In this document: positions 1-64,000 of the stretch, in pieces
Position numbering within the stretch: position 1 is the stretch's first letter
How the letters are laid out: every line of letters begins with the position of its first letter
DNA from: Candidatus Uhrbacteria bacterium
GTDB taxonomy: Bacteria; Patescibacteriota; Patescibacteriia; JACQRZ01
Direction: 5' to 3'
Length of the DNA: 64,000 bases
Assembly (NCBI GenBank): GCA_016206155.1
Contig: JACQSC010000004.1
Location: 147,591-211,590 of the forward strand
The notes under the pieces: generated by a model
The model's input: the letters and a program-made list of their open reading frames with translations, nothing else
Databases searched by the model: none
Told to the model about the DNA's origin: nothing
Translations under genes and position numbers: made by a program

Positions 1-1365
1 GCCGCCGCGTACAGTTGCGCAGCATACAGGTTACCAAGACAATAGGTCGGAAAGTAGCCGAAATAACCGCATGACCAATGCACGTCCTGCAAGCAGCCGC
101 GTGCGTCGTCGGGTACATCAATCCCAAGATACGTCTTCACTTTCTGATTCCAGACCGCGGGAATATCGTCAACAGCAACCGTCCCTTCGATAATCTCTCG
201 CTCTATTTCATATCGGATGATAATGTGAAGATTGTACGTCACCTCATCCGATTCGGTGCGAATCAAAGAAGGCGTAACACGGTTGAGATGGCGATAAAAC
301 TGCTCAAATGGAATGTCGGCAAACGGCTTTGGAAATGCCTTTTGAAGTCGCGGATACATCAATGTCCAAAACGATTTTCCTTTTCCGACATGATTTTCCC
401 ACAAACGAGACTGCGACTCGTGAATGCCGAGCGAAAGTGACTCGCCAAGCGGCGTACCAAAATGCTCTGCGGACAAGCCAAGATCATAAAACGCGTGTCC
501 GGCTTCATGAATAGAACTTCCGATTGAAAAAAATACATTATCACGATCGTACCGTGTCGTGATACGCACATCGCCCGCATGAAATCCTTGGGTAAAGGGG
601 TGAGTTGTTTGATCAAGACGTCCTCGATCAAAGGAAAACCCCATGTGCGCAAGCATCTCCTTGCAAAACGCCTCTTGCGCCGCAGGATCAAAATCTCCCG
701 CAAAAATTGGGTCTGTGCCTGACCACATTTTTGCTATGAACGGCACCAAAAACCCCTTCACCTCTTCAAAAATGGGATCAAAATCCTCAATGGTTGTATC
801 TTGCTCAAACCCATCAAGAAGCGCATTATATGGCGACACTTCATATCCGTAATACTCGGCCTTTTGCCTGTTCAGCTCGATAATTTTTTTAAGCCATGGC
901 GAGAAGATTGAAAAATCAGACTTCGCGCGTGCCTCAACCCATGGCGCGTGTGCATCCGATGTCACCTGAGCAAATTCTGCCACAAATGCTTTGGGTAGCT
1001 TTTTCTCTCGCGTAAAATCTCGCCACACCTCCCGAACAACACACGCCATTTCTTCGGAGAAAATGGGGTCTGGCTCAGTTTTTGCTCCTGCAAAATCTGT
1101 GCCTGACCCCATTTTCTCCGCTGAGCCTGACCCCATTTTCTCCGACCCCATTTTCTCGTGCAATTCTGTTATCAGTTTTTCAAATTCCGGGGAGGTAAAC
1201 TTTTCATGACACAACGCGCTCAACACAGAGATGGTTTGCCCGCGCCGTGCCGCGCCATCCTTTGGCATGTACGTCTCAAGGTCCCAGTGCAAGAGAGCCG
1301 TTGCCGATGAAAGGTGCGTCAGTTCAATAAGTTTTTCTCTTAGCTCTTGATATCTTTTTTGCATA
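1..1365 (-). CDS. M32 family carboxypeptidase (Taq-like), partial: the start codon is at ~1365 and the C-terminus lies beyond the window edge. It carries an in-frame insertion of the dispersed palindromic repeat at ~1058-1158.
   Basis: Hand translation of the minus strand from the ATG at 1363-1365 gives HEAGHA (HEXXH) and DVHWSCGYFGYFPTYCLGN motifs typical of the M32 carboxypeptidase Taq family. The ORF runs off the window, so it is absent from the ORF track. Confidence 0.7.
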
Positions 1366-1496
1366 ATAGGCTGGTCGGGCTGCTGGGAATCGGACCCAGT
1401 CATCTTGGTCCCAAACCAAGCGTACTACCGGTATACGACAGCCCGAAATTATGGATTTATTCTACTCAAATCCACATAAATCTGCAACCCTCTCAA

Positions 1497-1532
1497 TATT
1501 GACTTCATCATTTCTCTCTGCTTTAATTGTTC
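1497..1532 (+). promoter_or_regulatory. Candidate sigma70-like promoter for rfbA: TTGACT, 17-nt spacer, TTTAAT.
   Basis: TTGACT at 1497-1502 and TTTAAT about 17 nt downstream, positioned upstream of the rfbA ATG at 1572. Confidence 0.3.
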
Positions 1533-1571
1533 TGCTATACCCTTTACCCTAAACCCTGTACCCTTCTGCTT

Positions 1572-2480
1572 ATGAAAGGAATCATTCTCGCCGGCGGGAG
1601 CGGCACGCGCCTCTACCCGATTACCCGAAGCGTTTGCAAACAACTTCTTCCGATTTATGATAAGCCGATGATCTACTATCCGCTCTCGGTCTTGATGCTT
1701 GCGCGCATTCGAGATATTCTTATCATCTCCACGCCGCAAGATCTTGGGCACTTCAAAGAAATGTTTGGTGACGGATCACAGCTCGGCCTCAATCTTTCAT
1801 ATAAGGAGCAGGCACACCCGAACGGCCTTGCGGAAGCGTTCATTATCGGCGAAGAATTTATCGGCGCCGATTCTTGTTGCCTCATCTTGGGCGACAATGT
1901 TTTCTTTGGCCATGGCTTTGTCGATCTCCTCGCAAAAGCAAAGAATGACAGTGCGTCGTTTGGCGGCGCAACAGTCTTTGGCTACTATGTCAACGACCCG
2001 CAGCGCTACGGTGTCGTAGAGTTCGATGACTCGGGCAAGGTGCTCTCGGTTGAAGAAAAACCAGTCTACCCAAAATCAAACTATGCGATCACGGGGCTGT
2101 ACTTTTATGACAACAATGTCGTTCGTGTTGCAAAAAATATCAAGCCATCGGATCGGGGCGAACTGGAAATTACCGACGTCAACAAAGTATACTTGGAGCG
2201 AAATAATCTGCGCGTTGAGCTCATGGGGCGAGGATACGCGTGGCTTGATACCGGCACGCACGAGAGTCTCTTGGAGGCAGGAGAGTTCATCGCGACAATT
2301 GAGCGTCGCCAGGGCCTCAAAATCGCCTGCGTTGAAGAAATCGCCTATACGCTTGGGCTTATCACCAAGGATACGCTTCTGAAAGCCGCGCAAGAACATG
2401 ACAAGAATGGCTACGGCGCCTATCTCAAACGTGTCGCGGAGCAAGAACCAACGCCCCAGACTCCAGTTCCAGAGGAATAA
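1572..2480 (+). CDS. rfbA: Glucose-1-phosphate thymidylyltransferase.
   Basis: [18 protein letters not shown] at the N-terminus and overall collinearity with the RmlA family. The track ORF starts at an upstream TTG; the true start is probably the ATG at 1572. Confidence 0.85.
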
Positions 2481-2735
2481 TATTTTGACAAATTTCTTAA
2501 ACTTCCTAGGATATGCTTGGAGGTGGCTCATGAGTATTCCTCTCGAGTCCCGTGCCGATTCGGCGCGGGAAGCAATTAGGGGGCTCGGGCTTCAAGACAC
2601 GGGTCTGGACGGATTCCTGGGAAGGATTGATCGAGCAATGGCTCGACAATCGCCTCAGGAACGGGAGATGGAGCTCCGTTCCATTGAGCAAGACATCGCT
2701 CGGTGGAAGAAAGTTGAGGGAGGGTGAGAAACAAA

Positions 2736-2766
2736 GACGGGCTCTCCGCAATAAAGAGGGCCCGTC
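2736..2766 (+). terminator. GC-rich hairpin downstream of rfbA: gacgggctctc, loop, gagggcccgtc. It may act as a terminator or a processing stem.
   Basis: A 10/11-bp inverted repeat. No adjacent T-tract, so intrinsic-terminator status is uncertain. Confidence 0.3.
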
Positions 2767-2780
2767 AAGATACCAACTCT

Positions 2781-2809
2781 TTCAAAAAGATTCTTTTTGT
2801 GGTATAATA
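2781..2809 (+). promoter_or_regulatory. Candidate promoter for tRNA-Ile: TTCAAA, 17 nt, extended TG followed by TATAAT.
   Basis: TTCAAA at 2781-2786 and tgtgg-TATAAT at 2804-2809, about 40 nt upstream of the tRNA 5' end. Confidence 0.35.
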
Positions 2810-2849
2810 ATAATAGGTATGCATTACGCATGCTGTGTTGTTATTACAT

Positions 2850-2926
2850 GGGCACGTAGCTCAGGTGGTTAGAGCGTTACACTGATAATGTAAAGGTCGG
2901 AGGTTCGAGTCCTCCCGTGCCCACCA
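2850..2926 (+). tRNA. tRNA-Ile (anticodon GAT), with CCA encoded.
   Basis: 7-bp acceptor stem GGGCACG/CGTGCCC, anticodon loop CTGATAA, T-loop GGTTCGAGTCC, 3' CCA. Confidence 0.85.
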
Positions 2927-2997
2927 GTAGATTACCAGGATACACTGCGGAAACATAATGTGAAGGTCACTGGTTCGAGTCCATGTACGCGCGCCAT
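2927..2997 (+). other. tRNA-like 3'-half remnant. It has a T-arm (GGTTCGAGTCC) and a 3' GCCA, but no complementary 5' acceptor strand.
   Basis: Its 3' half resembles the preceding tRNA-Ile, but no cloverleaf can be completed. Confidence 0.3.
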
Positions 2998-3016
2998 TTG
3001 ACAGGAAATACTACGC

Positions 3017-3038
3017 TGTATATACTTTATAGTATATG
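3017..3038 (+). promoter_or_regulatory. Palindromic candidate operator TATATACT-N4-AGTATAT, overlapping the -10 region and start codon of the DinJ-like antitoxin.
   Basis: Inverted repeat visible in the sequence. TA operons are typically autoregulated at such palindromes. Confidence 0.3.
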
Positions 3039-3305
3039 AATACGGTTATCAGTGTAAAATTAGACCTTTCAGTACGGGATTCGGCGCGGGAGGTTGCGCA
3101 GAGCGCGGGATTGACATTAAGCGCACTTATCAATGCGTACTTGCGACAGGTCATTGCTACGCGCCACATCGAACTCTACGCCCCGGAACCCATGACACCA
3201 AAACTTGAAAAGATGATCGGCAGAGCGGAGAAGGATATCGCCGCCGGGCGCGTGAGCAAAAAATTCGCGCGCGCAAAGGACTTTTTGGCAGACCTTAAAA
3301 CGTAG
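3036..3305 (+). CDS. Type II antitoxin, DinJ/RelB-like (ribbon-helix-helix).
   Basis: 89 aa. The N-terminal RHH-like segment resembles DinJ. It sits immediately upstream of a YafQ/RelE-like toxin with a 6-nt gap. Confidence 0.7.
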   Translation: MNTVISVKLDLSVRDSAREVAQSAGLTLSALINAYLRQVIATRHIELYAPEPMTPKLEKMIGRAEKDIAAGRVSKKFARAKDFLADLKT

Positions 3306-3311
3306 CGCCGT

Positions 3312-3572
3312 ATGACCGTTCAATATACGCCCGACTTCAAGAAACAATACAAAAAATTGCAAAAGAAGTTTCGGGCGCGATTTGATGAGCGGCTTAACCT
3401 TTTTCTTGAACATCCAACGCATCCACTCCTTCGCGTTCATCCGTTAAAGGGATCGTTTGCCGGATATTGGAGCATGAACATCACCGGTGATATTCGTGCA
3501 TTGTACAGAATGGATGGCAACGATAGTATTATTTTTGCTCTCATTGGCACCCATAGCAGACTTTACGGGTAG
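3312..3572 (+). CDS. Type II toxin, YafQ/RelE family mRNA interferase.
   Basis: HPLKGSFAGYWSMNITGDIRALYR...IGTHSRLYG matches the YafQ/RelE fold signature (HPLxG...GTHxxLF). Confidence 0.75.
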   Translation: MTVQYTPDFKKQYKKLQKKFRARFDERLNLFLEHPTHPLLRVHPLKGSFAGYWSMNITGDIRALYRMDGNDSIIFALIGTHSRLYG

Positions 3573-3623
3573 AAGCCCCTCTGGACATTTTTTTAATATG
3601 TGGTAGTCTTTTCTTCATTGGTG

Positions 3624-3680
3624 GAAATGGAAATGGGGTCTGGCTCAATTTCCGAAGGAATTTGTGCCTGATCCCATTTC
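3624..3680 (+). repeat. Copy 2 of the dispersed ~50-nt imperfect-palindrome element, intergenic.
   Basis: AAATGGGGTCTGGCTCAATTTCCGAAGGAATTTGTGCCTGATCCCATTT. Confidence 0.8.
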
Positions 3681-3839
3681 GCTCGTTTTCCGCGTCTCTC
3701 GAAGAAAGCGAATGTCAAACATTCTTTTTCTTCGGTAGGCGGTTTAGGTGGAACCGTCTCCGATGCCGTGGGAACAGGGAAGCGACGCCTGTTCTATAAG
3801 CCACGCGGCAGTCCCAGCAGTCGCTATATGGAGCAAAGA

Positions 3840-4017
3840 AATGACGCAACTCGCCGGCCTCCCGATCAATTTGCGCAAGCATTTCGATAGGGAGACAGTC
3901 GCAGAACTGCAAGCACTGTGCTACGTGGAGGGGGACGAGATCGACAAGATCATCACGGCGGCCGAGGCGCATGTCGCCCAGGCCGCGAGAGTTCGGGAGG
4001 TGGCTCTCCTGAACTAG
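3840..4017 (+). CDS. Small hypothetical protein of about 58 aa inside a GC-rich patch. The call is speculative.
   Basis: GGAG sits 7 nt upstream of an ATG. The peptide MTQLAGLPINLRKHFDRETVAELQAL... is helical-looking. An antisense 136-aa ORF (3715-4125) is the alternative. Confidence 0.3.
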
Positions 4018-4202
4018 TGTAAGCGAAGTCGATCGCACGCGCCCGTTGAGCGTCTGCCCCAAGCCCCGCATGGGGGATGGAGGTACAAATATATTGGGGG
4101 CAACAGTACGCTCAACGGGCCCCATTTCATTCTATGGCGTGATTCAATCCCTTCTTTGGCGATTGATTTTTTTTATCTCTTTGCTAGAGTATCTCATATT
4201 GA

Positions 4203-4274
4203 GCCGAGGTAGCTCAGTGGTAGAGCGAAGGACTGAAAATCCTTGCGTCGGGAGTCCGATTCTCCCCCTCGGCA
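4203..4274 (+). tRNA. tRNA-Phe (anticodon GAA).
   Basis: Acceptor GCCGAGG/CCTCGGC, anticodon loop CTGAAAA, T-loop GAGTCCGATTCTC. CCA is not encoded. Confidence 0.85.
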
Positions 4275-4282
4275 ATGAGGAA

Positions 4283-4310
4283 ACCTCCGAAGGGAGGTTT
4301 TTTCATTGGC
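4283..4310 (+). terminator. Rho-independent terminator after tRNA-Phe.
   Basis: AAACCTCC-gaag-GGAGGTTTTTTC: hairpin followed by a T-run. Confidence 0.7.
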
Positions 4311-4419
4311 GAGGGAGCGACAGAACTGCTTCTGTCGTGTGGAGGATTGAAGACCCCATTTTTTTATTCTTTTCCAGTAAACAGGCGATAAATTCTTGTG
4401 CTCAGTCAATCGTATTTCT

Positions 4420-4461
4420 GACTCTCGTGAGAGAGTCTCCACTTTGGTTTCCCAAAGTGGA
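4420..4461 (-). other. Two consecutive hairpins just 3' of the 16S rRNA: a 10-bp stem tccactttgg/ccaaagtgga and gactctc-gtga-gagagtc. They are likely processing or termination structures.
   Basis: Inverted repeats seen directly downstream (on the minus strand) of the 16S 3' end. There is no U-tract. Confidence 0.35.
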
Positions 4462-4634
4462 TCGACTAGTATCGAGATGTTACTCTCGATTGTGTCTCCC
4501 TAGAAAGGAGGTGATCCACCGACAGCTTCCGCTACCGGTGCCTTGTTACGACTTAGCCCTTGTTACCAATCTTACCCTAGGTCCTCGAACGAGGCACTTC
4601 AGGTACTACCGGCTCCCTTGGCTTGACGGGCGGT

Positions 4635-5568
4635 ATCGGGATCGTTCTCTTGTCGTAACAAGAACGTCCCACACCACTGGGCAAACGGTTTTCCCGTACC
4701 CTAGCGGTTCCTATAGTGCTTTTTTGAAAAAGCTCGCATCTGGTCGCGAATATGCAGGACAGCATTAAACCCTTCATCAGTAAGATGTTTTTTCTCTTTA
4801 ATCATAAAACATGCTTGACGAAAGAGTGAATAGACATCCTTCTTCTTCCCTTGAAGTTTGTGCTTGTCGAAGAAGGGGATAACAAACTGACAAAGATCGC
4901 GAACACTGCCTACTTTATACTTCGCGTGAGGCGCCCAATCATATCGCTTGTAGTGGAGATCATACAACGATCCGCATCCGATTGTTGCTTGGATGCGTTC
5001 TAATATCTCCCGATCGTCAATGCGTAGTTCAATCTCGAAAAGAGGACGAAGGTCCACTTTTCGTTTCATGGTTGTATGTTTCGATGCACCAATACAGAAA
5101 CATCCTTCGCCATCAACGAATCCAGCGACATAATTGGGGTCGAGCTTTTGAGCACTAAAGGTTCGGTCCTTCTCCGATTGCGTATCGGATACTATGACCT
5201 CTGCTGACTTCTTGCATTGCGTCGACATATCGTTACCGCTCTGTCTTAATTTCTCAGTGTTAGTATACTACAATTTTATAGTACCCCCAAGAAATACAAT
5301 ACAAGATCTCCCTGGGTCATGTCTTGTCCCGTTTTCCTTCATCTCCGGCATTCTTTACATGCGTACGTTTATTAATGAAAAGATGACTTCTCCCTATACA
5401 CGCGGGATCGTCACGTACCCATGCCTCAACAAATGCTCAAGCTGAAAGATGCTACTTTCATTCTCCACATGTATCCTCGCGGATACATGCTATAATTTCG
5501 CTTCAAAGAATCTTTTCTTTCTTTGGTGTGATTTTCACACACTGGCACAAAACACTACCAGGCGCTCC
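4635..5568 (-). mobile_element. 16S intron 1 (~934 nt, at about E. coli position 1391/1392) carrying a single-motif LAGLIDADG homing endonuclease.
   Basis: The exon sequence GACGGGCGGT at 4625-4634 resumes as GTGTACAAAATCTGAGAACGTATTCACCG at 5569. The intervening sequence has no rRNA similarity. Confidence 0.8.
4701..5228 (-). CDS. LAGLIDADG homing endonuclease, single motif (YVAGFVDGEGCF), encoded in 16S intron 1.
   Basis: 175 aa with a canonical LAGLIDADG block near the N-terminus, on the same strand as the rRNA. Confidence 0.85.
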   Translation of the reverse strand: MSTQCKKSAEVIVSDTQSEKDRTFSAQKLDPNYVAGFVDGEGCFCIGASKHTTMKRKVDLRPLFEIELRIDDREILERIQATIGCGSLYDLHYKRYDWAPHAKYKVGSVRDLCQFVIPFFDKHKLQGKKKDVYSLFRQACFMIKEKKHLTDEGFNAVLHIRDQMRAFSKKHYRNR

Positions 5569-5877
5569 GTGTACAAAATCTGAGAACGTATTCACCGCAC
5601 CATGGCTGATGCGCGGTTACTAGCGATTCCGGCTTCATGGAGGCGAGTTGCAGCCTCCAATCCGAACTGGGGTCACTTTTTAGGGATTAGCTCCGTCTCG
5701 CGACTTGGCGACCCGTTGTGGTGACCATTGTAGCACGTGTGTAGCCCAGGGCGTAAGAGCCATGCTGATTTGACGTCGTCCTCGCCTTCCTCCCCGTTAA
5801 CCGAGGCGGTTTCTCGTGAACAATGCAACACGAGATGAGGGTTGCGCTCGTTTGAGGACTTAACCCGACATTTCACA

Positions 5878-5909
<32 letters not shown>

Positions 5910-5985
5910 CTCAGCGTTCCCTTGCGGGCACTTTCCTGTTTCTAGGAAATTCGCTGGATGTCAAACCCTGGTGAGGTTCCTCGCT

Positions 5986-6022
<37 letters not shown>

Positions 6023-6174
6023 AGATTCCCGTCAATTCCTTTAAGTTTTAGCCTTGCGGCCGTACTTCCCAGGCGGGATGCTTAACGAGTTATCTTATGT
6101 AAACGGCACTGAAAGGGTCGATACTTCCAATACCTAGCATCCATCGTTTACGGCGTGGAATACGCGGGTATCTA

Positions 6175-7176
6175 CAATTATTGTTACGCTCCTGACAAAT
6201 GTCAGAGCGACTCGATTTCACTCGAGTTCCTCATATCGCTAATGAGGTTCGGACTATCTCATCACCTCTTGAAATTGAGGAAGTTGATATACGATCGCTG
6301 GCTGCCGATATGATTCAATCATTAGATTGAGAATCGACTGCTTCTCATAATCAAACCAAAACTTTGAATGAAGTGTTGCTGTCACACCCTTCACAAAGCC
6401 GATGCGTTCCTGAAAAAGCCGTATATCCCTTTCCGTCTCAATTTTTATTTTCCTGTCACATGGCACTTCTCGCGCACGAATACCATTCCACCGAAGAAGG
6501 GTAAGGTAATCCGTGCGAAGTTGTTTATGATTACATGCGAGAAAAATCGTCCGAATAAGCCGGAAGGTTTTTCTCTCATTCTTCCCTCGCCGAAATGCGG
6601 GATATAAACTAACTCCTCCATCGCAACTAAAAGCTGCCTGAAGAAAGTTACGATCATATCCACTGCTTCTCAGCTGAAGCACTGGAATGGTGGCATGCGG
6701 TATACTTCCGTCGGAGAATGACAATGTCCGAAATCCTCCGAACCGCTGAACCAAAGTATTACCGATCTCTTTCGAGTTAACAATCGCCTTAAAGAGACCG
6801 TCTCGCGTCATTCAGAGACGTACTCTCTGTGCATCAAGTGAAAATGCGCCGATCATACTTGATCGAAAAAGATCAACTAAACTTTTTGATTTACAGGCAA
6901 AGTATATTCGCCAACTTTCCTTCTTCTTTGGGGAAACACATCCGTCGGTATAAAGCAAACCGAGAAGTGTTGCCAGGTCTTTTCCAATTGAGGTGCCCGA
7001 CATATAGTCTCTGAGGAGCCCCTTCTTTTTAATAAGGGTTTCCTGCTGATTGACTGTACGAAACGCATTGTTACTCCTAGTATTGTACCATGAGTAGCGT
7101 TCGATTTCCAGTTGTTCCAGCATATAGTCGGGTTTTTTTCCTCTCGTCACCGAGAGGGTGGACCAGATACCATTTG
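6175..7176 (-). mobile_element. 16S intron 2 (~1.0 kb, in the 785-806 region) carrying a double-motif LAGLIDADG endonuclease ORF.
   Basis: Exon GGGTATCTA ending at about 6174 resumes as ATCCGCTTCTCTCCCCACGCTTTCG at about 7177. Confidence 0.8.
6254..7150 (-). pseudogene. Double-motif LAGLIDADG homing endonuclease split by an in-frame TGA at 6812-6814. Motif 1 is LLGLLYTDGCVS and motif 2 is LQAAFSCDGGVS.
   Basis: ORFs 6812-7150 and 6254-6811 are contiguous in the same frame, separated only by TGA. Each half carries one LAGLIDADG motif. Confidence 0.6.
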
Positions 7177-7573
7177 ATCCGCTTCTCTCCCCACGCTTTC
7201 GTCCCTGAGCGTCAGAACTGTTCCAGTACCCTGCCTTCGCTTTTGGTGTTCCTGCCGATATTAAAGCATTTTACTGCTACACCGGCAATTCCAGGTACCT
7301 CTCCCAGCCTCTAGCTCGATAGTATCGTGCGCGGTCCTGATGTTGAGCACCAGGATTTAACACACGACTTACCGGGCCGCCTGCGGACCCTTTACGCCCA
7401 ATAAAACCGGATAACGCTTGGACCACTCGTATTACCGCTGCTGCTGGCACGAGTTTAGCAGGTCCTTATTCGTACGGTACACTCAGAACTTGTTCCCGTA
7501 CAAAAGCAGTTTACGCCCCGAAGAGCTTCTTCCTGCACGCGGCGTCGCTCCCTCAGACTTTCGTCCATTGGGG

Positions 7574-7604
<31 letters not shown>

Positions 7605-7901
7605 TAGGACAGTGTCTCAGTTCCCATGAGGCGGGTCATGCTCCCACACCCGCTACTCGTCGTAGCCTTGGTAGGCCGTTACCCTACCAACTAGCTGATG
7701 AGGCATAGGCCCCTCTTCAAGCGGATTGCTCCTTTACATGAGAATGTCTTATGACCCCTCATGACTATCGGGAATTAGCTCGCCTTTCGGCTAGTTGTGC
7801 CCGACTCGAAGGTAGGTTACCAATGTGTTACTCACCCGTTTGCCACTAGCGCTATCCAGTATTGCTACCGAATAACGCCCGTTCGACTTGCATGCCTTAG
7901 A

Positions 7902-7940
<39 letters not shown>

Positions 7941-8225
7941 TGTTTATGAGTTTGTTGACTCTTGTTTTCTTTGTTGAAGTTTCAATGAAACTTCAGGAAT
8001 TGACTTGCACGTATACAGCACGATCCCGCTTGCGCAGTATCGTTCCGTATACAAATTTATCGCCTTTTTACTGTCAAAGAACTGTTCCTTTTTCCACTGT
8101 TTAGTGTAGAAAAAAGAGAGAAGCCATATTCTTGTAGACGGCCTCACTCTTTTTTCCAAAACCGCTTTACTGTATTGTAAAAGGGGAGTGTTTGAAGGCT
8201 GTTTTGTTGATAATTTACAGCCCGT

Positions 8226-8256
8226 TTATAGTAAACGATAACGACGAACGTGTCAA
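8226..8256 (-). promoter_or_regulatory. Candidate rRNA promoter on the minus strand: TTGACA (plus-strand coordinates 8251-8256), 17-nt spacer, TACTAT (8228-8233).
   Basis: Consensus -35 with a near-consensus -10 at correct spacing, about 280 nt upstream of the 16S 5' end. Confidence 0.45.
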
Positions 8257-8288
8257 TACCTTATGGTATCCACATCATATGCACAGCC

Positions 8289-8951
8289 TTATGCCCCTTT
8301 TGGGGATAATATACCGCCTCTTTTTGTCCGCCAGGCGGCAATGCGCGCGTGATCCCCGCTCAATAGTACCTTGGGGACACGATGCCCGTCAAAAACCTCC
8401 GGACGGGTATACTGCGGATATTTCTTCGTGGTGCCGCTGGTCCATGTCTCCTCTCTTATAGATTCGCTATTACCAAGCACGCCGGGAAGAAGGCGAAAAA
8501 CCGATTCGACAACCGCCATAGCCGCAACCTCACCGCCATTCAACACATAGGGACCGACAGAGATCTCCTCGTCGATGTAATTGGTAATGCGCGCATCGAC
8601 CCCTTCGTACCGACCACAGATAAGGATGATCTGGTCGTATCTGCGGGAAAGACGCGCGGCTTTTCTCTGCGTGAACTGCGTGCCGGAGGGAGAAAGAAGA
8701 ATAGTACGGGAACGCTTGAACTTTTTAATTTTTTTGAGTGTGCGCACCAAAGGATCTATCTTCATCAGCATACCCGCGCCCCCGCCGTACGGACGATCAT
8801 CGACTGTATGGTGCTTGTCGCGCGCACCCATCCGCGGATTATGATAGCGAAAGCGGATGCGTCCCTCCTGTTGTGCGCGCGCGACGATACTCTCGTTCGC
8901 AAATGAGTCAAACAGGGCTGGGAACAATGTCACAATATCAAATGTCATCAT
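8289..8951 (-). CDS. trmD: tRNA (guanine37-N1)-methyltransferase.
   Basis: 220 aa. Motifs ILLSPSGTQF and ICGRYEGVD plus the overall SPOUT/TrmD pattern. Confidence 0.85.
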   Translation of the reverse strand: MMTFDIVTLFPALFDSFANESIVARAQQEGRIRFRYHNPRMGARDKHHTVDDRPYGGGAGMLMKIDPLVRTLKKIKKFKRSRTILLSPSGTQFTQRKAARLSRRYDQIILICGRYEGVDARITNYIDEEISVGPYVLNGGEVAAMAVVESVFRLLPGVLGNSESIREETWTSGTTKKYPQYTRPEVFDGHRVPKVLLSGDHARIAAWRTKRGGILSPKGA

Positions 8952-8964
8952 ATCTCTGCTACGA

Positions 8965-9008
8965 AAAACCCTCTCGGGTGATGAGGGGGTTTTCTTTTTT
9001 TTCTTTTT
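8965..9008 (-). terminator. Hairpin ccctc-N9-gaggg flanked by an A-run and a T-run between the KH-protein gene and trmD. Bidirectional intrinsic terminator or attenuator.
   Basis: Stem-loop followed by TTTTTC on the minus strand and TTTTCTTTTTTTTT on the plus strand. Confidence 0.45.
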
Positions 9009-9020
9009 TGCGCGATGCCG

Positions 9021-9341
9021 CTAAATCTTGAGATCGTCGACAACGTTCATATCCGGAACGTTGGTATGCACATAGGGATTGCGGCGCATTCCTTCCGGTT
9101 CATAGATTTTCAGATTCACACGCGCGTTGTTTTTTGCACCGACAATCTTGAGAAGTGTTCGGAGCGAGCGGGCGGTTTGCCCCTTTCTTCCAATCACGTA
9201 CCCCATGTCTGCGGGGTTGATGTGAAGGGTAATGAGGACACCGCGCTCATCGATTGTCCGTTCGGTTCTGACATCTTCCGGATGATTGACGATTTCGCGT
9301 ACCACCATTTCAACAAACTTTGCGTCAGAAAATTCTTCCAT
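9021..9341 (-). CDS. khpA: KH-domain RNA-binding protein (KhpA/YlqC family).
   Basis: VIGRKGQTARSLRTLLKIVGAKNNARV KH-type GxxG motif. It sits in the conserved rpsP-ylqC-trmD neighbourhood. Confidence 0.75.
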   Translation of the reverse strand: MEEFSDAKFVEMVVREIVNHPEDVRTERTIDERGVLITLHINPADMGYVIGRKGQTARSLRTLLKIVGAKNNARVNLKIYEPEGMRRNPYVHTNVPDMNVVDDLKI

Positions 9342-9420
9342 AGACGAGATAAGTATTCATGATCAGTTTCGCACACTGTCGACCTTTATCCTCCAGTGTA
9401 TTCGTTTTCGTTTTGGAATA

Positions 9421-9738
9421 TTATGCGGTGGCCTTCTCGCTTTGAGCGCCTTCCTTCTGGGGCGCCTCCTTTGCCTTTATTCTTTTTTTGATAATAGGCT
9501 TTCCGCCAACAATGTTGCTCGCGACCAAAAGATTGTATACGGTCGGGGAGGCATGCGCACCCTTGCTTATCCAATAGAGAATCCGATCCTTATCAAGGGT
9601 AGTGGTTTTTGCGGCGGACAGGGGATCATAGGTCCCTACAATTTCGAGGGCATCACCAAAAAGATCGCGCGCCTTCTCTGAGACAACGACGCGATAGACG
9701 GGCTTGTTTTTCTTTCCCCGACGGGCAAGGCGAATCAT
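9421..9738 (-). CDS. rpsP: 30S ribosomal protein S16.
   Basis: MIRLARRGKKNKPVYRVVV N-terminus. The track ORF has 2 extra upstream codons. Confidence 0.9.
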   Translation of the reverse strand: MIRLARRGKKNKPVYRVVVSEKARDLFGDALEIVGTYDPLSAAKTTTLDKDRILYWISKGAHASPTVYNLLVASNIVGGKPIIKKRIKAKEAPQKEGAQSEKATA

Positions 9739-9747
9739 CAGCATAAA

Positions 9748-9768
9748 CAGGGGTTAGGGGTTAGGCCC
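9748..9768 (+). repeat. Telomere-like heptamer tandem GGGGTTA x2 (C-rich on the rpsP coding strand), directly upstream of the rpsP start codon.
   Basis: CAGGGGTTAGGGGTTAGGCCC. On the minus strand it reads CCTAACCCCTAACCCCTG-N3-ATG. Confidence 0.6.
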
Positions 9769-12363
9769 TTATAATACCATCGAGGTTTCGAATGTCAAGG
9801 CTTAAGGAATGGGAGACCCCCCCCTCACCCATCGTGATTCCATACAGCACATGACCAATGTGTATGGTTACGCGATTATGGGTAATGAGGATAAACTGGG
9901 TTTGCGTCGAAAGGTCATTAATAATTGAGGCGAATCGATTAGCGTTTGACTCATCGAGCGCCGCGTCAACCTCATCGAGCACGACAAAGGGAGAGGGATT
10001 CTGCGCTAAGATGGCGCAGAGAAGCGCAATGGCGGTCAACGCCTTCTCTCCTCCGGAAAGAAAACTGAGCGATTTGAATCGCTTGCCTGGAGGAGTTGCC
10101 TCGATTTCAATGCCAGCAATAGCGTCCTCACTGCCGCTCGCGTCATCCTCGCTCCCTGTTTCTTCATCGGCATCGGCCGCTTCCTTTTTTATCTCTCTGC
10201 GCAAAACCATGAGCCGAGCGGCGCCACCGCCAAAAAGCTGTTGAAAATACTGGCCAAATTTTATGCTAATACCTTCAATGTTTTTCTGAAAGAGCTCATG
10301 AATAATGGCATCGAGTTCTTCGATGGCTTTCTCGAGCGACCCCTTCGCCTGCGTGAGATCGGCAACCTGCGCTGTCAAAAATTCATACCGCCGCTTTGCT
10401 TCTTCGTGTTCTGCCATGGCGTCAGCATCAATCGTTCCAATCTGCTCAAGCTTGCGGCGCAGTCGTTCTGCATTCGCACGCGCTTCGTCCCGATCAAATG
10501 AGGGAACGTCGGCAAGGAATCCCAATTTCGAATATACCGTCTCGATACCATCATAGAGCTCGCGGCGAGCAGAGTCCTCAACACGGAGGTCATCGCACAG
10601 CTTGGCCAGCAATTCTTCTTGACGCGCTTCAAGCTTTGCAATCTCGAGGCTCACGCGAGTCAAGTCGTCGCGGAGCACATCGTGCTCTTTGGCCAAGGCT
10701 GACATTTCCTTCTGTAATGCAAGCAAAACGCGATGAACTTCTTTCTCGGACTCATAGAGCCGATCGATATCGCCCTGCGCGCGCTCAATCTTTTCTTCTA
10801 TCTCGTCGCGCTCTCGCACAAGGGCATCTTTCTCTGTCTTAGCCTGTGCGTGCTGATCGGAAGAGCTGGATAGGGAAAGATATTCAATCTCGCGAGTGGC
10901 CGTCTCTTGCTCGGCAACCGCTTTTTTCCTCTCGTCTTCCCGTAGACTCATGCGCGCGGAGAGAATCTCGCGGCGCGTCTGAATAGACCGGCGCTCATCC
11001 AGGAGCGCGACGCGCGACGCATCCACACCCGAAACGTCCGCACCCTCTTCCCGATAAGCAATAATACGCGCAAGTGCGCCTTTTAGCTTCTGAATGCGCT
11101 TGCCAATGGCATCGAGCATTTTTCGCAAGTTTGCAAGCGGCACATCCGGGGATGTCGCATCGCGGTGAAGTTGTTCGATTTCTTCAAGCGCTATGGCAGC
11201 GGAATGAACATCGGCGCCACCATCCGCCGTATGCTTGGCTATTGCATCAAGCTGCGCGCCAACCTCTTGTTCTCGCGCTCCCAATGCTTCGCACTCTTTT
11301 TGCGCAACAGAAAGGTCCTCATCAATCTTTTTGATCTGGCTTTTTAGATCGTCACTCCGCTGTGACAGCCACGCAAGCTGGCCCTTGCCGGATGCAATAA
11401 GCTCTGTTTGGAGTCGAGATTCAACAACAGAAAGACGAGTAAGAATTCGCTGTCGTTCATTCTGAAGCCCCGCAAGCACTCCAGAGAGTTCCTGATATGG
11501 CGAATGGTCGTCCGTGCGGATTGCGGCTTCATTTCGAATGAATTCTTGTTCGTGTTCCAGCTGTTTTTGCGCCAAAGCGGCAATCTTGTCTGAAATCGCA
11601 TCGCGCTCCTTACAGTACTCCGCCCTCGCAAATGCACTGTCGTTCCAGAGGGCATTGAGATACTGCTTTTGAACGGCGATATATTCTCGCTCGACTTCTT
11701 CGCGCTCTTCGAGGCGCTTAAGCTGACGGGCAAAAAACTTCATGCGCGGCTCAAGTTCTGAGAGTACCGTTGCGGCGTGAACGAGATTTTCATTTGTGCC
11801 CTTTAGCTTCGAAGATGCCGAGTCCCTCTTTATCTGATACTGGCGCACACCAACCGCTTCATTAAAAAATTCTTTCCGTTCGGCTGGAGCTGTCTGAAGA
11901 ATGGCATCAACCATCCCCTGACCAACTACGCTATAGCTGCGCTGGCCGATATGAGCCTGAGCCAACATGAGCGCAATATCAGAAAGGCGAACCTTATTTT
12001 TGTTCAAAAGGTACTCTGATGCGCCGTCACGATACAGCCGGCGCGTAATGACAACCTCGGCGTAGTCGACGGGAAAGGAGCGGTCATTATTGTTAAGGGT
12101 TAGCGACACCTCGCAGAATCCTTTTTGCGCTTTTTGTGTTGAACCAAAAAAAATTACATCCTCTGCGCGCTTGCTGCGCAAAAGCTTGAGACTCTGCTCC
12201 CCAAGCACCCACCGAATACTTTCTGCTATATTGCTTTTTCCTGATCCGTTCGGCCCGATCACGGCAGTGATGCCATAATGGTCACCTTCATGGCCGGGAA
12301 ACGAGAAGGTTGTTTTTTCCGAAAAAGATTTAAAACCCTGAATCTCTAATTTTTGTAAAAACA
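9761..12363 (-). CDS. smc: Chromosome segregation protein SMC (short form, about 867 aa from the MFLQKLEIQGFKSF start).
   Basis: N-terminal Walker A GPNGSGKSN, coiled-coil middle, and C-terminal LSGGEKALTAIALL...VLDEVDAALDE signature plus Walker B. Numerous antisense ORFs in the track are spurious. Confidence 0.85.
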
Positions 12364-12562
12364 TAGGTATGTCATCCCCGACACCGCGAGGATCCGGCAA
12401 ACAAATATACCGTACTGTATCATGACGTGGAATGAAAAACAATATGAAAAAGTGTAGGTCCTCGTGCGTATTGTATACGGCACACACGAGGAAAAGTTGG
12501 CTGCCGCTACCAAATATATGTAAACGATCGGCGACCCTCCATTGTCGTCTCTCGGTCGTTCG

Positions 12563-14899
12563 CTAGTTAGCTACAAGCCAGGGTTCACCATTGCGGATAA
12601 CAAACTGTTCGTCGACATCCCATGCGGCATACTTGCTGTCGTCCCACTGCTTGGGATCGTAGTCATAGGCATTGTAAATCGAACTCCACCACCCCACATA
12701 CGTGGCCAGCTTCCCTTTTCCGACCACGCGGACCCGGTTTCGTTGACCCGTGTTTAGCGGATCCTGAGTCCACTTCACGGGGGAGGCATAGAGCACGTAG
12801 TTGGTAACCTTGAGATGCCTCGTTCCATCCCATTCAGTTGGCTCGTTAGTGTCCCCGCCCCTAGGACCGAGCATGTCGAGGATCTTACGCTTTTCCTTAT
12901 CAGTAAGGATGTGCGTCTTCTCCTCCTCGCGCAGCTTATCCACCCGCGCGATGAGCCGGGTATTCATCCAGTCCCAGAGCTCGAGATCGCCCTCGACTGC
13001 TTCAAGATGGTCGCGACCAGGGAAGTCTTTCCACGCATCCACGAGTTGTGGCTTGCGGGATTCAGCCGCTCCCCGGTTTATGATTAACGCGCCGTATTTG
13101 CTACCCGGCGCGAGAATTGACGGACCGTCCTTGCAACCAAGTTGCTGACAGAATGTAAGCGCCCCATCGTTCACTGCGCTCTCGTTGGGGTTGGGATCAT
13201 TTGGCGCAATCGACGGCGCCTTCGCGATCACCGCGTTCATCCATGGAAGCGCGGCCTTCGCGAACTTCCTATGGAATCCCGCCTCGGTCTTATTCCGCCA
13301 AGCAAGCTCGAGCTTTGATTCTTCGCCGTACTCCTTCTCGAACTGGGCGATCTTTACTTGCTGTGAGCTGGTCGAGTCGTTGAGATAGCACACGGCAACA
13401 TCCATTTTGCCCAATGCCCACTCTGAACCAAACGACCACCACTTCTCATCAGCTACAGGTTCCCGCCGCAATGAAGTAAGCGCCCCCATTGCTTCGATGT
13501 AGTTGAACGTTGGAGTGGACTCCCCGACCCACGTGTACTTGTTCGGAGCGAGATTTCCAAGGTCGCTCGCCTCTGGCATTGTGAACCGACTGTTGGGCGA
13601 GAGCAGTCTCGAAAGATATCTTCCTCTGTCGAAAAATATATTCGAGTACCACTTATACGCCATTGTCGGAATTCCTGCGCCAACGCCGTTCCATGCCAGA
13701 GAACGCGCCCCCTCGTTATAGGGAGTAAAGCGCGATCCTGCGAGTAGGTCTTTGAGGAATATCTTCAACCTGGATTGTGGAAGAAGCATACCCCACTCCC
13801 ACTGAACAAGCGTACGTACGCTCGCCCAATGGGCGGCTTTTTCCTCATAGTTCATTGCTAGGCTTGCATCGGTGAGGTCTTTGATTGCCCAATGAGAGCC
13901 GCCGAGTACCGACGCGACGCCAATGATGCCACGATTATTCCCCTCGTATTCCTTTGGATCCTCGAGCATCGCCCTCCATACCTTCAGGCATCCAGCGCTG
14001 TGGCAGACATCCACCCACGATTCTCCAGCGACTCCGCATGGAGTTCGATTGTTGTTGTAATCATTTGCCGCAACTCCTGGTGCAGGTCCGCTATCCCACG
14101 GAGCAGGTACGTACGCGCGCACCCTTTCATTTAGCGCCGCCATGTTCGGCGAACTGGACCTGTTGTAGTCGACCCAGTTTTGGAATGAGTCTCTCGGATC
14201 ATCCGAGTTTCCGGCACCACGGTGCACATACACCGTCACCTTCGCTGGATACTCGGTATCCAGCGTAAGTTTACCGGCCCTTGGCGACGTATAGCCACCC
14301 CACTCGAGTTTTTTCTCCGGAATAGGAATTGCCGGACATCCGGACAACCACTGAACGCGATACTGCGTTTGTGGCATGTCGCCACCAAGCGGAACGTCCA
14401 TGAACGATGGAAGCCTCTCCTTTCCGGCGACTCGGAATGTCCCCGCCGTCGGAAGCGAGGCAGAAACCTCCGTGCTCGCTGGAAGGTCGGCGACAAGTTC
14501 CGTCTGACCGAATTGGTCATCCCTGACCTTGAAGAGCCGCAGTCCTTCCGTGGACTGCGGATGGATGGCGACGGTTCCGGCCCTATCGACCGAAAACTGA
14601 ATCGCCGACTCGAGTGCGGGATCACCAACGCGAACGTCGGTAATCGCCATGCTCGGATCCTGCGTGACCACTGGCACTTGTTCCGATGATGTCGCCACTG
14701 ACGACCCATCTGGTACTGGGGTTGGGGTTGACTTTATTTTTGCTTCTTGAACGGGAGCCGCCGTTACCATCGACGACGGAACTTTCGTATCCTCCTTTTT
14801 CTCCGGCGCGCTTGGCGCCGATGCCGCCGTCGTCGCTGGCTTGCCGAAGCAGCCGACCACGATCGTACCTACCAATACCAACGATACTACTGTGCGCAT
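12563..14899 (-). CDS. Large secreted lipoprotein of unknown function, with a compositionally GC-rich gene.
   Basis: Lipoprotein-type signal MRTVVSLVLVGTIVVGC (lipobox VVGC). Long ORF with no recognisable catalytic motif. GC is visibly higher than in neighbouring genes. Confidence 0.55.
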   Translation of the reverse strand: MRTVVSLVLVGTIVVGCFGKPATTAASAPSAPEKKEDTKVPSSMVTAAPVQEAKIKSTPTPVPDGSSVATSSEQVPVVTQDPSMAITDVRVGDPALESAIQFSVDRAGTVAIHPQSTEGLRLFKVRDDQFGQTELVADLPASTEVSASLPTAGTFRVAGKERLPSFMDVPLGGDMPQTQYRVQWLSGCPAIPIPEKKLEWGGYTSPRAGKLTLDTEYPAKVTVYVHRGAGNSDDPRDSFQNWVDYNRSSSPNMAALNERVRAYVPAPWDSGPAPGVAANDYNNNRTPCGVAGESWVDVCHSAGCLKVWRAMLEDPKEYEGNNRGIIGVASVLGGSHWAIKDLTDASLAMNYEEKAAHWASVRTLVQWEWGMLLPQSRLKIFLKDLLAGSRFTPYNEGARSLAWNGVGAGIPTMAYKWYSNIFFDRGRYLSRLLSPNSRFTMPEASDLGNLAPNKYTWVGESTPTFNYIEAMGALTSLRREPVADEKWWSFGSEWALGKMDVAVCYLNDSTSSQQVKIAQFEKEYGEESKLELAWRNKTEAGFHRKFAKAALPWMNAVIAKAPSIAPNDPNPNESAVNDGALTFCQQLGCKDGPSILAPGSKYGALIINRGAAESRKPQLVDAWKDFPGRDHLEAVEGDLELWDWMNTRLIARVDKLREEEKTHILTDKEKRKILDMLGPRGGDTNEPTEWDGTRHLKVTNYVLYASPVKWTQDPLNTGQRNRVRVVGKGKLATYVGWWSSIYNAYDYDPKQWDDSKYAAWDVDEQFVIRNGEPWLVAN

Positions 14900-14956
14900 T
14901 GCGCACTCCTTTCTTGTCAAAGATCTGCTAGACGACCATTCTAGTATACAGCGCGC

Positions 14957-15802
14957 TTAAATGATTTGGAATGGTCCCCAAGAACCAATCTCGAAAATAA
15001 CTCCAAGAGCGTACATGTAGATCGCCCACAAAATAAGATTGATGATAAAAAAATGCCGAGAAAGAAAAACAATTGATTGGAAAAAATATGTTTTCTTTGT
15101 CGCTCCCTCATAGTGCATGCTTTTGCAAATCAGTAGCGCGCATGTAAATGCATATGCCCCGAAAATCAGAGCGCATAAGACGGCAAAGAAAGTGTCCGCA
15201 AAAACCATAAACACATATGTTGCAAACGGAAGAATTGGTAATTCTAGAAAAAATAAAGCCTCGCTGCTAACCAGCGAACCGAAAACAACGACCAGTGAAA
15301 TCGCAATGGCGCCAATGCAACCAATGAGTGACTTGTTTTCTCTTACGGTTTCTATAGCTTTGAAAAAAAGAGTTCGACCACGATAACGGCAAAGCGCCGC
15401 AATCGTTCCCGAAAGTATCCAATAGCAAAAAAATGCCGTGGCGCTTGCTACGACCAAGGAAAACAGATTCGTTGGAGCAAATAACAGGTACTGATTGTCA
15501 ACAAGCGTCTGATTATATAATATAGTAGGAATAATACCAAAACCCACAACCAATAAAAGCCCGTGACCGGCTGTAAAAAGCGTGAAAAGCGCATTGGGCA
15601 TTGCCCATTTTTTTTGATTGAGGAAGGAAAATACAAAAAAGAGGGAGAGGGCAAATACGGCGAAGCAAAGAATTATCAGCCTTTGATAATTTTCTGATAT
15701 ATTTTCAAACCATAAGCCAACAGCTGCCGCGACAAGTCCAACAAGAAATAATCCGACATATGCTGCCCAGTGAACGAAGCGAATTTGAAACAATTGCTGC
15801 AT
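14957..15802 (-). CDS. Polytopic integral membrane protein, hypothetical.
   Basis: 281 aa with at least 7 hydrophobic helices. AT-rich. No family was recognised. Confidence 0.5.
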   Translation of the reverse strand: MQQLFQIRFVHWAAYVGLFLVGLVAAAVGLWFENISENYQRLIILCFAVFALSLFFVFSFLNQKKWAMPNALFTLFTAGHGLLLVVGFGIIPTILYNQTLVDNQYLLFAPTNLFSLVVASATAFFCYWILSGTIAALCRYRGRTLFFKAIETVRENKSLIGCIGAIAISLVVVFGSLVSSEALFFLELPILPFATYVFMVFADTFFAVLCALIFGAYAFTCALLICKSMHYEGATKKTYFFQSIVFLSRHFFIINLILWAIYMYALGVIFEIGSWGPFQII

Positions 15803-15825
15803 AGATTTCTTCTCATGATATGGAT

Positions 15826-15837
15826 ATAGTATACTAT
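15826..15837. promoter_or_regulatory. Perfect 12-bp palindrome ATAGTATACTAT in the divergent intergenic region.
   Basis: Seen in sequence between the membrane-protein gene and the PRTase gene. Confidence 0.25.
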
Positions 15838-15921
15838 ACTTATAGACGTCACACTATAAACTAACACTCCATAAATGAACCATCACGCGATCTTCTCGGG
15901 CTTCCCAAGAAAAAGCACTCA

Positions 15922-15951
15922 CTGTATCTACGGATACAGCTCGTATTTTTT
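15922..15951 (+). terminator. Leader hairpin CTGTATC-tacg-GATACAG followed by TTTTTTCTTG, upstream of the PRTase/prs genes. Possible attenuator.
   Basis: Terminator-like structure in a 5' leader with no upstream plus-strand gene. Confidence 0.3.
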
Positions 15952-16023
15952 CTTGCTCCAGCCCTTCGCATCTCATCGTGCTGGTTCATTTCTAAGTGCC
16001 ATTTCATAGAGTGACGCCTATAT

Positions 16024-16701
16024 ATGCCGTTTAAAAATCGTGAAGAGGCTGGAATGCGCCTGGCGGAAAAACTTCTCGCATACAAAGATAATCCGTATGT
16101 CACCGTTATCGCGCTGCCGCGCGGTGGCGTGGTATTGGGTCGCAAGATAGCTGACGCGCTTCACGCGCCGCTCGACATTGTCGTCCCAAGAAAATTGGGC
16201 GCTCCGGACAATGAAGAGTATGCCATCGGTGCGCTCACAGAGGACGGGGGTGTGGTGTGGAACGAACTCGAAAAAAAACGCTATGGCGATGAAATACTCG
16301 CAATAATAGTGAAGCGTGAACGAAAGGAAGCGCTGCGCCGGCTTTCGATCTATCGAAAGGGATTGCCGTCCCGCGTTCTCAAAAATAAAATCGTCGTCCT
16401 TGTTGATGACGGCGTTGCAACAGGCTACACAATTCGCTCGGCGATAAAAACGATTGAAATCGAACAACCTGAAAAAATCATCGCTGCGCTTCCGGGGGGT
16501 CCCGAAGATACCATCAGTCTTCTCAAGAAAGAGGTGGATGAGGTTATCGTCCTTGAGATTCCTCAATTCTTTGCCGCGGTTGGGCAACTCTATGAGGACT
16601 TTCCACAAGTAACGGATTCACAAGTCATTGCGCTATTGGGGAAATGGGGTCTGGCTCAATTTCCGAAGGAATTTGTGCCTGACCCCATTTCCCCGTTATA
16701 A
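16024..16701 (+). CDS. Phosphoribosyltransferase-domain protein (COG1926-like). The C-terminal 17 aa are encoded by a dispersed repeat copy.
   Basis: PRTase core VLVDDGVATGYTIRSAI (PRPP-binding motif). The C-terminus ...KWGLAQFPKEFVPDPISPL derives from the repeat at 16642-16690. Confidence 0.7.
   Translation: MPFKNREEAGMRLAEKLLAYKDNPYVTVIALPRGGVVLGRKIADALHAPLDIVVPRKLGAPDNEEYAIGALTEDGGVVWNELEKKRYGDEILAIIVKRERKEALRRLSIYRKGLPSRVLKNKIVVLVDDGVATGYTIRSAIKTIEIEQPEKIIAALPGGPEDTISLLKKEVDEVIVLEIPQFFAAVGQLYEDFPQVTDSQVIALLGKWGLAQFPKEFVPDPISPL
16642..16690 (+). repeat. Copy 3 of the dispersed ~50-nt palindromic element, forming the 3' end of the PRTase CDS.
   Basis: AAATGGGGTCTGGCTCAATTTCCGAAGGAATTTGTGCCTGACCCCATTT. 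Confidence 0.85.
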
Positions 16702-16706
16702 CCCCT

Positions 16707-17612
16707 ATGAACGTATACACCTTACCCAACCCGCGCCCGCTCGAAATCAGCATCGCAAAAAAACTGGACAAAGCATTCGCGCGCAACACTGAATGGCGGC
16801 AATTCACCAACGGTGAATGGTTTCTCCGCATTACCAAAACCGCATCGAGTGTTATCGTCCTCGGACGCACAGAGCCACCGGCCGACAATCTCCTCCAAAC
16901 GCTCTTGCTTCTTGATACCCTCAAGAGAAACGGCGCAAAAAAAATCATACTCGTTGTGCCGTACTTCGGATACGGTCGCCAGGATCGTGTCGTGCGCAAT
17001 GGCGACCATCTCCCCGCCGATCTTTTTCTCACCCTATTCAAAACATGCGGGGCAAATCGTGTCATTACCGTTGATATTCATAGCCAAGCGACAAAAAAAA
17101 GCTCGTCACTTCCATTATATACCGTGGACTTCATGCCCGCTGTTGCCTCGTTCATGAAAAAAGAATCTTTTACAAAAGACGCCTTCACCATCGTCTCTCC
17201 CGATCATGGAGGTCGGCGACGGGCAGATCAACTGCGCGATCTTCTCAGCCCATCCTCCTCAGTCTGTTGGCTAAAAAAAATCCGTGACCCCAAAACAGGG
17301 GCTGTTCATTCTCGCGAACTCTTTGGCATGAAAAGAGGAACAACCGCACTCATTGTTGATGATATTCTTGATACCGGCGGCACCATTGCGCAAGCGGTTG
17401 GCGTACTAAAAAAACACGGCTTTACTACCTTTTATCTTGCCTCCACCCATCCGATTTTTTCCGCGCGCGCAACACAAACCATTCGCGCCCTTCGTTTCAA
17501 AAAAATAGTTACCTCAAACACTCTGCCGCTTTTATCAAGCACACAAAAAACCCTGCCGATCGTTGTGATCGATATCGCGCAGGAACTCACCGGCGCGATA
17601 ATGAACCGATGA
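16707..17612 (+). CDS. prs: Ribose-phosphate pyrophosphokinase (PRPP synthetase).
   Basis: PYFGYGRQDR, the DIHS block, and the PRTase-type C-terminal motif LIVDDILDTGGT. Confidence 0.85.
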   Translation: MNVYTLPNPRPLEISIAKKLDKAFARNTEWRQFTNGEWFLRITKTASSVIVLGRTEPPADNLLQTLLLLDTLKRNGAKKIILVVPYFGYGRQDRVVRNGDHLPADLFLTLFKTCGANRVITVDIHSQATKKSSSLPLYTVDFMPAVASFMKKESFTKDAFTIVSPDHGGRRRADQLRDLLSPSSSVCWLKKIRDPKTGAVHSRELFGMKRGTTALIVDDILDTGGTIAQAVGVLKKHGFTTFYLASTHPIFSARATQTIRALRFKKIVTSNTLPLLSSTQKTLPIVVIDIAQELTGAIMNR

Positions 17613-17614
17613 AG

Positions 17615-17660
17615 TGGTGTCAGGTACAAATTCCTTCCGGAAATTGAGCCAGGCACCATT
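17615..17660 (-). repeat. Copy 4 (degenerate, opposite orientation) of the dispersed palindromic element, between prs and the plsC-HAD gene.
   Basis: GGTGTCAGGTACAAATTCCTTCCGGAAATTGAGCCAGGCACCATTT. Confidence 0.6.
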
Positions 17661-19094
17661 TCACTTCTCGTGAATAATGCGCATTCCCAAGTTCTTACAG
17701 CGCGCACCGAATGATTTTTTTGGATTGACCAGAGCCGCATGTCCGACGCCCCTCAACATGGCATAGTCGTGATAGGAGTCGCCATACGCATAACTTTTAG
17801 AAAGATCAAGGTTGTGTTTTTTTGCCAGCTCTATCATTTTCTCTCGTTTGTATTCATCTTTCATCAGATGGCCTACCACCTCGCCGGTAAATACTCCTTT
17901 TTCCTTTTCAAGTATGGTTCCAAAACATGGAACGCCAAGCAGTTTTGAAATCGGATCGAGAATCTCTTGGGGCTCCTCACTTATGATGAACACCGCGTTT
18001 CCTTTTTCTTGATGGGAGCGGACGAGCTCAAGCATCTGAGGATAAAACAGCTCTTTTTTGTGTTTTTTCAGGTATCCATAAAATCCACTTAAAAATTCAG
18101 TAGCGCGAATGCCTTTCAACATTCGAATGGCGGCGAGATAAAAGTACCCGTGTTTAAGCAGCATTCGCTTTACGAGCAGACGAGGAATTTTCTGGAAATT
18201 ACCCGCGCTGACGTGCGCCATGAGATATCGCACAACCAATTTTTGATAGATATTTGAGCGCGTCAGCGTGTCGTCAAGATCAAAAAACGCAGCCCTCTTT
18301 CCGTGAGGAATGTGGGGAATACTCTGCTCTGAAAAATATGACTTGGGAAGGTGCTTTTTTATTCTTCTCTCCAAATACACCACATCCTCCAAAACATTTG
18401 AAGAAACATCCCACAGCGCAACCGGGGGCATAATCGTTGCCTCGAGGTGAACCGGATGAATCGTCACATGGTGGGTTGGAAAAAACGTATCGACATGCGC
18501 CAAGGTAATGGGGACAACCGGCGCACACGCCTCAAGCGCGATTTTAGCAACCCCGAGGTGAAAAGGGAGAAGCCGTTTTTTAAACTCGCGGCGCCCTTCG
18601 GGAAAAATAAGAAGCGACGTTCCACTTTTAAGCGTCGTGACACATGCGGCGATAGCTTGCTCGGCATGAATCGTTTCCTCGTACCTCAGCTCCTCGAACA
18701 CATCGCGCGAAACGCTAATGCACCCCATATGCGCAAACCATCGCCGAATGATGGGGGGGAACTCATCAAAAGGCGCCGTTATGGCGGCAAAGGGTCGGCG
18801 AACAATATGTAAAATGACGAGTGGGTCAAGATAGCTCTGGTGGTTTGCGGCAAACACGACCGGACACTCCGGTATCTTTTCGCACCCCGTAACCTTGATT
18901 CGAACACGAACGAGAAAAAACAGCGTATCAATTAAATGAAGAGAGAGCTTTCGCCACGCCTCAATATTTTGTGCGCGTTTACTGTCTCCAAACCGTATGT
19001 GTCCGTACAGAAAAAAAAGATAGAGTAGCGCCAAAAAAATCGTGTAAAAATACACGCTATAGATAACGCACTTAAGCTGGTGTGTCGCTCTCTT
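17661..19094 (-). CDS. Fusion protein: N-terminal 1-acyl-sn-glycerol-3-phosphate acyltransferase (PlsC) domain plus C-terminal HAD-superfamily (subfamily IB-like) hydrolase domain.
   Basis: Acyltransferase motifs NHQSYLD (HX4D) and FPEGRR, then the HAD motif I FFDLDDTLT. The track ORF start extends upstream, and its first codons overlap the cyclase gene. Confidence 0.7.
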   Translation of the reverse strand, partial: KRATHQLKCVIYSVYFYTIFLALLYLFFLYGHIRFGDSKRAQNIEAWRKLSLHLIDTLFFLVRVRIKVTGCEKIPECPVVFAANHQSYLDPLVILHIVRRPFAAITAPFDEFPPIIRRWFAHMGCISVSRDVFEELRYEETIHAEQAIAACVTTLKSGTSLLIFPEGRREFKKRLLPFHLGVAKIALEACAPVVPITLAHVDTFFPTHHVTIHPVHLEATIMPPVALWDVSSNVLEDVVYLERRIKKHLPKSYFSEQSIPHIPHGKRAAFFDLDDTLTRSNIYQKLVVRYLMAHVSAGNFQKIPRLLVKRMLLKHGYFYLAAIRMLKGIRATEFLSGFYGYLKKHKKELFYPQMLELVRSHQEKGNAVFIISEEPQEILDPISKLLGVPCFGTILEKEKGVFTGEVVGHLMKDEYKREKMIELAKKHNLDLSKSYAYGDSYHDYAMLRGVGHAALVNPKKSFGARCKNLGMRIIHEK

Positions 19095-20763
19095 CATTAT
19101 CTTTAAATCCTCTGAATGAATATACTGTCTGCTCACCCATGTTCTTCAACACTATTACCTTTTCCTCAACCAACACCACCTCCTTCACGAACGCGTATGC
19201 ATTTGGACCGATCAGAATTTCGTTCACGCCCGCGGTTTGTTCGAGTCGTGCCGCAAAGTTAATTGTCTCGCCCAAGAAATCCCAGATGCGATCGTCGGCT
19301 GGTCCGATTTCACCGGCAATAAAGTCGCCATACTCGATACCGATGCGAATGTCCCAGCCCATCTCCCGTACAAGTATACCAATTTTTGTCGCCGCCTCCA
19401 ATGCGTTATGCGTCAAAACCGGGTAATCCTCGTTTTCCTTGTATCCGCCAAACACCGCCATTATGCCGTCCCCCATGTATTTATAGACCCACCCGTTGCG
19501 CGAACGAATAACGGTGTTTGAAATTTCGCAGTACCGATTCAGTTCCACCATCATCCCGCCAAAATCCTCTGTTGAATGCACGCGCTTACTAAACCCCACC
19601 AAATCTGCAAAAAAGACCACGCCGCTATGGCGCTTTGGCGCGAGCTTGTGAATGGTCATGCGCGATACCAGCTCGGTCGGCAGATGGGAGCTGAGGATTG
19701 CGGTAAGTTCATTCTTCAGGCGTTCAATTTCCTTCTTCTCTTCTGAAATAACTTTGTTGCGCTGACGCACCGCATCCTCAAGCTCTTGCGAGTATCGTTG
19801 AAAATAACTCGCGCGATCCTCGATCTCTTGAAGATAATTATCGGCGTGTTCGGGCCGTACGGCGCGCAATTTTTTTACCAATCGCTTGTGAAACGGCTCA
19901 TGTTGCCACTGCATGCGTAAAATAAAATAGGGCGCGTTATAAATCTGCCCCCGCTCTAGAAGTAAATAATTTTTATACCGATAATCTTTTGTAATCAAAA
20001 TGCCGCGATGCTCATCTGCTTCATGCGGGTCGCGATGCGATCCAACGTAATGAAAGTCACTGCCGACTTTTTCCTTTACGAGTCCGACAACCTTTCCGTG
20101 CGGCTCGCCCTCGACAAAAAGCATATCATCTCTGATCTCGGAAAGAATTGAAAACTGCTCGCGCAAAAGGCGCACAACGTCATACTCAAGAAGAATCTCC
20201 TGCACATCGGCGTGCGGTTGTTTCCAGATTCGCGGAATGCCCGCGATTACGCCTTTTACAATCGGCCCCGAGTGAAAGTCGTGCACGGGATCAATGTGAT
20301 CGCGAAATTTTACTTTAAAAAAAGCGTGCTCGCGGCCCAGATCGACAACATGGATATCTTTTGTCTTGTTAAAATATTGGTTGTACTTTGGCACGCGCCT
20401 AATCAGTACCTTTGGGTCGGCAAAAACCGAGGCGAGCATGCGCTTCATAACCTCAAGCATGCCCAAGCCGCCTTCAGACGTTGAGGATGCACCGATTTCG
20501 TAAAACACAGACGGGTCATTGTCGTGCAAAATGCGCGCGCGTTTGGTAATTTCCCGAAACACCGAGAATGGGATCCAATTGTCAGGATTCGTCAAATAGC
20601 TTTCGGGGTACCCCAAACCGGATAAAAGAGCATCCGGTGAGATGCTCCTTTTCTTGCAATATTCTACGATTAAATTCACGTTCCGCGTCGAAACGCTCAG
20701 TGGTTCATCGTTATCATTGTCATCCTGGCGAAGGCCGGGATCCAGTCCTTTTTGTAATCCCAT
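19072..20763 (-). CDS. Class III adenylate/guanylate cyclase with a ~350-aa N-terminal domain of unknown function.
   Basis: C-terminal catalytic core FADLVGFS...YMGDGIMAVFG...INFAARLE. The N-terminal region carries no recognisable motif. Confidence 0.75.
   Translation of the reverse strand: MGLQKGLDPGLRQDDNDNDEPLSVSTRNVNLIVEYCKKRSISPDALLSGLGYPESYLTNPDNWIPFSVFREITKRARILHDNDPSVFYEIGASSTSEGGLGMLEVMKRMLASVFADPKVLIRRVPKYNQYFNKTKDIHVVDLGREHAFFKVKFRDHIDPVHDFHSGPIVKGVIAGIPRIWKQPHADVQEILLEYDVVRLLREQFSILSEIRDDMLFVEGEPHGKVVGLVKEKVGSDFHYVGSHRDPHEADEHRGILITKDYRYKNYLLLERGQIYNAPYFILRMQWQHEPFHKRLVKKLRAVRPEHADNYLQEIEDRASYFQRYSQELEDAVRQRNKVISEEKKEIERLKNELTAILSSHLPTELVSRMTIHKLAPKRHSGVVFFADLVGFSKRVHSTEDFGGMMVELNRYCEISNTVIRSRNGWVYKYMGDGIMAVFGGYKENEDYPVLTHNALEAATKIGILVREMGWDIRIGIEYGDFIAGEIGPADDRIWDFLGETINFAARLEQTAGVNEILIGPNAYAFVKEVVLVEEKVIVLKNMGEQTVYSFRGFKDNEESDTPA
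20721..20748. repeat. GC hairpin mini-repeat ATCCTGGC-GAAG-GCCGGGAT. A related copy is at 23675-23700.
   Basis: 8-bp stem with a GAAG loop. It lies within the 5' end of the cyclase CDS and encodes GLDPGLRQDD. Confidence 0.5.
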
Positions 20764-20817
20764 AGCGTTCGTATCATACCTCCGTTATGCGCCAAAGTAA
20801 ATACGCGCCCAAGCGGG

Positions 20818-20872
20818 TTGACATTCCGTAAGGGGGGGCAGAATGGGTGTGTTCGCGCGGAAAGGGAGAGCT
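20818..20872 (+). promoter_or_regulatory. Conserved promoter/5'UTR module of small-protein cassette 1: TTGACA...GGGGGGGCAGAATGGG...GGAAAGGGAGAG before the ATG. It is about 90% identical to 22568-22623.
   Basis: Two copies in the window share a ~65-nt block including TTGACA and an SD-like GGAG. Confidence 0.6.
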
Positions 20873-21094
20873 ATGGAAACAATCAAGCGGATCGTCCGGG
20901 ATTTGTCCGGTGTGGTAGAAATTCTTCGGGAAAACGCTAGCCCAATAGAGCGATACAGCATGTATCGTGAAGTGAAGGCCATCGCGGCCGCTCTCGTGCT
21001 CAATGCAGAGTACGAGATGGACGAGGCCGGGCGTGAGGATCCGGCTGGAGTCGCAATACTCAGGAAGGCGCAGTGTTACCACCCTCACTGTTAG
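20873..21094 (+). CDS. Small hypothetical protein of 73 aa (cassette 1).
   Basis: Starts METIKRIVRDLSGVVEILREN..., downstream of the conserved UTR with GGAG 8 nt upstream, and followed by a conserved terminator. The antisense ORF 20774-21139 was rejected. Confidence 0.55.
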   Translation: METIKRIVRDLSGVVEILRENASPIERYSMYREVKAIAAALVLNAEYEMDEAGREDPAGVAILRKAQCYHPHC

Positions 21095-21110
21095 TCGCGA
21101 ACAACAAAGA

Positions 21111-21150
21111 GGGACGGATCGCCATTGTGTATCCGCCATTCAAAACTTTC
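21111..21150 (+). terminator. Conserved 3' module of cassette 1: hairpin GGACGGAT-N11-ATCCGCC followed by TTCAAAACTTTCTG. It is the homologue of 22881-22920.
   Basis: About 55 nt that is near-identical between the two cassettes, starting immediately after the stop codon (CGCGAACAACAAAGA...). Confidence 0.55.
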
Positions 21151-21249
21151 TGTTATCATCCAGGGCGCAGTCGAGAGACCTCCAGTGCTTTCCGTCTCAA
21201 CGATTTTCTCCAGAAAACACTCCTTGTAATACGAGGGCAATAAAATGGT

Positions 21250-21915
21250 TCATTGTTTTTTAAACATTTCCTTTATCCTTTTCTTCTCATCAGCAAACTG
21301 CTTTTGGTTCAGATTGAGTTCAGGGCATTCGACAGAGGTATCGAGAAGTGTAAGAATGCCAGAGATAAGAAACTCCTGCCCGAGCGCGCGTGTATGGTTT
21401 TTAAAAAGTGAGCCATCAAACGATGGATGAAAGAGAATGCTGAAAATATCAAGCTCATCTTTTTTTCCTTTCAGAGATCCTTTTCGGTCCTGATAGGCAT
21501 GACACTTCAGCAGGATCATTATTTCAATCTGCGGCACCGTGAATCCATCGACCGACTGCGTATGATCGCGAATAAAAGAAACGGGAATACCAAGATTGGA
21601 CCAGCCAGGAACATAGATGTCGATATCAAACCCCTCGTGCGGAATTTCATATTTTTTGAGTCGTTCATTTTTCTGAACGCCATAGCGGGTTTTTAAATCC
21701 GCGAGCGTATCAAATTCCACAATAATATCGATATCCTTTGATTTTAATGATCGAGTGTGAACGTACACCGCCCATCCGCCGATGAGAATGAAAAAAATCT
21801 GCTGTCTCAGCTCCTGGAGTACGATGAAACTTTTATCGGTGATGTTCTGATGCCAAAATGCCATAGGATTAGGAAAGTAACTCTTCAAGCTTTGGGAGGA
21901 TATCCTTTGCATACC
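21250..21915 (-). CDS. AbiEii-like nucleotidyltransferase toxin (DUF1814-like), tentative.
   Basis: Pol-beta-type NTase motif GGWAVYVHTRSLKSKDIDIIV. About 220-250 aa. It lies directly downstream of, and overlapping, an HTH regulator gene, which is the canonical abiEi-abiEii order. The start is uncertain. Confidence 0.55.
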   Translation of the reverse strand, partial: GMQRISSQSLKSYFPNPMAFWHQNITDKSFIVLQELRQQIFFILIGGWAVYVHTRSLKSKDIDIIVEFDTLADLKTRYGVQKNERLKKYEIPHEGFDIDIYVPGWSNLGIPVSFIRDHTQSVDGFTVPQIEIMILLKCHAYQDRKGSLKGKKDELDIFSILFHPSFDGSLFKNHTRALGQEFLISGILTLLDTSVECPELNLNQKQFADEKKRIKEMFKKQ

Positions 21916-22468
21916 ACTCAGGCGCGTTCCATATATCAGCAAACACTTGCTCAAGAAGCGGTTGGGGATAGCGAGAAAACAGCGGGTCCTTTTCAATAAC
22001 AAAAAAATTGGGGGCTAATCCACTATTCTTTTTCGAAACCCATACGCGTACACGATCACGAATCTCTGCACAGGTGTTTCGGTCGGCATACACATAGACA
22101 TGATCGTATTCCGTCGGCATCGCCGAGAGAAGAAATTGTGTCGCGCTATAGAGCCCAAAAGCGATCGCCGGTGGCATCGCCGCCTCAATGTCAAAGGAAC
22201 CTTTCTCAAGGCGCAGTGAAAACATCATGTCTTTTATCAACGAGCGCTCGGTCGCAAAAAGATAGAGAAGCTTTCTATAATCCTGTAGCACAAAAAAGCG
22301 CCCTGTCACACGGATGATTGACGTATCGCGAGCACTTTTAAGGGCATTAAAAACCGTGCTTGTTGAAATACCCAACGTGCTGGCAAGCTCTTTTTGGGTA
22401 AATCGAATCTGCCCATGTACCCGTTTTTGATAGAGAATCTCTCTATAAACAGCACATTTTTTATTCAT
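21869..22468 (-). CDS. AbiEi-like antitoxin/transcriptional regulator with an N-terminal winged HTH, tentative.
   Basis: HTH segment FTQKELASTLGISTSTVFNALK. 199 aa. It overlaps the downstream NTase gene. Confidence 0.5.
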   Translation of the reverse strand: MNKKCAVYREILYQKRVHGQIRFTQKELASTLGISTSTVFNALKSARDTSIIRVTGRFFVLQDYRKLLYLFATERSLIKDMMFSLRLEKGSFDIEAAMPPAIAFGLYSATQFLLSAMPTEYDHVYVYADRNTCAEIRDRVRVWVSKKNSGLAPNFFVIEKDPLFSRYPQPLLEQVFADIWNAPEWYAKDILPKLEELLS

Positions 22469-22530
22469 TTCGATTTTTTATCACAATTTATATACCCATT
22501 TCGATAATGCTCGAAATGAAATAATTTGTC
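22469..22530. promoter_or_regulatory. Candidate AbiEi operator: three copies of CATTTCGA(T/G), two direct and one inverted, in the abiEi promoter region.
   Basis: TCATTTCGAT at 22471, CCATTTCGAT at 22503, and CTCGAAATGA at 22517 (reverse complement). AbiEi proteins are known to autoregulate through inverted repeats. Confidence 0.35.
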
Positions 22531-22567
22531 AATACGACCAGTGGATTTGCCCAAACCTCTAGCAGTG

Positions 22568-22623
22568 TTGACATTCCGCGAGGGGGGGGCAGAATGGGGG
22601 TGTTCGCGTGGAAAGGAGAGGTT
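22568..22623 (+). promoter_or_regulatory. Conserved promoter/5'UTR module of small-protein cassette 2.
   Basis: GTTGACATTCCGCGAGGGGGGGGCAGAATGGGGGTGTTCGCGTGGAAAGGAGAGGTT then ATG. Confidence 0.6.
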
Positions 22624-22860
22624 ATGAACCGACATAAACAAGGATTGGGGGGACTTCGAATTCTTTATGAGGAGCTGGGACGGCTCCTCAGCCCGGATGA
22701 GATTCCGGTCAATAAAGAGGAATTTTTCATGAAAATAGCCGACTCAGCGGACGCCCTCCGGGTGTCTGCGCGTGGTCTGGCAAACGCCGGTCTCACCGAA
22801 GGTCAAATCATCACACGGATCGCAAGAAGTGCGTGGATGGAGGTTTTCGGGAAGAAATAA
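22624..22860 (+). CDS. Small hypothetical protein of 78 aa (cassette 2). It is a divergent paralogue of the cassette-1 protein.
   Basis: Starts MNRHKQGLGGLRILYEELGRLLSPDEIPVNKEEFFMKIADSADAL.... It has weak positional similarity to cassette 1 (L.G...IL.E...SP.E), and identical flanks. Confidence 0.55.
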   Translation: MNRHKQGLGGLRILYEELGRLLSPDEIPVNKEEFFMKIADSADALRVSARGLANAGLTEGQIITRIARSAWMEVFGKK

Positions 22861-22880
22861 GATGCGCGAACAACAAAGAA

Positions 22881-22920
22881 GGGCGGATCGCCATCGTGCA
22901 TCCGCCCTTCAACACTTTTT
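22881..22920 (+). terminator. Conserved terminator of cassette 2: GGGCGGAT-cgccatcgtgc-ATCCGCCC followed by TTCAACACTTTTT.
   Basis: 8-bp GC stem plus a T-run. Confidence 0.6.
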
Positions 22921-23015
22921 ACTCAATTTTTCCTATTCGTATATTACCGGCAAAGTCGGTTCTCCATATCTTGATTCGCTGACAAAAAATGCGCCGAGAA
23001 CGAACAAACACCATC

Positions 23016-23546
23016 TTATCGCTCTCCGTGGAGCAGTCGCTCAAACGCCTCCATATTCCCCAAAGCATCGTGAACGGGGTTGTGATCATGGGGTGTTCTG
23101 CGCAGTTTTTTCCATGACGACGCATCCGTGATATCGCCAACAAGGCCGGCGTAAAAATCTCCTATACGCCGCGCGGAATGGCCGAAAGGATTTTTGCCAA
23201 GCGTCCGCCAGAAACCATCATTGATCCATTGCCAGTCAAAGGCGGGGTTGTCACTGATAAAAATCGGACGTCCTTCCTTTTTTCCAAATACTGTTTTTTC
23301 ATCGCTTATTCTTTCTATAACAACAGGAATCGCCTGATTATGTTCAGCGGGTCTTGTTCGTGCGAGCACGCCGTGAAACTTCTCTTGGATCAAAACGTTT
23401 CGCGCAAGCTGGCTGAGGAACTTCAAGGAGATTTTCCAGGAACAGCCCATGTATATTTGTGCGGATTGCGTTTGAAAGAGAAAAGAAACACGGCTGTTTT
23501 CAAATTTTTTCACTGTAGCCGCTAAACGACTTCTTCCAAATAACAC
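23016..23546 (-). pseudogene. DEDDh (DnaQ-like) 3'-5' exonuclease fragment. Exo II and Exo III motifs are present, but the Exo I DxE motif is absent.
   Basis: DNPAFDWQWIND (Exo II-like) and HNPVHDALGN (Exo III H-x4-D). There is no N-terminal DxE block, so it appears N-terminally truncated. Confidence 0.45.
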
Positions 23547-25300
23547 TCTTTGCAGTAGACGCGCTCATCCAAAGCAGGGTCCCATGTCGTCTGGAATGGA
23601 CGCTTACACGGGGTCTGGCTCAATTTCGCTTGCGAATTTGTGCCTGACCCCATTTCCTGCCCGCCCCCGCTCTCATTCCGGCGAAGGCCGGAATCCAGTC
23701 CAGTTTTCAACTAATGCTGGCTGTGCGTCGCTTCACCACAATCACACGTCCCTGACCACAGCTGTTTTGGATTTCTCTTTGCCATTCGTGCCTTGTGGCG
23801 TTCAAGAAAACTTTTGTCTGGGACATGGATATTCAGGCGACGATAAAATGCCAGCTCTTGTTTGATATATTTGAACTTCTGGCCGGTGTCTTTATCTGCA
23901 AGAACTCTGTCACACCACGAGTCGTCGACGTCTTTGATGCTATCGGGAATTTCGGTTGCCTCGCCTCGCTTGATATCGGCAGAATCGTCCCAGCGAAATC
24001 CTTTTTCCAGTGCCTTCTCTTTTGAGAGGGGCATAAAAATCCCAGCATTGGATGTATTGTACGCAAAGGGACTGTACTCGGGTGGGAAGAACTCGCCCCA
24101 TTCGCCGGTTTCCTTCATATGCTCTATGAGTTTAGTGCGGAGCTTCTCATATTCATCTTTGGTGTATTGCTTGTTGAGGATGCAGTACTGGCCCTTTTTC
24201 AAGTTACTGCAGCCAAAACAATTTTGAATCGAGCGACAGAAATAGCAATAATCTACCTCAGCGCACCCCTCCATGACCCCCCAGCTCCACCGTATATTAT
24301 ACGAACTAAACCCGCAGACAGCCGAATAATAAAACCGGGAACTACCCTCCCCGCACTCAAACGTTTCATAACAATCCTTTATCGGTAAAAACGCTGCTTC
24401 ACAATACTTTGAATCCTCCACGCGAAACCCGTCATAACATTCAATCGCATTTTTTGAATTGATGAGATAATCACCAGTGCAATCAACATTACTCATCCCG
24501 TGCATATATTGCTTGGGAAATTTCTTTTTGTGCTCATCAAACTTTTCCGCCCACTCACGCACAACTGATCGGCGGGAAAGGTCGGCTCCCTGCAAACGTT
24601 TTTCGTATTCCTCCTTTGAGATCCTCTCGTTAAACCAATAGTACTCGGCATTTTTCAAATTCGCGCACCCAAAACAGTTTATACAGTTGGAGAGATTATA
24701 TCCGAAAATACATTCATTTGAGTCCTGAACATTTTGGCAATAGAAACATTTGTAGCATTTCAAACAGTCGATACATTCATAACACAGCTCTGATTCGCGC
24801 ACCTTCAAGCAGTCGACCGCGTCTTTACTGTTTTGAAGCGTATATGAATAATACGAATCTTCATTCACGTCGCTGTCAAAAACCAAATAACAGTTCTTTA
24901 CCGCGCTGCAATAGTTAATGTAATCGCTGTTTACGATATTCCCTTCAATAACAAAACGTGATGCGTGAGGGACGCTCCTATCGAGGTCTGCGAACTGCTC
25001 AAAAAATGGGCGAGAAAAATCAATATCGCGTGCGAAGGAACGCGCGTCCCATGAGTCGCCCCACCAGGCGGCATTGTTGTATACCGGGAATGGTGTACCC
25101 TCCGGGTACATTGCAAGTATCTGTTTTCCCGTGAGGTCGCATTTTCTTGGATAGAGCAATAATTCATTTTCCCACATGAGCTGAACCCGCCGCCGGCACG
25201 GATGGCACCGTCGTGGCGGAGGAACATCAAACGAACGAAAAAACTTGTGGTCTTTCTCATCAAATGAGAATTCTTTTTTACATTGAATGCAGATATTCAT
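23522..25300 (-). CDS. Cysteine-rich paralogue A of the unknown-function family. Its C-terminal zinc-ribbon region is disrupted by an in-frame TAG (23711-23713) plus two repeat insertions, so it is possibly a pseudogene.
   Basis: Collinear with paralogue B from MNICIQCKKEF to ...LWSGTCDCGEATHSQH, then a stop. The same frame continues LKTGLDSGLRRNESGGGQEMGSGTNSQAKLSQTPCKRPFQTTWDPALDERVYCKECYLEEVV, matching B's C-terminus. Confidence 0.6.
23609..23655 (-). repeat. Copy 5 of the dispersed palindromic element, inserted in-frame in the C-terminal region of paralogue A.
   Basis: GGGGTCTGGCTCAATTTCGCTTGCGAATTTGTGCCTGACCCCATTT. Confidence 0.8.
23675..23700. repeat. GC hairpin mini-repeat ATTCCGGC-GAAG-GCCGGAAT, adjacent to copy 5.
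   Basis: Perfect 8-bp stem, homologous to 20721-20748. Confidence 0.5.
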
Positions 25301-25370
25301 AGTACCGATACTATACATCTGCTTATGGCTGATGTCTATGTAGTCCTTCGCGTACTCTTTGAGCAACACC

Positions 25371-25937
25371 TCAAGTAAACTCGCTTAACAGCCGCTGGGT
25401 TAGCACCCACGGGAGACCGATAATACTCTCGCGTTCGCCCTCGATATGATCAATGAATGGCATGAAAAGAGAATCGACGATACTGAATCCGCCGGCGAGC
25501 TCATACGTCCGCGGGTAAGCAACAATCTGTGCAACAGCTTCGTGTTGTAACGCGCGAAACCATACCCTCCCACGATCAACGCCATCTGCCCGTTCCCCGG
25601 TCTCGGTATTAGTAACAACAACCGCCGTTACGGTTTCAGCGGGATGAGCTGTATACATTTGGAGCATAGCCCGTTCCTCATCTTCATTTTCCGGCTTCTC
25701 TAAAATTTCTCCGTTGCATAAGACGACTTGGTCTGAGGTAATAAGAAGCGCGGGCTTCTTGATTCGCGGAATCAACGCATCTGCTTTTGCGTGAGCAAGA
25801 AGGAGTACGAGTTTTTCCGGGTCCGGATCACGAATCGCCCTCTCGTCGATATCAGAACTCATGACATCAAAGCTAAAGCCCCTCTCTTCAAGGATTATTT
25901 TTCTGCCTTTTGACGCCGAACCCAAAATTATCTTCAT
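25371..25937 (-). CDS. maf: Maf-like nucleoside triphosphate pyrophosphatase (septum formation protein Maf family).
   Basis: MKIILGSASKGRKIILEERGFSFDVMSSDIDE N-terminus. Its ATG overlaps paralogue B's stop (ATGA). Confidence 0.75.
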   Translation of the reverse strand: MKIILGSASKGRKIILEERGFSFDVMSSDIDERAIRDPDPEKLVLLLAHAKADALIPRIKKPALLITSDQVVLCNGEILEKPENEDEERAMLQMYTAHPAETVTAVVVTNTETGERADGVDRGRVWFRALQHEAVAQIVAYPRTYELAGGFSIVDSLFMPFIDHIEGERESIIGLPWVLTQRLLSEFT

Positions 25938-27667
25938 ACAATCTCCTTTTGATAACACGCCTCGCAAAAAACTTTCTCGGAGCGGTCGGGGGCGTACGTT
26001 GTCTCAAACATGGTTGGACATTGACTGCCCGCCTTCGTCCGCCGTTGCTGAAGCTCTGGCGCGACTTCGGCGCGGGAACCATGGTCGTGCCCTGCGCGGT
26101 CGCACATACACTGGCGGTGCCACAGATGGCGGGGATTGCGCATGCGCATGCGCGCCATATGGCGACAATCAAAGCAACGGCGGGGGAGTGGCACGTTCAT
26201 TTTTTTATAAAATGATAACTCCGCTTTTACAATCTTAAAGTTTTTGCCGCAGTCACTACAGGCTAACACCTCGCGCATAATGGATTCGTCAATGTGCGCA
26301 ATGTCATCGGGAACGGAGCTCCACTCCTTTGTTGGTTTCCCGAACTTTCCTGCTGTCTCATCACACCAATTGAATCCTTGCCCCAATGCTTCCTCTTTTG
26401 AAAGAGGGAAGTCATCATTAGCGATTGTTTCATTGTACCCAAACGCGGAGAGATTGGCAGGAAAAAACTGACCATACTCACCACGACGCGACATATCTTC
26501 AATAATTCTCGCGCGCAATTTTTCGTACTCTTCTTGTGAATACTGCGTATTTAAAATACAAAACCTCGCCTTACGCAATCCCTGCGAACCAAAACAGTTG
26601 TCGCTGTTCATAACGTATGAACAATATTGAAGGTTTGAGCTCGCCCACGAGTATTGGCAAAACTGTTCGTTCATTGCCGGTTCAATATTGCTCAATACGT
26701 CACAGAATAACTCGCTACCCAGTGCAATATAATTACTGTCATAGCTGTCTTTTGTCGGACCGGGTGATATAACAATGTATTTACAATCCTCGAGATTTCT
26801 CGCATCAAAGCATTCATTTGCATTTACGCAGTTCAATAGGTAATTGCCGGTTGAATTCTCGCAACGGGTCTGTTGAGAATATTTATGTATCGCCACCGTA
26901 TGAATCATCGATATAAAATCTTGTTTTAACCCTTCTATCTTTGTGTAACTGCCAAAATAAATAGCGCTCATCCTTTTCTCATACTCGCCCCTATTAAGCT
27001 GCTCATTGTTGAACACATAGTTCTTGTTTTTGAGGTTTGCGGACATAAAGCAATTGGTGCATCCACTGCAGTCATAGAGGAAAGATGAATCCATACAATT
27101 GCTCGATTGCTGGCACCAGGAGCTGTTATACATTTTCTCGCAATCAACGAGTTCGTATCCCAGCTCGCTTCCGCGCGCGAACATTGAATCTACAACATTT
27201 TGACTCTCTGCAATCTGGAGGCCGTAGTAACAATCTTCATTTCCACCAGAGGAAATAAGGAGGTATCCATTTCTGTTTTCCCAACAATGCGCTGTGAAGT
27301 CAGAATTTTCTCCGCTTTTGCTCATCATCGCTATTTGCGGAACCGAACGAAAAAGATCTTTCAGCTGATCAAAAAATGGAGCCGAAGGATCGTACTTGCG
27401 AGCATACAAAAACGGATCCCAGTTGTCGGACCACCAGCATGGCTGGCAATAAACCGGGCCCGCGTAGGATGGAGAATAAAAATTTACCGTTATTTTTTTG
27501 CACAAATCGCATGCACGGCTGTATAGCGCGCGTTCATTGCGAAAAGCAAAACGCCTCTGCCGCCGACAATCAGGGCAGAACGTCGGCTCGGGGACCTTGA
27601 TACGACGATAGAATGCTCGATCCTGTTCGATAATTTCAAATTGCTTAATACACTGCCCACAAACCAT
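25934..27667 (-). CDS. Cysteine-rich paralogue B (578 aa), the only apparently intact member of the unknown-function family. It has an N-terminal CxxC...CxxC zinc-ribbon-like segment, a central region with repeated N-C-x2-C-x2-C/N-L-K-like motifs, and a C-terminal CxC...HDHG...CxxC segment.
   Basis: MVCGQCIKQFEI...CPDCRR at the N-terminus, ...NCFGSQGLRK... in the middle, and ...HRQCMCDRAGHDHGS...FETTYAPDRSEKVFCEACYQKEIV at the C-terminus. The ATG at 27665-27667 lies 5 nt after the relE stop. Confidence 0.7.
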   Translation of the reverse strand: MVCGQCIKQFEIIEQDRAFYRRIKVPEPTFCPDCRRQRRFAFRNERALYSRACDLCKKITVNFYSPSYAGPVYCQPCWWSDNWDPFLYARKYDPSAPFFDQLKDLFRSVPQIAMMSKSGENSDFTAHCWENRNGYLLISSGGNEDCYYGLQIAESQNVVDSMFARGSELGYELVDCEKMYNSSWCQQSSNCMDSSFLYDCSGCTNCFMSANLKNKNYVFNNEQLNRGEYEKRMSAIYFGSYTKIEGLKQDFISMIHTVAIHKYSQQTRCENSTGNYLLNCVNANECFDARNLEDCKYIVISPGPTKDSYDSNYIALGSELFCDVLSNIEPAMNEQFCQYSWASSNLQYCSYVMNSDNCFGSQGLRKARFCILNTQYSQEEYEKLRARIIEDMSRRGEYGQFFPANLSAFGYNETIANDDFPLSKEEALGQGFNWCDETAGKFGKPTKEWSSVPDDIAHIDESIMREVLACSDCGKNFKIVKAELSFYKKMNVPLPRRCFDCRHMARMRMRNPRHLWHRQCMCDRAGHDHGSRAEVAPELQQRRTKAGSQCPTMFETTYAPDRSEKVFCEACYQKEIV

Positions 27668-27671
27668 AGTA

Positions 27672-27929
27672 TTATCGGTATAGATTACTGTGCGTATCAA
27701 GATCAACAAAATAAGCGACATTCTCGCCATCCAGTCGGTATACTGCGCGGTAGTCTCCTGTTATGTTAATGCTACGATAGCCAATCCACCTTCCAACAAG
27801 AGCGTGATTGTTGAGAATTGGATAGTTGATATCTGCGGCAAATAAAATAATCCGTTCTCTTGCCTGGTCTTTAAGGAACGGATATTTTTTCAGCTTCTTT
27901 TCAAATTTTTTGTGAAGAACTACTCTCAT
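27672..27929 (-). CDS. Type II toxin, YafQ/RelE family.
   Basis: HALVGRWIGYRSINITGDYRAVYRLDGENVAYFVDLDTHSNLYR. Confidence 0.7.
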   Translation of the reverse strand: MRVVLHKKFEKKLKKYPFLKDQARERIILFAADINYPILNNHALVGRWIGYRSINITGDYRAVYRLDGENVAYFVDLDTHSNLYR

Positions 27930-28201
27930 AATGCGCGAAAATAGCGAGAGATTTCTTCTTTCGTCGAGAGGATGGGCGAAAGATTCTTTTTTCTTTTATA
28001 GTCGCGTTCAGCGACAGCAATGGTTTTCTCAAGTTGTGGGGTCATCCGCGGAGGTGCGGAAACGCGAAATTCTCGCGTGCGCAACAGCTCTCTAAAATAC
28101 GCGTTCACGATGGTGCTTACGGGCATGCCAATTTCTCGCGCAAATTCCTGCACACCCTCCTTTACCTCTTTGTCGGTTTTGATGCTCATCATCGTCTTCA
28201 T
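27926..28201 (-). CDS. DinJ/RelB-like antitoxin.
   Basis: M(KTM)MSIKTDKEVKEGVQEFAREIGMPVSTIVNAYFRELL parallels the DinJ-like protein at 3036. It overlaps the toxin gene by 4 nt. The track ORF is over-extended upstream. Confidence 0.65.
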   Translation of the reverse strand: MKTMMSIKTDKEVKEGVQEFAREIGMPVSTIVNAYFRELLRTREFRVSAPPRMTPQLEKTIAVAERDYKRKKNLSPILSTKEEISRYFRAL

Positions 28202-28241
28202 ATATCTATAGTATATACACCGGCTTATTTGTGTCAAACAA

Positions 28242-28508
28242 TTAGATGATTTCCTTTTGATAACACGCCTCGCAAAAAACCTTTTCCGGTCGATCTGGGG
28301 AGTAGGTGGTTTCGAATTCCCTTGAACAGCGCCCCATATGTTCGTGACCCGCGCTGCTTGCCCGCCTTTGTGCGGGGTCGCACATACACTGGCGGCGCCA
28401 AAGCTGATGGAGATTGCGGAGCGAGCGGCGAGAATCATATCTGCTCTGCGCGCAAGGTTTCATAGATAGTGCGAGCTCATCGGTAGATATTCTTTCGGTT
28501 ACCAACAT
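28242..28508 (-). pseudogene. C-terminal remnant (about 60-85 aa) of a fourth cysteine-rich paralogue.
   Basis: ...LWRRQCMCDPAQRRASSAGHEHMGRCSREFETTYSPDRPEKVFCEACYQKEII aligns with the C-termini of B and C. It lies immediately downstream of a RelE/ParE toxin, as the intact copies do. Confidence 0.6.
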
Positions 28509-28737
28509 CGATGAGAATAATCTCTATTGGCGAGTCGAAACGAAAAATCACGCGCCAATCGCGCGTGATTCGAAAAGAGTAAAGCCCCGCAAGCTCGCCG
28601 GTCAGTGGTTTAGTATGAAGAAGTGAATGATAGGGGTTTGCTTCAAGAACTTCAAGAAGTCGAGCGAGTTTCTTTTGTTGGGGTTTGGGAAGCGCTCGCG
28701 CATTTTTAAGAAAATGATCGCCGTAGCGCAGGATCAT
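28477..28737 (-). CDS. Type II toxin, RelE/ParE family.
   Basis: KPLTGELAGLYSFRITRDWRVIFRFDSPIEIILIDVGNRKNIYR. Confidence 0.75.
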   Translation of the reverse strand: MILRYGDHFLKNARALPKPQQKKLARLLEVLEANPYHSLLHTKPLTGELAGLYSFRITRDWRVIFRFDSPIEIILIDVGNRKNIYR

Positions 28738-28991
28738 GTCTTTAGGTGTTCAAGAAAAGTTTTTGCATTGCTGAAGCGATAGGTCGGCTGATCGTTCATG
28801 GCGACGAAAACGCGATTTACAAATTCTGGACGATAGATGCCTTCGCCATCTTTTCCGGCAACACCAATAAGAAATGACCGAAGAAGTGTCATCTCTTTCT
28901 TGAGTGTCTTGATGTCTGCCGTGGCTGTGATCATAAGAGTATCTTTCCTCATGTACAGCGTAGCAAAATTTATGGCGCTGTCAAGCGCCAT
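28734..28991 (-). CDS. Cognate antitoxin of unassigned family.
   Basis: 85 aa, with a 4-nt ATGA overlap onto the downstream toxin. Confidence 0.5.
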   Translation of the reverse strand: MALDSAINFATLYMRKDTLMITATADIKTLKKEMTLLRSFLIGVAGKDGEGIYRPEFVNRVFVAMNDQPTYRFSNAKTFLEHLKT

Positions 28992-28994
28992 ATG

Positions 28995-30453
28995 TCACAC
29001 GATCTCCTTCTGATAGCATCCCTCGCAATAAATCTTCTCCGGGCGGTCGGGGGCATAGGTGGTTTCAAATTCTATCGGACAGCGACTGCCGTGATCATGG
29101 CCTTGGCGATCACACATGCACTGCCGGTGATAAAATTCAAAAGCGTTGCGATGGTTCATTCGCTGTCTATGCCGTTCTTCCGGGTGCAAGCGGGGGAGTG
29201 GAAGATTAAAGCGTTTATAGAACGCCAACTCTTGTTTGATAATTTTGTAATTCTTCCCCGTCTTTTCACATGCCAATATTTCTTTGCAGATCGACTCATC
29301 TACCGCTTGAATGTCGTTTGGTATATCGCCCCATGAGATTGTCTCCTTTCCTGTTGTAACGGGGATATCGTCTTGCCAGTTGTATCCTTGTGCAAGCGCC
29401 GCTTCTTTTGAGAGGGGATAAAAATCCATTGCGACTGTTTCGTTATATCCAAACGGAGAGATGCGAGGATCAAACGACAGCCCCCACTCGCCCGTCTTCT
29501 TCATGTGCTCAATAATCTTTTCGCGCAGGACTGCGTATTCGTCTTTTGAGTGTTGCGTATTGAAAATACAGTATTGTTTTACTTTTACTCCGCTGCACCC
29601 AAACAGATTGGTTGACGACAAACAGAATTCGCTGTAGTCAACGTCAGAGGATTTGCTCACGACAACGATACACCACCGAAGGCGCTGACAGTCGGCGCCA
29701 CTGGCAAGCGACTCGTATACAAGCTCGGCCCGTTCGCCAACATAGCAGGACCGCAGTGAATCGCGCAAACCGGGAAAACCCGTATGAACATCGCGGCAGT
29801 TTTCTCCTTCGTACATTTGATAACAATCAACGCAGTTCTTTGACTTCGTAATATATTCGCCAACACATCCTTCAGAATTGTAATTGTAATTGCACCGACG
29901 GGGAAAGCCCCGCACATACTGCTCGAAAAAAGCCTTCTGTTCATCAAGCGGCCTTTGTCTGAACTCTTTGGCTTTTTGTTCGTATTCTTCTTTGCTGTAC
30001 TGCGTGTTCATGAAACAATGGCTCTTGTGTTTCATGTTGCAGCAGAGGAAGCAGTCAGAACAATCCGAGCAGTCCTTGAGAAACTGCGAGGAATGACAGT
30101 TCTGTGAGTCGACCACATACTGGCACGCATAACACTGCTGGATGCCGACACATTCGTAGCACAGCTCGCTTCCAAGCGCGTAATCAGTGTCGACGCAGCT
30201 GCGGCTTTCTTGCGCCAAATTACAGTAGAGGCAATCCTCCATCATGTTTCCCGCAAATGACAGGTAGGAATTTTTTGTGTGGTAACTATAATTGATGTAG
30301 TCGGCGTTTTCGTTATTCGCAACCATCCGCGCCGCGCGCGGCACACTTTTTAGTAGAACATACTGCGGGCTCCGGTACGTTCAGCCGTTCCAATAATCCC
30401 CGATTCGCATCGGTGATCTCAAATTGATTCTTACACTGCGCACAGGGATTCAT
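28995..30453 (-). pseudogene. Cysteine-rich paralogue C. Its N-terminal zinc-ribbon segment (30313-30453) is frame-shifted relative to the body (28995-30344), and about 85 codons are deleted between them.
   Basis: The upstream frame reads MNPCAQCKNQFEITDANRGLLERLNVPEPAVCS...stop. The body frame reads ...SPQYVLLKSVPRAARMVANNENADY..., matching B's ...FFDQLKDLFRSVPQIAMMSKSGENSDF. The C-terminus ...HRQCMCDRQGHDHGSRCPIEFETTYAPDRPEKIYCEGCYQKEIV is intact. Confidence 0.6.
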
Positions 30454-30829
30454 AGAGTTCCAGTCCGGGGATATCTCGAAAATGCTTTACATTAAGGGTG
30501 TAAAGTTGTGCGCAATGCATTATTGCGGTTGCCGCTATTGCTGCGTCTGCAAATTCAATGGGTTGTTTTGCGTCCCGCGAAATTTCTCCGGCACGCCGCG
30601 CCACATCCGTTGTATAGGGAAGAGTGGTAAATGGCGCCATCACCAGGTAGAGTGCGTTCTGCTTTTCGCGATCCTTTGAGCTCTTCCCTTCAAACAATTC
30701 TTGGATGGAAATGGTGGAAATTGCGAGTTCCGCAAGGGGGACAACGGCGGTAATGCGCAGAAGCTGCGTATCGGCTCCGCTTCGTTGGCGGAGGTGACCA
30801 ATAATAATATTGGTATCAAGAATTACCAT
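30431..30829 (-). CDS. vapC: VapC PIN-domain toxin.
   Basis: MVILDTNIIIGHL... PIN signature. Its last codons overlap, in another frame, the ATG of the paralogue-C N-terminal segment. Confidence 0.75.
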   Translation of the reverse strand: MVILDTNIIIGHLRQRSGADTQLLRITAVVPLAELAISTISIQELFEGKSSKDREKQNALYLVMAPFTTLPYTTDVARRAGEISRDAKQPIEFADAAIAATAIMHCAQLYTLNVKHFRDIPGLELYESLCAV

Positions 30830-31119
30830 GATGATGCCCTTCGTTTCCTGGCCGCCGAGAGTTCGCGCGCCCGATGCGCCTTCTCATGTTTCTCATCGAT
30901 CTCTCCCCAGCTTCCTTTTGTCTTCAGCAGCATCTTTTGATATGCGCTCGCTGCGGGACCATTGGAAAAAACACTATGAATCGGGTGAAGATAAAGGCCG
31001 TCTTCATAGGGGATAATATTGACCGATGACCGATCGGTTATCCCAAACCTCTCCCTCAATTCCTTAGGGATAACTACCTGTCCTTTAGTATTGGGTTGGG
31101 TGATATATCCAGGTTGCAT
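30823..31119 (-). CDS. vapB: VapB-type antitoxin with an AbrB/MazE/SpoVT domain.
   Basis: GQVVIPKELRERFGI swapped-hairpin motif. 7-nt overlap with vapC. Confidence 0.7.
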   Translation of the reverse strand: MQPGYITQPNTKGQVVIPKELRERFGITDRSSVNIIPYEDGLYLHPIHSVFSNGPAASAYQKMLLKTKGSWGEIDEKHEKAHRARELSAARKRRASSW

Positions 31120-31378
31120 AGAAGTAATACTTTATATACTTTATTACCTTTACAATACCATGATACCTCAACACCGTCAACAAGCCTTGCTCCGTTGCTA
31201 TTCTATCGCTCTATGTATCCACACTGCTCTAATGCAGGATCAACATCGGGATAAAAATTTCTTTCCCATGAGTGTTTCGCGAATTCCTGCATCAACCCCC
31301 ATGGATTTCCCGCGATCTTCCACGTTCCCATGCCAACCTCCGATACGTTCAGTCCTGTTTTTCCAAGAGCTCTATAGT

Positions 31379-31765
31379 TCATTTTTTTGTAGGATGCGCG
31401 GACGGAGACCCCTCATGTCTTTTTACATTACGTTCATGCAGAGTATAGAAGGCGATACCGTAGCAAATCGTTCGTAGAAAATTTCCGGTTTTGCCCGTCT
31501 CGCGAAGCGCTGTGTCTACTTCCTCAAATAAATCAATGAGTTCTTCTCTGGCGTTTTGATACTCCGAGGAGTAAATGTTTTCACTGTTGGTGTACAATAT
31601 ATTTTGTATTTTTTCCAAACGAGCAAATCGTTCGGGGCTGTACCAGGGATCAACACTCCCTTGCTTTTCTAGTCCCTTCTTCTGCTCGTCCATTATTTCA
31701 TGAACAACCCTTGCTACGCCCGAACAGTGGCTATATTTTCTTATTCTGTCCTCGATGTTCTCCAT
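31379..31765 (-). CDS. Hypothetical protein of 128 aa.
   Basis: An ORF with plausible composition. No motif was recognised. Confidence 0.4.
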   Translation of the reverse strand: MENIEDRIRKYSHCSGVARVVHEIMDEQKKGLEKQGSVDPWYSPERFARLEKIQNILYTNSENIYSSEYQNAREELIDLFEEVDTALRETGKTGNFLRTICYGIAFYTLHERNVKRHEGSPSAHPTKK

Positions 31766-31778
31766 ATGTAATCAAATT

Positions 31779-31852
31779 TGGTGGACCTAGGCGGAATCGA
31801 ACCGCCGTCTGTGCAATGCGAATGCACTGTGCTACCACTATACCATAGGCCC
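31779..31852 (-). tRNA. tRNA-Ala (anticodon CGC), with CCA encoded.
   Basis: Reverse complement GGGCCTATGGTATAGTGGTAGCACAGTGCATTCGCATTGCACAGACGGCGGTTCGATTCCGCCTAGGTCCACCA, with the G3:U70 Ala identity pair. Confidence 0.8.
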
Positions 31853-31859
31853 ATTACCC

Positions 31860-31933
31860 TGGTGCCCCCGGCGTGAATCGAACACACATTACCTCGTTAG
31901 GAGTGAGGAGTTCTATCCGTTGAACTACGGGGG
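31860..31933 (-). tRNA. tRNA-Arg (anticodon CCT), with CCA encoded.
   Basis: Reverse complement GCCCCCGTAGTTCAACGGATAGAACTCCTCACTCCTAACGAGGTAATGTGTGTTCGATTCACGCCGGGGGCACCA. Anticodon loop CTCCTAA. Confidence 0.75.
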
Positions 31934-32643
31934 CCGGCTGTCATATTAAACAGGTATTGCTGGCCAATTGCAAGCACTGTTTGAAAAAACCAATAGAGCC
32001 CCAAACCACTCGGAAACTGGTAGGTCATCACGCCGGTGATAATTGGCATAAAAAACATCATCTGCTTGCTCATCACCGCAGCCATGTCCTCATCCTTTGA
32101 GCCCGGCACTTTTGGAGGACGCTTTGCGATCATAAGCTTTGACTGCCAAAACTGAATGCCCCCAACAATAACTGCGAGAATAATATTTTGGCTCTGGGAA
32201 AGCGAGAAAAGGCCAAGAAACGTGTGGTTCAGTGTTCCGGGATTTTGAATAAAGGGGTAGAGAAGATTTGCGTATCCTTCATCCTTTAGTCCGTTGGTAA
32301 AAACATAAAACAGCGCGATGAGGAACGGAAGCTGAACAAGAAGCGGGAGACACGACGAAAGGGGATTGATTTTCTCCTCTTTGAAAAACTTCATCTGCGC
32401 CTGCGCGAGCCCTTGCTTGTCATCCTTGTATTGCGCCTTTAGCGCCTCAATTTTAGGCTGGATGTCTTGGAGTTGTTTTTGGCTTTCTAGCTGTTTCCAC
32501 GAAAGAGGGTAAAGCGCGAGTTTTACAAGAATGGTCAAAATAATAATGGAGAGCCCAAGATCGTGGTTTGGCAAAATATTGTAGGTCCAAATCAACAGGT
32601 TGAGAAGTGGCTGATAAAATACGGCTGTGAATAGTTCTTGCAT
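31897..32643 (-). CDS. yidC: Membrane protein insertase YidC (short form). The ORF's last ~12 codons overlap tRNA-Arg.
   Basis: 248 aa with multiple TM helices and the conserved YidC/Oxa1 C-terminal region (FPSGLGLYWFFQT). Confidence 0.75.
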   Translation of the reverse strand: MQELFTAVFYQPLLNLLIWTYNILPNHDLGLSIIILTILVKLALYPLSWKQLESQKQLQDIQPKIEALKAQYKDDKQGLAQAQMKFFKEEKINPLSSCLPLLVQLPFLIALFYVFTNGLKDEGYANLLYPFIQNPGTLNHTFLGLFSLSQSQNIILAVIVGGIQFWQSKLMIAKRPPKVPGSKDEDMAAVMSKQMMFFMPIITGVMTYQFPSGLGLYWFFQTVLAIGQQYLFNMTAGPRSSTDRTPHS

Positions 32644-32665
32644 ACATTATTGCATCTCAGAAATC

Positions 32666-32896
32666 TTAAATATGTTCTATTCCCCCCTTGTTCCAGGGAT
32701 TGCAGCGGACGATCCGCCACAATCCGCGCATCGCCCCATGTAGAAATCCATAGCGAATTATCGCATCTCTCATATAAAAAGAACAGGTGGGATGAAAGCG
32801 GCAATATCCGTACGGGAAAAACGCTTTGACCCAACTGTGGTCGGGGGAAAGCAGTTTTTGATAGAGCGAAATAGCGAGTAGCGCGATGTGTTTCAT
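32666..32896 (-). CDS. yidD: Membrane protein insertion efficiency factor YidD.
   Basis: CRFHPTCSFYMRDAIIRYG conserved YidD block. Confidence 0.8.
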   Translation of the reverse strand: MKHIALLAISLYQKLLSPDHSWVKAFFPYGYCRFHPTCSFYMRDAIIRYGFLHGAMRGLWRIVRCNPWNKGGIEHI

Positions 32897-33261
32897 TTTT
32901 TGTTATCCCTCCTCGATGCGGTGTGGCGTCGCTGTATATACGAAAGCGTGCGAACAATCTCGGGTTCCAACAGGGCAGATTTCGCGCCCAGAGCGCTTTG
33001 CTTTACGACAATCACCACGTCTACGGGGCTTGTACACAGTACAATATTTTTTCTCACACACTCGCGCAGTCGCCTTTTGATGGTATTCCGCTCGGTTGCC
33101 TTTTTGGATATTTTGTTCGCGACAACAAAGCCGAAGCGGGGAACAGAAAGAGCGTTCTCGCGCCACCGCACGGTATAAAAGGGAGTCGCCGCGCGCTCTC
33201 CTTTTAAAAAAACCCTCTGAAAATCGTCTTTTCCAGAAAGGCGGTGAATGCGGGACAACAT
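32893..33261 (-). CDS. rnpA: Ribonuclease P protein component.
   Basis: RLSGKDDFQRVFLKGERAATPFYTVRW...RNTIKRRLRE RnpA motifs. Confidence 0.8.
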   Translation of the reverse strand: MLSRIHRLSGKDDFQRVFLKGERAATPFYTVRWRENALSVPRFGFVVANKISKKATERNTIKRRLRECVRKNIVLCTSPVDVVIVVKQSALGAKSALLEPEIVRTLSYIQRRHTASRRDNKK

Positions 33262-33262
33262 G

Positions 33263-33406
33263 TTACGATGCAACAGTCAATTTTTTACGCCCTTTTGCTC
33301 GCCGCCGCTTGAGAACGGTGCGTCCTGTTTTTGTCTCCATACGCGCGCGAAACCCGTGTGTTTTTGCCTTTTTCCTTTTTTTTGGCTGATACGTCCGCTT
33401 TGGCAT
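33263..33406 (-). CDS. rpmH: 50S ribosomal protein L34 (47 aa; absent from the ORF track because it is under 60 aa).
   Basis: Hand translation gives [47 protein letters not shown]. Confidence 0.85.
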
Positions 33407-33616
33407 ATCGAATAAAGCTCATGAATCTTTCACTAGCATACCGTATGTAATAAAAAATGTAAACGAGGGGCTTGCTTTTTTTCTTATTCACATTACACTG
33501 GTTGTTATTCACATGATATCCACACTCTATACACTCGCTCGTTCTTTTATTGTTTTTGGTCCCATGCTACAATCCACGCGTTCTCAATTTACTCTTTCTT
33601 CAATCCTTTTGTGCAT
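33407..33616. promoter_or_regulatory. rpmH-dnaA intergenic region with DnaA-box-like 9-mers: TTATTCACA x2 at 33484 and 33505, ATATCCACA at 33516.
   Basis: One-mismatch matches to TTATCCACA, located at the classical origin position. Confidence 0.5.
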
Positions 33617-35002
33617 ATGAATACCGTCCAGCTCTGGCAGGCTACGCTCGGTGAGCTTGAGATCCTCTTGAGTAAACCGAATTTCAGCACATGGTTCCGC
33701 GAAACATTTGTTGTTTCGCATGAGAATAATAAGGTTGTCATTGGTGTCCCAAACGCGTTTACAAAAACCTATCTCGAAAAAAAGTATCATGTTCTCATCG
33801 TTCGCGCGCTTCGCAATGTGGCGCCCGAGACAATCAAAGATGTGCTCTACAAAGTTGAACTCAAAGATCTCAGAAAACAGGCTGACCCACCCTTCGCTTC
33901 CGAACCCGACGTGTTCAGCCAAGCTCTCGGCCAGTCATTTGCCAAGCAAAGCGCTCCTAGGCCCGAACACGTTACTCCGGCAGGTCTGAATCCGCGCTAT
34001 ACCTTTCATAATTTCATTGTCGGGAAATACTGCGAGCTTGCACATGCGGCTTGCCAGGCGGTCTGTGACACGCCCGGTGAAACATACAACCCGCTATTTA
34101 TCTATGGGGGGGTGGGCCTTGGAAAAACACACCTCCTCCAGGCGGTTGGTCACGAGATCCTTACTCGCAGTCCTGAGAAGCGGGTGTTGTTTGTTACGTG
34201 TGAAAAGTTTTCAAACGACTACATTCAAGCCGTTCGCTCGGGGCGCGCAAAGGAGCTTAAAGACACCTACCGCAGCGTTGACGTTCTCATCATCGACGAT
34301 GTTCAGTTCCTTTCAAGTAAAGAGGGGACCCAGGAAGAGTTCTTTCACACCTTTAATGCGCTCCATCAAACAAATCGTCAGCTTATTATATCTTCAGACC
34401 GCCCGCCAAAAGCAATCCCAGCAATCGAGGGGCGTCTTCTCTCCCGCCTCGAGTGGGGCATGATCGCCGACATTACCAGCCCCGACCTTGAAACGCGCAT
34501 CGCTATTTTAGAAACAAAATGCAAGGAGAAGGGTGTTCGGGTTTCCGGCGATATTATCAACTATATCGCAACAATGGTGCACAACAACATCAGGGAGCTT
34601 GAGGGGGCGCTCAACCGCATTTTGGCGTACAGCCAGCTCAACAACGAGGAGCTTGGGTTTGAAAAAATAAAACAAATCCTCTCGTCCCTTACGATGAGCT
34701 ATGCTAAAAAATCAATCACACCAAAACAGATTGTTTCACTTGTCGCTGAATTTTATAATCTCGCGATTGGCGATCTTATCGGTGAGTCGCGAAAGCGAGA
34801 ACTTGCCATTCCGCGTCAAATTAGCATGTATCTCATGCGCGAGGAAATAAAGTGTTCCTTCCCGACAATCGGACAAGAAATAGGGGGGCGCGACCACACA
34901 ACCGCCATACACGCATACAATAAAATTCAGCGGGATGTTGACGAAAGTCCAAAAGTAAAACAGGATATTGATCTTATTCGCCAACGTATGTACAACATCT
35001 AA
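33617..35002 (+). CDS. dnaA: Chromosomal replication initiator DnaA.
   Basis: Walker A GGVGLGKTHLLQAVG, an AAA+ core, and the C-terminal DNA-binding helix region. Confidence 0.9.
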   Translation: MNTVQLWQATLGELEILLSKPNFSTWFRETFVVSHENNKVVIGVPNAFTKTYLEKKYHVLIVRALRNVAPETIKDVLYKVELKDLRKQADPPFASEPDVFSQALGQSFAKQSAPRPEHVTPAGLNPRYTFHNFIVGKYCELAHAACQAVCDTPGETYNPLFIYGGVGLGKTHLLQAVGHEILTRSPEKRVLFVTCEKFSNDYIQAVRSGRAKELKDTYRSVDVLIIDDVQFLSSKEGTQEEFFHTFNALHQTNRQLIISSDRPPKAIPAIEGRLLSRLEWGMIADITSPDLETRIAILETKCKEKGVRVSGDIINYIATMVHNNIRELEGALNRILAYSQLNNEELGFEKIKQILSSLTMSYAKKSITPKQIVSLVAEFYNLAIGDLIGESRKRELAIPRQISMYLMREEIKCSFPTIGQEIGGRDHTTAIHAYNKIQRDVDESPKVKQDIDLIRQRMYNI

Positions 35003-35213
35003 TAACCCTGTGATGAATGTGTGAATAATGCGTGTATACATTAATTCTGTCCGTGGTGGTACACAGACTATTCGAAACTTTTCCAAGTATCCATCCACAG
35101 TAAAAAATATAAACTCCCTTTTATAAAAAGAAAAAACACCCTTATCCACTCCGTCCACACCCCTTATTATTATTACTATCTTTAGATATATATAAATAGA
35201 AATAGATACCCTT
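35003..35213. promoter_or_regulatory. Putative oriC core: DnaA boxes (TGTGAATAA at 35020, TATCCATCCACA at 35089, TTATCCACT at 35143) plus an AT-rich unwinding element (35165-35210).
   Basis: Seen in sequence. The dnaA-dnaN intergenic region is a common oriC site. Confidence 0.5.
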
Positions 35214-36332
35214 GTGAATATCTCTTGCCTTCAAGAAAATCTCTCCTCATCACTTTCACTCGTACGCGCAGGTATTGGAAAGGAAACCGGACTCACTATT
35301 CTTTCAACAATCCTTATTCGCGCCGAGGAAAAGTTTATTTATCTCAACACAACAAATCTTGAGGTTGCCATTCAGTGTACTGTTCGGGGCAAAGTTGAAG
35401 AAGAAGGAAGTATTGCATTACCAGCAAAAACATTTACTGACTTTATTTCACTTCTTCCAAAAGAAAAAATTGAACTTAAAAAAATCGACACCACACTCGA
35501 GATTACATGTGGAGCGTACCATACAAAAATTCACGGGATGGTTCCTGATGAATTTCCACTTATCCCACCGCCAGAAGGCGGAAGCGTTCTTACGTGTTTA
35601 CAGAAGGATTTAAAGGGCGCGCTTTTCTCTGTGGGCCATGCGGCCTCACAACAAGAAACACGTCCCGAACTTCATGGTGTATTATTTCAATGGGTACAAG
35701 AAAAAAATCACTGTGTGTGCGTCGGAACAGACGCATATCGGCTCGCCGAAACGTTTATTAAGGCGCGCGGAAACACACCGGATGTTTCGTGCATCATCCC
35801 CCTAAAAACAGTATATGAACTTTCACGAACGCTTCTCTCCGATGATGACAGTGAATGTGAGGTTTGTATTACCGACACGCAAGTGAGCATAAAAACAGAT
35901 ATGGTTGAGTGTGTGTCAAAGATTGTTCAAGGGGCATTTCCCGATTATCACAGCATTATTCCCCAACACATCGTTACGCGCGCCGTGCTTGAGCGTGACG
36001 AATTAAACCGCGCGGTGAAGGCAACAAGCCTTTTTTCTCGAGGGGGGCTGCATGATGTGGTTTGTCACCTTGTTCCAACCGACGGGACCCGCGGCACCGT
36101 TACTCTATCATCATCAAATGCAAGCGTAGGTGAAAACACCGTTACTCTCGATGCAGAAATGACCGGCAGTGAGAATACTATCACGCTTAATTATCGCTAT
36201 CTTCTCGATGGGCTTTCCCATATGGAGTCAGATGTCGTTTCGTTTGAAGTTGTTGACACACAAAGCCCCTGTATTTTAAGGCCTGCGGGTAAGGGGGAGC
36301 TTACCTATCTCATCATGCCAATCCGCGAATAA
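35214..36332 (+). CDS. dnaN: DNA polymerase III beta sliding clamp.
   Basis: 372 aa immediately after dnaA. Three-domain length and the C-terminal MPIRE are typical of the family. GTG start. Confidence 0.8.
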   Translation: MNISCLQENLSSSLSLVRAGIGKETGLTILSTILIRAEEKFIYLNTTNLEVAIQCTVRGKVEEEGSIALPAKTFTDFISLLPKEKIELKKIDTTLEITCGAYHTKIHGMVPDEFPLIPPPEGGSVLTCLQKDLKGALFSVGHAASQQETRPELHGVLFQWVQEKNHCVCVGTDAYRLAETFIKARGNTPDVSCIIPLKTVYELSRTLLSDDDSECEVCITDTQVSIKTDMVECVSKIVQGAFPDYHSIIPQHIVTRAVLERDELNRAVKATSLFSRGGLHDVVCHLVPTDGTRGTVTLSSSNASVGENTVTLDAEMTGSENTITLNYRYLLDGLSHMESDVVSFEVVDTQSPCILRPAGKGELTYLIMPIRE

Positions 36333-38915
36333 TTATTGAAGGAGAATGTTGAGGATCATACGCGCTTCACGCGTCCTCCCTTTTGTATCGGTACTTACGA
36401 CGCGCAGAGTTCTAAACCCATTATCAACACCCTGGAGCGTTGAGAAGAGCTCAAACGGGCTCTGGGTGATGACACCGAGAAGTTTGTTGTCAAGGTAGTA
36501 GGCCACAGAGGCAACACCGTCAGAAGACGAGGTTGTAACTGTTGCGTGAAGGAGGGACTCTGAAATTGTGTCGTTTTCGTGAGGAGATTCAATAGTGAGC
36601 GCAAGATCACCGGCATCCTGGATTGGGGGTGCTTTTTCTTGCACTAAAACGTCTGGTGATTCCTTAATGTTTTCGCGCTTTACCCAATCGCGCACTGATT
36701 GTTCCCATCGCGAAAATTGTGCATCCTGCTCGGGATGTTCTGGGATTGCGCCTCGAGGATCGTCCTTGTTCACATAGAAGAGCGTGTCGTGGATAGCCCT
36801 GCTTGTTCGCTCTTCGATCTCCTCGAAGGGATTTCCTTTCGCGGGAAGGCCGGTCCGCCTGTCAATGCGTATAATCATCTCTTGCCCGATCTGTCCATCA
36901 AGAATCCCCTTTCCCGTTGTGATGGGGAGCGGACGCGTGAAGGACTCTGCCGTATCGCGCGCAAGCGTTCTCCTCATGTAGCCATTCCAGATTGGTGCGG
37001 CAACCACCGAGCCGTCACTCCGCTTGTTCATAGACGAATTATCGTTATTGCCAACCCACACCCCCGTTACAATTGAGGGAGTGTATCCGACGGTCCATGC
37101 GTCGCGGAAGTCGTTCGTTGTTCCTGTTTTTACGGCGACTTCTCTTCCGGAAAGCGTAAGATAATTCTGTTTTCCAAAAATATATTCCCGCGCGCCGTTA
37201 TCAGAGATCATGTCGGTGATGTTCCTGGTGGTTTCCGGTTCGAGCGAGGTTTTTGTTTGTTTGTGCTGCGCTTCATGTAGAAGCGCTCCCTTCGAGTCGC
37301 GCACAGAGAGAATGGCGATTGGTTGTGCGCGTACGCCATCTTGCGCAAGGGCGGTATATGCGGCGACGTGTTCAAGCAGCATGACCTCGCCGCCGCCAAG
37401 GACAAGTGAGAGGCCAAAACGGCTTGGGTCGCGAAGCGTTGAATAGCCAAGATTTTCCGCGAGGCCCAGAACCGCGGGAAGACCCGCAAGATAGAGCACC
37501 TTTACCGCGGCGATGTTAAGTGAGCCGGCAAGCGCTTTTTTGAGCGTAACTGGACCATACTCTTTATTCGTATAATTTTGGGGGGTGTATGGTTTTTCTC
37601 CGGTGGTGTCAAAGTCTGTTTTAAGATCAAAAATAATCGTTGATGGCGTGTATCCCTTTTGCAGCGCCGCGGCGTAAACGATCGGCTTAAAGGAAGATCC
37701 GGGTTGGCGCGGACGAAGAACAACGTTGACGTTACCGTCGACGCTTTCATCAAAATAATCTTTTGATCCAACAAGCGCAAGGATGTCGCCAGTGCGCGCG
37801 TCGAGAGACACAAGCGCCGCATTCGAAGCGTTTTGCTTTGCGTTGCGCGCCGCTCCTTCTCGCACCTCCTCCTCGGCGACTTTTTGTTTTTCGTAATCAA
37901 GCGTTGTGATGACAGAGAGTCCCCCCTCTTCCACGAGCTTGTCGCCAAACAATGACGAAAGCTGTTCGCGTACCATCATGACAAAATGCGGGGCGCGGAT
38001 GCTGTTTGCCTGCGATCGAAATGCGAGTTTTTCTTCTTTTGCAAGCCGCGCCTCTTCCTCGGTGATGTATCCCTCCTCTGCCATTTGATCGATCACGGCG
38101 CGTTGGCGCGCAATGAGCTTGTCGCGATTGTTTCCCCATGGCGAATAGTAGGTGGGCGCCTTTGGGAGAACCGCCAATACAGCGCTTTCCGCAAGGTTGA
38201 GACGGCGTACGTCCTTGTCAAAATACATCCCGGCCGCCGCGCTGACGCCATAGGCGGTTGAGCCGTATGGAATTTCGTTAAGATAGAGCTGCAAGATTTG
38301 ATCTTTAGTAAATGACTGTTCAATGCGATAGGCAAGAATAAGCTCTTTGAATTTGCGAGCAATGGTTTTTTCGTTCGAGAGGAGCGCATTTTTAATAAGT
38401 TGTTGGGTAATCGTGGACCCTCCCTGCACCTTGCCGCCGCGAACAACATCCATGACAAGGGCGCGGACAATACCCTTCATGTCAAAGCCCCTATGTTGGT
38501 AAAAGCTGCGATCCTCGGCAACAACGGTTGCCTTTTTTAGCATGTCGGGAATTTCATTGAGCGTGACGAGCGTGCGCTGCTGGTCGCCGTGAAATTGAAA
38601 CAAGAGAACGTCGCCCGTGCGGTCGTATATTTTTGTGCTTTGGGGCAACGCGCGTTCAATCAGCCTGTTGGGGTTTGGGAGGTCGCGCGAGAACCAACCG
38701 ATAAGGGCAACAAACGCAAAAACTCCAAGGATAACAAGAACGACCGCCGCGCTTATGAGCGCCTTTATGCTAAAGCGTTTTTTGCGCGCCTGTTTTTGCG
38801 GGATAGCCGCCTTTTGTGGTTTGGCATAGGAGAGGCGCTTTTTTTTGAAGCGTGCCCGTTCGCGATGGTAGTCGTATGAGAGGCGCATAGGGGTTAGCAC
38901 ATAAACGCTCCGCAA
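36333..38915 (-). CDS. Penicillin-binding protein 1A (bifunctional glycosyltransferase/transpeptidase).
   Basis: GT51 motifs (RGFDMKGIVRALVMDVVRGGKVQGGSTITQQLIKN), the transpeptidase SSFKP motif and KTGTTND. It has an N-terminal cytoplasmic tail plus a TM segment. Confidence 0.85.
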   Translation of the reverse strand: MRSVYVLTPMRLSYDYHRERARFKKKRLSYAKPQKAAIPQKQARKKRFSIKALISAAVVLVILGVFAFVALIGWFSRDLPNPNRLIERALPQSTKIYDRTGDVLLFQFHGDQQRTLVTLNEIPDMLKKATVVAEDRSFYQHRGFDMKGIVRALVMDVVRGGKVQGGSTITQQLIKNALLSNEKTIARKFKELILAYRIEQSFTKDQILQLYLNEIPYGSTAYGVSAAAGMYFDKDVRRLNLAESAVLAVLPKAPTYYSPWGNNRDKLIARQRAVIDQMAEEGYITEEEARLAKEEKLAFRSQANSIRAPHFVMMVREQLSSLFGDKLVEEGGLSVITTLDYEKQKVAEEEVREGAARNAKQNASNAALVSLDARTGDILALVGSKDYFDESVDGNVNVVLRPRQPGSSFKPIVYAAALQKGYTPSTIIFDLKTDFDTTGEKPYTPQNYTNKEYGPVTLKKALAGSLNIAAVKVLYLAGLPAVLGLAENLGYSTLRDPSRFGLSLVLGGGEVMLLEHVAAYTALAQDGVRAQPIAILSVRDSKGALLHEAQHKQTKTSLEPETTRNITDMISDNGAREYIFGKQNYLTLSGREVAVKTGTTNDFRDAWTVGYTPSIVTGVWVGNNDNSSMNKRSDGSVVAAPIWNGYMRRTLARDTAESFTRPLPITTGKGILDGQIGQEMIIRIDRRTGLPAKGNPFEEIEERTSRAIHDTLFYVNKDDPRGAIPEHPEQDAQFSRWEQSVRDWVKRENIKESPDVLVQEKAPPIQDAGDLALTIESPHENDTISESLLHATVTTSSSDGVASVAYYLDNKLLGVITQSPFELFSTLQGVDNGFRTLRVVSTDTKGRTREARMILNILLQ

Positions 38916-39367
38916 TAGGCAATTGCAAGCGCGTCGGCAGCATCGTCTTGCCGCGGAAGAGAAGGAAGATTGAGAAGAAGTTTCATCATGTGTTGCACTT
39001 GTCGCTTTTCAGCCTTTCCGTACCCCGTTACAGCGAGTTTTACTTGGAGTGGCGTGCATTCAATAATCGGAAGGCCGGAAAGGGCTGCGGCGAGGAGAAT
39101 CACTCCCCGGGCCTGAGACACGTCGATTGCTGTTTTTGTATTTTTTTCAAAAAAAAGCTTTTCAATGGCTATGCGTGATGGCTGATACGTTGCAACAAAC
39201 TCAATCACTTTTTCGTAAATCAACATCAATCGTTTCGGAAAGGATAAGCCGCTCGGTGTGGTAAAACAGCCATAATCAAGCGCGCGCACATCTCCCCCCT
39301 TAACACGAACAATGCCATATCCAATGGATCCAAACCCGGGATCGATTCCAAGCACCACCAACCCCAT
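38894..39367 (-). CDS. ruvC: Holliday junction resolvase RuvC.
   Basis: MGLVVLGIDPGFGSIGYGIV N-terminus with catalytic D. The track ORF is over-extended upstream. Confidence 0.85.
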   Translation of the reverse strand: MGLVVLGIDPGFGSIGYGIVRVKGGDVRALDYGCFTTPSGLSFPKRLMLIYEKVIEFVATYQPSRIAIEKLFFEKNTKTAIDVSQARGVILLAAALSGLPIIECTPLQVKLAVTGYGKAEKRQVQHMMKLLLNLPSLPRQDDAADALAIAYCGAFMC

Positions 39368-39443
39368 TTTGTCATTCCGGTCCATCTGGGGCACTCGGGA
39401 TAAACTCCGGGCGGGATCCGGACCATAAAAATGTTTTTTCATT

Positions 39444-40157
39444 CTACGCAAGATTTGAAGACACGCTCACAACATCAGGCATCCCTTCAAGGACTTCAAC
39501 AAGTTTTTCAATCTTTTCTTGTTGGTCGGGAGGGAGCGTCACGCGTTCTTTTGGCGCGAGATCGATTTCCGCAAACACGAGAGTGGCGCCAATTCCCTCA
39601 AGATATTCCTTGATTGATTGAAATTGTTCCGGTGTGGTGAGGATGGTGCACCCATCGTCATCTTTTATAATATCTTCTGCGCCGCGTTCAATCAAGGCAA
39701 GCTCATGTTCATCGGTACACACAGCGGCATCAATCCCAATACTGCCGCGGCGCTCAAACATCCACCGGACGCTGTTTGCGGCGCCGAGGTTGCCGCCGTG
39801 TTTTGAAAGTGCGTGCTTGATCTCCGACACGCTTCTATTGCGATTGTCGGTCAGTGTCTGAATAATGAGGGCAACGCCGCCGGGGCCAAAGCCCTCATAA
39901 GTGATCTCCTCAAGGGATTCGCCCGCAAGCTCGCCGGTTCCGCGCTTGATGGCGCGCTCAATATTCTCTTTTGGCATGTTGACGCCGCGGGCTTTATCGA
40001 TGGCGAGGCGCAGGGAAAAGTTTGTTTCTGGGTCACCGCCCTTTTCGCGCGCGGCAATGGTAATAACGTGCGCGACTTTAGTAAAGTTTACCGCACGCTT
40101 TGCGTCTACAACCGCCTTCGCCCGTTTTGTGGTTGCCCATTTAGAGTGACCAGACAT
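39444..40157 (-). CDS. yebC: YebC/PmpR family DNA-binding regulator.
   Basis: MSGHSKWATTKRAKAVVDAKR... hallmark N-terminus. Confidence 0.85.
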   Translation of the reverse strand: MSGHSKWATTKRAKAVVDAKRAVNFTKVAHVITIAAREKGGDPETNFSLRLAIDKARGVNMPKENIERAIKRGTGELAGESLEEITYEGFGPGGVALIIQTLTDNRNRSVSEIKHALSKHGGNLGAANSVRWMFERRGSIGIDAAVCTDEHELALIERGAEDIIKDDDGCTILTTPEQFQSIKEYLEGIGATLVFAEIDLAPKERVTLPPDQQEKIEKLVEVLEGMPDVVSVSSNLA

Positions 40158-40166
40158 AGGAGAGCA

Positions 40167-40195
40167 GGGGTTAGGGTAGAGGGTTTAGGGTTTAG
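40167..40195 (+). repeat. Telomere-like heptamer tandem GGGTTAG/GGGTTTAG x4 (C-strand on the yebC coding strand), directly 5' of the yebC ATG.
   Basis: GGGGTTAGGGTAGAGGGTTTAGGGTTTAG. Confidence 0.6.
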
Positions 40196-40317
40196 AAAAA
40201 AGCCAAAACCAAACATAACAGAATTGCTCTGCCCATGAATTCAGTATAGCACAAATTACCTCCTATTGCAAGACGGGGTTGTGGCAAATTGGTTGGCGTG
40301 ATAAGGTTGTTCTTATG

Positions 40318-41409
40318 AACATCGGAATCGTTGGCTTGCCCAACGTAGGAAAATCAACACTGTTTAAGGCGTTGACAAAAAAACAGGTCGATATTGCAAA
40401 CTATCCGTTCTGCACCATTGATCCCAATGTTGGTGTTGTGAAGGTGCCGGATGAACGGCTTGCACGATTGGCGGAACTCTCGCATTCGGCAAAGATTGTT
40501 CCGACGAGCATTGAATTTGTTGATATCGCCGGACTCGTAAAGGGTGCGTCTCAAGGAGAGGGGCTAGGCAACAAGTTTCTTTCACACATTCGCGAAGTGG
40601 ACGCGATTGCGCACGTTGTGCGCGTGTTCCATGACAAAAACATCATTCATGTTGCCGGCGAACCAAAGCCAATTGAAGACATCGATGTTATTAATCTTGA
40701 ACTGATCTTTGCCGACATGGCGACGCTTGAAAAGAGAATTGGCGCAACAAAGAGCCAGATGAAAAGCGGCAAAACGCGTATTCTCGAGGAGCAACTTTGT
40801 ATATACGAGAAGGTATATACATGCCTTGAGTCGGGTGCGCCAGCAAACAGGCTTGATCTTTCCGATGAGGAAAAAGAGACAACGCGCGACCTTCATCTTT
40901 TGACGCTCAAGCCATTTCTTTACGTGCTCAATGTTGACGAGGAAATGGGGTCTTGCTCAGTTTCCCGAAGGGAATCCGCGCCTGACCTCATTTCAGAGAT
41001 TGAGCAAAGACTCGCGGGCTATACAATCGTGGCGCTCTGCGCTCAAGCCGAGGCCGATATGGCCGACCTTTCGGACGAAGAGGTGCGCGAGCTTGGAATG
41101 AAGCGAACAGGCCTTGACACGTTTATTACCGTCGCTTACAAACTTCTAGACCTGATTACATTTTTGACAACCGGGCCGGACGAAACCCGTGCGTGGACCA
41201 TTCGTAACGGGACAAAGGCGCCGCAAGCGGCAGGCGTGATTCATACCGACTTTGAAAAAGGATTTATCCGTGCTGAAACAATTAACTGGAAAGACCTTGT
41301 CGACGCCGGCGGTGAAGTTGCCGCAAAAGAGAAGGGGCTTATCCGTCTTGAAGGGAAAGAATATATTGTTCGCGATGGCGACGTGATGGTCTTTCGGTTC
41401 AGCGTGTAA
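40318..41409 (+). CDS. ychF: Ribosome-binding ATPase YchF. It carries an in-frame insertion of the dispersed repeat (encoding EMGSCSVSRRESAPDLIS) at 40943-40993.
   Basis: MNIGIVGLPNVGKSTLF G1 motif, a C-terminal TGS domain, and an insertion between conserved blocks. Confidence 0.85.
   Translation, partial: NIGIVGLPNVGKSTLFKALTKKQVDIANYPFCTIDPNVGVVKVPDERLARLAELSHSAKIVPTSIEFVDIAGLVKGASQGEGLGNKFLSHIREVDAIAHVVRVFHDKNIIHVAGEPKPIEDIDVINLELIFADMATLEKRIGATKSQMKSGKTRILEEQLCIYEKVYTCLESGAPANRLDLSDEEKETTRDLHLLTLKPFLYVLNVDEEMGSCSVSRRESAPDLISEIEQRLAGYTIVALCAQAEADMADLSDEEVRELGMKRTGLDTFITVAYKLLDLITFLTTGPDETRAWTIRNGTKAPQAAGVIHTDFEKGFIRAETINWKDLVDAGGEVAAKEKGLIRLEGKEYIVRDGDVMVFRFSV
40943..40993 (+). repeat. 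Copy 6 of the dispersed palindromic element, in-frame inside ychF.
   Basis: AAATGGGGTCTTGCTCAGTTTCCCGAAGGGAATCCGCGCCTGACCTCATTT. Confidence 0.75.
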
Positions 41410-42706
41410 CTTTTTCAAACACAAACAATTCGCGGGCGACACGAGCATCGGGTCTGGAAATGACAAGAGAGCCGCGCTCGGTTACGCCCGAAAGAACGCG
41501 ACGCAGAGAGTCTGGAACCGTTACGTTTATAAAGCCTTGCTTCATCAGCGCGTTGAGGCAGGGAATATGTCGTTGCCGGGAGTCGGCCATCCAAACTGGG
41601 AAAACAATCACAACGCGACCCGCGCGCGCGAGCGCCTCGTGAAATGAGCGGAAGCTTTGAATATAGAGATCGCAGAGCGCATCAATTTCTTTTTCAGAAA
41701 CATGTTGGTGGCGCGCTGAAAGCGCTGGTCCCAGCGTTGGCTCAGTGACGATCGCACCGATTGAGCGCTTTGGAAAGCACGACGCGAGTTTTTGCGCGTC
41801 ACAGTGCTTTACGGATACGCAAACGGGGTCAGGCACAGATTTTGCAGCAGCAAAAACTGAGCCAGACCCCGTTTGAGCCAGACCCCATTTCTTAAGCCAC
41901 GAAATATTCTCTTTTGTCGCACCGACGTTCTTCTCATCAATATCGCTTCCTGATACATTGGTATATTCAAGCAGCAGCGCCTCCTGCAAGACAGTCCCAA
42001 GTCCACAAAACGGATCAAGAAGCGACGCATCTTTTTCGGCCCTCGCGAGATTAATCATGATGCGGGCAAGCTTTGGGGGGAGGAGGCCGGTTTTCATGTC
42101 TCGATGCGGACGGCCGTAATCACGGCGCGCATATTCTTCAAATTCCTGCACCGCGGCGGTGATGCCGATGTCGATCGTATCATTATCGATCAACAAAACG
42201 TATTCAACGTTCGGCTCTGTCACGAGATGATTTTTTTCAACAACAACCGATGACAGGGCTGTTGCGCCGTGCTGTGGAGCGACAAAACGCGCAGAAACGC
42301 CATGTTCCCGCAGACACTTTTTAAGAGCAATTCCTTCTCTCTGGATCCAAAGCGCGATGCGACGCGCTTCATTTCCCTTGAGCGGTTTTTGTGATACGCT
42401 GTATGCACTGACGCCAAAGGTTATTCGTTCGTGTGCGGCAGTCGATCGTCCCAAAAGATCGTTCGTGATATATGCGGCAGCGCAAGAAAAATCTTTTTTT
42501 GTTGAACCCATGACCCTGCCACCCTTTATGGCTCCGCCAAGACGATGGATGAGGGGCACAGTATCAAGAACACCATCAAAGGAAAATGGTATTGCCTCAC
42601 TTCCGGCGCGATCAAGAGCGAGCGACCCGCCGTTATGTGAGAGGACGGCGCATAACTCAAGTAATGAAAGTGAGGGAAGCCGTCCCGGAATAAGGAAGTA
42701 GTTCAT
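41399..42706 (-). CDS. THUMP-domain RNA methyltransferase (UPF0020/Trm11/RlmL-like). It carries an in-frame insertion of the dispersed repeat at 41824-41890.
   Basis: Class I SAM motif DPFCGLGTV. The internal segment KWGLAQTGSGSVFAAAKSVPDPV is encoded by the repeat. The start is probably the ATG at 42704-42706. Confidence 0.7.
   Translation of the reverse strand: MNYFLIPGRLPSLSLLELCAVLSHNGGSLALDRAGSEAIPFSFDGVLDTVPLIHRLGGAIKGGRVMGSTKKDFSCAAAYITNDLLGRSTAAHERITFGVSAYSVSQKPLKGNEARRIALWIQREGIALKKCLREHGVSARFVAPQHGATALSSVVVEKNHLVTEPNVEYVLLIDNDTIDIGITAAVQEFEEYARRDYGRPHRDMKTGLLPPKLARIMINLARAEKDASLLDPFCGLGTVLQEALLLEYTNVSGSDIDEKNVGATKENISWLKKWGLAQTGSGSVFAAAKSVPDPVCVSVKHCDAQKLASCFPKRSIGAIVTEPTLGPALSARHQHVSEKEIDALCDLYIQSFRSFHEALARAGRVVIVFPVWMADSRQRHIPCLNALMKQGFINVTVPDSLRRVLSGVTERGSLVISRPDARVARELFVFEKVTR
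41824..41890 (-). repeat. Copy 7 of the dispersed palindromic element (with a partial duplication), in-frame inside the methyltransferase gene.
   Basis: Reverse complement GGGGTCTGGCTCAAACGGGGTCTGGCTCAGTTTTTGCTGCTGCAAAATCTGTGCCTGACCCCG. Confidence 0.8.
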
Positions 42707-44008
42707 ATGTTTCAAGTGATCATTATTGTATGTGCGCTTGTCGGCTTTGCGTATGTTGCGTGGCGCAGTCGAGAGCAGGCTGTTGCTCTTATTGTCTTTG
42801 CGCTTCCGCTGTATCTGATGCGCTTTTCAATCTGGTCCGTTCCGTCAACGCTCCTTGAAGGAGCGATCCTCATTCTTTTTATCGTATGGGTATTGAAAAA
42901 AGGAGGGGTCAGCGGTGCTGTGCGTTGCATGCAAGACAGGATCAATGGTGCGCAGCGTGCGGAGCGCTTGCTCTATCTCTTTCTCTTTTTTCTTGTTCTC
43001 TCCGCAACGGTGAACATTGCGTTTTCTCCGGATATGCGGGCTGGCCTTGGCGTGTGGCGTGCGTACTTTGTGGAGCCGGCACTCTTTTTTATCGTTTTTC
43101 TTGACACCATGAGATCTGCCGAACAGGTTCGCCGCGCGATCTCCGCGAGCATCCTTTCAGGGGCGCCGATCGCGTTGTTGGCAGTATATCAAAAACTTAC
43201 CGGATGGAATATCCCCGCGCCATGGGATGTTGAGAGGCGGGTAACGAGTATCTACCCTTACCCCAATGCCGTTGGACTCTATTGTGCGCCGATCATATGG
43301 CTTGCCATAGGAAGAATACGAGAGTCAATCGGCGAGAAGAAAATTTTTCATGCATTTGGCATGGCGGGGACCGCTCTTCTTTTGGTTATTGCGTTGACAT
43401 TCTCTAAGACAGAGGCCGCCGTTGTGGCGCTTGCCGTTTCTTTTTTTGGGGTTGGCATGCTATGGAGCGTGCGTGCGCGTATCGTCACGCTTGGCATCGC
43501 GGCGGTCGGACTGTTGATTTTTTTCTTTGTTCCGATGGTGTCTGCACCCCTTACAGAAAAAATGCTCTTGAAGGATTGGTCTGGACAAGTACGGATAGCG
43601 ACCTGGACAGAAACGGTCGCGATGCTTAAAGACCATCCGTTCACCGGAGCGGGCTTGGCCGGATATCAGATGTCGCTTGAGCCGTACCACACGCATGAGT
43701 ATCTGGAAATTTTTCTCTATCCCCACAGCATCATCTTAAACTTTTGGAGCGAGACGGGACTGTATGGCGCTGTAAGCATCATGTTGGTTTTTGTAACACT
43801 TTTTGTCCTGTGCGCAAAAACGATCCGTAAAAAAAGGCACAGGGACACCATGATAGGCACGACCGCTTTTGCTATCGTCGCAGCGCTTGTGACAATCCTC
43901 GTCCACGGTCTTGTTGATGTGCCCTATTTTAAAAACGATTTGGCGATTTTTTTCTGGTTTCTTGCGGCAAGCGTTATTGCCCTTCATCGTCTGTCATATG
44001 AATCGTAG
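42707..44008 (+). CDS. O-antigen ligase/polymerase (Wzy_C)-like polytopic membrane protein.
   Basis: 433 aa with at least 10 TM segments and a large periplasmic loop. Family assignment is by topology only. Confidence 0.5.
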   Translation: MFQVIIIVCALVGFAYVAWRSREQAVALIVFALPLYLMRFSIWSVPSTLLEGAILILFIVWVLKKGGVSGAVRCMQDRINGAQRAERLLYLFLFFLVLSATVNIAFSPDMRAGLGVWRAYFVEPALFFIVFLDTMRSAEQVRRAISASILSGAPIALLAVYQKLTGWNIPAPWDVERRVTSIYPYPNAVGLYCAPIIWLAIGRIRESIGEKKIFHAFGMAGTALLLVIALTFSKTEAAVVALAVSFFGVGMLWSVRARIVTLGIAAVGLLIFFFVPMVSAPLTEKMLLKDWSGQVRIATWTETVAMLKDHPFTGAGLAGYQMSLEPYHTHEYLEIFLYPHSIILNFWSETGLYGAVSIMLVFVTLFVLCAKTIRKKRHRDTMIGTTAFAIVAALVTILVHGLVDVPYFKNDLAIFFWFLAASVIALHRLSYES

Positions 44009-46286
44009 CACGCATTGGTTTTTCATTGGTCTCTGCGCCGTCTGGCTTATTGGCGGCGGGCTCTTTGTTTTTGCGCAACAACCATTTACGAACTGGGAGA
44101 AGAGGATCAACCCTTCCGAGTTCCATTGTCACAACACCGCGTGCGAAACAGGAGAGATCGCAATTCCACTTGATGCGCAAACACTTGGTCTCAGCGTTCA
44201 GCATGGGGATGTGCTCGAGGTGCGCTTGCGCGATGAAGGGGGGTGGACGGGATGGATGCGCGTTGAAGGAGAGACAGATGCGCCTGATTTTGAAAAAGAC
44301 TCTCGTCCCTATGCGCTCTATGTGTCGCGCGGCATCAGGGCATTACGCATACGAGCTCCTCTGGGGGGGCAACACGATATTGATGTTGTGGCTCTCTCCT
44401 CACCGACAGGGACCGCGAAGGATGGGCGTGTTACTATTGCCGCCGTGACAGAAGGACCGCAATCAGAAGAAGACGGGATCATTTCTCGAGAGTCGTGGCT
44501 TTCTGGCGGTGGGGCGTTTTCTGAGAACGAACAACAAATATTGTGGAGCCCTCACTACGCGCAGCCAAAAAAAATAGTCATTCACCATACAGCCACAATC
44601 GTGCGGGACATGAACGGAGACGGAATTATTGATCGCAGCGATTACAGAGATGCTATTCGCGCCATCTATTCTTTCCATGCGCGATCGCGGCGGTGGGGTG
44701 ATATTGGGTATAATTATATCATCGCCCCCGACGGTTCGGTGTGGGAGGGGCGTGGCGGTGGCGACGGTATTGTGGCGGGGCATACGGTTCGGAGCGCCTC
44801 GTGCACAAAATTCACCAAAGCCGGAGTAGGGTTCAACGACGGCTCTATCGGTATTGCGGTGCTTGGCACCTATACCAGCGATGGCATTTCGTTCGCCGCC
44901 GTGAACGCTCTTACAGATCTCATTGCGGAGAAATCATGGGAATTCGGCATTCATCCTTCCGGATCGGGATTCTTCAAGGATGCAGTTTATCCAAATGTGC
45001 TTGGGCACCGTGATCTTGACTGCACATCCTGTCCCGGAGAGAGCATGCACTGGGTGCTGTCTGACATCGTGCGTATGGCGCAGAAGGCATACGAGAAGCT
45101 CGTCGAATCAAAGCCGCGTCAATACAAAGCTGAGCTAGTTGATATTGCTCCACGGCGCGTACTATTCCACGCAGGCGAGAAAGAAAAGGAGGTTATCGTA
45201 CGATTTAAAAACACCGGAATCATTTCATGGAGAAACTATGGAGATGAAAGCTTGCGCATTGCGCGTGCAGATATTGCCAAGAAGCTATCCGCACTTGATA
45301 CGGTGCGCATGGCAACTGTTGAGGATCAAAAAGATGAAGAGGTAAACACGGCGAACAAAAAGGAAGAGCCGGCATCATCATATGTTGTCGCAACGCTTCT
45401 CGCGCCAAATGTTGCTCCTGGCCAGACAGGGGCGTTTCGATTACGCTTTACGGTCCCGAATCAATTTATCGGCGCAGAAAAATTCGTTCTCGCCGTTGGC
45501 GAGCGAGGATGGCTTTCTGGTACAGAATATACCATTGAGACCGTCAACGGCAACCGCCCGCTTGCCGCGTTGCTTGAAAATAAAGACGCGCGCGCATTCT
45601 CCGACGATTGGGACGATTTGGTTTCGTTTGAGTTTAGAAACATGGGGACCGAGAGTTGGAAACGCGGCGAGGTTGTGCTTTCTATTCGTGACGCCGAGCT
45701 GTTCAGAACTACAAAATGGAAAAATGACGACGGCCAGTTTGTATTTGAGGAGAAAACCGTAGGACCAGGCGAGATGGCGCATTTCAACGTCCCAGCTCGT
45801 TTCGAAAAGCCTGGGCGCAGTGAGTTCAAACCGGCACTTCTTAAGCTTAAGAAAAAAGAGGTGATTGAGGGGAGCGACCTCTCTACCGTTCTTGCGACAA
45901 TTAACCCGGCGCGCATTGTTGAGGTAGATACAACCCGCATTCCGCCGGCGGTGTTGGCGGCGTGGAGGCCGGTATTCTCTGTGCGAATTAAGAACAATGG
46001 AGAAAAACAGTTAAAAAATGTCACACTTGTCGCTGCCGATAATGAAAAGAAAAGCGCTTGGTATCATCGTTCATGGAATGGTAAAACAATCATTGAGAGC
46101 GTTAAAGAGATAAAACCCGGTGAGAGTGCGACAATGCTCTTCCGCGTGACGCCACCGCAGAAAGCGGGAAGTCACGAGCTGAAGCTTTCCTTGCGCGCAG
46201 ACGGGAAGCAAGTATATAGCGGGAGTATTGACAGCTATTCGCCCCTCGTCGCCAGGGTGGTTCGCGTTGACGAGCAAAAGAAGTAA
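43998..46286 (+). CDS. Large secreted protein with an N-acetylmuramoyl-L-alanine amidase (Amidase_2/PGRP) domain.
   Basis: VIHHTAT...GDIGYNYIIAPDGSVWEGRGG...GHRDLDCTSCPG zinc-amidase signature. N-terminal TM/signal segment. Confidence 0.75.
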   Translation: MNRSTHWFFIGLCAVWLIGGGLFVFAQQPFTNWEKRINPSEFHCHNTACETGEIAIPLDAQTLGLSVQHGDVLEVRLRDEGGWTGWMRVEGETDAPDFEKDSRPYALYVSRGIRALRIRAPLGGQHDIDVVALSSPTGTAKDGRVTIAAVTEGPQSEEDGIISRESWLSGGGAFSENEQQILWSPHYAQPKKIVIHHTATIVRDMNGDGIIDRSDYRDAIRAIYSFHARSRRWGDIGYNYIIAPDGSVWEGRGGGDGIVAGHTVRSASCTKFTKAGVGFNDGSIGIAVLGTYTSDGISFAAVNALTDLIAEKSWEFGIHPSGSGFFKDAVYPNVLGHRDLDCTSCPGESMHWVLSDIVRMAQKAYEKLVESKPRQYKAELVDIAPRRVLFHAGEKEKEVIVRFKNTGIISWRNYGDESLRIARADIAKKLSALDTVRMATVEDQKDEEVNTANKKEEPASSYVVATLLAPNVAPGQTGAFRLRFTVPNQFIGAEKFVLAVGERGWLSGTEYTIETVNGNRPLAALLENKDARAFSDDWDDLVSFEFRNMGTESWKRGEVVLSIRDAELFRTTKWKNDDGQFVFEEKTVGPGEMAHFNVPARFEKPGRSEFKPALLKLKKKEVIEGSDLSTVLATINPARIVEVDTTRIPPAVLAAWRPVFSVRIKNNGEKQLKNVTLVAADNEKKSAWYHRSWNGKTIIESVKEIKPGESATMLFRVTPPQKAGSHELKLSLRADGKQVYSGSIDSYSPLVARVVRVDEQKK

Positions 46287-46327
46287 ATAATGGACAGCCA
46301 CCATTTCTCCTTAAACCATTATACGCT

Positions 46328-47974
46328 ATGAAGAATAGGGGATTCACATTGATTGAACTGCTGATCGCGCTTGGAATAGGGGGGATCATTTCCGCCGCTA
46401 TTTTTGCGGCGATTGATCCCGGGCGGCGATTGGCAGAGGCGCGCGACAGTCAGCGATGGGGGCACGTGAAAAACATTCGTGATGCTGTGTATCAATACCA
46501 GATTGGCACACAAGGAGCGGCGCTGGCAGGTGTTGATGCGCAAATGCGTCAAATTGGTACTGCTGGCGCCGGGTGCGCCATTCCATGTTTTTTTGGAGAA
46601 GAGTCTGGTGTGACAAATACATTTATTGATGACACGCAAACAGAGTTTGATGCAGGGGTATATGCAAATACGCAATGGATCGCATCGGCGCTTTCGTTGT
46701 CTTCTCTTCCGATCGGAACCTACACATCGCGCATTTTCAACGCGGGGACAACGACGCCATGGACCACGCTTTCATGGGTACCGCGCGCGCCGTATGGGAA
46801 ACCACTTCCAAACGGCGGACAGTCAGAAACAGGATATGCGTCAGCAAACGCAGGGATGAGTGGGAATGGCGCACTATGGCATCTCGATGAAGGGTCTGGA
46901 CAGATTACGGATAGTTCGGGGAATGGGCGACACTCCACGGTTCAGAGCGGCATTGTATATGGAGCAAGCGGCGTGTATGGATCGGCGCTGACATTCAACG
47001 GATCGGCATACGCGGATTTTCCATCGATATTTCCGTATTCACCGCACGCCGCCGATATTACCGAATTAACCGCGGAGCTTTGGATGCGCTCTTCGGTGAA
47101 TCCGGCAAGCGCCGGCGTGATGGCATGGCAGGGATGGGGCGGAACGTATGTTCTGCAAGTAAACGCGCAGGGTCAGATAAGCTTTGTCGTCAAACAGACA
47201 AAGAATAGCTGTACCCATTATGACGGGGCGTGGATCGGCGCGAATTCAAGTCCCGACGCATACACCAATGGGCAGTGGCATCACGTTGCGGGGCGTTATC
47301 ATCGCGCGGAAAACACCATTCAGCTTTATGTTGACGGTATGTTAAAGAACACAGCGACGCTCAACGCGAATGAGTGTCTCTCCGATCCGACCACAACCCA
47401 TCCTCCAATCCTCGGCGCCGCGTCACAGTATCCGAACAACCGCGTAAATTTTTATACAGGCAATCTTGATGAGGTCGCGCTGTATGGCCGCGCGCTGTCA
47501 GCAGACGAAATACGAGAGCGGTATGAGCGTGGAGCAAGCAATATACGCGTGCAAGTTCGTTCGTGCGAAAATTTCCAATGCAATGGCAGTAATTTTGTCG
47601 GACCCAATGGTACAGCAAATGATTATTATGACGAGACAATGAATGCGGCACTGGCGCCGCCTTCCCTTCCTGTCACCAACATTCCCGCGGGCCGCTACGC
47701 GCAATACAGGATGACATTTTCCGCGAGTGGAGGGGTGCCACTGCCGTCAGTGGTCAGCGCCACAGTTTCAAACGCCGCATCTGGAAGTGCGTTATTGCCG
47801 GATGCATGCGTTGATATCACGCCGGCGCTTGCGCGGTATCTTCCTGTTATGCCCCGCGATATGAGTATCGGCACGCCAGAGCGGAGCGGATATGCAATAG
47901 GAACGACAGCCGGCGGCGCGTTTATCGTTCGGGCATGCAATCCCGAGCGCGAAGAAATCATTGAAGCGCGATAA
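46328..47974 (+). CDS. Type IV pilin-like protein with a C-terminal LamG/concanavalin-like domain.
   Basis: Prepilin leader and N-methylation motif MKNRGFTLIELLIALGI. A Laminin_G_3-like region follows. Confidence 0.7.
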   Translation: MKNRGFTLIELLIALGIGGIISAAIFAAIDPGRRLAEARDSQRWGHVKNIRDAVYQYQIGTQGAALAGVDAQMRQIGTAGAGCAIPCFFGEESGVTNTFIDDTQTEFDAGVYANTQWIASALSLSSLPIGTYTSRIFNAGTTTPWTTLSWVPRAPYGKPLPNGGQSETGYASANAGMSGNGALWHLDEGSGQITDSSGNGRHSTVQSGIVYGASGVYGSALTFNGSAYADFPSIFPYSPHAADITELTAELWMRSSVNPASAGVMAWQGWGGTYVLQVNAQGQISFVVKQTKNSCTHYDGAWIGANSSPDAYTNGQWHHVAGRYHRAENTIQLYVDGMLKNTATLNANECLSDPTTTHPPILGAASQYPNNRVNFYTGNLDEVALYGRALSADEIRERYERGASNIRVQVRSCENFQCNGSNFVGPNGTANDYYDETMNAALAPPSLPVTNIPAGRYAQYRMTFSASGGVPLPSVVSATVSNAASGSALLPDACVDITPALARYLPVMPRDMSIGTPERSGYAIGTTAGGAFIVRACNPEREEIIEAR

Positions 47975-48018
47975 GCGGCTTGATTTTCGTTGTTTAATTT
48001 CCTATACTACGTCAACAC

Positions 48019-48110
48019 GGAGGGGTCGCATAGTCAGGTCGAGTGCGCGGCTCTCGAAAAGCCGTAGGGCAGCAATGTCCTCGAGGGTTCGAATCCCTCC
48101 CCCTCCGCCA
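48019..48110 (+). tRNA. tRNA-Ser (anticodon CGA), type II with a long variable arm. CCA is encoded.
   Basis: Acceptor GGAGGGG/CCCCTCC, anticodon loop CTCGAAA, variable arm TAGGGCAGCAATGTCCTC. Confidence 0.8.
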
Positions 48111-48525
48111 AAATTGAAAATCGGAATTGGAAGCCGAAATGGGGTCGCGCCGCAGGCGCGACACAAACGCATTCCCCCCAAAAAATCCTGAATCTGCAAG
48201 GGTTCGCCGCGCTCCGCGTGGTTCAATAAGTACGGTTCGATCCTTAATTTGAAAGTTCGAACCGACTTTTTTGTACAAATGAATAAAGGCAAATAAAGGG
48301 GCAAATAAAGGGGTCAGGTACCTTTTTGGCATAATGTGATAATTGTGCTATCCAGATTATTTCTGGTTTTGAAGGGTGTGTGAATTGTTTTCTACGGAGC
48401 AACTCACCACCCCTTTGATTTTATGGTATACTGTCAGAGACGTCATAGGGATTTGGGTTAAAGTTTCCATCCCTATTTTAATCCAAAAACCTCATTTTGA
48501 GGAGTTTCGCAATTCAAAAGCATAT

Positions 48526-48837
48526 ATGAAGTTATTCCTAAAAATTATTGTGATAATCGCAGTCCTCTTTTTTGCGTTGGTGGTTATATCAAATCTTTTT
48601 CGTTTTTTTCTTGCTATGGATTATCGTACGTCGGATACAAGTGTTCAGTGGAAAGTTCGGTCAATAATGTGCTCATTTTCTGGAAGAGGATTTGGCATAA
48701 CGAATAATTGTTCGGATAGTTGCGAAGCCCGAAGAAATGAGAGTGTGGCCTGTGCAACCAATGTGTATCTGGATTGCAGATGCTACGAGGGACAGTGCTG
48801 GAACGGAAAAAAATGCGAGCCAACCATAAAGAGATAA
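48526..48837 (+). CDS. Small cysteine-rich secreted or membrane-anchored protein (about 103 aa, 8 Cys), hypothetical.
   Basis: N-terminal hydrophobic helix MKLFLKIIVIIAVLFFALVVI, then a C-terminal Cys cluster CSDSCEARRNESVACATNVYLDCRCYEGQCWNGKKCE. AT-rich gene. Confidence 0.45.
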   Translation: MKLFLKIIVIIAVLFFALVVISNLFRFFLAMDYRTSDTSVQWKVRSIMCSFSGRGFGITNNCSDSCEARRNESVACATNVYLDCRCYEGQCWNGKKCEPTIKR

Positions 48838-48852
48838 AACATCAAAAGCGTG

Positions 48853-48929
48853 GGAGAAACTAGGGACAGTCACCGTTTTTGAACTGGCATGAGTCATTGT
48901 TATACTTTGCAGAAACGGTGGCTGTCCCC
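48853..48929. promoter_or_regulatory. 16-bp inverted repeats GGGACAGTCACCGTTT...AAACGGTGGCTGTCCC, 45 bp apart, bracketing a TTATACT -10-like element upstream of tag.
   Basis: 15/16 complementary bases. Confidence 0.3.
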
Positions 48930-48956
48930 GTTTCCCGTTCAAGGGAGAGAATTAAT

Positions 48957-49538
48957 GTGACAAAGAGAACAAAAACGCGATGCGCCTGGTCAGGTGAAAA
49001 CCCTCTTATGATTGCCTACCATGACAGAGAGTGGGGCGTTCCGGTGCACGATGATCGTGCGCTTTTTGAGCTTCTTACTTTGGAAGGCGCTCAGGCCGGA
49101 CTTACCTGGCAAACAGTGCTTAACAGAAGAGAGGGCTACGGAAAAGCATTTAACGATTTTGATGCAAGAAAAATTGCTCGCTATGGAGAGAAAGAGATCC
49201 TGCGGCTTTTATCTGACGTTGGTATTATCCGCAATCGTTCTAAAATTGTCGCGACAATAAAAAATGCCAAAATGTTTTTGGAAGTGCAAAAGGAATTCGG
49301 TTCTTTCGACAGCTACGTCTGGCAGTTTGTAAGAGGAAAACCTATTATCAATAGAATCGTGTCGATGAAAGATATCCCACAATCCACAACGGAGTCAGCC
49401 ACCATGAGTAAGGATCTATTGAAGCGAGGGTTTGCATTCGTTGGTCCCACCATCTGTTATGCGTTCATGCAAGCAGTCGGTATGGTGAACGATCATGAGG
49501 TTGACTGTTTCAGATATAAAGCGCCAAACTCGAAGTAA
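48957..49538 (+). CDS. tag: DNA-3-methyladenine glycosylase I.
   Basis: RCAWSGENPLMIAYHDREWGVP and the rest of the Tag family pattern. GTG start with GGGAGAG 8 nt upstream. Confidence 0.8.
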   Translation: MTKRTKTRCAWSGENPLMIAYHDREWGVPVHDDRALFELLTLEGAQAGLTWQTVLNRREGYGKAFNDFDARKIARYGEKEILRLLSDVGIIRNRSKIVATIKNAKMFLEVQKEFGSFDSYVWQFVRGKPIINRIVSMKDIPQSTTESATMSKDLLKRGFAFVGPTICYAFMQAVGMVNDHEVDCFRYKAPNSK

Positions 49539-49563
49539 TATCTTATTTTAACGTAAAGCACAT

Positions 49564-50031
49564 ATGCAACCAGCGATGGATTTTTTAAAAAACCAACAAC
49601 TCATGGCGATTGCATGTGTGGACGAGCATGGCCCATGGATTGCGAACGTGTATTATGGCGCCGGGGATGATGGGCGCACGTATTTCATCAGCCAAGAAAA
49701 GAATCGGCATAGCGCGGCAATTCTTAATGACCCCAACGTTGCATTTACCGTTGCATGGTTTGATCCGAAAAATCACACAAACCGAAAAGCAGTACAGGGG
49801 CTCGGCATGTGTCGCCTTGCAAAAAATCTAGCCGAAATAGCAGTTGGCATTAAACTGCTGTATAATAAATTTCCCGATCTTCGCGCCATCCTTACGGTTA
49901 AGTGGATAAAGACGAATGCATGGGGGTCAAAAGTATGGGTCCTCACGCCGACGTATTTGAAATACTGGGATGATGAGCTGTATGGCGAAGATGAGAGCAA
50001 AGAATTTTTTATAAAGCAAACCGCGAGATGA
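49564..50031 (+). CDS. Pyridoxamine 5'-phosphate oxidase-like FMN-binding split-barrel protein.
   Basis: 155 aa. The assignment is tentative, based on the general pattern. Confidence 0.45.
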   Translation: MQPAMDFLKNQQLMAIACVDEHGPWIANVYYGAGDDGRTYFISQEKNRHSAAILNDPNVAFTVAWFDPKNHTNRKAVQGLGMCRLAKNLAEIAVGIKLLYNKFPDLRAILTVKWIKTNAWGSKVWVLTPTYLKYWDDELYGEDESKEFFIKQTAR

Positions 50032-51734
50032 TGACTCAAGAAGAAGCCCTTGCGATATTGAAGAGCGGGGAGTCGGTGTTTCTCACCGGGGAGCCGGGAA
50101 GCGGCAAGTCGCATACTGTCAATCAGTATGTTCGTTGGTTGCGCGACAGGGGTGTTAGCGTTGTCGTAACTGCGTCAACCGGTATTGCGGCAACGCATAT
50201 CGGCGGGCGCACTGTCCATTCGTGGAGCGGAATTGGCGTGAAGGGCACGCTGACCTCATCAGATATTCGCGCTATTGAAAAAAATGCGCGCACGGCAAAG
50301 AATATAAAAAAACCCCGCGCACTTATCATTGATGAGCTGTCAATGCTTTCCGCAGATACTCTGACTGCGGTTGAAACCGTGTGTAGAAAGGTGCGCGGTA
50401 ATGAAGAACCGTTCGGCGGGCTCCAAGTTGTACTGGTTGGTGATTTTTTTCAATTGCCGCCGGTGGTTCGCTTTGATCCGGCCCACCATCATCAGCAGAC
50501 ACTGTTGTCAACAGAACAAAACCGTTCACCATTCGCGTTTTCATCGCCCGCGTGGAGCGCGCTTAATCCAACCGTGTGTTATTTGTCCGAACAGCATCGG
50601 CAGGAGGATCCGGTATTTCTTGACCTCCTCACGGCTTTGCGCAACGGCGTGTTTACTGACGCGCATCGTGCGCTTCTGCGCAGCCGTCCCACGACCGCTC
50701 CGCACGCAGGCATCACGCAATTGTTTACGCACAACATTGACGTTGACCGGATAAATAACGTGGAACTGACCAAACTTTCAGGAGAGGTGCGGGAATTTGC
50801 CATGACGAGTGTTGGACCATCGTCGCTTGTTGTCCAGCTTCGGCGCGGGTGCCTGTCCCCTGAAAATCTCCAATTGAAAAACGGCGCGGTTGTGATGTTT
50901 ACGAAAAATGATCCGACGCTGAAATTCGTGAACGGAACGACCGGCAGGATTATAGGATTTTCAAAAGAAACCGGTGCGCCGCTTGTGCAAACGCGCGCCG
51001 GACGTGTTGTGTCCGCAGAGCCGGCTGACTGGAGTATTGATGATGGCACAAGCGTTCTTGCGCGCATTACGCAAGTTCCTTTGCGTCTCGCGTGGGCGCT
51101 GACCGTGCACAAGAGCCAAGGTATGTCTTTGGATGCGGCACATATGGACCTCTCACGTGTTTTTGAATATGGGCAAGGATACGTTGCGCTCTCACGCGTG
51201 CGCACATTGGCGGGATTGACGCTTGTTGGCATCAACGAGCGCGCGCTTCATATTCATCCGGAAGTACGCGCGCAGGACGCCGCGTTCCGCACGCATTCTA
51301 CAAAGGCGCAAGAACGCATCGCTATGCTTTCTGACTCAATCCGCGCACGCAGCGCAATACATGCACACAAGAAAAAGCGAAAGAAGGATACATTATCAGA
51401 AACCAAACTATGCGCGCTTCGCGGGCGTTCTATCGCGCAAATAGCGGCAGAGCGCGCGCTGACCGCGGGCACGATTGTGCACCATCTGGAGCAGCTTGTA
51501 CAAAAGGGCGCGCTTATTCCCTCGCGCGATCTTCCCCATATTGCACCGTCCCCGGATCGTCTCGCGCAAATCCGCCACGCATTCGAGCGCACGCGGCTGC
51601 AGGAATCCGTTTCGGAGCAGGAGGGCGGGCGCGATGGCGCGGACCGCATCAAACTTTCACCAGCGCGCGCTCTTCTTGGCGAATCATTTACGTTTGACGA
51701 GCTCCGCCTCGCGCGATTATTCCTCTATCCATAG
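50028..51734 (+). CDS. PIF1/RecD-like ATP-dependent DNA helicase.
   Basis: Walker A GEPGSGKSH, DEAD-like IIDELSM, and the conserved C-terminal helicase blocks. Confidence 0.75.
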   Translation: MMTQEEALAILKSGESVFLTGEPGSGKSHTVNQYVRWLRDRGVSVVVTASTGIAATHIGGRTVHSWSGIGVKGTLTSSDIRAIEKNARTAKNIKKPRALIIDELSMLSADTLTAVETVCRKVRGNEEPFGGLQVVLVGDFFQLPPVVRFDPAHHHQQTLLSTEQNRSPFAFSSPAWSALNPTVCYLSEQHRQEDPVFLDLLTALRNGVFTDAHRALLRSRPTTAPHAGITQLFTHNIDVDRINNVELTKLSGEVREFAMTSVGPSSLVVQLRRGCLSPENLQLKNGAVVMFTKNDPTLKFVNGTTGRIIGFSKETGAPLVQTRAGRVVSAEPADWSIDDGTSVLARITQVPLRLAWALTVHKSQGMSLDAAHMDLSRVFEYGQGYVALSRVRTLAGLTLVGINERALHIHPEVRAQDAAFRTHSTKAQERIAMLSDSIRARSAIHAHKKKRKKDTLSETKLCALRGRSIAQIAAERALTAGTIVHHLEQLVQKGALIPSRDLPHIAPSPDRLAQIRHAFERTRLQESVSEQEGGRDGADRIKLSPARALLGESFTFDELRLARLFLYP

Positions 51735-51789
51735 CGCGGTTTGACACGCGCGGATTCGACCAGTACTCTAACAAACAAGAAGGAATGAG

Positions 51790-51818
51790 CTAAACTCTAA
51801 ACTCTAAACTCTAAATCC
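51790..51818 (+). repeat. Heptamer tandem CTAAACT x3 (then CTAAATCC), immediately 5' of the SPFH gene ATG.
   Basis: TAAACTCTAAACTCTAAACTCTAAATCCT then ATG. Confidence 0.6.
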
Positions 51819-51819
51819 T

Positions 51820-52632
51820 ATGGCATTAAACTACGAAACAATGGAGCAGATTAAAAAGATTAAAAAGAATATCGTCGGAATTGCAACAATAGTGGTCGTT
51901 GCCGTTATCATGCTGGGCGCCGTTGGCACCATTGGCGCCGGAGAACGAGGCATTCTTTTGCAGTTCGGCGCGGTGCAGGGCAAAGTTTTTGAAGAGGGGC
52001 TGTATTTTAAAATTCCGTTTGTACAGGAGGTGGTGAAGATGGATGTGAAAATTCAAAAAGACGAAGTGCCGGCAAGTGCCAGTTCAAAAGACTTGCAAAT
52101 TATTACTTCGAAGGTTGCGATTAATTATCACCTTGAGCCCGATAAAGTGAACAGTATTTGGCAGGAAGTCGGGCGAGAATATAATACACGCATTATCGCG
52201 CCGTCAATCCAAGAAGCGGTTAAGGCGGTGACCGCGCGGTTTACCGCCGAGGAGTTGATTATCAAACGCGAAGAAGTCAAAGATCAGATTAAGACTAATC
52301 TCGCCGAACGTCTGATTAAGAATAACATTATCGTGGATGAAATTAACATCACAGCGTTTGACTTTTCTCAAGCGTTTAACGAGGCGATTGAGGCAAAGGT
52401 AACAGCCGAGCAACTCAAGCTCAAGGCCGAACGCGACCTTGATAGAATAAAGATAGAGGCGGATCAAAAAATAGCGGAGGCGCAAGGCAAAGCAAAGGCG
52501 ATTCAAATAGAGGCCGAGGCGCTTCGCTCAAACCCCCAAGTGGTTGAACTGCGCTGGATCGAAAAGTGGGACGGTAAAACCCCAACCTATTGGGGACAGG
52601 CAAGCCCATTCGTTGGGATTGACAAGAAGTAG
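51820..52632 (+). CDS. SPFH/band-7 (prohibitin/HflC-like) membrane protein.
   Basis: N-terminal TM segment, then an SPFH core followed by a coiled-coil tail. Confidence 0.75.
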   Translation: MALNYETMEQIKKIKKNIVGIATIVVVAVIMLGAVGTIGAGERGILLQFGAVQGKVFEEGLYFKIPFVQEVVKMDVKIQKDEVPASASSKDLQIITSKVAINYHLEPDKVNSIWQEVGREYNTRIIAPSIQEAVKAVTARFTAEELIIKREEVKDQIKTNLAERLIKNNIIVDEINITAFDFSQAFNEAIEAKVTAEQLKLKAERDLDRIKIEADQKIAEAQGKAKAIQIEAEALRSNPQVVELRWIEKWDGKTPTYWGQASPFVGIDKK

Positions 52633-52683
52633 GGTAAAGCAGGGGAAGCGCGTGGAGCGTTTTAGGAATATGCAAAATAGAGC

Positions 52684-53274
52684 ATGAACATCTGTATTTT
52701 TGGCGACAGCATTACGTGGGGCGCGAACGATTTTGAATACGGCGGATGGGCGGCTCGTTTTAGGAATTATTTGTACGAAAAAGATAAGAGCGATGTCTAT
52801 AATCTTGGAATAAGCGGAGAAATAACAACAGACACCATCAAGCGCATTGACTGCGAAGCCGAGGCGCGCGAGGCGGATGTTATTATCTTTGTCCTTGGCA
52901 TCAATGATTCGGCATATCTTAAATCAAAAGGCGAGCGCTGGACGCCGCTTGAAGCATTCAAACAAAACCTCGTATTGTTATATGAAAAGGCGAGATCGCT
53001 TACCGAGAAGATATTTTTTGTCGGTTTGGCGCCAATTGATGAGACACTATTACAGCCCGCGCCGTGGGCACCTGACTATTTCGTTGACGTAAAACTGCGA
53101 ATGAGTACAATGGAACCATTAGAACATTTTGCGAGGAGAAAAACATTCCATATATTTCACTGGATGGAGTATTGACTCTGGACGATTTACCCGACGGCCT
53201 TCATCCCAACGCCGAAGGCCATAGAAAAATGTTTGAAAAAATTAAAAGCGAGATTGAAAAAACGGGACTATGAA
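52684..53274 (+). pseudogene. SGNH/GDSL hydrolase with a +/-1 frameshift at an A5 run (53139-53143). The downstream frame restores block V DGLHPNAEGH.
   Basis: Block I IFGDSIT in frame 1. After the A-run the alternate frame reads ...IPYISLDGVLTLDDLPDGLHPNAEGHRKMFEKI. Confidence 0.6.
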
Positions 53275-53707
53275 AATATACGTTCTTGGGAGCAATCATT
53301 TTATGAAGGAAATGGTCGATGTGTGCCACCATCTGCAGGCACTGGGGCTTGATGGCAGGATTCATCCTGACTATGAGGCAATGGTTGCCGGGGCGATGCC
53401 CGAGAAACTTTCGCGCATACAGAACGGAGAGCGCGTTGCAGTTAAGCGTGAACATAATACACTGCGCGATCACTATGCGCGGATTCTTGAGAGCGACGCG
53501 GTGCTTTTCATAAACGGCGTAAAGAACGGCGCTGAAAACTACATCGGCGGCAACGTACTTATAGAAATGGGACAGGCATACGTGAACAATAAGGCGATTT
53601 TTTTTCTCTACGGTATGCCATTGGGCCTCTCATACCAGGATGAGATCGATGCCATGGATCCGATTTGTTTGTTCGGTAACCTGGAGAGTATAAAAAATCA
53701 TTTGTGA
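53270..53707 (+). CDS. Hypothetical protein of 145 aa.
   Basis: ORF only. Confidence 0.4.
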   Translation: MKIYVLGSNHFMKEMVDVCHHLQALGLDGRIHPDYEAMVAGAMPEKLSRIQNGERVAVKREHNTLRDHYARILESDAVLFINGVKNGAENYIGGNVLIEMGQAYVNNKAIFFLYGMPLGLSYQDEIDAMDPICLFGNLESIKNHL

Positions 53708-53777
53708 AGACGAGCGTATTGCCACGTTTGCGAAATATGATATAATAAGAAACATATTATTTTTTATCATAGACGTT

Positions 53778-54449
53778 ATGAAAACAAAGACGAAGGACAC
53801 AGAGGAGGAGAGCGCCGTTGAGGAAGCGACGCCTGCGCCAACAAAACAATCGCCGACCGTGGTTGTTCGCCTTAATGCGAAGCTCCTTGGTTGGATAGGT
53901 GTCATTTTTGTTATTGTTGGGGGGCTTTTTTTTGCAAAGAGTTTGTTTGTTGTCGCTATCGTAAACGGAACGCCTATTACGCGCCTTGCGATTGTTAAAG
54001 AGTTGGAGAAACGCTCGGGCAAGGCTGCGCTTGAGTCAATAATTACAAAGAAGCTTGTTGATGATGAGCTGCAGAAAAAGAATGTGAGTGTTGGCGAGGA
54101 GGAGGTTACACAGGAAATACAGAAAATAGAGGCGCAGATCGCTCAGCAAGGAGGGACGTTGCAGGCGATTCTTGACGAGCAAGGAATGAGCCTGGCCGAG
54201 CTTTCCGAACAGATCGCAAACCAAAAAAAGCTCGAAAAACTTTTTTCGTCCGCGGCTACGGTAAACGATGCGGATGTCGCGGAATACATTAAGAATACAA
54301 AGACAACCATTTCTGATGGCGAGGCGGGGGCGGCACAAACCGCGCAAATAAAAGAACAGCTTCGCCAGCAAAAACTCTCAAGCGAAATTGATCAATGGAT
54401 TGCAGGTCTTAAAAAGGCGGCCTCTATCAAATATCTCAAAACGTACTAA
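53778..54449 (+). CDS. SurA N-terminal domain-like periplasmic chaperone, membrane-anchored.
   Basis: N-terminal TM segment followed by a SurA_N-like helical region. Confidence 0.55.
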   Translation: MKTKTKDTEEESAVEEATPAPTKQSPTVVVRLNAKLLGWIGVIFVIVGGLFFAKSLFVVAIVNGTPITRLAIVKELEKRSGKAALESIITKKLVDDELQKKNVSVGEEEVTQEIQKIEAQIAQQGGTLQAILDEQGMSLAELSEQIANQKKLEKLFSSAATVNDADVAEYIKNTKTTISDGEAGAAQTAQIKEQLRQQKLSSEIDQWIAGLKKAASIKYLKTY

Positions 54450-54451
54450 TA

Positions 54452-57097
54452 CTATTTGATAAAACGCGCCACTTTTTCGATGCGGAAGGCGCTGCCGGCA
54501 TCGAGGACGATTTTGTCGCGGCGGCTGACTTTTTGTTCAAGCAGTATTTTTGCAAGGGTGTCATTAACGCGTTGTTGAATAACGCGACGGAGGGGGCGGG
54601 CGCCAAATTCGGGATCAAAGCCCGCGAGAGCAAGTTCGGCAACCGCCGCGTCGGTTACCTCAAAGAAAACACCCTTTTTCTCCATTTGATGTTGGACGCT
54701 GTTTACCATGAGGCGCGCGATCTGTCTGATATGCTCCTCTGAGAGCGTTTGGAAAATAATGATATCATCGAACCGGTTGAGAAATTCGGGTGTGTAGTAA
54801 TGACGAAGTTCGTCTTCGAGCAGTCCGGTTTTTATTTCTACTGTCGGAGTATGCGCGCGGAGCGCATCCTGAATATATTGGGATCCGGCATTTGATGTCG
54901 CAATAATAATCGTGTTGGTAAAATCGATGAGCTCTCCGGTATTGTCAGTCAGACGCCCATCTTCAAAGACTTGCAGAAAAAGATTGCGCACATCGAGCGC
55001 CGCCTTTTCCAGCTCATCAAGAAGGAGGAGGGAGAACGGCGCTTTTCGAACTGCTTCTGTCAGCATTCCTCCGCGCACATCAGAGCCGGTAATGCCGGTA
55101 AGGCGCTGGATCGCTGTTGCGTCTTGGTATTCCGACATATCAAGGCGGATCATTGTTTCCTCAGAGCCAAAGTAAACCTCGGCGAGCGTTTTTGCAAGTT
55201 CGGTTTTTCCCACGCCGGTCGGACCCAAAAAAAGAAAGACGGCCACGGGACGCTTCGCTTCCCGCAGCTCGACGCGCGCACGGCGCATGGCGTTTGCAAC
55301 CGCAGAGACTGCCGTTTCTTGGTCAACCATGCGCTCATGAATTTTGTCCTCTAGGTTGAGCAAGACGGTACGCTCATCACCCTCGACCATCCCGACTTTT
55401 GTATGTGTACGCTGTTCAAGAACGTGCGCAATATCCGCAGGAGTGATAACTGTTCGGACCTTTCGTTTTTTGCCGCCAAGTTCAAGTGCGGCCTGCTCGC
55501 AAAGATCAATCGCCTTTTGGGGATTGTGAGTATCTGGCAGGTATCTTCCAGAGAGCTGAACTGCCGTAGCGATTGCATCATAGGTAAAATAGACAGCATG
55601 GCGCGACTCGAAAATTGGAATATGCGCCTCGACAATTTGAATCGTGGTTTGCTCATCGGGTTCCCGCACATCGATTCGATCAAAAAGCGAGGTGATAAGC
55701 TGCCCCTCTAGGTAGCGATGGAAGTCGCCAGGTGTCGTTGTCGCAAAAACCATAAGCCCCGTCCGCTCAATGGTTTCTGCAAGCATCTCCGCCAAGTCAA
55801 AGCCGGCGAGGCCCTTGTGGCCGGTGAAATCATGGATGTTTGAGATAACGAGAAGAATGTTTCCGCTCATAAGCGCTTCGTCAAGGAGTTCTTGAAACAA
55901 TGCGGGCGGATTCGATGATGCGGCAATGTGTCCGGCAGAAATCTGAACAAGCCGCTTATCTTTAAGCCGATGGGGCACTTGCTCACCCGCCATGGCATAG
56001 GCAATGCCATTGATCAGCGTTGATTTTCCCGTACCGGTATCACCAACAAGCAAAATATTTTTTGCCGTTGATCCAATCGTCGTCAATAACGAGTCAAGAA
56101 TTTCATCTCGCCCTACAGGAAAAATGAGTTTCCCATACTGGGCGAGTCGCGTGAGATCGCCCCCATATTGATTGAGGAGGTGGGTTGCCCGTCCGGTCAT
56201 GGCGCGATCGATATCTGCCCGTGGACGCAATGCAGCAACGCTGGCTATCTCTGCGCGTTTGTGCCGGAATACTTTTTCCGCATTGAACCAGGCAACAATG
56301 CTGTCTATGGTTTCGAGTTTCACGCCAAGCTCCTCCATCAATTCGCGCGCATGCGTTTCGTCGTCGAGAGTTGCGACAAAGAGATCGATGCAGTCAACGG
56401 TTTTTTTTCGCGCGTCTTGGGCGTGGCGATAGGCCCGCAGAAGGAGCGAATAAAAACTCTCAGTTCCGACAGGAGCGCTTGTCCCGACGGGGATTGTTGC
56501 AAGAGCCGCGTGCATGCCCTGTTTCAGCGCCGCCGGATCAAGCGAGATGCGCGCCGCAATATGTTGGATGACCGGATTTTGGAAAAGCACGATAAAGAGA
56601 TGCAGCGGTGTCAACTCTTTTGATTTGTGGCGCTGCGCAAAGAGGAGCGCATCGCCCAACGCATGGAGCGCTGCGGTATCATAGACAGAAAGAAGGTCGA
56701 ACGTTTTGTCCTGTCGTTGTTCCTTGTATGATTCTTCCTCATCGCGCGAAAGAACCTGTGTGCGGGTGCGATATTCGCGGTTGATGCGTTGGATAAACCA
56801 CATGTCGAAGAGAAGCGAGATCCAGAAAAGCTGGGCAGTCCAGTGAGTCGATTGAATAAAAAAGAGCGGTGACGCCTGATCCGTTGCGACAACAGGCACG
56901 TGGACAACGGCAAAAAGAAAGAACGATCCAAGACCAACCATCAAGAGTATCCCATCAATGATGACGCGAAGAATGTTTTGTGCGTGCATGCCGCGAATGG
57001 CTGCGGGAGTCAAAAGAAACGGCCATTCATAGATGACGTTTTCTGTGGCAAAGGAAATTTTTTGGGCGATGACCGGGCGAGGGACTGAAGGGTTCAT
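54452..57097 (-). CDS. ClpB/ClpC-family AAA+ ATPase with a ~120-aa N-terminal transmembrane extension.
   Basis: Clp_N repeats, two AAA modules (GDTGTGKST; GPTGVGKTELAKTLA), and N-terminal hydrophobic helices. Confidence 0.75.
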   Translation of the reverse strand: MNPSVPRPVIAQKISFATENVIYEWPFLLTPAAIRGMHAQNILRVIIDGILLMVGLGSFFLFAVVHVPVVATDQASPLFFIQSTHWTAQLFWISLLFDMWFIQRINREYRTRTQVLSRDEEESYKEQRQDKTFDLLSVYDTAALHALGDALLFAQRHKSKELTPLHLFIVLFQNPVIQHIAARISLDPAALKQGMHAALATIPVGTSAPVGTESFYSLLLRAYRHAQDARKKTVDCIDLFVATLDDETHARELMEELGVKLETIDSIVAWFNAEKVFRHKRAEIASVAALRPRADIDRAMTGRATHLLNQYGGDLTRLAQYGKLIFPVGRDEILDSLLTTIGSTAKNILLVGDTGTGKSTLINGIAYAMAGEQVPHRLKDKRLVQISAGHIAASSNPPALFQELLDEALMSGNILLVISNIHDFTGHKGLAGFDLAEMLAETIERTGLMVFATTTPGDFHRYLEGQLITSLFDRIDVREPDEQTTIQIVEAHIPIFESRHAVYFTYDAIATAVQLSGRYLPDTHNPQKAIDLCEQAALELGGKKRKVRTVITPADIAHVLEQRTHTKVGMVEGDERTVLLNLEDKIHERMVDQETAVSAVANAMRRARVELREAKRPVAVFLFLGPTGVGKTELAKTLAEVYFGSEETMIRLDMSEYQDATAIQRLTGITGSDVRGGMLTEAVRKAPFSLLLLDELEKAALDVRNLFLQVFEDGRLTDNTGELIDFTNTIIIATSNAGSQYIQDALRAHTPTVEIKTGLLEDELRHYYTPEFLNRFDDIIIFQTLSEEHIRQIARLMVNSVQHQMEKKGVFFEVTDAAVAELALAGFDPEFGARPLRRVIQQRVNDTLAKILLEQKVSRRDKIVLDAGSAFRIEKVARFIK

Positions 57098-57447
57098 AGG
57101 AGCAAGCGGGTAATTTGCCAGACGACCAAAGGTGGGAAAAGCATCCAGGCAGCCACAAAAAGACTAAGAAATACGAGCAGAAGCGCAAAGACAAAGACAT
57201 CCCATAGAAGAATAATCGTCCGCATCACAAAGCTGACAACGCGTCCCTGCCATGTTCTCTCGCCATACATTGGTTTGAAGAGGCTTCTTGCCCACACGCC
57301 AATGCCGATCATGTTGGCGCCATAGCGGACGTTGCGCGTAAAAAAACGAAAAACACAAACCGCCCCTTCGGTGTACCACCAGATTGGTGAATAGAGCGCA
57401 TCGAGTACAACATCAAAAAAGAGAAATGCCAGCAACCCCGTCCTCAT
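57094..57447 (-). CDS. Small membrane protein, hypothetical.
   Basis: 117 aa with 3 hydrophobic helices. Confidence 0.4.
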   Translation of the reverse strand: MRTGLLAFLFFDVVLDALYSPIWWYTEGAVCVFRFFTRNVRYGANMIGIGVWARSLFKPMYGERTWQGRVVSFVMRTIILLWDVFVFALLLVFLSLFVAAWMLFPPLVVWQITRLLL

Positions 57448-57529
57448 AGTGAATATAGTGTATCATATTCTTGCAACACTGACCACGGAGGTGTAGGGTA
57501 TTATGGTCAGAAAAAGCATACGCTGTTTT

Positions 57530-57756
57530 ATGAATAGTATCAAAATAGTTTTTGCGACAAGAAATAAAGGGAAGCTAAAAGAGATTCGGACGCTTCTCGC
57601 ACAGGGCCCGAGCAATCCAAAAAATGAAGGAATTTATGGCCGGATAGGAAGATTGAAAAAACTGTGGGTTTCTGCTACTATTACGCTGTATGCAATTCGT
57701 GATCTGACGGGCGCGGAGCGGCGGGAGATATTATCAATAAAGGAACTTATTTAATA
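57530..57756 (+). pseudogene. Remnant of the ham1/rdgB (non-canonical NTP pyrophosphatase) gene.
   Basis: IKIVFATRNKGKLKEIRTLLA matches the Ham1 N-terminus and then diverges. There is a stop after about 75 codons. Only about 230 nt of non-coding DNA remain before the next gene. Confidence 0.45.
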
Positions 57757-57839
57757 GTCTGGATTCCCCGGCAGAGCCGGGCAAGCTGGCCGGAGTTTAT
57801 CCCGAGTATTACCGAGGGACCGGAACGACAATCGAATAT

Positions 57840-58355
57840 ATGAAATTATCTGGAAAACGCATCGCGATATTTGCAGAGCAGAAGTATGAGGATATGGAGC
57901 TCTGGTATCCCTATTATCGCTTGAAAGAGGAGGGCGCTGTCGTGACGATTGTGGGATCTGGAACTGCAAAGGAATATTTTGGTAAATACGGATATCCAGT
58001 GAAAGTTGACAAGGATATCAATGACGTGAGAGCTGATGAATTTGACGCTCTTGTTATCCCTGGCGGATTTGCGCCAGATCATATGCGCCGGAACGAGGCG
58101 ATGGTGCAGTTCGTCCGCGACATGAACACCAAAGGAAAGGTTATTGCGGCAATTTGTCACGGGCCATGGATGATGACCACCGCAGAGATTGTAAACGGCA
58201 AAAACGTCACTTCATTTTACGCAATAAAATCAGATCTTGTCCATGCCGGAGGAGTGTGGCAAGATAAGGAGGTCGTACGCGATGGCAATCTTATCACCTC
58301 GCGCAAGCCATCCGACCTCCCCGCGTTTTGTCGTACAATCATTGAATCATTTTAG
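57840..58355 (+). CDS. DJ-1/PfpI family protein.
   Basis: Nucleophile elbow AICHGP and overall class I glutamine amidotransferase-like pattern. Confidence 0.8.
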   Translation: MKLSGKRIAIFAEQKYEDMELWYPYYRLKEEGAVVTIVGSGTAKEYFGKYGYPVKVDKDINDVRADEFDALVIPGGFAPDHMRRNEAMVQFVRDMNTKGKVIAAICHGPWMMTTAEIVNGKNVTSFYAIKSDLVHAGGVWQDKEVVRDGNLITSRKPSDLPAFCRTIIESF

Positions 58356-58376
58356 TCACATAAAAAACAGTATCCT

Positions 58377-58697
58377 ATGAATACCGAAGCAACAGAACCG
58401 CCAAAAAGATCGTATGAAACCGTGTTCGGCGAGGTCAATGCGAAGTTTAATGCGCTTATAGATTCGTCGAGGAAAGACAGCGCGCCTCTTGATCTTAATC
58501 GAAGCGGCGCGCTCCTGCCTGATTATGAGAGCCTGCGCACATATCTTGAAGCTGTTCGCGAGGAAGTTAACACGCTCGACATTCTCGAGAAGTTTAAAGA
58601 CGAACTCGCGGGGGTAATAGAGAGCAGATTATTGACTGTCCAAAACTACATCAATATTTTGCAGGCCGAAGAAGATCGAAAGAAGGGAAGCGCGTGA
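58377..58697 (+). CDS. Hypothetical protein of 106 aa.
   Basis: ORF only. Confidence 0.4.
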   Translation: MNTEATEPPKRSYETVFGEVNAKFNALIDSSRKDSAPLDLNRSGALLPDYESLRTYLEAVREEVNTLDILEKFKDELAGVIESRLLTVQNYINILQAEEDRKKGSA

Positions 58698-58698
58698 C

Positions 58699-59103
58699 AT
58701 GAAAAAAAAGAAGCAGATAGCCATTGTCGTCGCAGAGTTTCATAAAGAGATTGCCGATACAATGGTTGCAGAGGCAGAAAGAACGGCGCACGATCTCGGC
58801 GCGCGGGTGCACGCGATTATAGGCGTGCCCGGATGTTTTGAGATGCCGTTGTCGGTAAAACGTTTGATTCAAAAAAAGAGCGTAGACGCGGTGGTGGTTC
58901 TCGGTTTCATTGAAAAAGGCGAGACGCTTCATGGTGAGGTTATGGGCCATGTCGTTCATCATGCGCTTATGCAACTCCAGCTTTCGACGATGAAACCAAT
59001 CGGTTTTGGGATCATTGGTCCTGGCGCGACAGAAAGGGCTGCGCGAGTACGAATGAAAGGAGCGGCTCGGGCTGCCGTGCGAGCAGCATTGTCGCAAGCA
59101 TAA
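58699..59103 (+). CDS. ribH: 6,7-dimethyl-8-ribityllumazine synthase.
   Basis: IAIVVAEFH...GVPGCFEMP...VVVLGFIEKGETLHGEVMG lumazine synthase pattern. Confidence 0.7.
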   Translation: MKKKKQIAIVVAEFHKEIADTMVAEAERTAHDLGARVHAIIGVPGCFEMPLSVKRLIQKKSVDAVVVLGFIEKGETLHGEVMGHVVHHALMQLQLSTMKPIGFGIIGPGATERAARVRMKGAARAAVRAALSQA

Positions 59104-59271
59104 CTTTTTTATGCCGACACTTCATCACCTCATTCGCCACATACAATCATACGGCCAGCAACACAGAATATTATATCTTTTAGGTCTTATACAATTCCAT
59201 TGTGGAGTTGAACTTCACGGCGATATGAGTTATGGTATGAAGCGGACGGCGGGTGCGAAATAGTAAAAAGT

Positions 59272-59586
59272 ATGGAACAAGAAGGAATACATGATTTTTC
59301 CCCAAAGCCAAGGCGCCCCACGCTCACGAAGCAGGAGCTTGAAGAGAGCATTCGAACGCTCCTTGGCAAGAAGTCAAAACTTGCCTATGCGCTCACCGGC
59401 ATACCTATCGAAACTGACGAGAATGGATTTTTGACGCGAGCCACTTTTGGCAATATATTTAGCCTTACCCGTGAGTGGCTCATCAGTACTCCCAATGAGA
59501 ACATTCGGGGAACGTACCAAGCGTTTCTTGACTTCCTTAAAGAACATCACCCCAACCGTGAGGATGTGTCACAATCAGAGACATGA
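59272..59586 (+). CDS. Hypothetical protein of 104 aa.
   Basis: ORF only. Confidence 0.4.
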   Translation: MEQEGIHDFSPKPRRPTLTKQELEESIRTLLGKKSKLAYALTGIPIETDENGFLTRATFGNIFSLTREWLISTPNENIRGTYQAFLDFLKEHHPNREDVSQSET

Positions 59587-60308
59587 CAATACCAAAAATA
59601 GTTTTTTTTGACATGGAGGGGACGCTGTTTGGAAGCGTCGGACGCAGAGCCGACGGAACCAAGGCGCTGAGCGCATGGCCGCTTCTTGCCGAAGCGCTCG
59701 GTCCTCATGTCATCAAGGCCGACTTTGCCTATTATCAAAAATGGCTTCGCGGCGAGTATCCAAATTTCGTACCATGGATGGAGGACACCAGCACGCTATT
59801 CAAAACTCACGGACTGACCCGCGCAGTGTTTGATGCGGTTATTCAATCGATTGAATATTTTTTTGGAGTAAAAGAAGTGTGTGACGCACTTCATAGCAAC
59901 AACGTGCGCACAGCCGTGATTACGGGTGGGTTTTATGAACAGGCAGAGCGCGCTTCGCGCGATTTGGGCATTCATCACATTCGCGCAAGCTGCCGTTTTT
60001 TCTGGGACGAAAAGGACGCGCTGTCTCATTGGGAGCTTGAAGAGCACGGTCTTGAAGGGAAGGTTGACGCGGCAAAATCCATTGCCGCACAGCATAATGT
60101 TTCCCTTGAGGAGTGCTGCTTTGTCGGCGATGGCGCCAACGACGTTCATATAGCGCGGGCAGTCGGCACCTCTATTGCGTTTAATGGAGAGGATGCGTTG
60201 CGCGCCGTCACGACACATATGATTAGTCAGCCGGAAGATGCGCTGGATTTCCGCGCGGTTCTGGAATATCTTTTACCGTATGTCCGTTCCGGAAGGATTG
60301 CCAGCTAG
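59583..60308 (+). CDS. HAD-superfamily hydrolase (phosphoserine phosphatase-like).
   Basis: Motif I FFDMEGTLF and motif IV GDGANDV. Confidence 0.7.
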   Translation: MTIPKIVFFDMEGTLFGSVGRRADGTKALSAWPLLAEALGPHVIKADFAYYQKWLRGEYPNFVPWMEDTSTLFKTHGLTRAVFDAVIQSIEYFFGVKEVCDALHSNNVRTAVITGGFYEQAERASRDLGIHHIRASCRFFWDEKDALSHWELEEHGLEGKVDAAKSIAAQHNVSLEECCFVGDGANDVHIARAVGTSIAFNGEDALRAVTTHMISQPEDALDFRAVLEYLLPYVRSGRIAS

Positions 60309-60849
60309 CGCGCGACAAGTATTTAAGGGTGAGATTTGGGAGATTTGGCAATGGGAACAGGAGGAGTTTGATGGGAGCGTAAAGATCTATGAGCGCGCGG
60401 TCCGCGCCGATTCAGTCACGGTTATTCCAATTGTTGGCGATAAGATTCTTATCCAGCATCAGGAGCAGCCGTTTCGCGGAGCATTTCTTTCTCTTCCCGG
60501 GGGTTTTCGCGAGGATGAGGACCCGCTTCACGATGGGATGCGCGAGCTTCTTGAGGAGACCGGGCATATATCAGATGAGTGGCGCCACTATTTTACCTGG
60601 TCGCCCACAGCCTCCAAGCTGATGTGGAAGAATCATTTTTATATAGCCAGTCGGTGCAGAAAAATTCAAGAAATGACCCTTGATCCGGGAGAGAAAATAT
60701 CACTCGACCTCATTTCCTATGATGATTTTATTGCACTGGCCGATAATCCCGCATGGCGTCATCGCGATCTGGTCCCCACACTCCTGCGGGCACGATATGT
60801 GCCGGAAAAATATAGGGAGCTCAGGAATAGATTATTTGGAGTTCCATAA
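60280..60849 (+). CDS. Nudix hydrolase.
   Basis: Nudix box GGFREDEDPLHDGMRELLEETG. Confidence 0.75.
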   Translation: MSVPEGLPASARQVFKGEIWEIWQWEQEEFDGSVKIYERAVRADSVTVIPIVGDKILIQHQEQPFRGAFLSLPGGFREDEDPLHDGMRELLEETGHISDEWRHYFTWSPTASKLMWKNHFYIASRCRKIQEMTLDPGEKISLDLISYDDFIALADNPAWRHRDLVPTLLRARYVPEKYRELRNRLFGVP

Positions 60850-60866
60850 AACGAATATGTGCTGTA

Positions 60867-60940
60867 AAAAACGAAGAATCAAGAATTAAGCAGAACCACG
60901 AAGGGAGAGGAGCATTCTTAATTCTCGATTCTTAATTCTA
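60867..60940 (+). promoter_or_regulatory. Large hairpin with 15-bp arms (AGAATCAAGAATTAAG...CTTAATTCTCGATTC) and a loop containing GAAGGGAGAGGAG, immediately 5' of the HD-domain gene ATG.
   Basis: Inverted repeat seen in the sequence. Confidence 0.3.
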
Positions 60941-60946
60941 TTCTCT

Positions 60947-62146
60947 ATGGTATCACCAGAGCTTATTAGAAAACTTTTTTCCGCAGCGTATATCAAACGA
61001 TGGAACGACAAGCTTCGCCCCATTGATTTTGTTGAGTTTGACAAAGCGGCGCACAAGATGTTCATCGCGTATATTCTCGGTGCATGTGAAGAGCGGAAAG
61101 AGCCTATTGTATGGCGTGATGTTATTGAGGGCGGGCTTTTTTCGTTGCTGCAGAAAGTCGTTCTTACCGATCTGAAGCCAACAGTGCTTTCACTGATAAA
61201 AAAAGATCCGGTGAAGAGCGCTCAGCTCAATACGTACGTGTATTCCGAGCTTGCGAGCATGATCGAGCCATTTGGGGAGGAGTTTTGTCAGCGGTTTCGC
61301 CGTTATTTTGAGCCAGGGGAGGAAACGCGGGAAAAAAAGATTTTGAACGCGGCGAGCATTCTTTCAACCACATGGGAGTTTGATATTATTGAGCGCGCCG
61401 ATCCGCACGGTTTTGAAACCGCGGAAATTAAAGAAAATCTAGAAAAGAAGCTTGAGCAGTACACGGATCTTGAGGGCATGAAAGAATATTATAGCCACGT
61501 GTCTCTGCGGCATTTCGTAGATTTGTGCGGGCAGCTGCGCTTTCATGAACGCTGGGCATATGTTCATCGTATCCCAAAAACCTCGGTTTTGAGCCATTGT
61601 CTTTTTGTCGGCTTCCTTGCTTATCTCTTTTCGCTTCAGCATCATGCGTGTAGCCGCCGACTCTATAATAATTTTTTTGCCGGTTTGTTTCATGATTTTC
61701 CCGAAACACTCACCCGCGACATCGTAACCGGAGTAAAGCGTTCAGTCGAGGGCTTGCGAGATATCATTATTCAGTATGAGAAGAGCGAAATGAAAAAACG
61801 CGTGTACCCACTTCTCCCCGAAGATGTGCATATTGAGGTGCGCATGTTTACCGAGATTGACGACCGCAATCGAGTTGTCATCGATGGGGAAGAGCGGTAC
61901 GTGCTGTGTGGGGAAATTGCAGAGAAGTATAATGACGACAAGTACGACCCCTGTGAGGGTGAATTGGTCAAGGCGTGTGATGAACTGACGGCGTTCGTAG
62001 AAGCGGATGAGGCAATCAAAAACGGATGCGTCAGCGAGCGCTTCGAACTCGCGAAAGAGAGTGTTATAAAAAAATACGGCAACAAAACTGTCTGCGGAAT
62101 TTCATTGAGCGCGATCGCCGAAAAATATGAGAGAGATAGAGGTTAA
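60947..62146 (+). CDS. HD-domain phosphohydrolase (YfbR-like) with an N-terminal extension.
   Basis: H..HRIPKTSVLSHCLFVG and the LFHDFPE HD motif. Confidence 0.6.
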   Translation: MVSPELIRKLFSAAYIKRWNDKLRPIDFVEFDKAAHKMFIAYILGACEERKEPIVWRDVIEGGLFSLLQKVVLTDLKPTVLSLIKKDPVKSAQLNTYVYSELASMIEPFGEEFCQRFRRYFEPGEETREKKILNAASILSTTWEFDIIERADPHGFETAEIKENLEKKLEQYTDLEGMKEYYSHVSLRHFVDLCGQLRFHERWAYVHRIPKTSVLSHCLFVGFLAYLFSLQHHACSRRLYNNFFAGLFHDFPETLTRDIVTGVKRSVEGLRDIIIQYEKSEMKKRVYPLLPEDVHIEVRMFTEIDDRNRVVIDGEERYVLCGEIAEKYNDDKYDPCEGELVKACDELTAFVEADEAIKNGCVSERFELAKESVIKKYGNKTVCGISLSAIAEKYERDRG

Positions 62147-62654
62147 AATTCTTGAGATAGATAGGAGGGCGCTCGAGGCGAAGCTTCGCGCGCTTGGCGC
62201 AAAAAAAACATTCGACGGGCCAGTTGACGTTCGAATGTATGACACCCTGCGGGGTGAGTTAAAAAAAAGAGGGATTATTTTTCGTTTACGGAAGAAGGGT
62301 GCGAGTGGCGAGCTTACCGTTAAGACAGACTTCAAAAGAACGCTTCGCGCAAAGACATCGGCGGAGTATGAGACGAATGTTGATTTTATCGCCACTCAAA
62401 AAATGTTGAAAGTGCTGGGATACGCAGAATCGTTCCGCATGAAGAAACGACGCATTGAATACGTTATTGGATCCGTCCATTTTGAAATCGATAAAATTTC
62501 AGGTATTCCGTGGTTTCTTGAAATTGAGGCCCCGAGTGAGAAACAGCTTATGATCTGGATAAAAAAACTTGGATATAAGCCATCAGATGCAAAGAGCTGG
62601 TGGTGGCACGAGGTGTTAGGGCATTATGGACATTCGTACAAACAGCAACGCTGA
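62127..62654 (+). CDS. CYTH-domain protein (class IV cyclase/triphosphatase fold).
   Basis: EIEVKILEID N-terminal signature of CYTH. Confidence 0.7.
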   Translation: MREIEVKILEIDRRALEAKLRALGAKKTFDGPVDVRMYDTLRGELKKRGIIFRLRKKGASGELTVKTDFKRTLRAKTSAEYETNVDFIATQKMLKVLGYAESFRMKKRRIEYVIGSVHFEIDKISGIPWFLEIEAPSEKQLMIWIKKLGYKPSDAKSWWWHEVLGHYGHSYKQQR

Positions 62655-63339
62655 ATTGCTTGGGCAAGAAGCTCGAACCGTGCTCGCGAAGTTCTTGAAG
62701 AACAATGCCCGGCGTTCAATTCTTCTTCTCTGTTCAGGGGGGTCTGCGCTTGATCTTTTGCAGGATACTCCAAAAGACTGTCTTGGTCCTAATATGACGC
62801 TCGGGGTTCTTGACGAGCGATATAGTAGCGATGAAGCCATTAACAATTTCGCGCAACTCGAAAAAACATCATTTTTCCAAGCGGCACGGCGTGCTGGCGC
62901 ACACGTAATTGACACGCGTCCCAAAGAAGGTGAGACACACGAGCAACTCACTTTACGTTTTGAAAGTGAGCTGCGATCGTGGATGAAGGACCATCCAGGC
63001 GGAATCATAGTCGCGACGATGGGGATTGGTTCGGATGGGCATACGGCTGGCATTATGCCGTTTCCCGAAGACGAAACATTATTTTGGGCATTGTTTGGTG
63101 AGCTTGGAAGGTTTGTTCAAGACTATGATGCAGGAGACAAAAACCAACATCCGCAGCGCATAACCATTACGCTATCATTTTTGGTGATGATCAATCATGC
63201 GATTGTATACTGTGTCGGCGAAGGAAAACGAATCGCGCTTGAGCGTGTTATGGCCGAGGAGGGATCATGCGCGCACACTCCCGCGCGAATCATTCGCGAG
63301 ATGAAAGACGTTTTGTTGTTTACCGATATCACGCTTTGA
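62626..63339 (+). CDS. pgl: 6-phosphogluconolactonase/glucosamine-6-phosphate deaminase family protein.
   Basis: GIGSDGHTAGI motif. Confidence 0.7.
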   Translation: MDIRTNSNAELLGQEARTVLAKFLKNNARRSILLLCSGGSALDLLQDTPKDCLGPNMTLGVLDERYSSDEAINNFAQLEKTSFFQAARRAGAHVIDTRPKEGETHEQLTLRFESELRSWMKDHPGGIIVATMGIGSDGHTAGIMPFPEDETLFWALFGELGRFVQDYDAGDKNQHPQRITITLSFLVMINHAIVYCVGEGKRIALERVMAEEGSCAHTPARIIREMKDVLLFTDITL

Positions 63340-64000
63340 TGAGCGCGTTCCAGTCAGCGGCAAACCGCTCAATGCCCTTGTCGGTCAATGGATGAGATAT
63401 GTCCAGAACGCGCCAGTCGCTATCAAGCGAAATTTGTCGGTAGAGAATTGGCGCGAGATTTTTTGTATCATAGACATAGTCCTTAGCCGGTATCGGCATT
63501 CCTTGATCTGCCCATTCAAGAAGAATAGTGCTGGGCGCTGTAATAATATCAGCGCCATAGAATAGTGATGCAAGAAAGTGATCAATACTGCGGATACTCG
63601 CGCTCAATATCTCTACGTGACTTTGTTGCTCGCGGTACATTGCGAGGATATTTTTTATGAGATCCATGCCATTCTCACCAATGTCGTCCAGCCGACCGAC
63701 AAACGGTGAAACGAAAACGCCTCCTTTTTTGCTCATGCGCGTTGCGCAGTGAACTGCGGCGGCCTGTTGTTGCGAAAAGCAGAGGGTCATATTGACGCGT
63801 ATATCTTCTGCAGTCGCACGCTCTGAAGCCTCGAGACCCGCTGCGGTAATAGGGAATTTAATGTGTGCATTAGGAATCCAATCAAACATTTGTTTACAAT
63901 TGTTAAACATTTGTTCAACATTTGTTGATCTTTCCGCATACACTTCCACTGATATCGATCCACGGGGAATCAGCGCGGACATCTCTTGAACAACGGATTT
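63329..64000 (-). CDS. tal: Transaldolase (Tal/FSA family), partial: the N-terminus lies beyond the window edge.
   Basis: VFVSPFVGRLDDIGENGMDLI and ADIITAP motifs. The alignment implies about 45 aa are missing upstream of 64000. Confidence 0.75.
   Translation of the reverse strand, partial: KSVVQEMSALIPRGSISVEVYAERSTNVEQMFNNCKQMFDWIPNAHIKFPITAAGLEASERATAEDIRVNMTLCFSQQQAAAVHCATRMSKKGGVFVSPFVGRLDDIGENGMDLIKNILAMYREQQSHVEILSASIRSIDHFLASLFYGADIITAPSTILLEWADQGMPIPAKDYVYDTKNLAPILYRQISLDSDWRVLDISHPLTDKGIERFAADWNALIKA

Follow-up and report, generated by a model that had tools for sequence, protein, structure and literature searches.

The 64,000-nt stretch of Candidatus Uhrbacteria DNA analysed here (the window) carries a dispersed imperfect palindrome, several copies of which lie in-frame in protein-coding genes without interrupting them. 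These copies are probably short non-autonomous hairpin repeats of the REP/RPE/minimal-MITE kind, and their expansion would be a recent event within a single Uhrbacteria lineage. The repeat family itself appears to be undescribed, while in-frame selfish hairpin DNA is already known. The positions of the copies are given in Table 1.

Table 1. Copies of the palindromic repeat and a divergent relative in the window.
Feature	Position	Strand	Core	Score (bits)	Gene	Remarks
M32 carboxypeptidase, second, collapsed copy	704..730	+				Left terminus fused to right arm: AAATTGGGTC joined to TGTGCCTGACCACATTT
M32 carboxypeptidase, compound copy	1055..1158	+	1065-1110, 46 nt			Palindrome 1055-1120; partial right arms 1121-1144 and 1145-1158
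Intergenic copy	3629..3680	+	3635-3675	51.6		
Phosphoribosyltransferase 3'-end copy	16638..16694	+	16646-16686, 41 nt	58.1	16024-16701 +	Young
Copy exactly filling a convergent-gene spacer	17611..17662	-	17616-17657	52.5		
Intergenic copy	23602..23657	+	23610-23651	61.9		Top match
ychF copy	40942..40995	+	40947-40989, 43 nt	24.4	40315-41409 +	Old and degenerate
RlmL-like/UPF0020 SAM methyltransferase copy	41821..41890	-	41825-41870, 46 nt	52.4	41399-42715 -	
Divergent relative, intergenic	48854..48935					Membership uncertain; GGGACAGTCACC ... GGTGGCTGTCCC, ~40-nt spacer; not detected by model R1

The palindromes form one family, represented in the window by seven full copies, one collapsed copy and partial arms. 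The core consists of GGGGTC-T-GGC-T-CA, a variable stem-loop and TG-T-GCC-T-GACCCC. From its base, the stem starts with six base pairs (GGGGTC/GACCCC), continues past a T.T mismatch into a GGC/GCC stem and, after another T.T mismatch, reaches a C-G pair; in the Uhrbacteria window the flanks (GGAG)AAAAT...ATTTT(CTCC) form an added outer stem. Elements are 42-64 nt in size, with core lengths of 41, 42, 43 and 46 nt among the window copies, and their arms are terminal inverted repeats as in MITEs. The terminal 10-mer (at most one mismatch) was counted 24 times, compared to an expectation of 4.2, and 0 of 100 shuffles reached the observed number. A covariance model (R1) detected the seven full copies with E values from 4e-10 to 8e-3, and young copies folded as single-stranded DNA reach -25 to -29 kcal/mol (z = -9 to -11). 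Above the C-G pair the apical stem-loop varies in sequence and length while pairing is kept: compensatory changes were seen at apical pair 14/41 (AT 36, TA 18, GC 3), and pair 19/36 is CG in 32, GC in 17 and TA in 9 cases. The covariation score was 0.153 versus 0.078 in shuffles, and none of 500 shuffles reached 0.153. The two T.T mismatches are kept in 72 and 73 of 74 unique variants, in a set for which two substitutions per arm had been permitted.

The window also contains the origin of replication (dnaA-dnaN; skew switch near 33-36 kb). To the left of the origin the strand ratio of the copies is 5 to 1 and to its right 1 to 1, numbers too small to reveal a replication-strand bias. A second palindromic family has a copy at 23673-23698, adjoining one of the intergenic copies described here.

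In ychF, the sequence at 40943-40993 is AAATGGGGTCTTGCTCAGTTTCCCGAAGGGAATCCGCGCCTGACCTCATTT, and the copy encodes E210-S227 (EMGSCSVSRRESAPDLIS) directly after the G4 motif NVDE. A YchF orthologue with 85% identity (P0002, on L004) has the element at the identical site, whereas orthologues P0003-P0010 (81-83% identity) have a 10-residue native loop and no element. The DNA hairpin of this copy is weak (-11 kcal/mol). Between the window and L004, 9 of the 18 codons of the element differ, five non-synonymously and four synonymously, and 13 of its 18 residues (72%) are identical compared to 85% for the rest of YchF. With its hairpin decayed and its sequence evolving freely, the ychF copy looks tolerated rather than selected. 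The AlphaFold model of YchF, built with 116 sequences, had a mean pLDDT of 88 and a TM score of 0.89 to E. coli YchF (8KIE); a version with 24 close sequences gave a pLDDT of 53. Residues 214-219 have pLDDT values below 50, and 213-222 are coil between a strand (201-206) and a helix (223-232). The segment is thus modelled, at low confidence, as a disordered coil behind the G4 strand, in line with the loop position that the original prediction had proposed to look for in the structure.

The methyltransferase insert, KWGLAQTGSGSVFAAAKSVPDPV, lies in-frame between motif II (GSDID) and motif III (CDA), and the copy carries an extra partial arm at 41874-41890. Syntenic orthologues on L001 and L002 have a shorter, unrelated loop at this position. 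The M32 carboxypeptidase gene (minus strand, 3-1364, continuing past the window edge) contains two copies. Its compound copy is in-frame and encodes EKMGSEKMGSGSAEKMGSGTDFAGAKTEPDPIFS. At this site an M32 orthologue from the sister genome JACQWH01 (P0122) has a copy of another subfamily with a 41-nt core, while 14 other orthologues read 'DARxAGxLD' and lack the element. The second, collapsed copy, which the earlier reading had missed, encodes KMWSGTDPIF in a hypervariable loop, and 16 of the 17 bases of its right arm match; in orthologues the loop is native and 13 residues long, and P0128 has a copy of the family there. Length variation among homologues suggests that the M32 and methyltransferase sites are variable loops. 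The M32 mRNA bears the A.A strand, which makes the compound copy inverted relative to the ychF copy.

At the end of the phosphoribosyltransferase gene, a copy supplies the C-terminal tail GKWGLAQFPKEFVPDPISPL; the next gene begins 5 nt downstream. Orthologues stop 2-6 residues past '...EVIxLL', and relatives P0242, P0243 and P0245 have the element at this gene end in other frames. The copy on the minus strand between the convergent genes for PRPP synthetase (16707-17612 +) and an acyltransferase/HAD protein (17661-19136 -) overlaps with its termini the TGA stops of both. Two further copies are intergenic. One follows a ParE/YafQ-type toxin gene (3312-3572 +) at a distance of about 60 nt, and the other lies about 54 nt beyond the stop (23711) of a Cys-rich gene, 23711-25369(-). 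With the gene-end copy counted, the intragenic share in the window is 5 of 9 copies.

The original prediction had the repeat in-frame in at least five genes, always in the same orientation and with a length that preserves the frame. In-frame copies were found in ychF, the methyltransferase, M32 (two sites) and the phosphoribosyltransferase tail, and the peptides quoted for these genes were right, including EKMGSEKMGSGSAEKMGSGTDFAGAKTEPDPIFSEE for M32; all four host ORFs are intact and confirmed by Pfam. The supposed fifth gene, the Cys-rich paralogue, is not interrupted, as its copy lies beyond the stop. A single orientation does not hold either, since the T.T mismatches and strand-specific model scores show the M32 copy to be inverted relative to those in ychF, the methyltransferase and the phosphoribosyltransferase. 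Frame preservation by length applies to cores leaving a remainder of 1 on division by three (43 and 46 nt), but not to the commonest 41-42-nt forms alone.

Orthologues at 70-83% identity were without the segments, and model R1 had no matches in about 75 kb of three related genomes (L001, L002, L003, L091). The segments are therefore lineage-specific insertions. This agrees with the MITE-like reading proposed earlier: orthologue alignments and the YchF model place MITE/RPE-like palindromes in variable loops or termini of ORFs that stay open. In ychF, M32 site 1 and KsgA the element stands in place of 7-12 native loop residues and is not a clean insertion, which simple cut-and-paste would not predict. 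Such replacement is ruled out as a general rule by RmlD, where the insertions are clean and 15-16 residues long. The flanks of the element are inverted rather than direct repeats, and comparisons of filled and empty sites, which showed either replacement or clean insertion, revealed no target-site duplication.

Read either way, the palindrome gives almost one peptide, MGSG[ST]...[VE]PDPI[F], because its ends are identical on both strands. Among internal copies, 14 of 15 are entered in the MGSG (Gly/Ser) frame in either orientation (P = 5e-4 against two open frames, 2e-6 against three); the other open frame would give a Trp/Leu-rich peptide. At C-termini all three frames are used. We infer from the sequences that the inserts are translated and that the frame bias was caused by purifying selection.

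Exact arms were found at 81 or more loci in 15 Planctomycetota, 11 Nitrospirota and 2 Uhrbacteria metagenome-assembled genomes and 3 others, compared to about 0.005 matches expected by chance as estimated from the collection size; since the collection scan required exact arms, their invariance across phyla is partly by construction. A metagenome scan with the Uhrbacteria-type flanks gave only two loci. The sister genome JACQWH01 has copies in RadA, RecG, KsgA and a GT2-Wzy protein, and the hosts of the family also include RecQ and GyrA. A single RmlD gene contains three in-frame copies, and a planctomycetotal RecQ has about 44 extra residues spanning two in-frame copies between its RecA-like domains. 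Judged from gaps relative to solved homologues, the inserts in M32, the methyltransferase, RecQ and RmlD would lie in surface loops away from catalytic motifs. T-rich tails come after many of the Nitrospirales copies.

An all-against-all comparison of 1,678 ORFs from 80 loci revealed no recurrent protein family near the copies that could represent a mobilising gene; the only clusters were ABC, PAS, TPR and orthologous host genes. No ORF with an HUH...Y (Y1) motif was found by a regex scan of the window and about 700 kb of sampled loci, and in the same sequences a motif scan and clustering detected no RAYT near copies. Neither a GTAG nor a CGTC tag stands beside the stem in the flanks of 85 copies. 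No parent IS with the same termini was found in the sampled loci, and blastn searches of plasmid and phage sequences with the consensus elements were likewise without a meaningful match. Searching the whole window against Rfam at the gathering threshold returned no family, only generic hairpin resemblance to miRNA precursors. An E-value threshold applied around two copies gave only generic sub-threshold hairpin matches to miRNA models, and the Rfam search found no ribozyme or intron signature. A consensus scan gave no support for an intrinsic terminator, which has a U-run after a G+C-rich stem: no copy in 1-20000 was flagged, and the tails are just ATTTT(C). Our literature search found no paper on the arm sequences and nothing specific on CPR repeats.

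Comparison with known systems makes it likely that the Uhrbacteria element is of the RPE or intragenic-REP kind. Rickettsia palindromic elements (RPEs), reportedly described by Ogata et al. in 2000, are said to be in-frame hairpin repeats in Rickettsia genes. RPEs are summarised in PMC3733652 and PMC3184786. The Uhrbacteria element resembles them as a dispersed hairpin repeat that lies in-frame in numerous housekeeping genes of a small, densely coding genome, with orthologues that lack the segment and a peptide tolerated outside conserved cores; neither element encodes a protein of its own, and for neither has a transposase been identified. The two are set apart, by description, in that RPEs are about 100-150 bp and restricted to Rickettsia, whereas the Uhrbacteria element is 42-64 nt with a mismatched core. 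It is also common to Uhrbacteria, Planctomycetota and Nitrospirota, and the symmetry that yields the same peptide from both orientations is more extreme. REPs are imperfect palindromes of 20-50 nt, high in copy number and mostly intergenic (PMC3733652; PMC3116915), and are also treated together with REPINs by Bertels & Rainey 2011 (PMC3116915). Their definition includes a GTAG (or CGTC) tetranucleotide at one stem end (PMC3733652). Di Nocera et al. 2013 (PMC3733652) describe a minority inside ORFs, 'many within replication and repair genes', and RecQ, RecG, RadA and GyrA are likewise among the hosts of the present family. REP/REPIN and the Uhrbacteria element have in common the short imperfect palindrome, the high copy number and subfamilies common to several species. 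They differ in that the present copies have no GTAG/CGTC tag, in that no RAYT, an HUH Y1 transposase whose gene REPs usually flank, was found near them in the sampled loci, and in the much higher intragenic fraction of the CPR genome.

Small inverted-repeat elements that modify proteins include Neisseria Correia/NEMIS and cyanobacterial small dispersed repeats. Small MITEs combine terminal inverted repeats with target-site duplications and mostly have a candidate parent IS; neither a duplication nor a parent was seen for the Uhrbacteria element. Coxiella QMITEs (PMC5896051) are similar as non-autonomous inverted repeats that extend or interrupt ORFs and give start or stop codons. PARCELs (PMC2996958) are also palindromic coding repeats, alike on both strands and horizontally spread among distant microbes. 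However, PARCELs are tandem intragenic arrays found in the surface proteins of Mollicutes and of certain eukaryotic microbes (PMC2996958), whereas Uhrbacteria-type copies are single, dispersed and in cytoplasmic enzymes.

Could the hairpin be a selected functional nucleic-acid motif (protein-binding ssDNA or RNA, a terminator, or a determinant of mRNA stability), with the coding copies a by-product? We regard this as unlikely. More than 97% of variants retain the T.T mismatches despite complete, compensated replacement of the apical stem, the core is common to three or four phyla, and T-rich tails after Nitrospirales copies and the spacer copy that bridges convergent genes and supplies both stops would fit such a role. 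However, only generic Rfam hairpins resemble the repeat, its copies face either way with respect to transcription and those in 1-20000 are not flagged as intrinsic terminators, and no gene class is regularly adjacent. Furthermore, copies are missing from sister genomes with conserved synteny, and the ychF copy lost its hairpin while the gene was retained. Selection may instead act on the peptide MGSG...PDPIF as a linker, modification or interaction site. This would explain the constant frame in 14 of 15 internal copies whatever their orientation and the recurrence of the peptide in unrelated enzymes. We nevertheless hold it to be very improbable, as the hosts are functionally unrelated, orthologues work without the peptide, the modelled YchF segment is disordered and C-terminal copies occur in any frame, as expected of tolerance. 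In ychF, the only copy old enough for this comparison, the element is less conserved than its host and non-synonymous codons outnumber synonymous ones by five to four. The original prediction had left tolerance as surface loops and selection for a peptide module side by side; the data favour the former.

The chance that the segments are ancestral, or that host genes are pseudogenes or assembly artefacts, appears negligible. The native loops of ychF, M32 site 2 and KsgA do faintly resemble the element ends (RMGA...NIF, GPAV...ENESFFF), but the DNA belongs to a dispersed repeat that has intergenic copies too, and most orthologues, outgroups included, are without the segments, which contradicts the ancestry that would have spoken against insertion. 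The window host genes have intact ORFs with full-length Pfam matches and PDB homologues, and independent assembly into Logan contigs gave the same sequences. Hardly more credible is that the mRNA loses the inserts by excision or that ribosomes skip over them, as for T4 gene 60 or mitochondrial 'byp' elements. The hairpins within ORFs are stable, and the outer stem GGAGAAAATG looks like a Shine-Dalgarno sequence followed, in the preferred frame, by ATG. Yet an open frame, lengths divisible by three and a strong frame bias would be needless if the segments were skipped, and a ribozyme or intron signature is lacking.

Under the preferred reading as a non-autonomous hairpin repeat, many new copies would land in genes because the CPR genome is almost wholly coding. 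Copies that survive would be those in variable surface loops, linkers or gene ends, with a total length divisible by three and read in the single frame that gives a Gly/Ser...Pro/Asp peptide. They would be translated as disordered loops, followed by neutral decay of hairpin and peptide. Since the conserved mismatches are strand-specific, mobility via a single-stranded hairpin intermediate is suggested, with a putative trans-acting enzyme recognising the hairpin. We put forward only as a speculation, and one with a rather low probability, that the T.T hairpin is the substrate of such a ssDNA-hairpin enzyme, moves between Planctomycetota, Nitrospirota and CPR Uhrbacteria, which have groundwater and soil habitats in common, and enters genes when loop-coding DNA is repaired from a template or replaced via short homology, with no cut-and-paste step. 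Entry by templated repair would account for the 7-12 vanished native residues and for the native loops that faintly resemble element ends. If true, the element may be a marker of DNA passing between CPR episymbionts and the organisms that host them.

The repeat brings the RPE phenomenon, selfish hairpins in essential genes, into the Candidate Phyla Radiation, whose compact genomes offer new copies almost no landing place other than genes. It provides a natural experiment in protein tolerance, with a 17-18-residue Gly/Ser/Pro/Asp peptide in eight hosts (YchF, M32 carboxypeptidase, SAM methyltransferase, RadA, RecG, KsgA, RmlD and RecQ). The copies lengthen proteins and break assemblies, and may mislead annotation and alignment of CPR proteins. 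One exact core in three or four phyla raises the testable question of what mobilises elements this small and how they come to be exchanged.

The sequence at 40943-40993 of the window, AAATGGGGTCTTGCTCAGTTTCCCGAAGGGAATCCGCGCCTGACCTCATTT, lies within ychF and is a member of a dispersed, hairpin-forming family (repeat families D1, D3, D4 and D9; inverted pairs I1-I22). The terminal 10-mer of this element occurs 24 times (at most one mismatch) against 4.2 expected, a count reached in 0 of 100 shuffles. A covariance model was built on 28 unique 42-nt cores, the core being the central part of the palindrome, and a search of the window with all filters off found seven full copies (see the table). A further copy is located immediately past the left edge of the window (contig L092, 3299-3340).

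The core consists of GGGGTC-T-GGC-T-CA, an apical stem-loop, and TG-T-GCC-T-GACCCC. The two Ts of each arm oppose each other as T.T mismatches, and as A.A on the complementary strand, so that the near-palindrome has a polarity; the T.T strand scores 25-30 bits above the other strand in the covariance model. The apical stem is wholly different among subfamilies (ATTTCC-GAA-GGAATT; GTTTTTGC-TCCT-GCAAAATC; TTTTCTT-CCG-AGAAAA), while pairing is kept. Among 74 unique variants, pair 14/41 is AT in 36, TA in 18 and GC in 3, pair 16/39 is TA in 59 and CG in 9, and pair 19/36 is CG in 32, GC in 17 and TA in 9. T.T is kept at the two mismatches in 72 and 73 of these variants, which were collected with two substitutions permitted per arm. 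In the 42-nt alignment the covariation score was 0.153 compared to 0.078 after shuffling (observed value reached in 0 of 500), and sliding the partners made the pairing collapse. In Uhrbacteria copies the palindrome continues outward as (GGAG)AAAAT ... ATTTT(CTCC). As single-stranded DNA, young copies have folding energies of −25 to −29 kcal/mol (z = −9 to −11).

Coordinates of element copies, other repeats and further features (window positions unless a comparison locus, L, is named)
Feature	Coordinates	Strand	Remarks
Full copy	1065-1110		core; covariance model
Full copy	3635-3675		core; covariance model
Full copy	16646-16686		core; covariance model
Full copy	17616-17657		core; covariance model
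Full copy	23610-23651		core; covariance model
Full copy, in ychF	40947-40989		core; covariance model
Full copy	41825-41870		core; covariance model
Collapsed copy	704-730		M32 site 2
Extra partial arms	1121-1158
Extra partial arms	41874-41890
Putative divergent relative	48854-48935
Second repeat	20720-20745; 23673-23698
Third repeat	39369-39410; 57790-57831		inverted
Cys-rich paralogues	23711-25369; 25934-27730; 28995-30344	−	plus smaller ORFs
Loci with repair/replication hosts	L018 1165-1311; L011; L025; L074; L070 3658-3705; L042; L058

Four genes of the window carry the element in their reading frame. Pfam assigns them to Peptidase_M32 (E = 5e-158), YchF (MMR_HSR1 plus YchF-GTPase_C), an RlmL-like UPF0020 methyltransferase and a phosphoribosyltransferase (PRTase). 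The original prediction counted at least five such genes; we find three interrupted internally, at four sites, and one whose C-terminal tail is replaced. The fifth, Cys-rich paralogue A, drops out, since its copy (23602-23657) is downstream of the stop codon and intergenic. The methyltransferase had been described as a THUMP protein; its insert is present, and a THUMP domain was not detected by Pfam.

Comparison with orthologues bears out that these segments are insertions. YchF orthologues of 81-83% identity (P0003-P0010) read NVDE-A[SA]DLE[GD]T[AS][YF]x-EVEQ without the element, and the intact window gene reads NVDE-EMGSCSVSRRESAPDLIS-EIEQ, in frame between the conserved blocks as predicted. 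An orthologue of 85% identity (P0002, contig L004) has NVDE-EMGSGSVSGSESVPDPISS-EVEQ, with the copy recognisable in its DNA; the ychF insertion is therefore common to two lineages and missing from the next ones. Between motif II and motif III of the methyltransferase, where the window gene has its insert, two syntenic orthologues have a shorter unrelated loop. At M32 site 1, 14 orthologues including outgroups show EL..DARxAGxLDEE, and the window protein has the predicted insert as a 35-residue compound; the sister genome JACQWH01 (P0122) holds a copy of another subfamily, with a 41-nt core, at the same place. Site 2 is a hypervariable loop that contains a collapsed copy (KMWSGTDPIF) in the window and another copy of the main family in P0128. 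PRTase orthologues stop 2-6 residues beyond ...EVIxLL, while the window protein, as foreseen, runs on through the element as GKWGLAQFPKEFVPDPISPL; relatives P0242, P0243 and P0245 have the element at the same end, read in other frames. Relatives that conserve the synteny (L001, L002/L003 and L091, ~75 kb from three genomes) contain no copies. In relatives a ~550-aa gene without Pfam match lies between ychF and the methyltransferase gene (L002 11084-12793; L001 11144-12748); in the window it is missing and the 3′ ends of the two genes overlap (41409/41399).

The claim that all coding copies share one orientation did not hold: the mRNAs of ychF, methyltransferase and PRTase contain the T.T strand, and M32 mRNA the A.A strand. 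Both palindrome ends read AAATGGGGTC[T/A]GGC..., and because they are alike, either orientation yields a (K)MGSG[S/T] entry and a [V/E]PDPI(F) exit. Frames were counted for 15 copies internal to long ORFs, taken from the window and other low-GC loci (JACQWH01 RadA with two copies, RecG, KsgA and a GT2-Wzy protein; a TsaD-family (Pfam) ORF with two copies, two ORFs without Pfam match, and metagenomic RmlD with three copies). The MGSG entry frame was used in 14 of 15; at every core length only one of the three entry frames is closed, which gives P = 5e-4 for a two-frame null (2e-6 against three frames). When an internal copy preserves the frame and both its ends are in the "good" frame, its core measures 40, 43 or 46 nt (remainder 1 mod 3). 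The idea that length preserves the frame thus applies to these forms but not to the commonest ones, of 41-42 nt, taken alone. C-terminal copies use all three frames, a result that fits the prediction of a selection filter and speaks against an insertion process with an intrinsic preference for one frame. The outer stem GGAG-AAA-ATG (1055-1066, 16638-16648 and other copies) resembles a Shine-Dalgarno sequence plus start codon, and its ATG is in the frame that internal copies use; where a copy is close to an ORF's 5′ end (L065, L075, L085), it might introduce a new translation start or displace the existing one. At 17610-17663 the copy termini (TGAAGT... / ...ATTTCA) overlap the TGA stops of both convergent neighbour genes.

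The element substitutes for native loop residues (10 in ychF, 7 at M32 site 1, 13 replaced by 9 at M32 site 2, ~11 in KsgA), and inspection of the flanks showed no direct target duplication at any copy. At some replaced sites the native loops faintly resemble the element ends (RMGA...NIF; GPAV...ENESFFF). Over-long loops may have been trimmed afterwards, the surviving copies may be those that mimic the native loop, or insertion may have gone through templated repair or short homology. Clean insertion exists too, in RmlD. Searches near the copies found neither a RAYT or IS200-like gene nor any other gene that recurs. The most likely mobiliser, though unproven, is a putative enzyme that would recognise the hairpin in single-stranded DNA.

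Scanning one genome per GTDB species for GGGGTCTGGCTCA-N(8-30)-TGTGCCTGACCCC gave at least 81 loci versus ~0.005 chance matches estimated from collection size. The matches listed include 15 Planctomycetota, 11 Nitrospirota and 2 Uhrbacteria MAGs, 2 MAGs labelled Gammaproteobacteria and 1 unclassified MAG; the megabase contigs of one Planctomycetaceae MAG carry at least 16 loci. The arms are invariant across phyla partly by construction, as exact arms were required, and apical stem and flanks are lineage-specific in every lineage. In high-GC phyla most copies are apparently intergenic, e.g., between tandem TPR genes (L064). L065 and L072, binned as Gammaproteobacteria, carry Uhrbacteria-type copies at 45-48% GC, and L065 apparently has a cluster of mur/ftsW cell-wall genes; both could be low-GC CPR contigs that were mis-binned. 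That one hairpin element passes between phyla, inserts by replacement and is moved by such a putative enzyme seems to us improbable.

No Rfam family, plasmid or phage matched the element, and a literature search found no paper containing the arm sequences. A consensus scan of window positions 1-20000 flagged no copy as an intrinsic terminator and so gave that reading no support. A GTAG/CGTC tag beside the stem defines the two REP super-families (PMC3733652); the element has no such tag. In their catalogue of intragenic REPs, Di Nocera et al. (PMC3733652) noted a leaning toward replication and repair genes, and the element is like these REPs in that its intragenic hosts are enriched for these functions (RecQ, RecG, RadA, GyrA N-terminus). 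It functionally resembles Rickettsia palindromic elements and intragenic REPs, but differs in its small size, mismatched core, near-identical coding in both orientations and cross-phylum spread.

Window GC is ~48-50%. The replication origin probably lies within the window, because the sign of the GC skew switches near 33-36 kb, with the cumulative minimum nearby, and ORFs 33611-35002 and 35214-36332 occupy the position of dnaA and dnaN in syntenic relatives. On the + strand, the ratio of T.T-strand to inverted copies is 5 to 1 on the left side of the origin and 1 to 1 on the right side (few copies). The third repeat (42 nt, 83% complementary, GTCATTCCGGTCC...CTCGGGATAAACTCCGG) has one copy directly before the likely start of RuvC and one preceding the gene at 57840. 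The 16S rRNA gene (5505-7947, − strand) is interrupted by a group I intron (6229-7186 listed) with ORF 6254-6811, a configuration common in CPR bacteria; directly downstream of the 16S gene, another ORF (4701-5228) has a LAGLIDADG-like motif, and there is a match to group II intron D1-D4 (5166-5248 listed). The Cys-rich cluster (23711-30344; repeat families D2, D5, D6 and D17) shares conserved blocks of 50-100 nt, and 23711-25369, the cluster gene scanned, had no Pfam match.

An AlphaFold model of the window YchF (116 homologues, mean pLDDT 88) matched E. coli YchF on the 50S subunit (8KIE) with a TM of 0.89. Here, in line with the suggestion of a surface loop, the insert is modelled as coil (213-222; pLDDT < 50 at 214-219) between strand 201-206, ending in the G4 motif NVDE, and helix 223-232. 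Other Uhrbacteria YchF proteins (P0015, P0016, P0020) have a different palindromic insert, SVIPAQAACPPPCGGIQSS, in this loop, which marks a repeatedly tolerated site. The window also contains a second palindromic repeat that is unrelated to the main one, TCATTCCGGCGAAGGCCGGAATCCAG; its apparent inserts in other Uhrbacteria are read in frame (SVIPAQAACPPPCGGIQ, SLPRTAIRGRDD) and occupy the main element's loops in these YchF proteins, M32 (P0124/P0129, site 2) and PRTase (P0242). Planctomycetota RecQ has 64 residues, containing two copies, between its two RecA-like domains versus 20 in E. coli RecQ (1OYW); RmlD copies correspond to clean 15- and 16-residue gaps in solved homologues, and KsgA has a net gain of only ~6 residues. 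The ychF copy is of sufficient age to be tested for constraint: between the window and L004, 9 of its 18 codons differ (4 synonymous, 5 non-synonymous), residue identity is 13/18 compared to 85% for the entire protein, and the hairpin has decayed (−11 kcal/mol, z = −2). Of the two explanations originally offered, these data favour loop tolerance over selection for a peptide module: once within a gene, both peptide and hairpin appear to be free of constraint.
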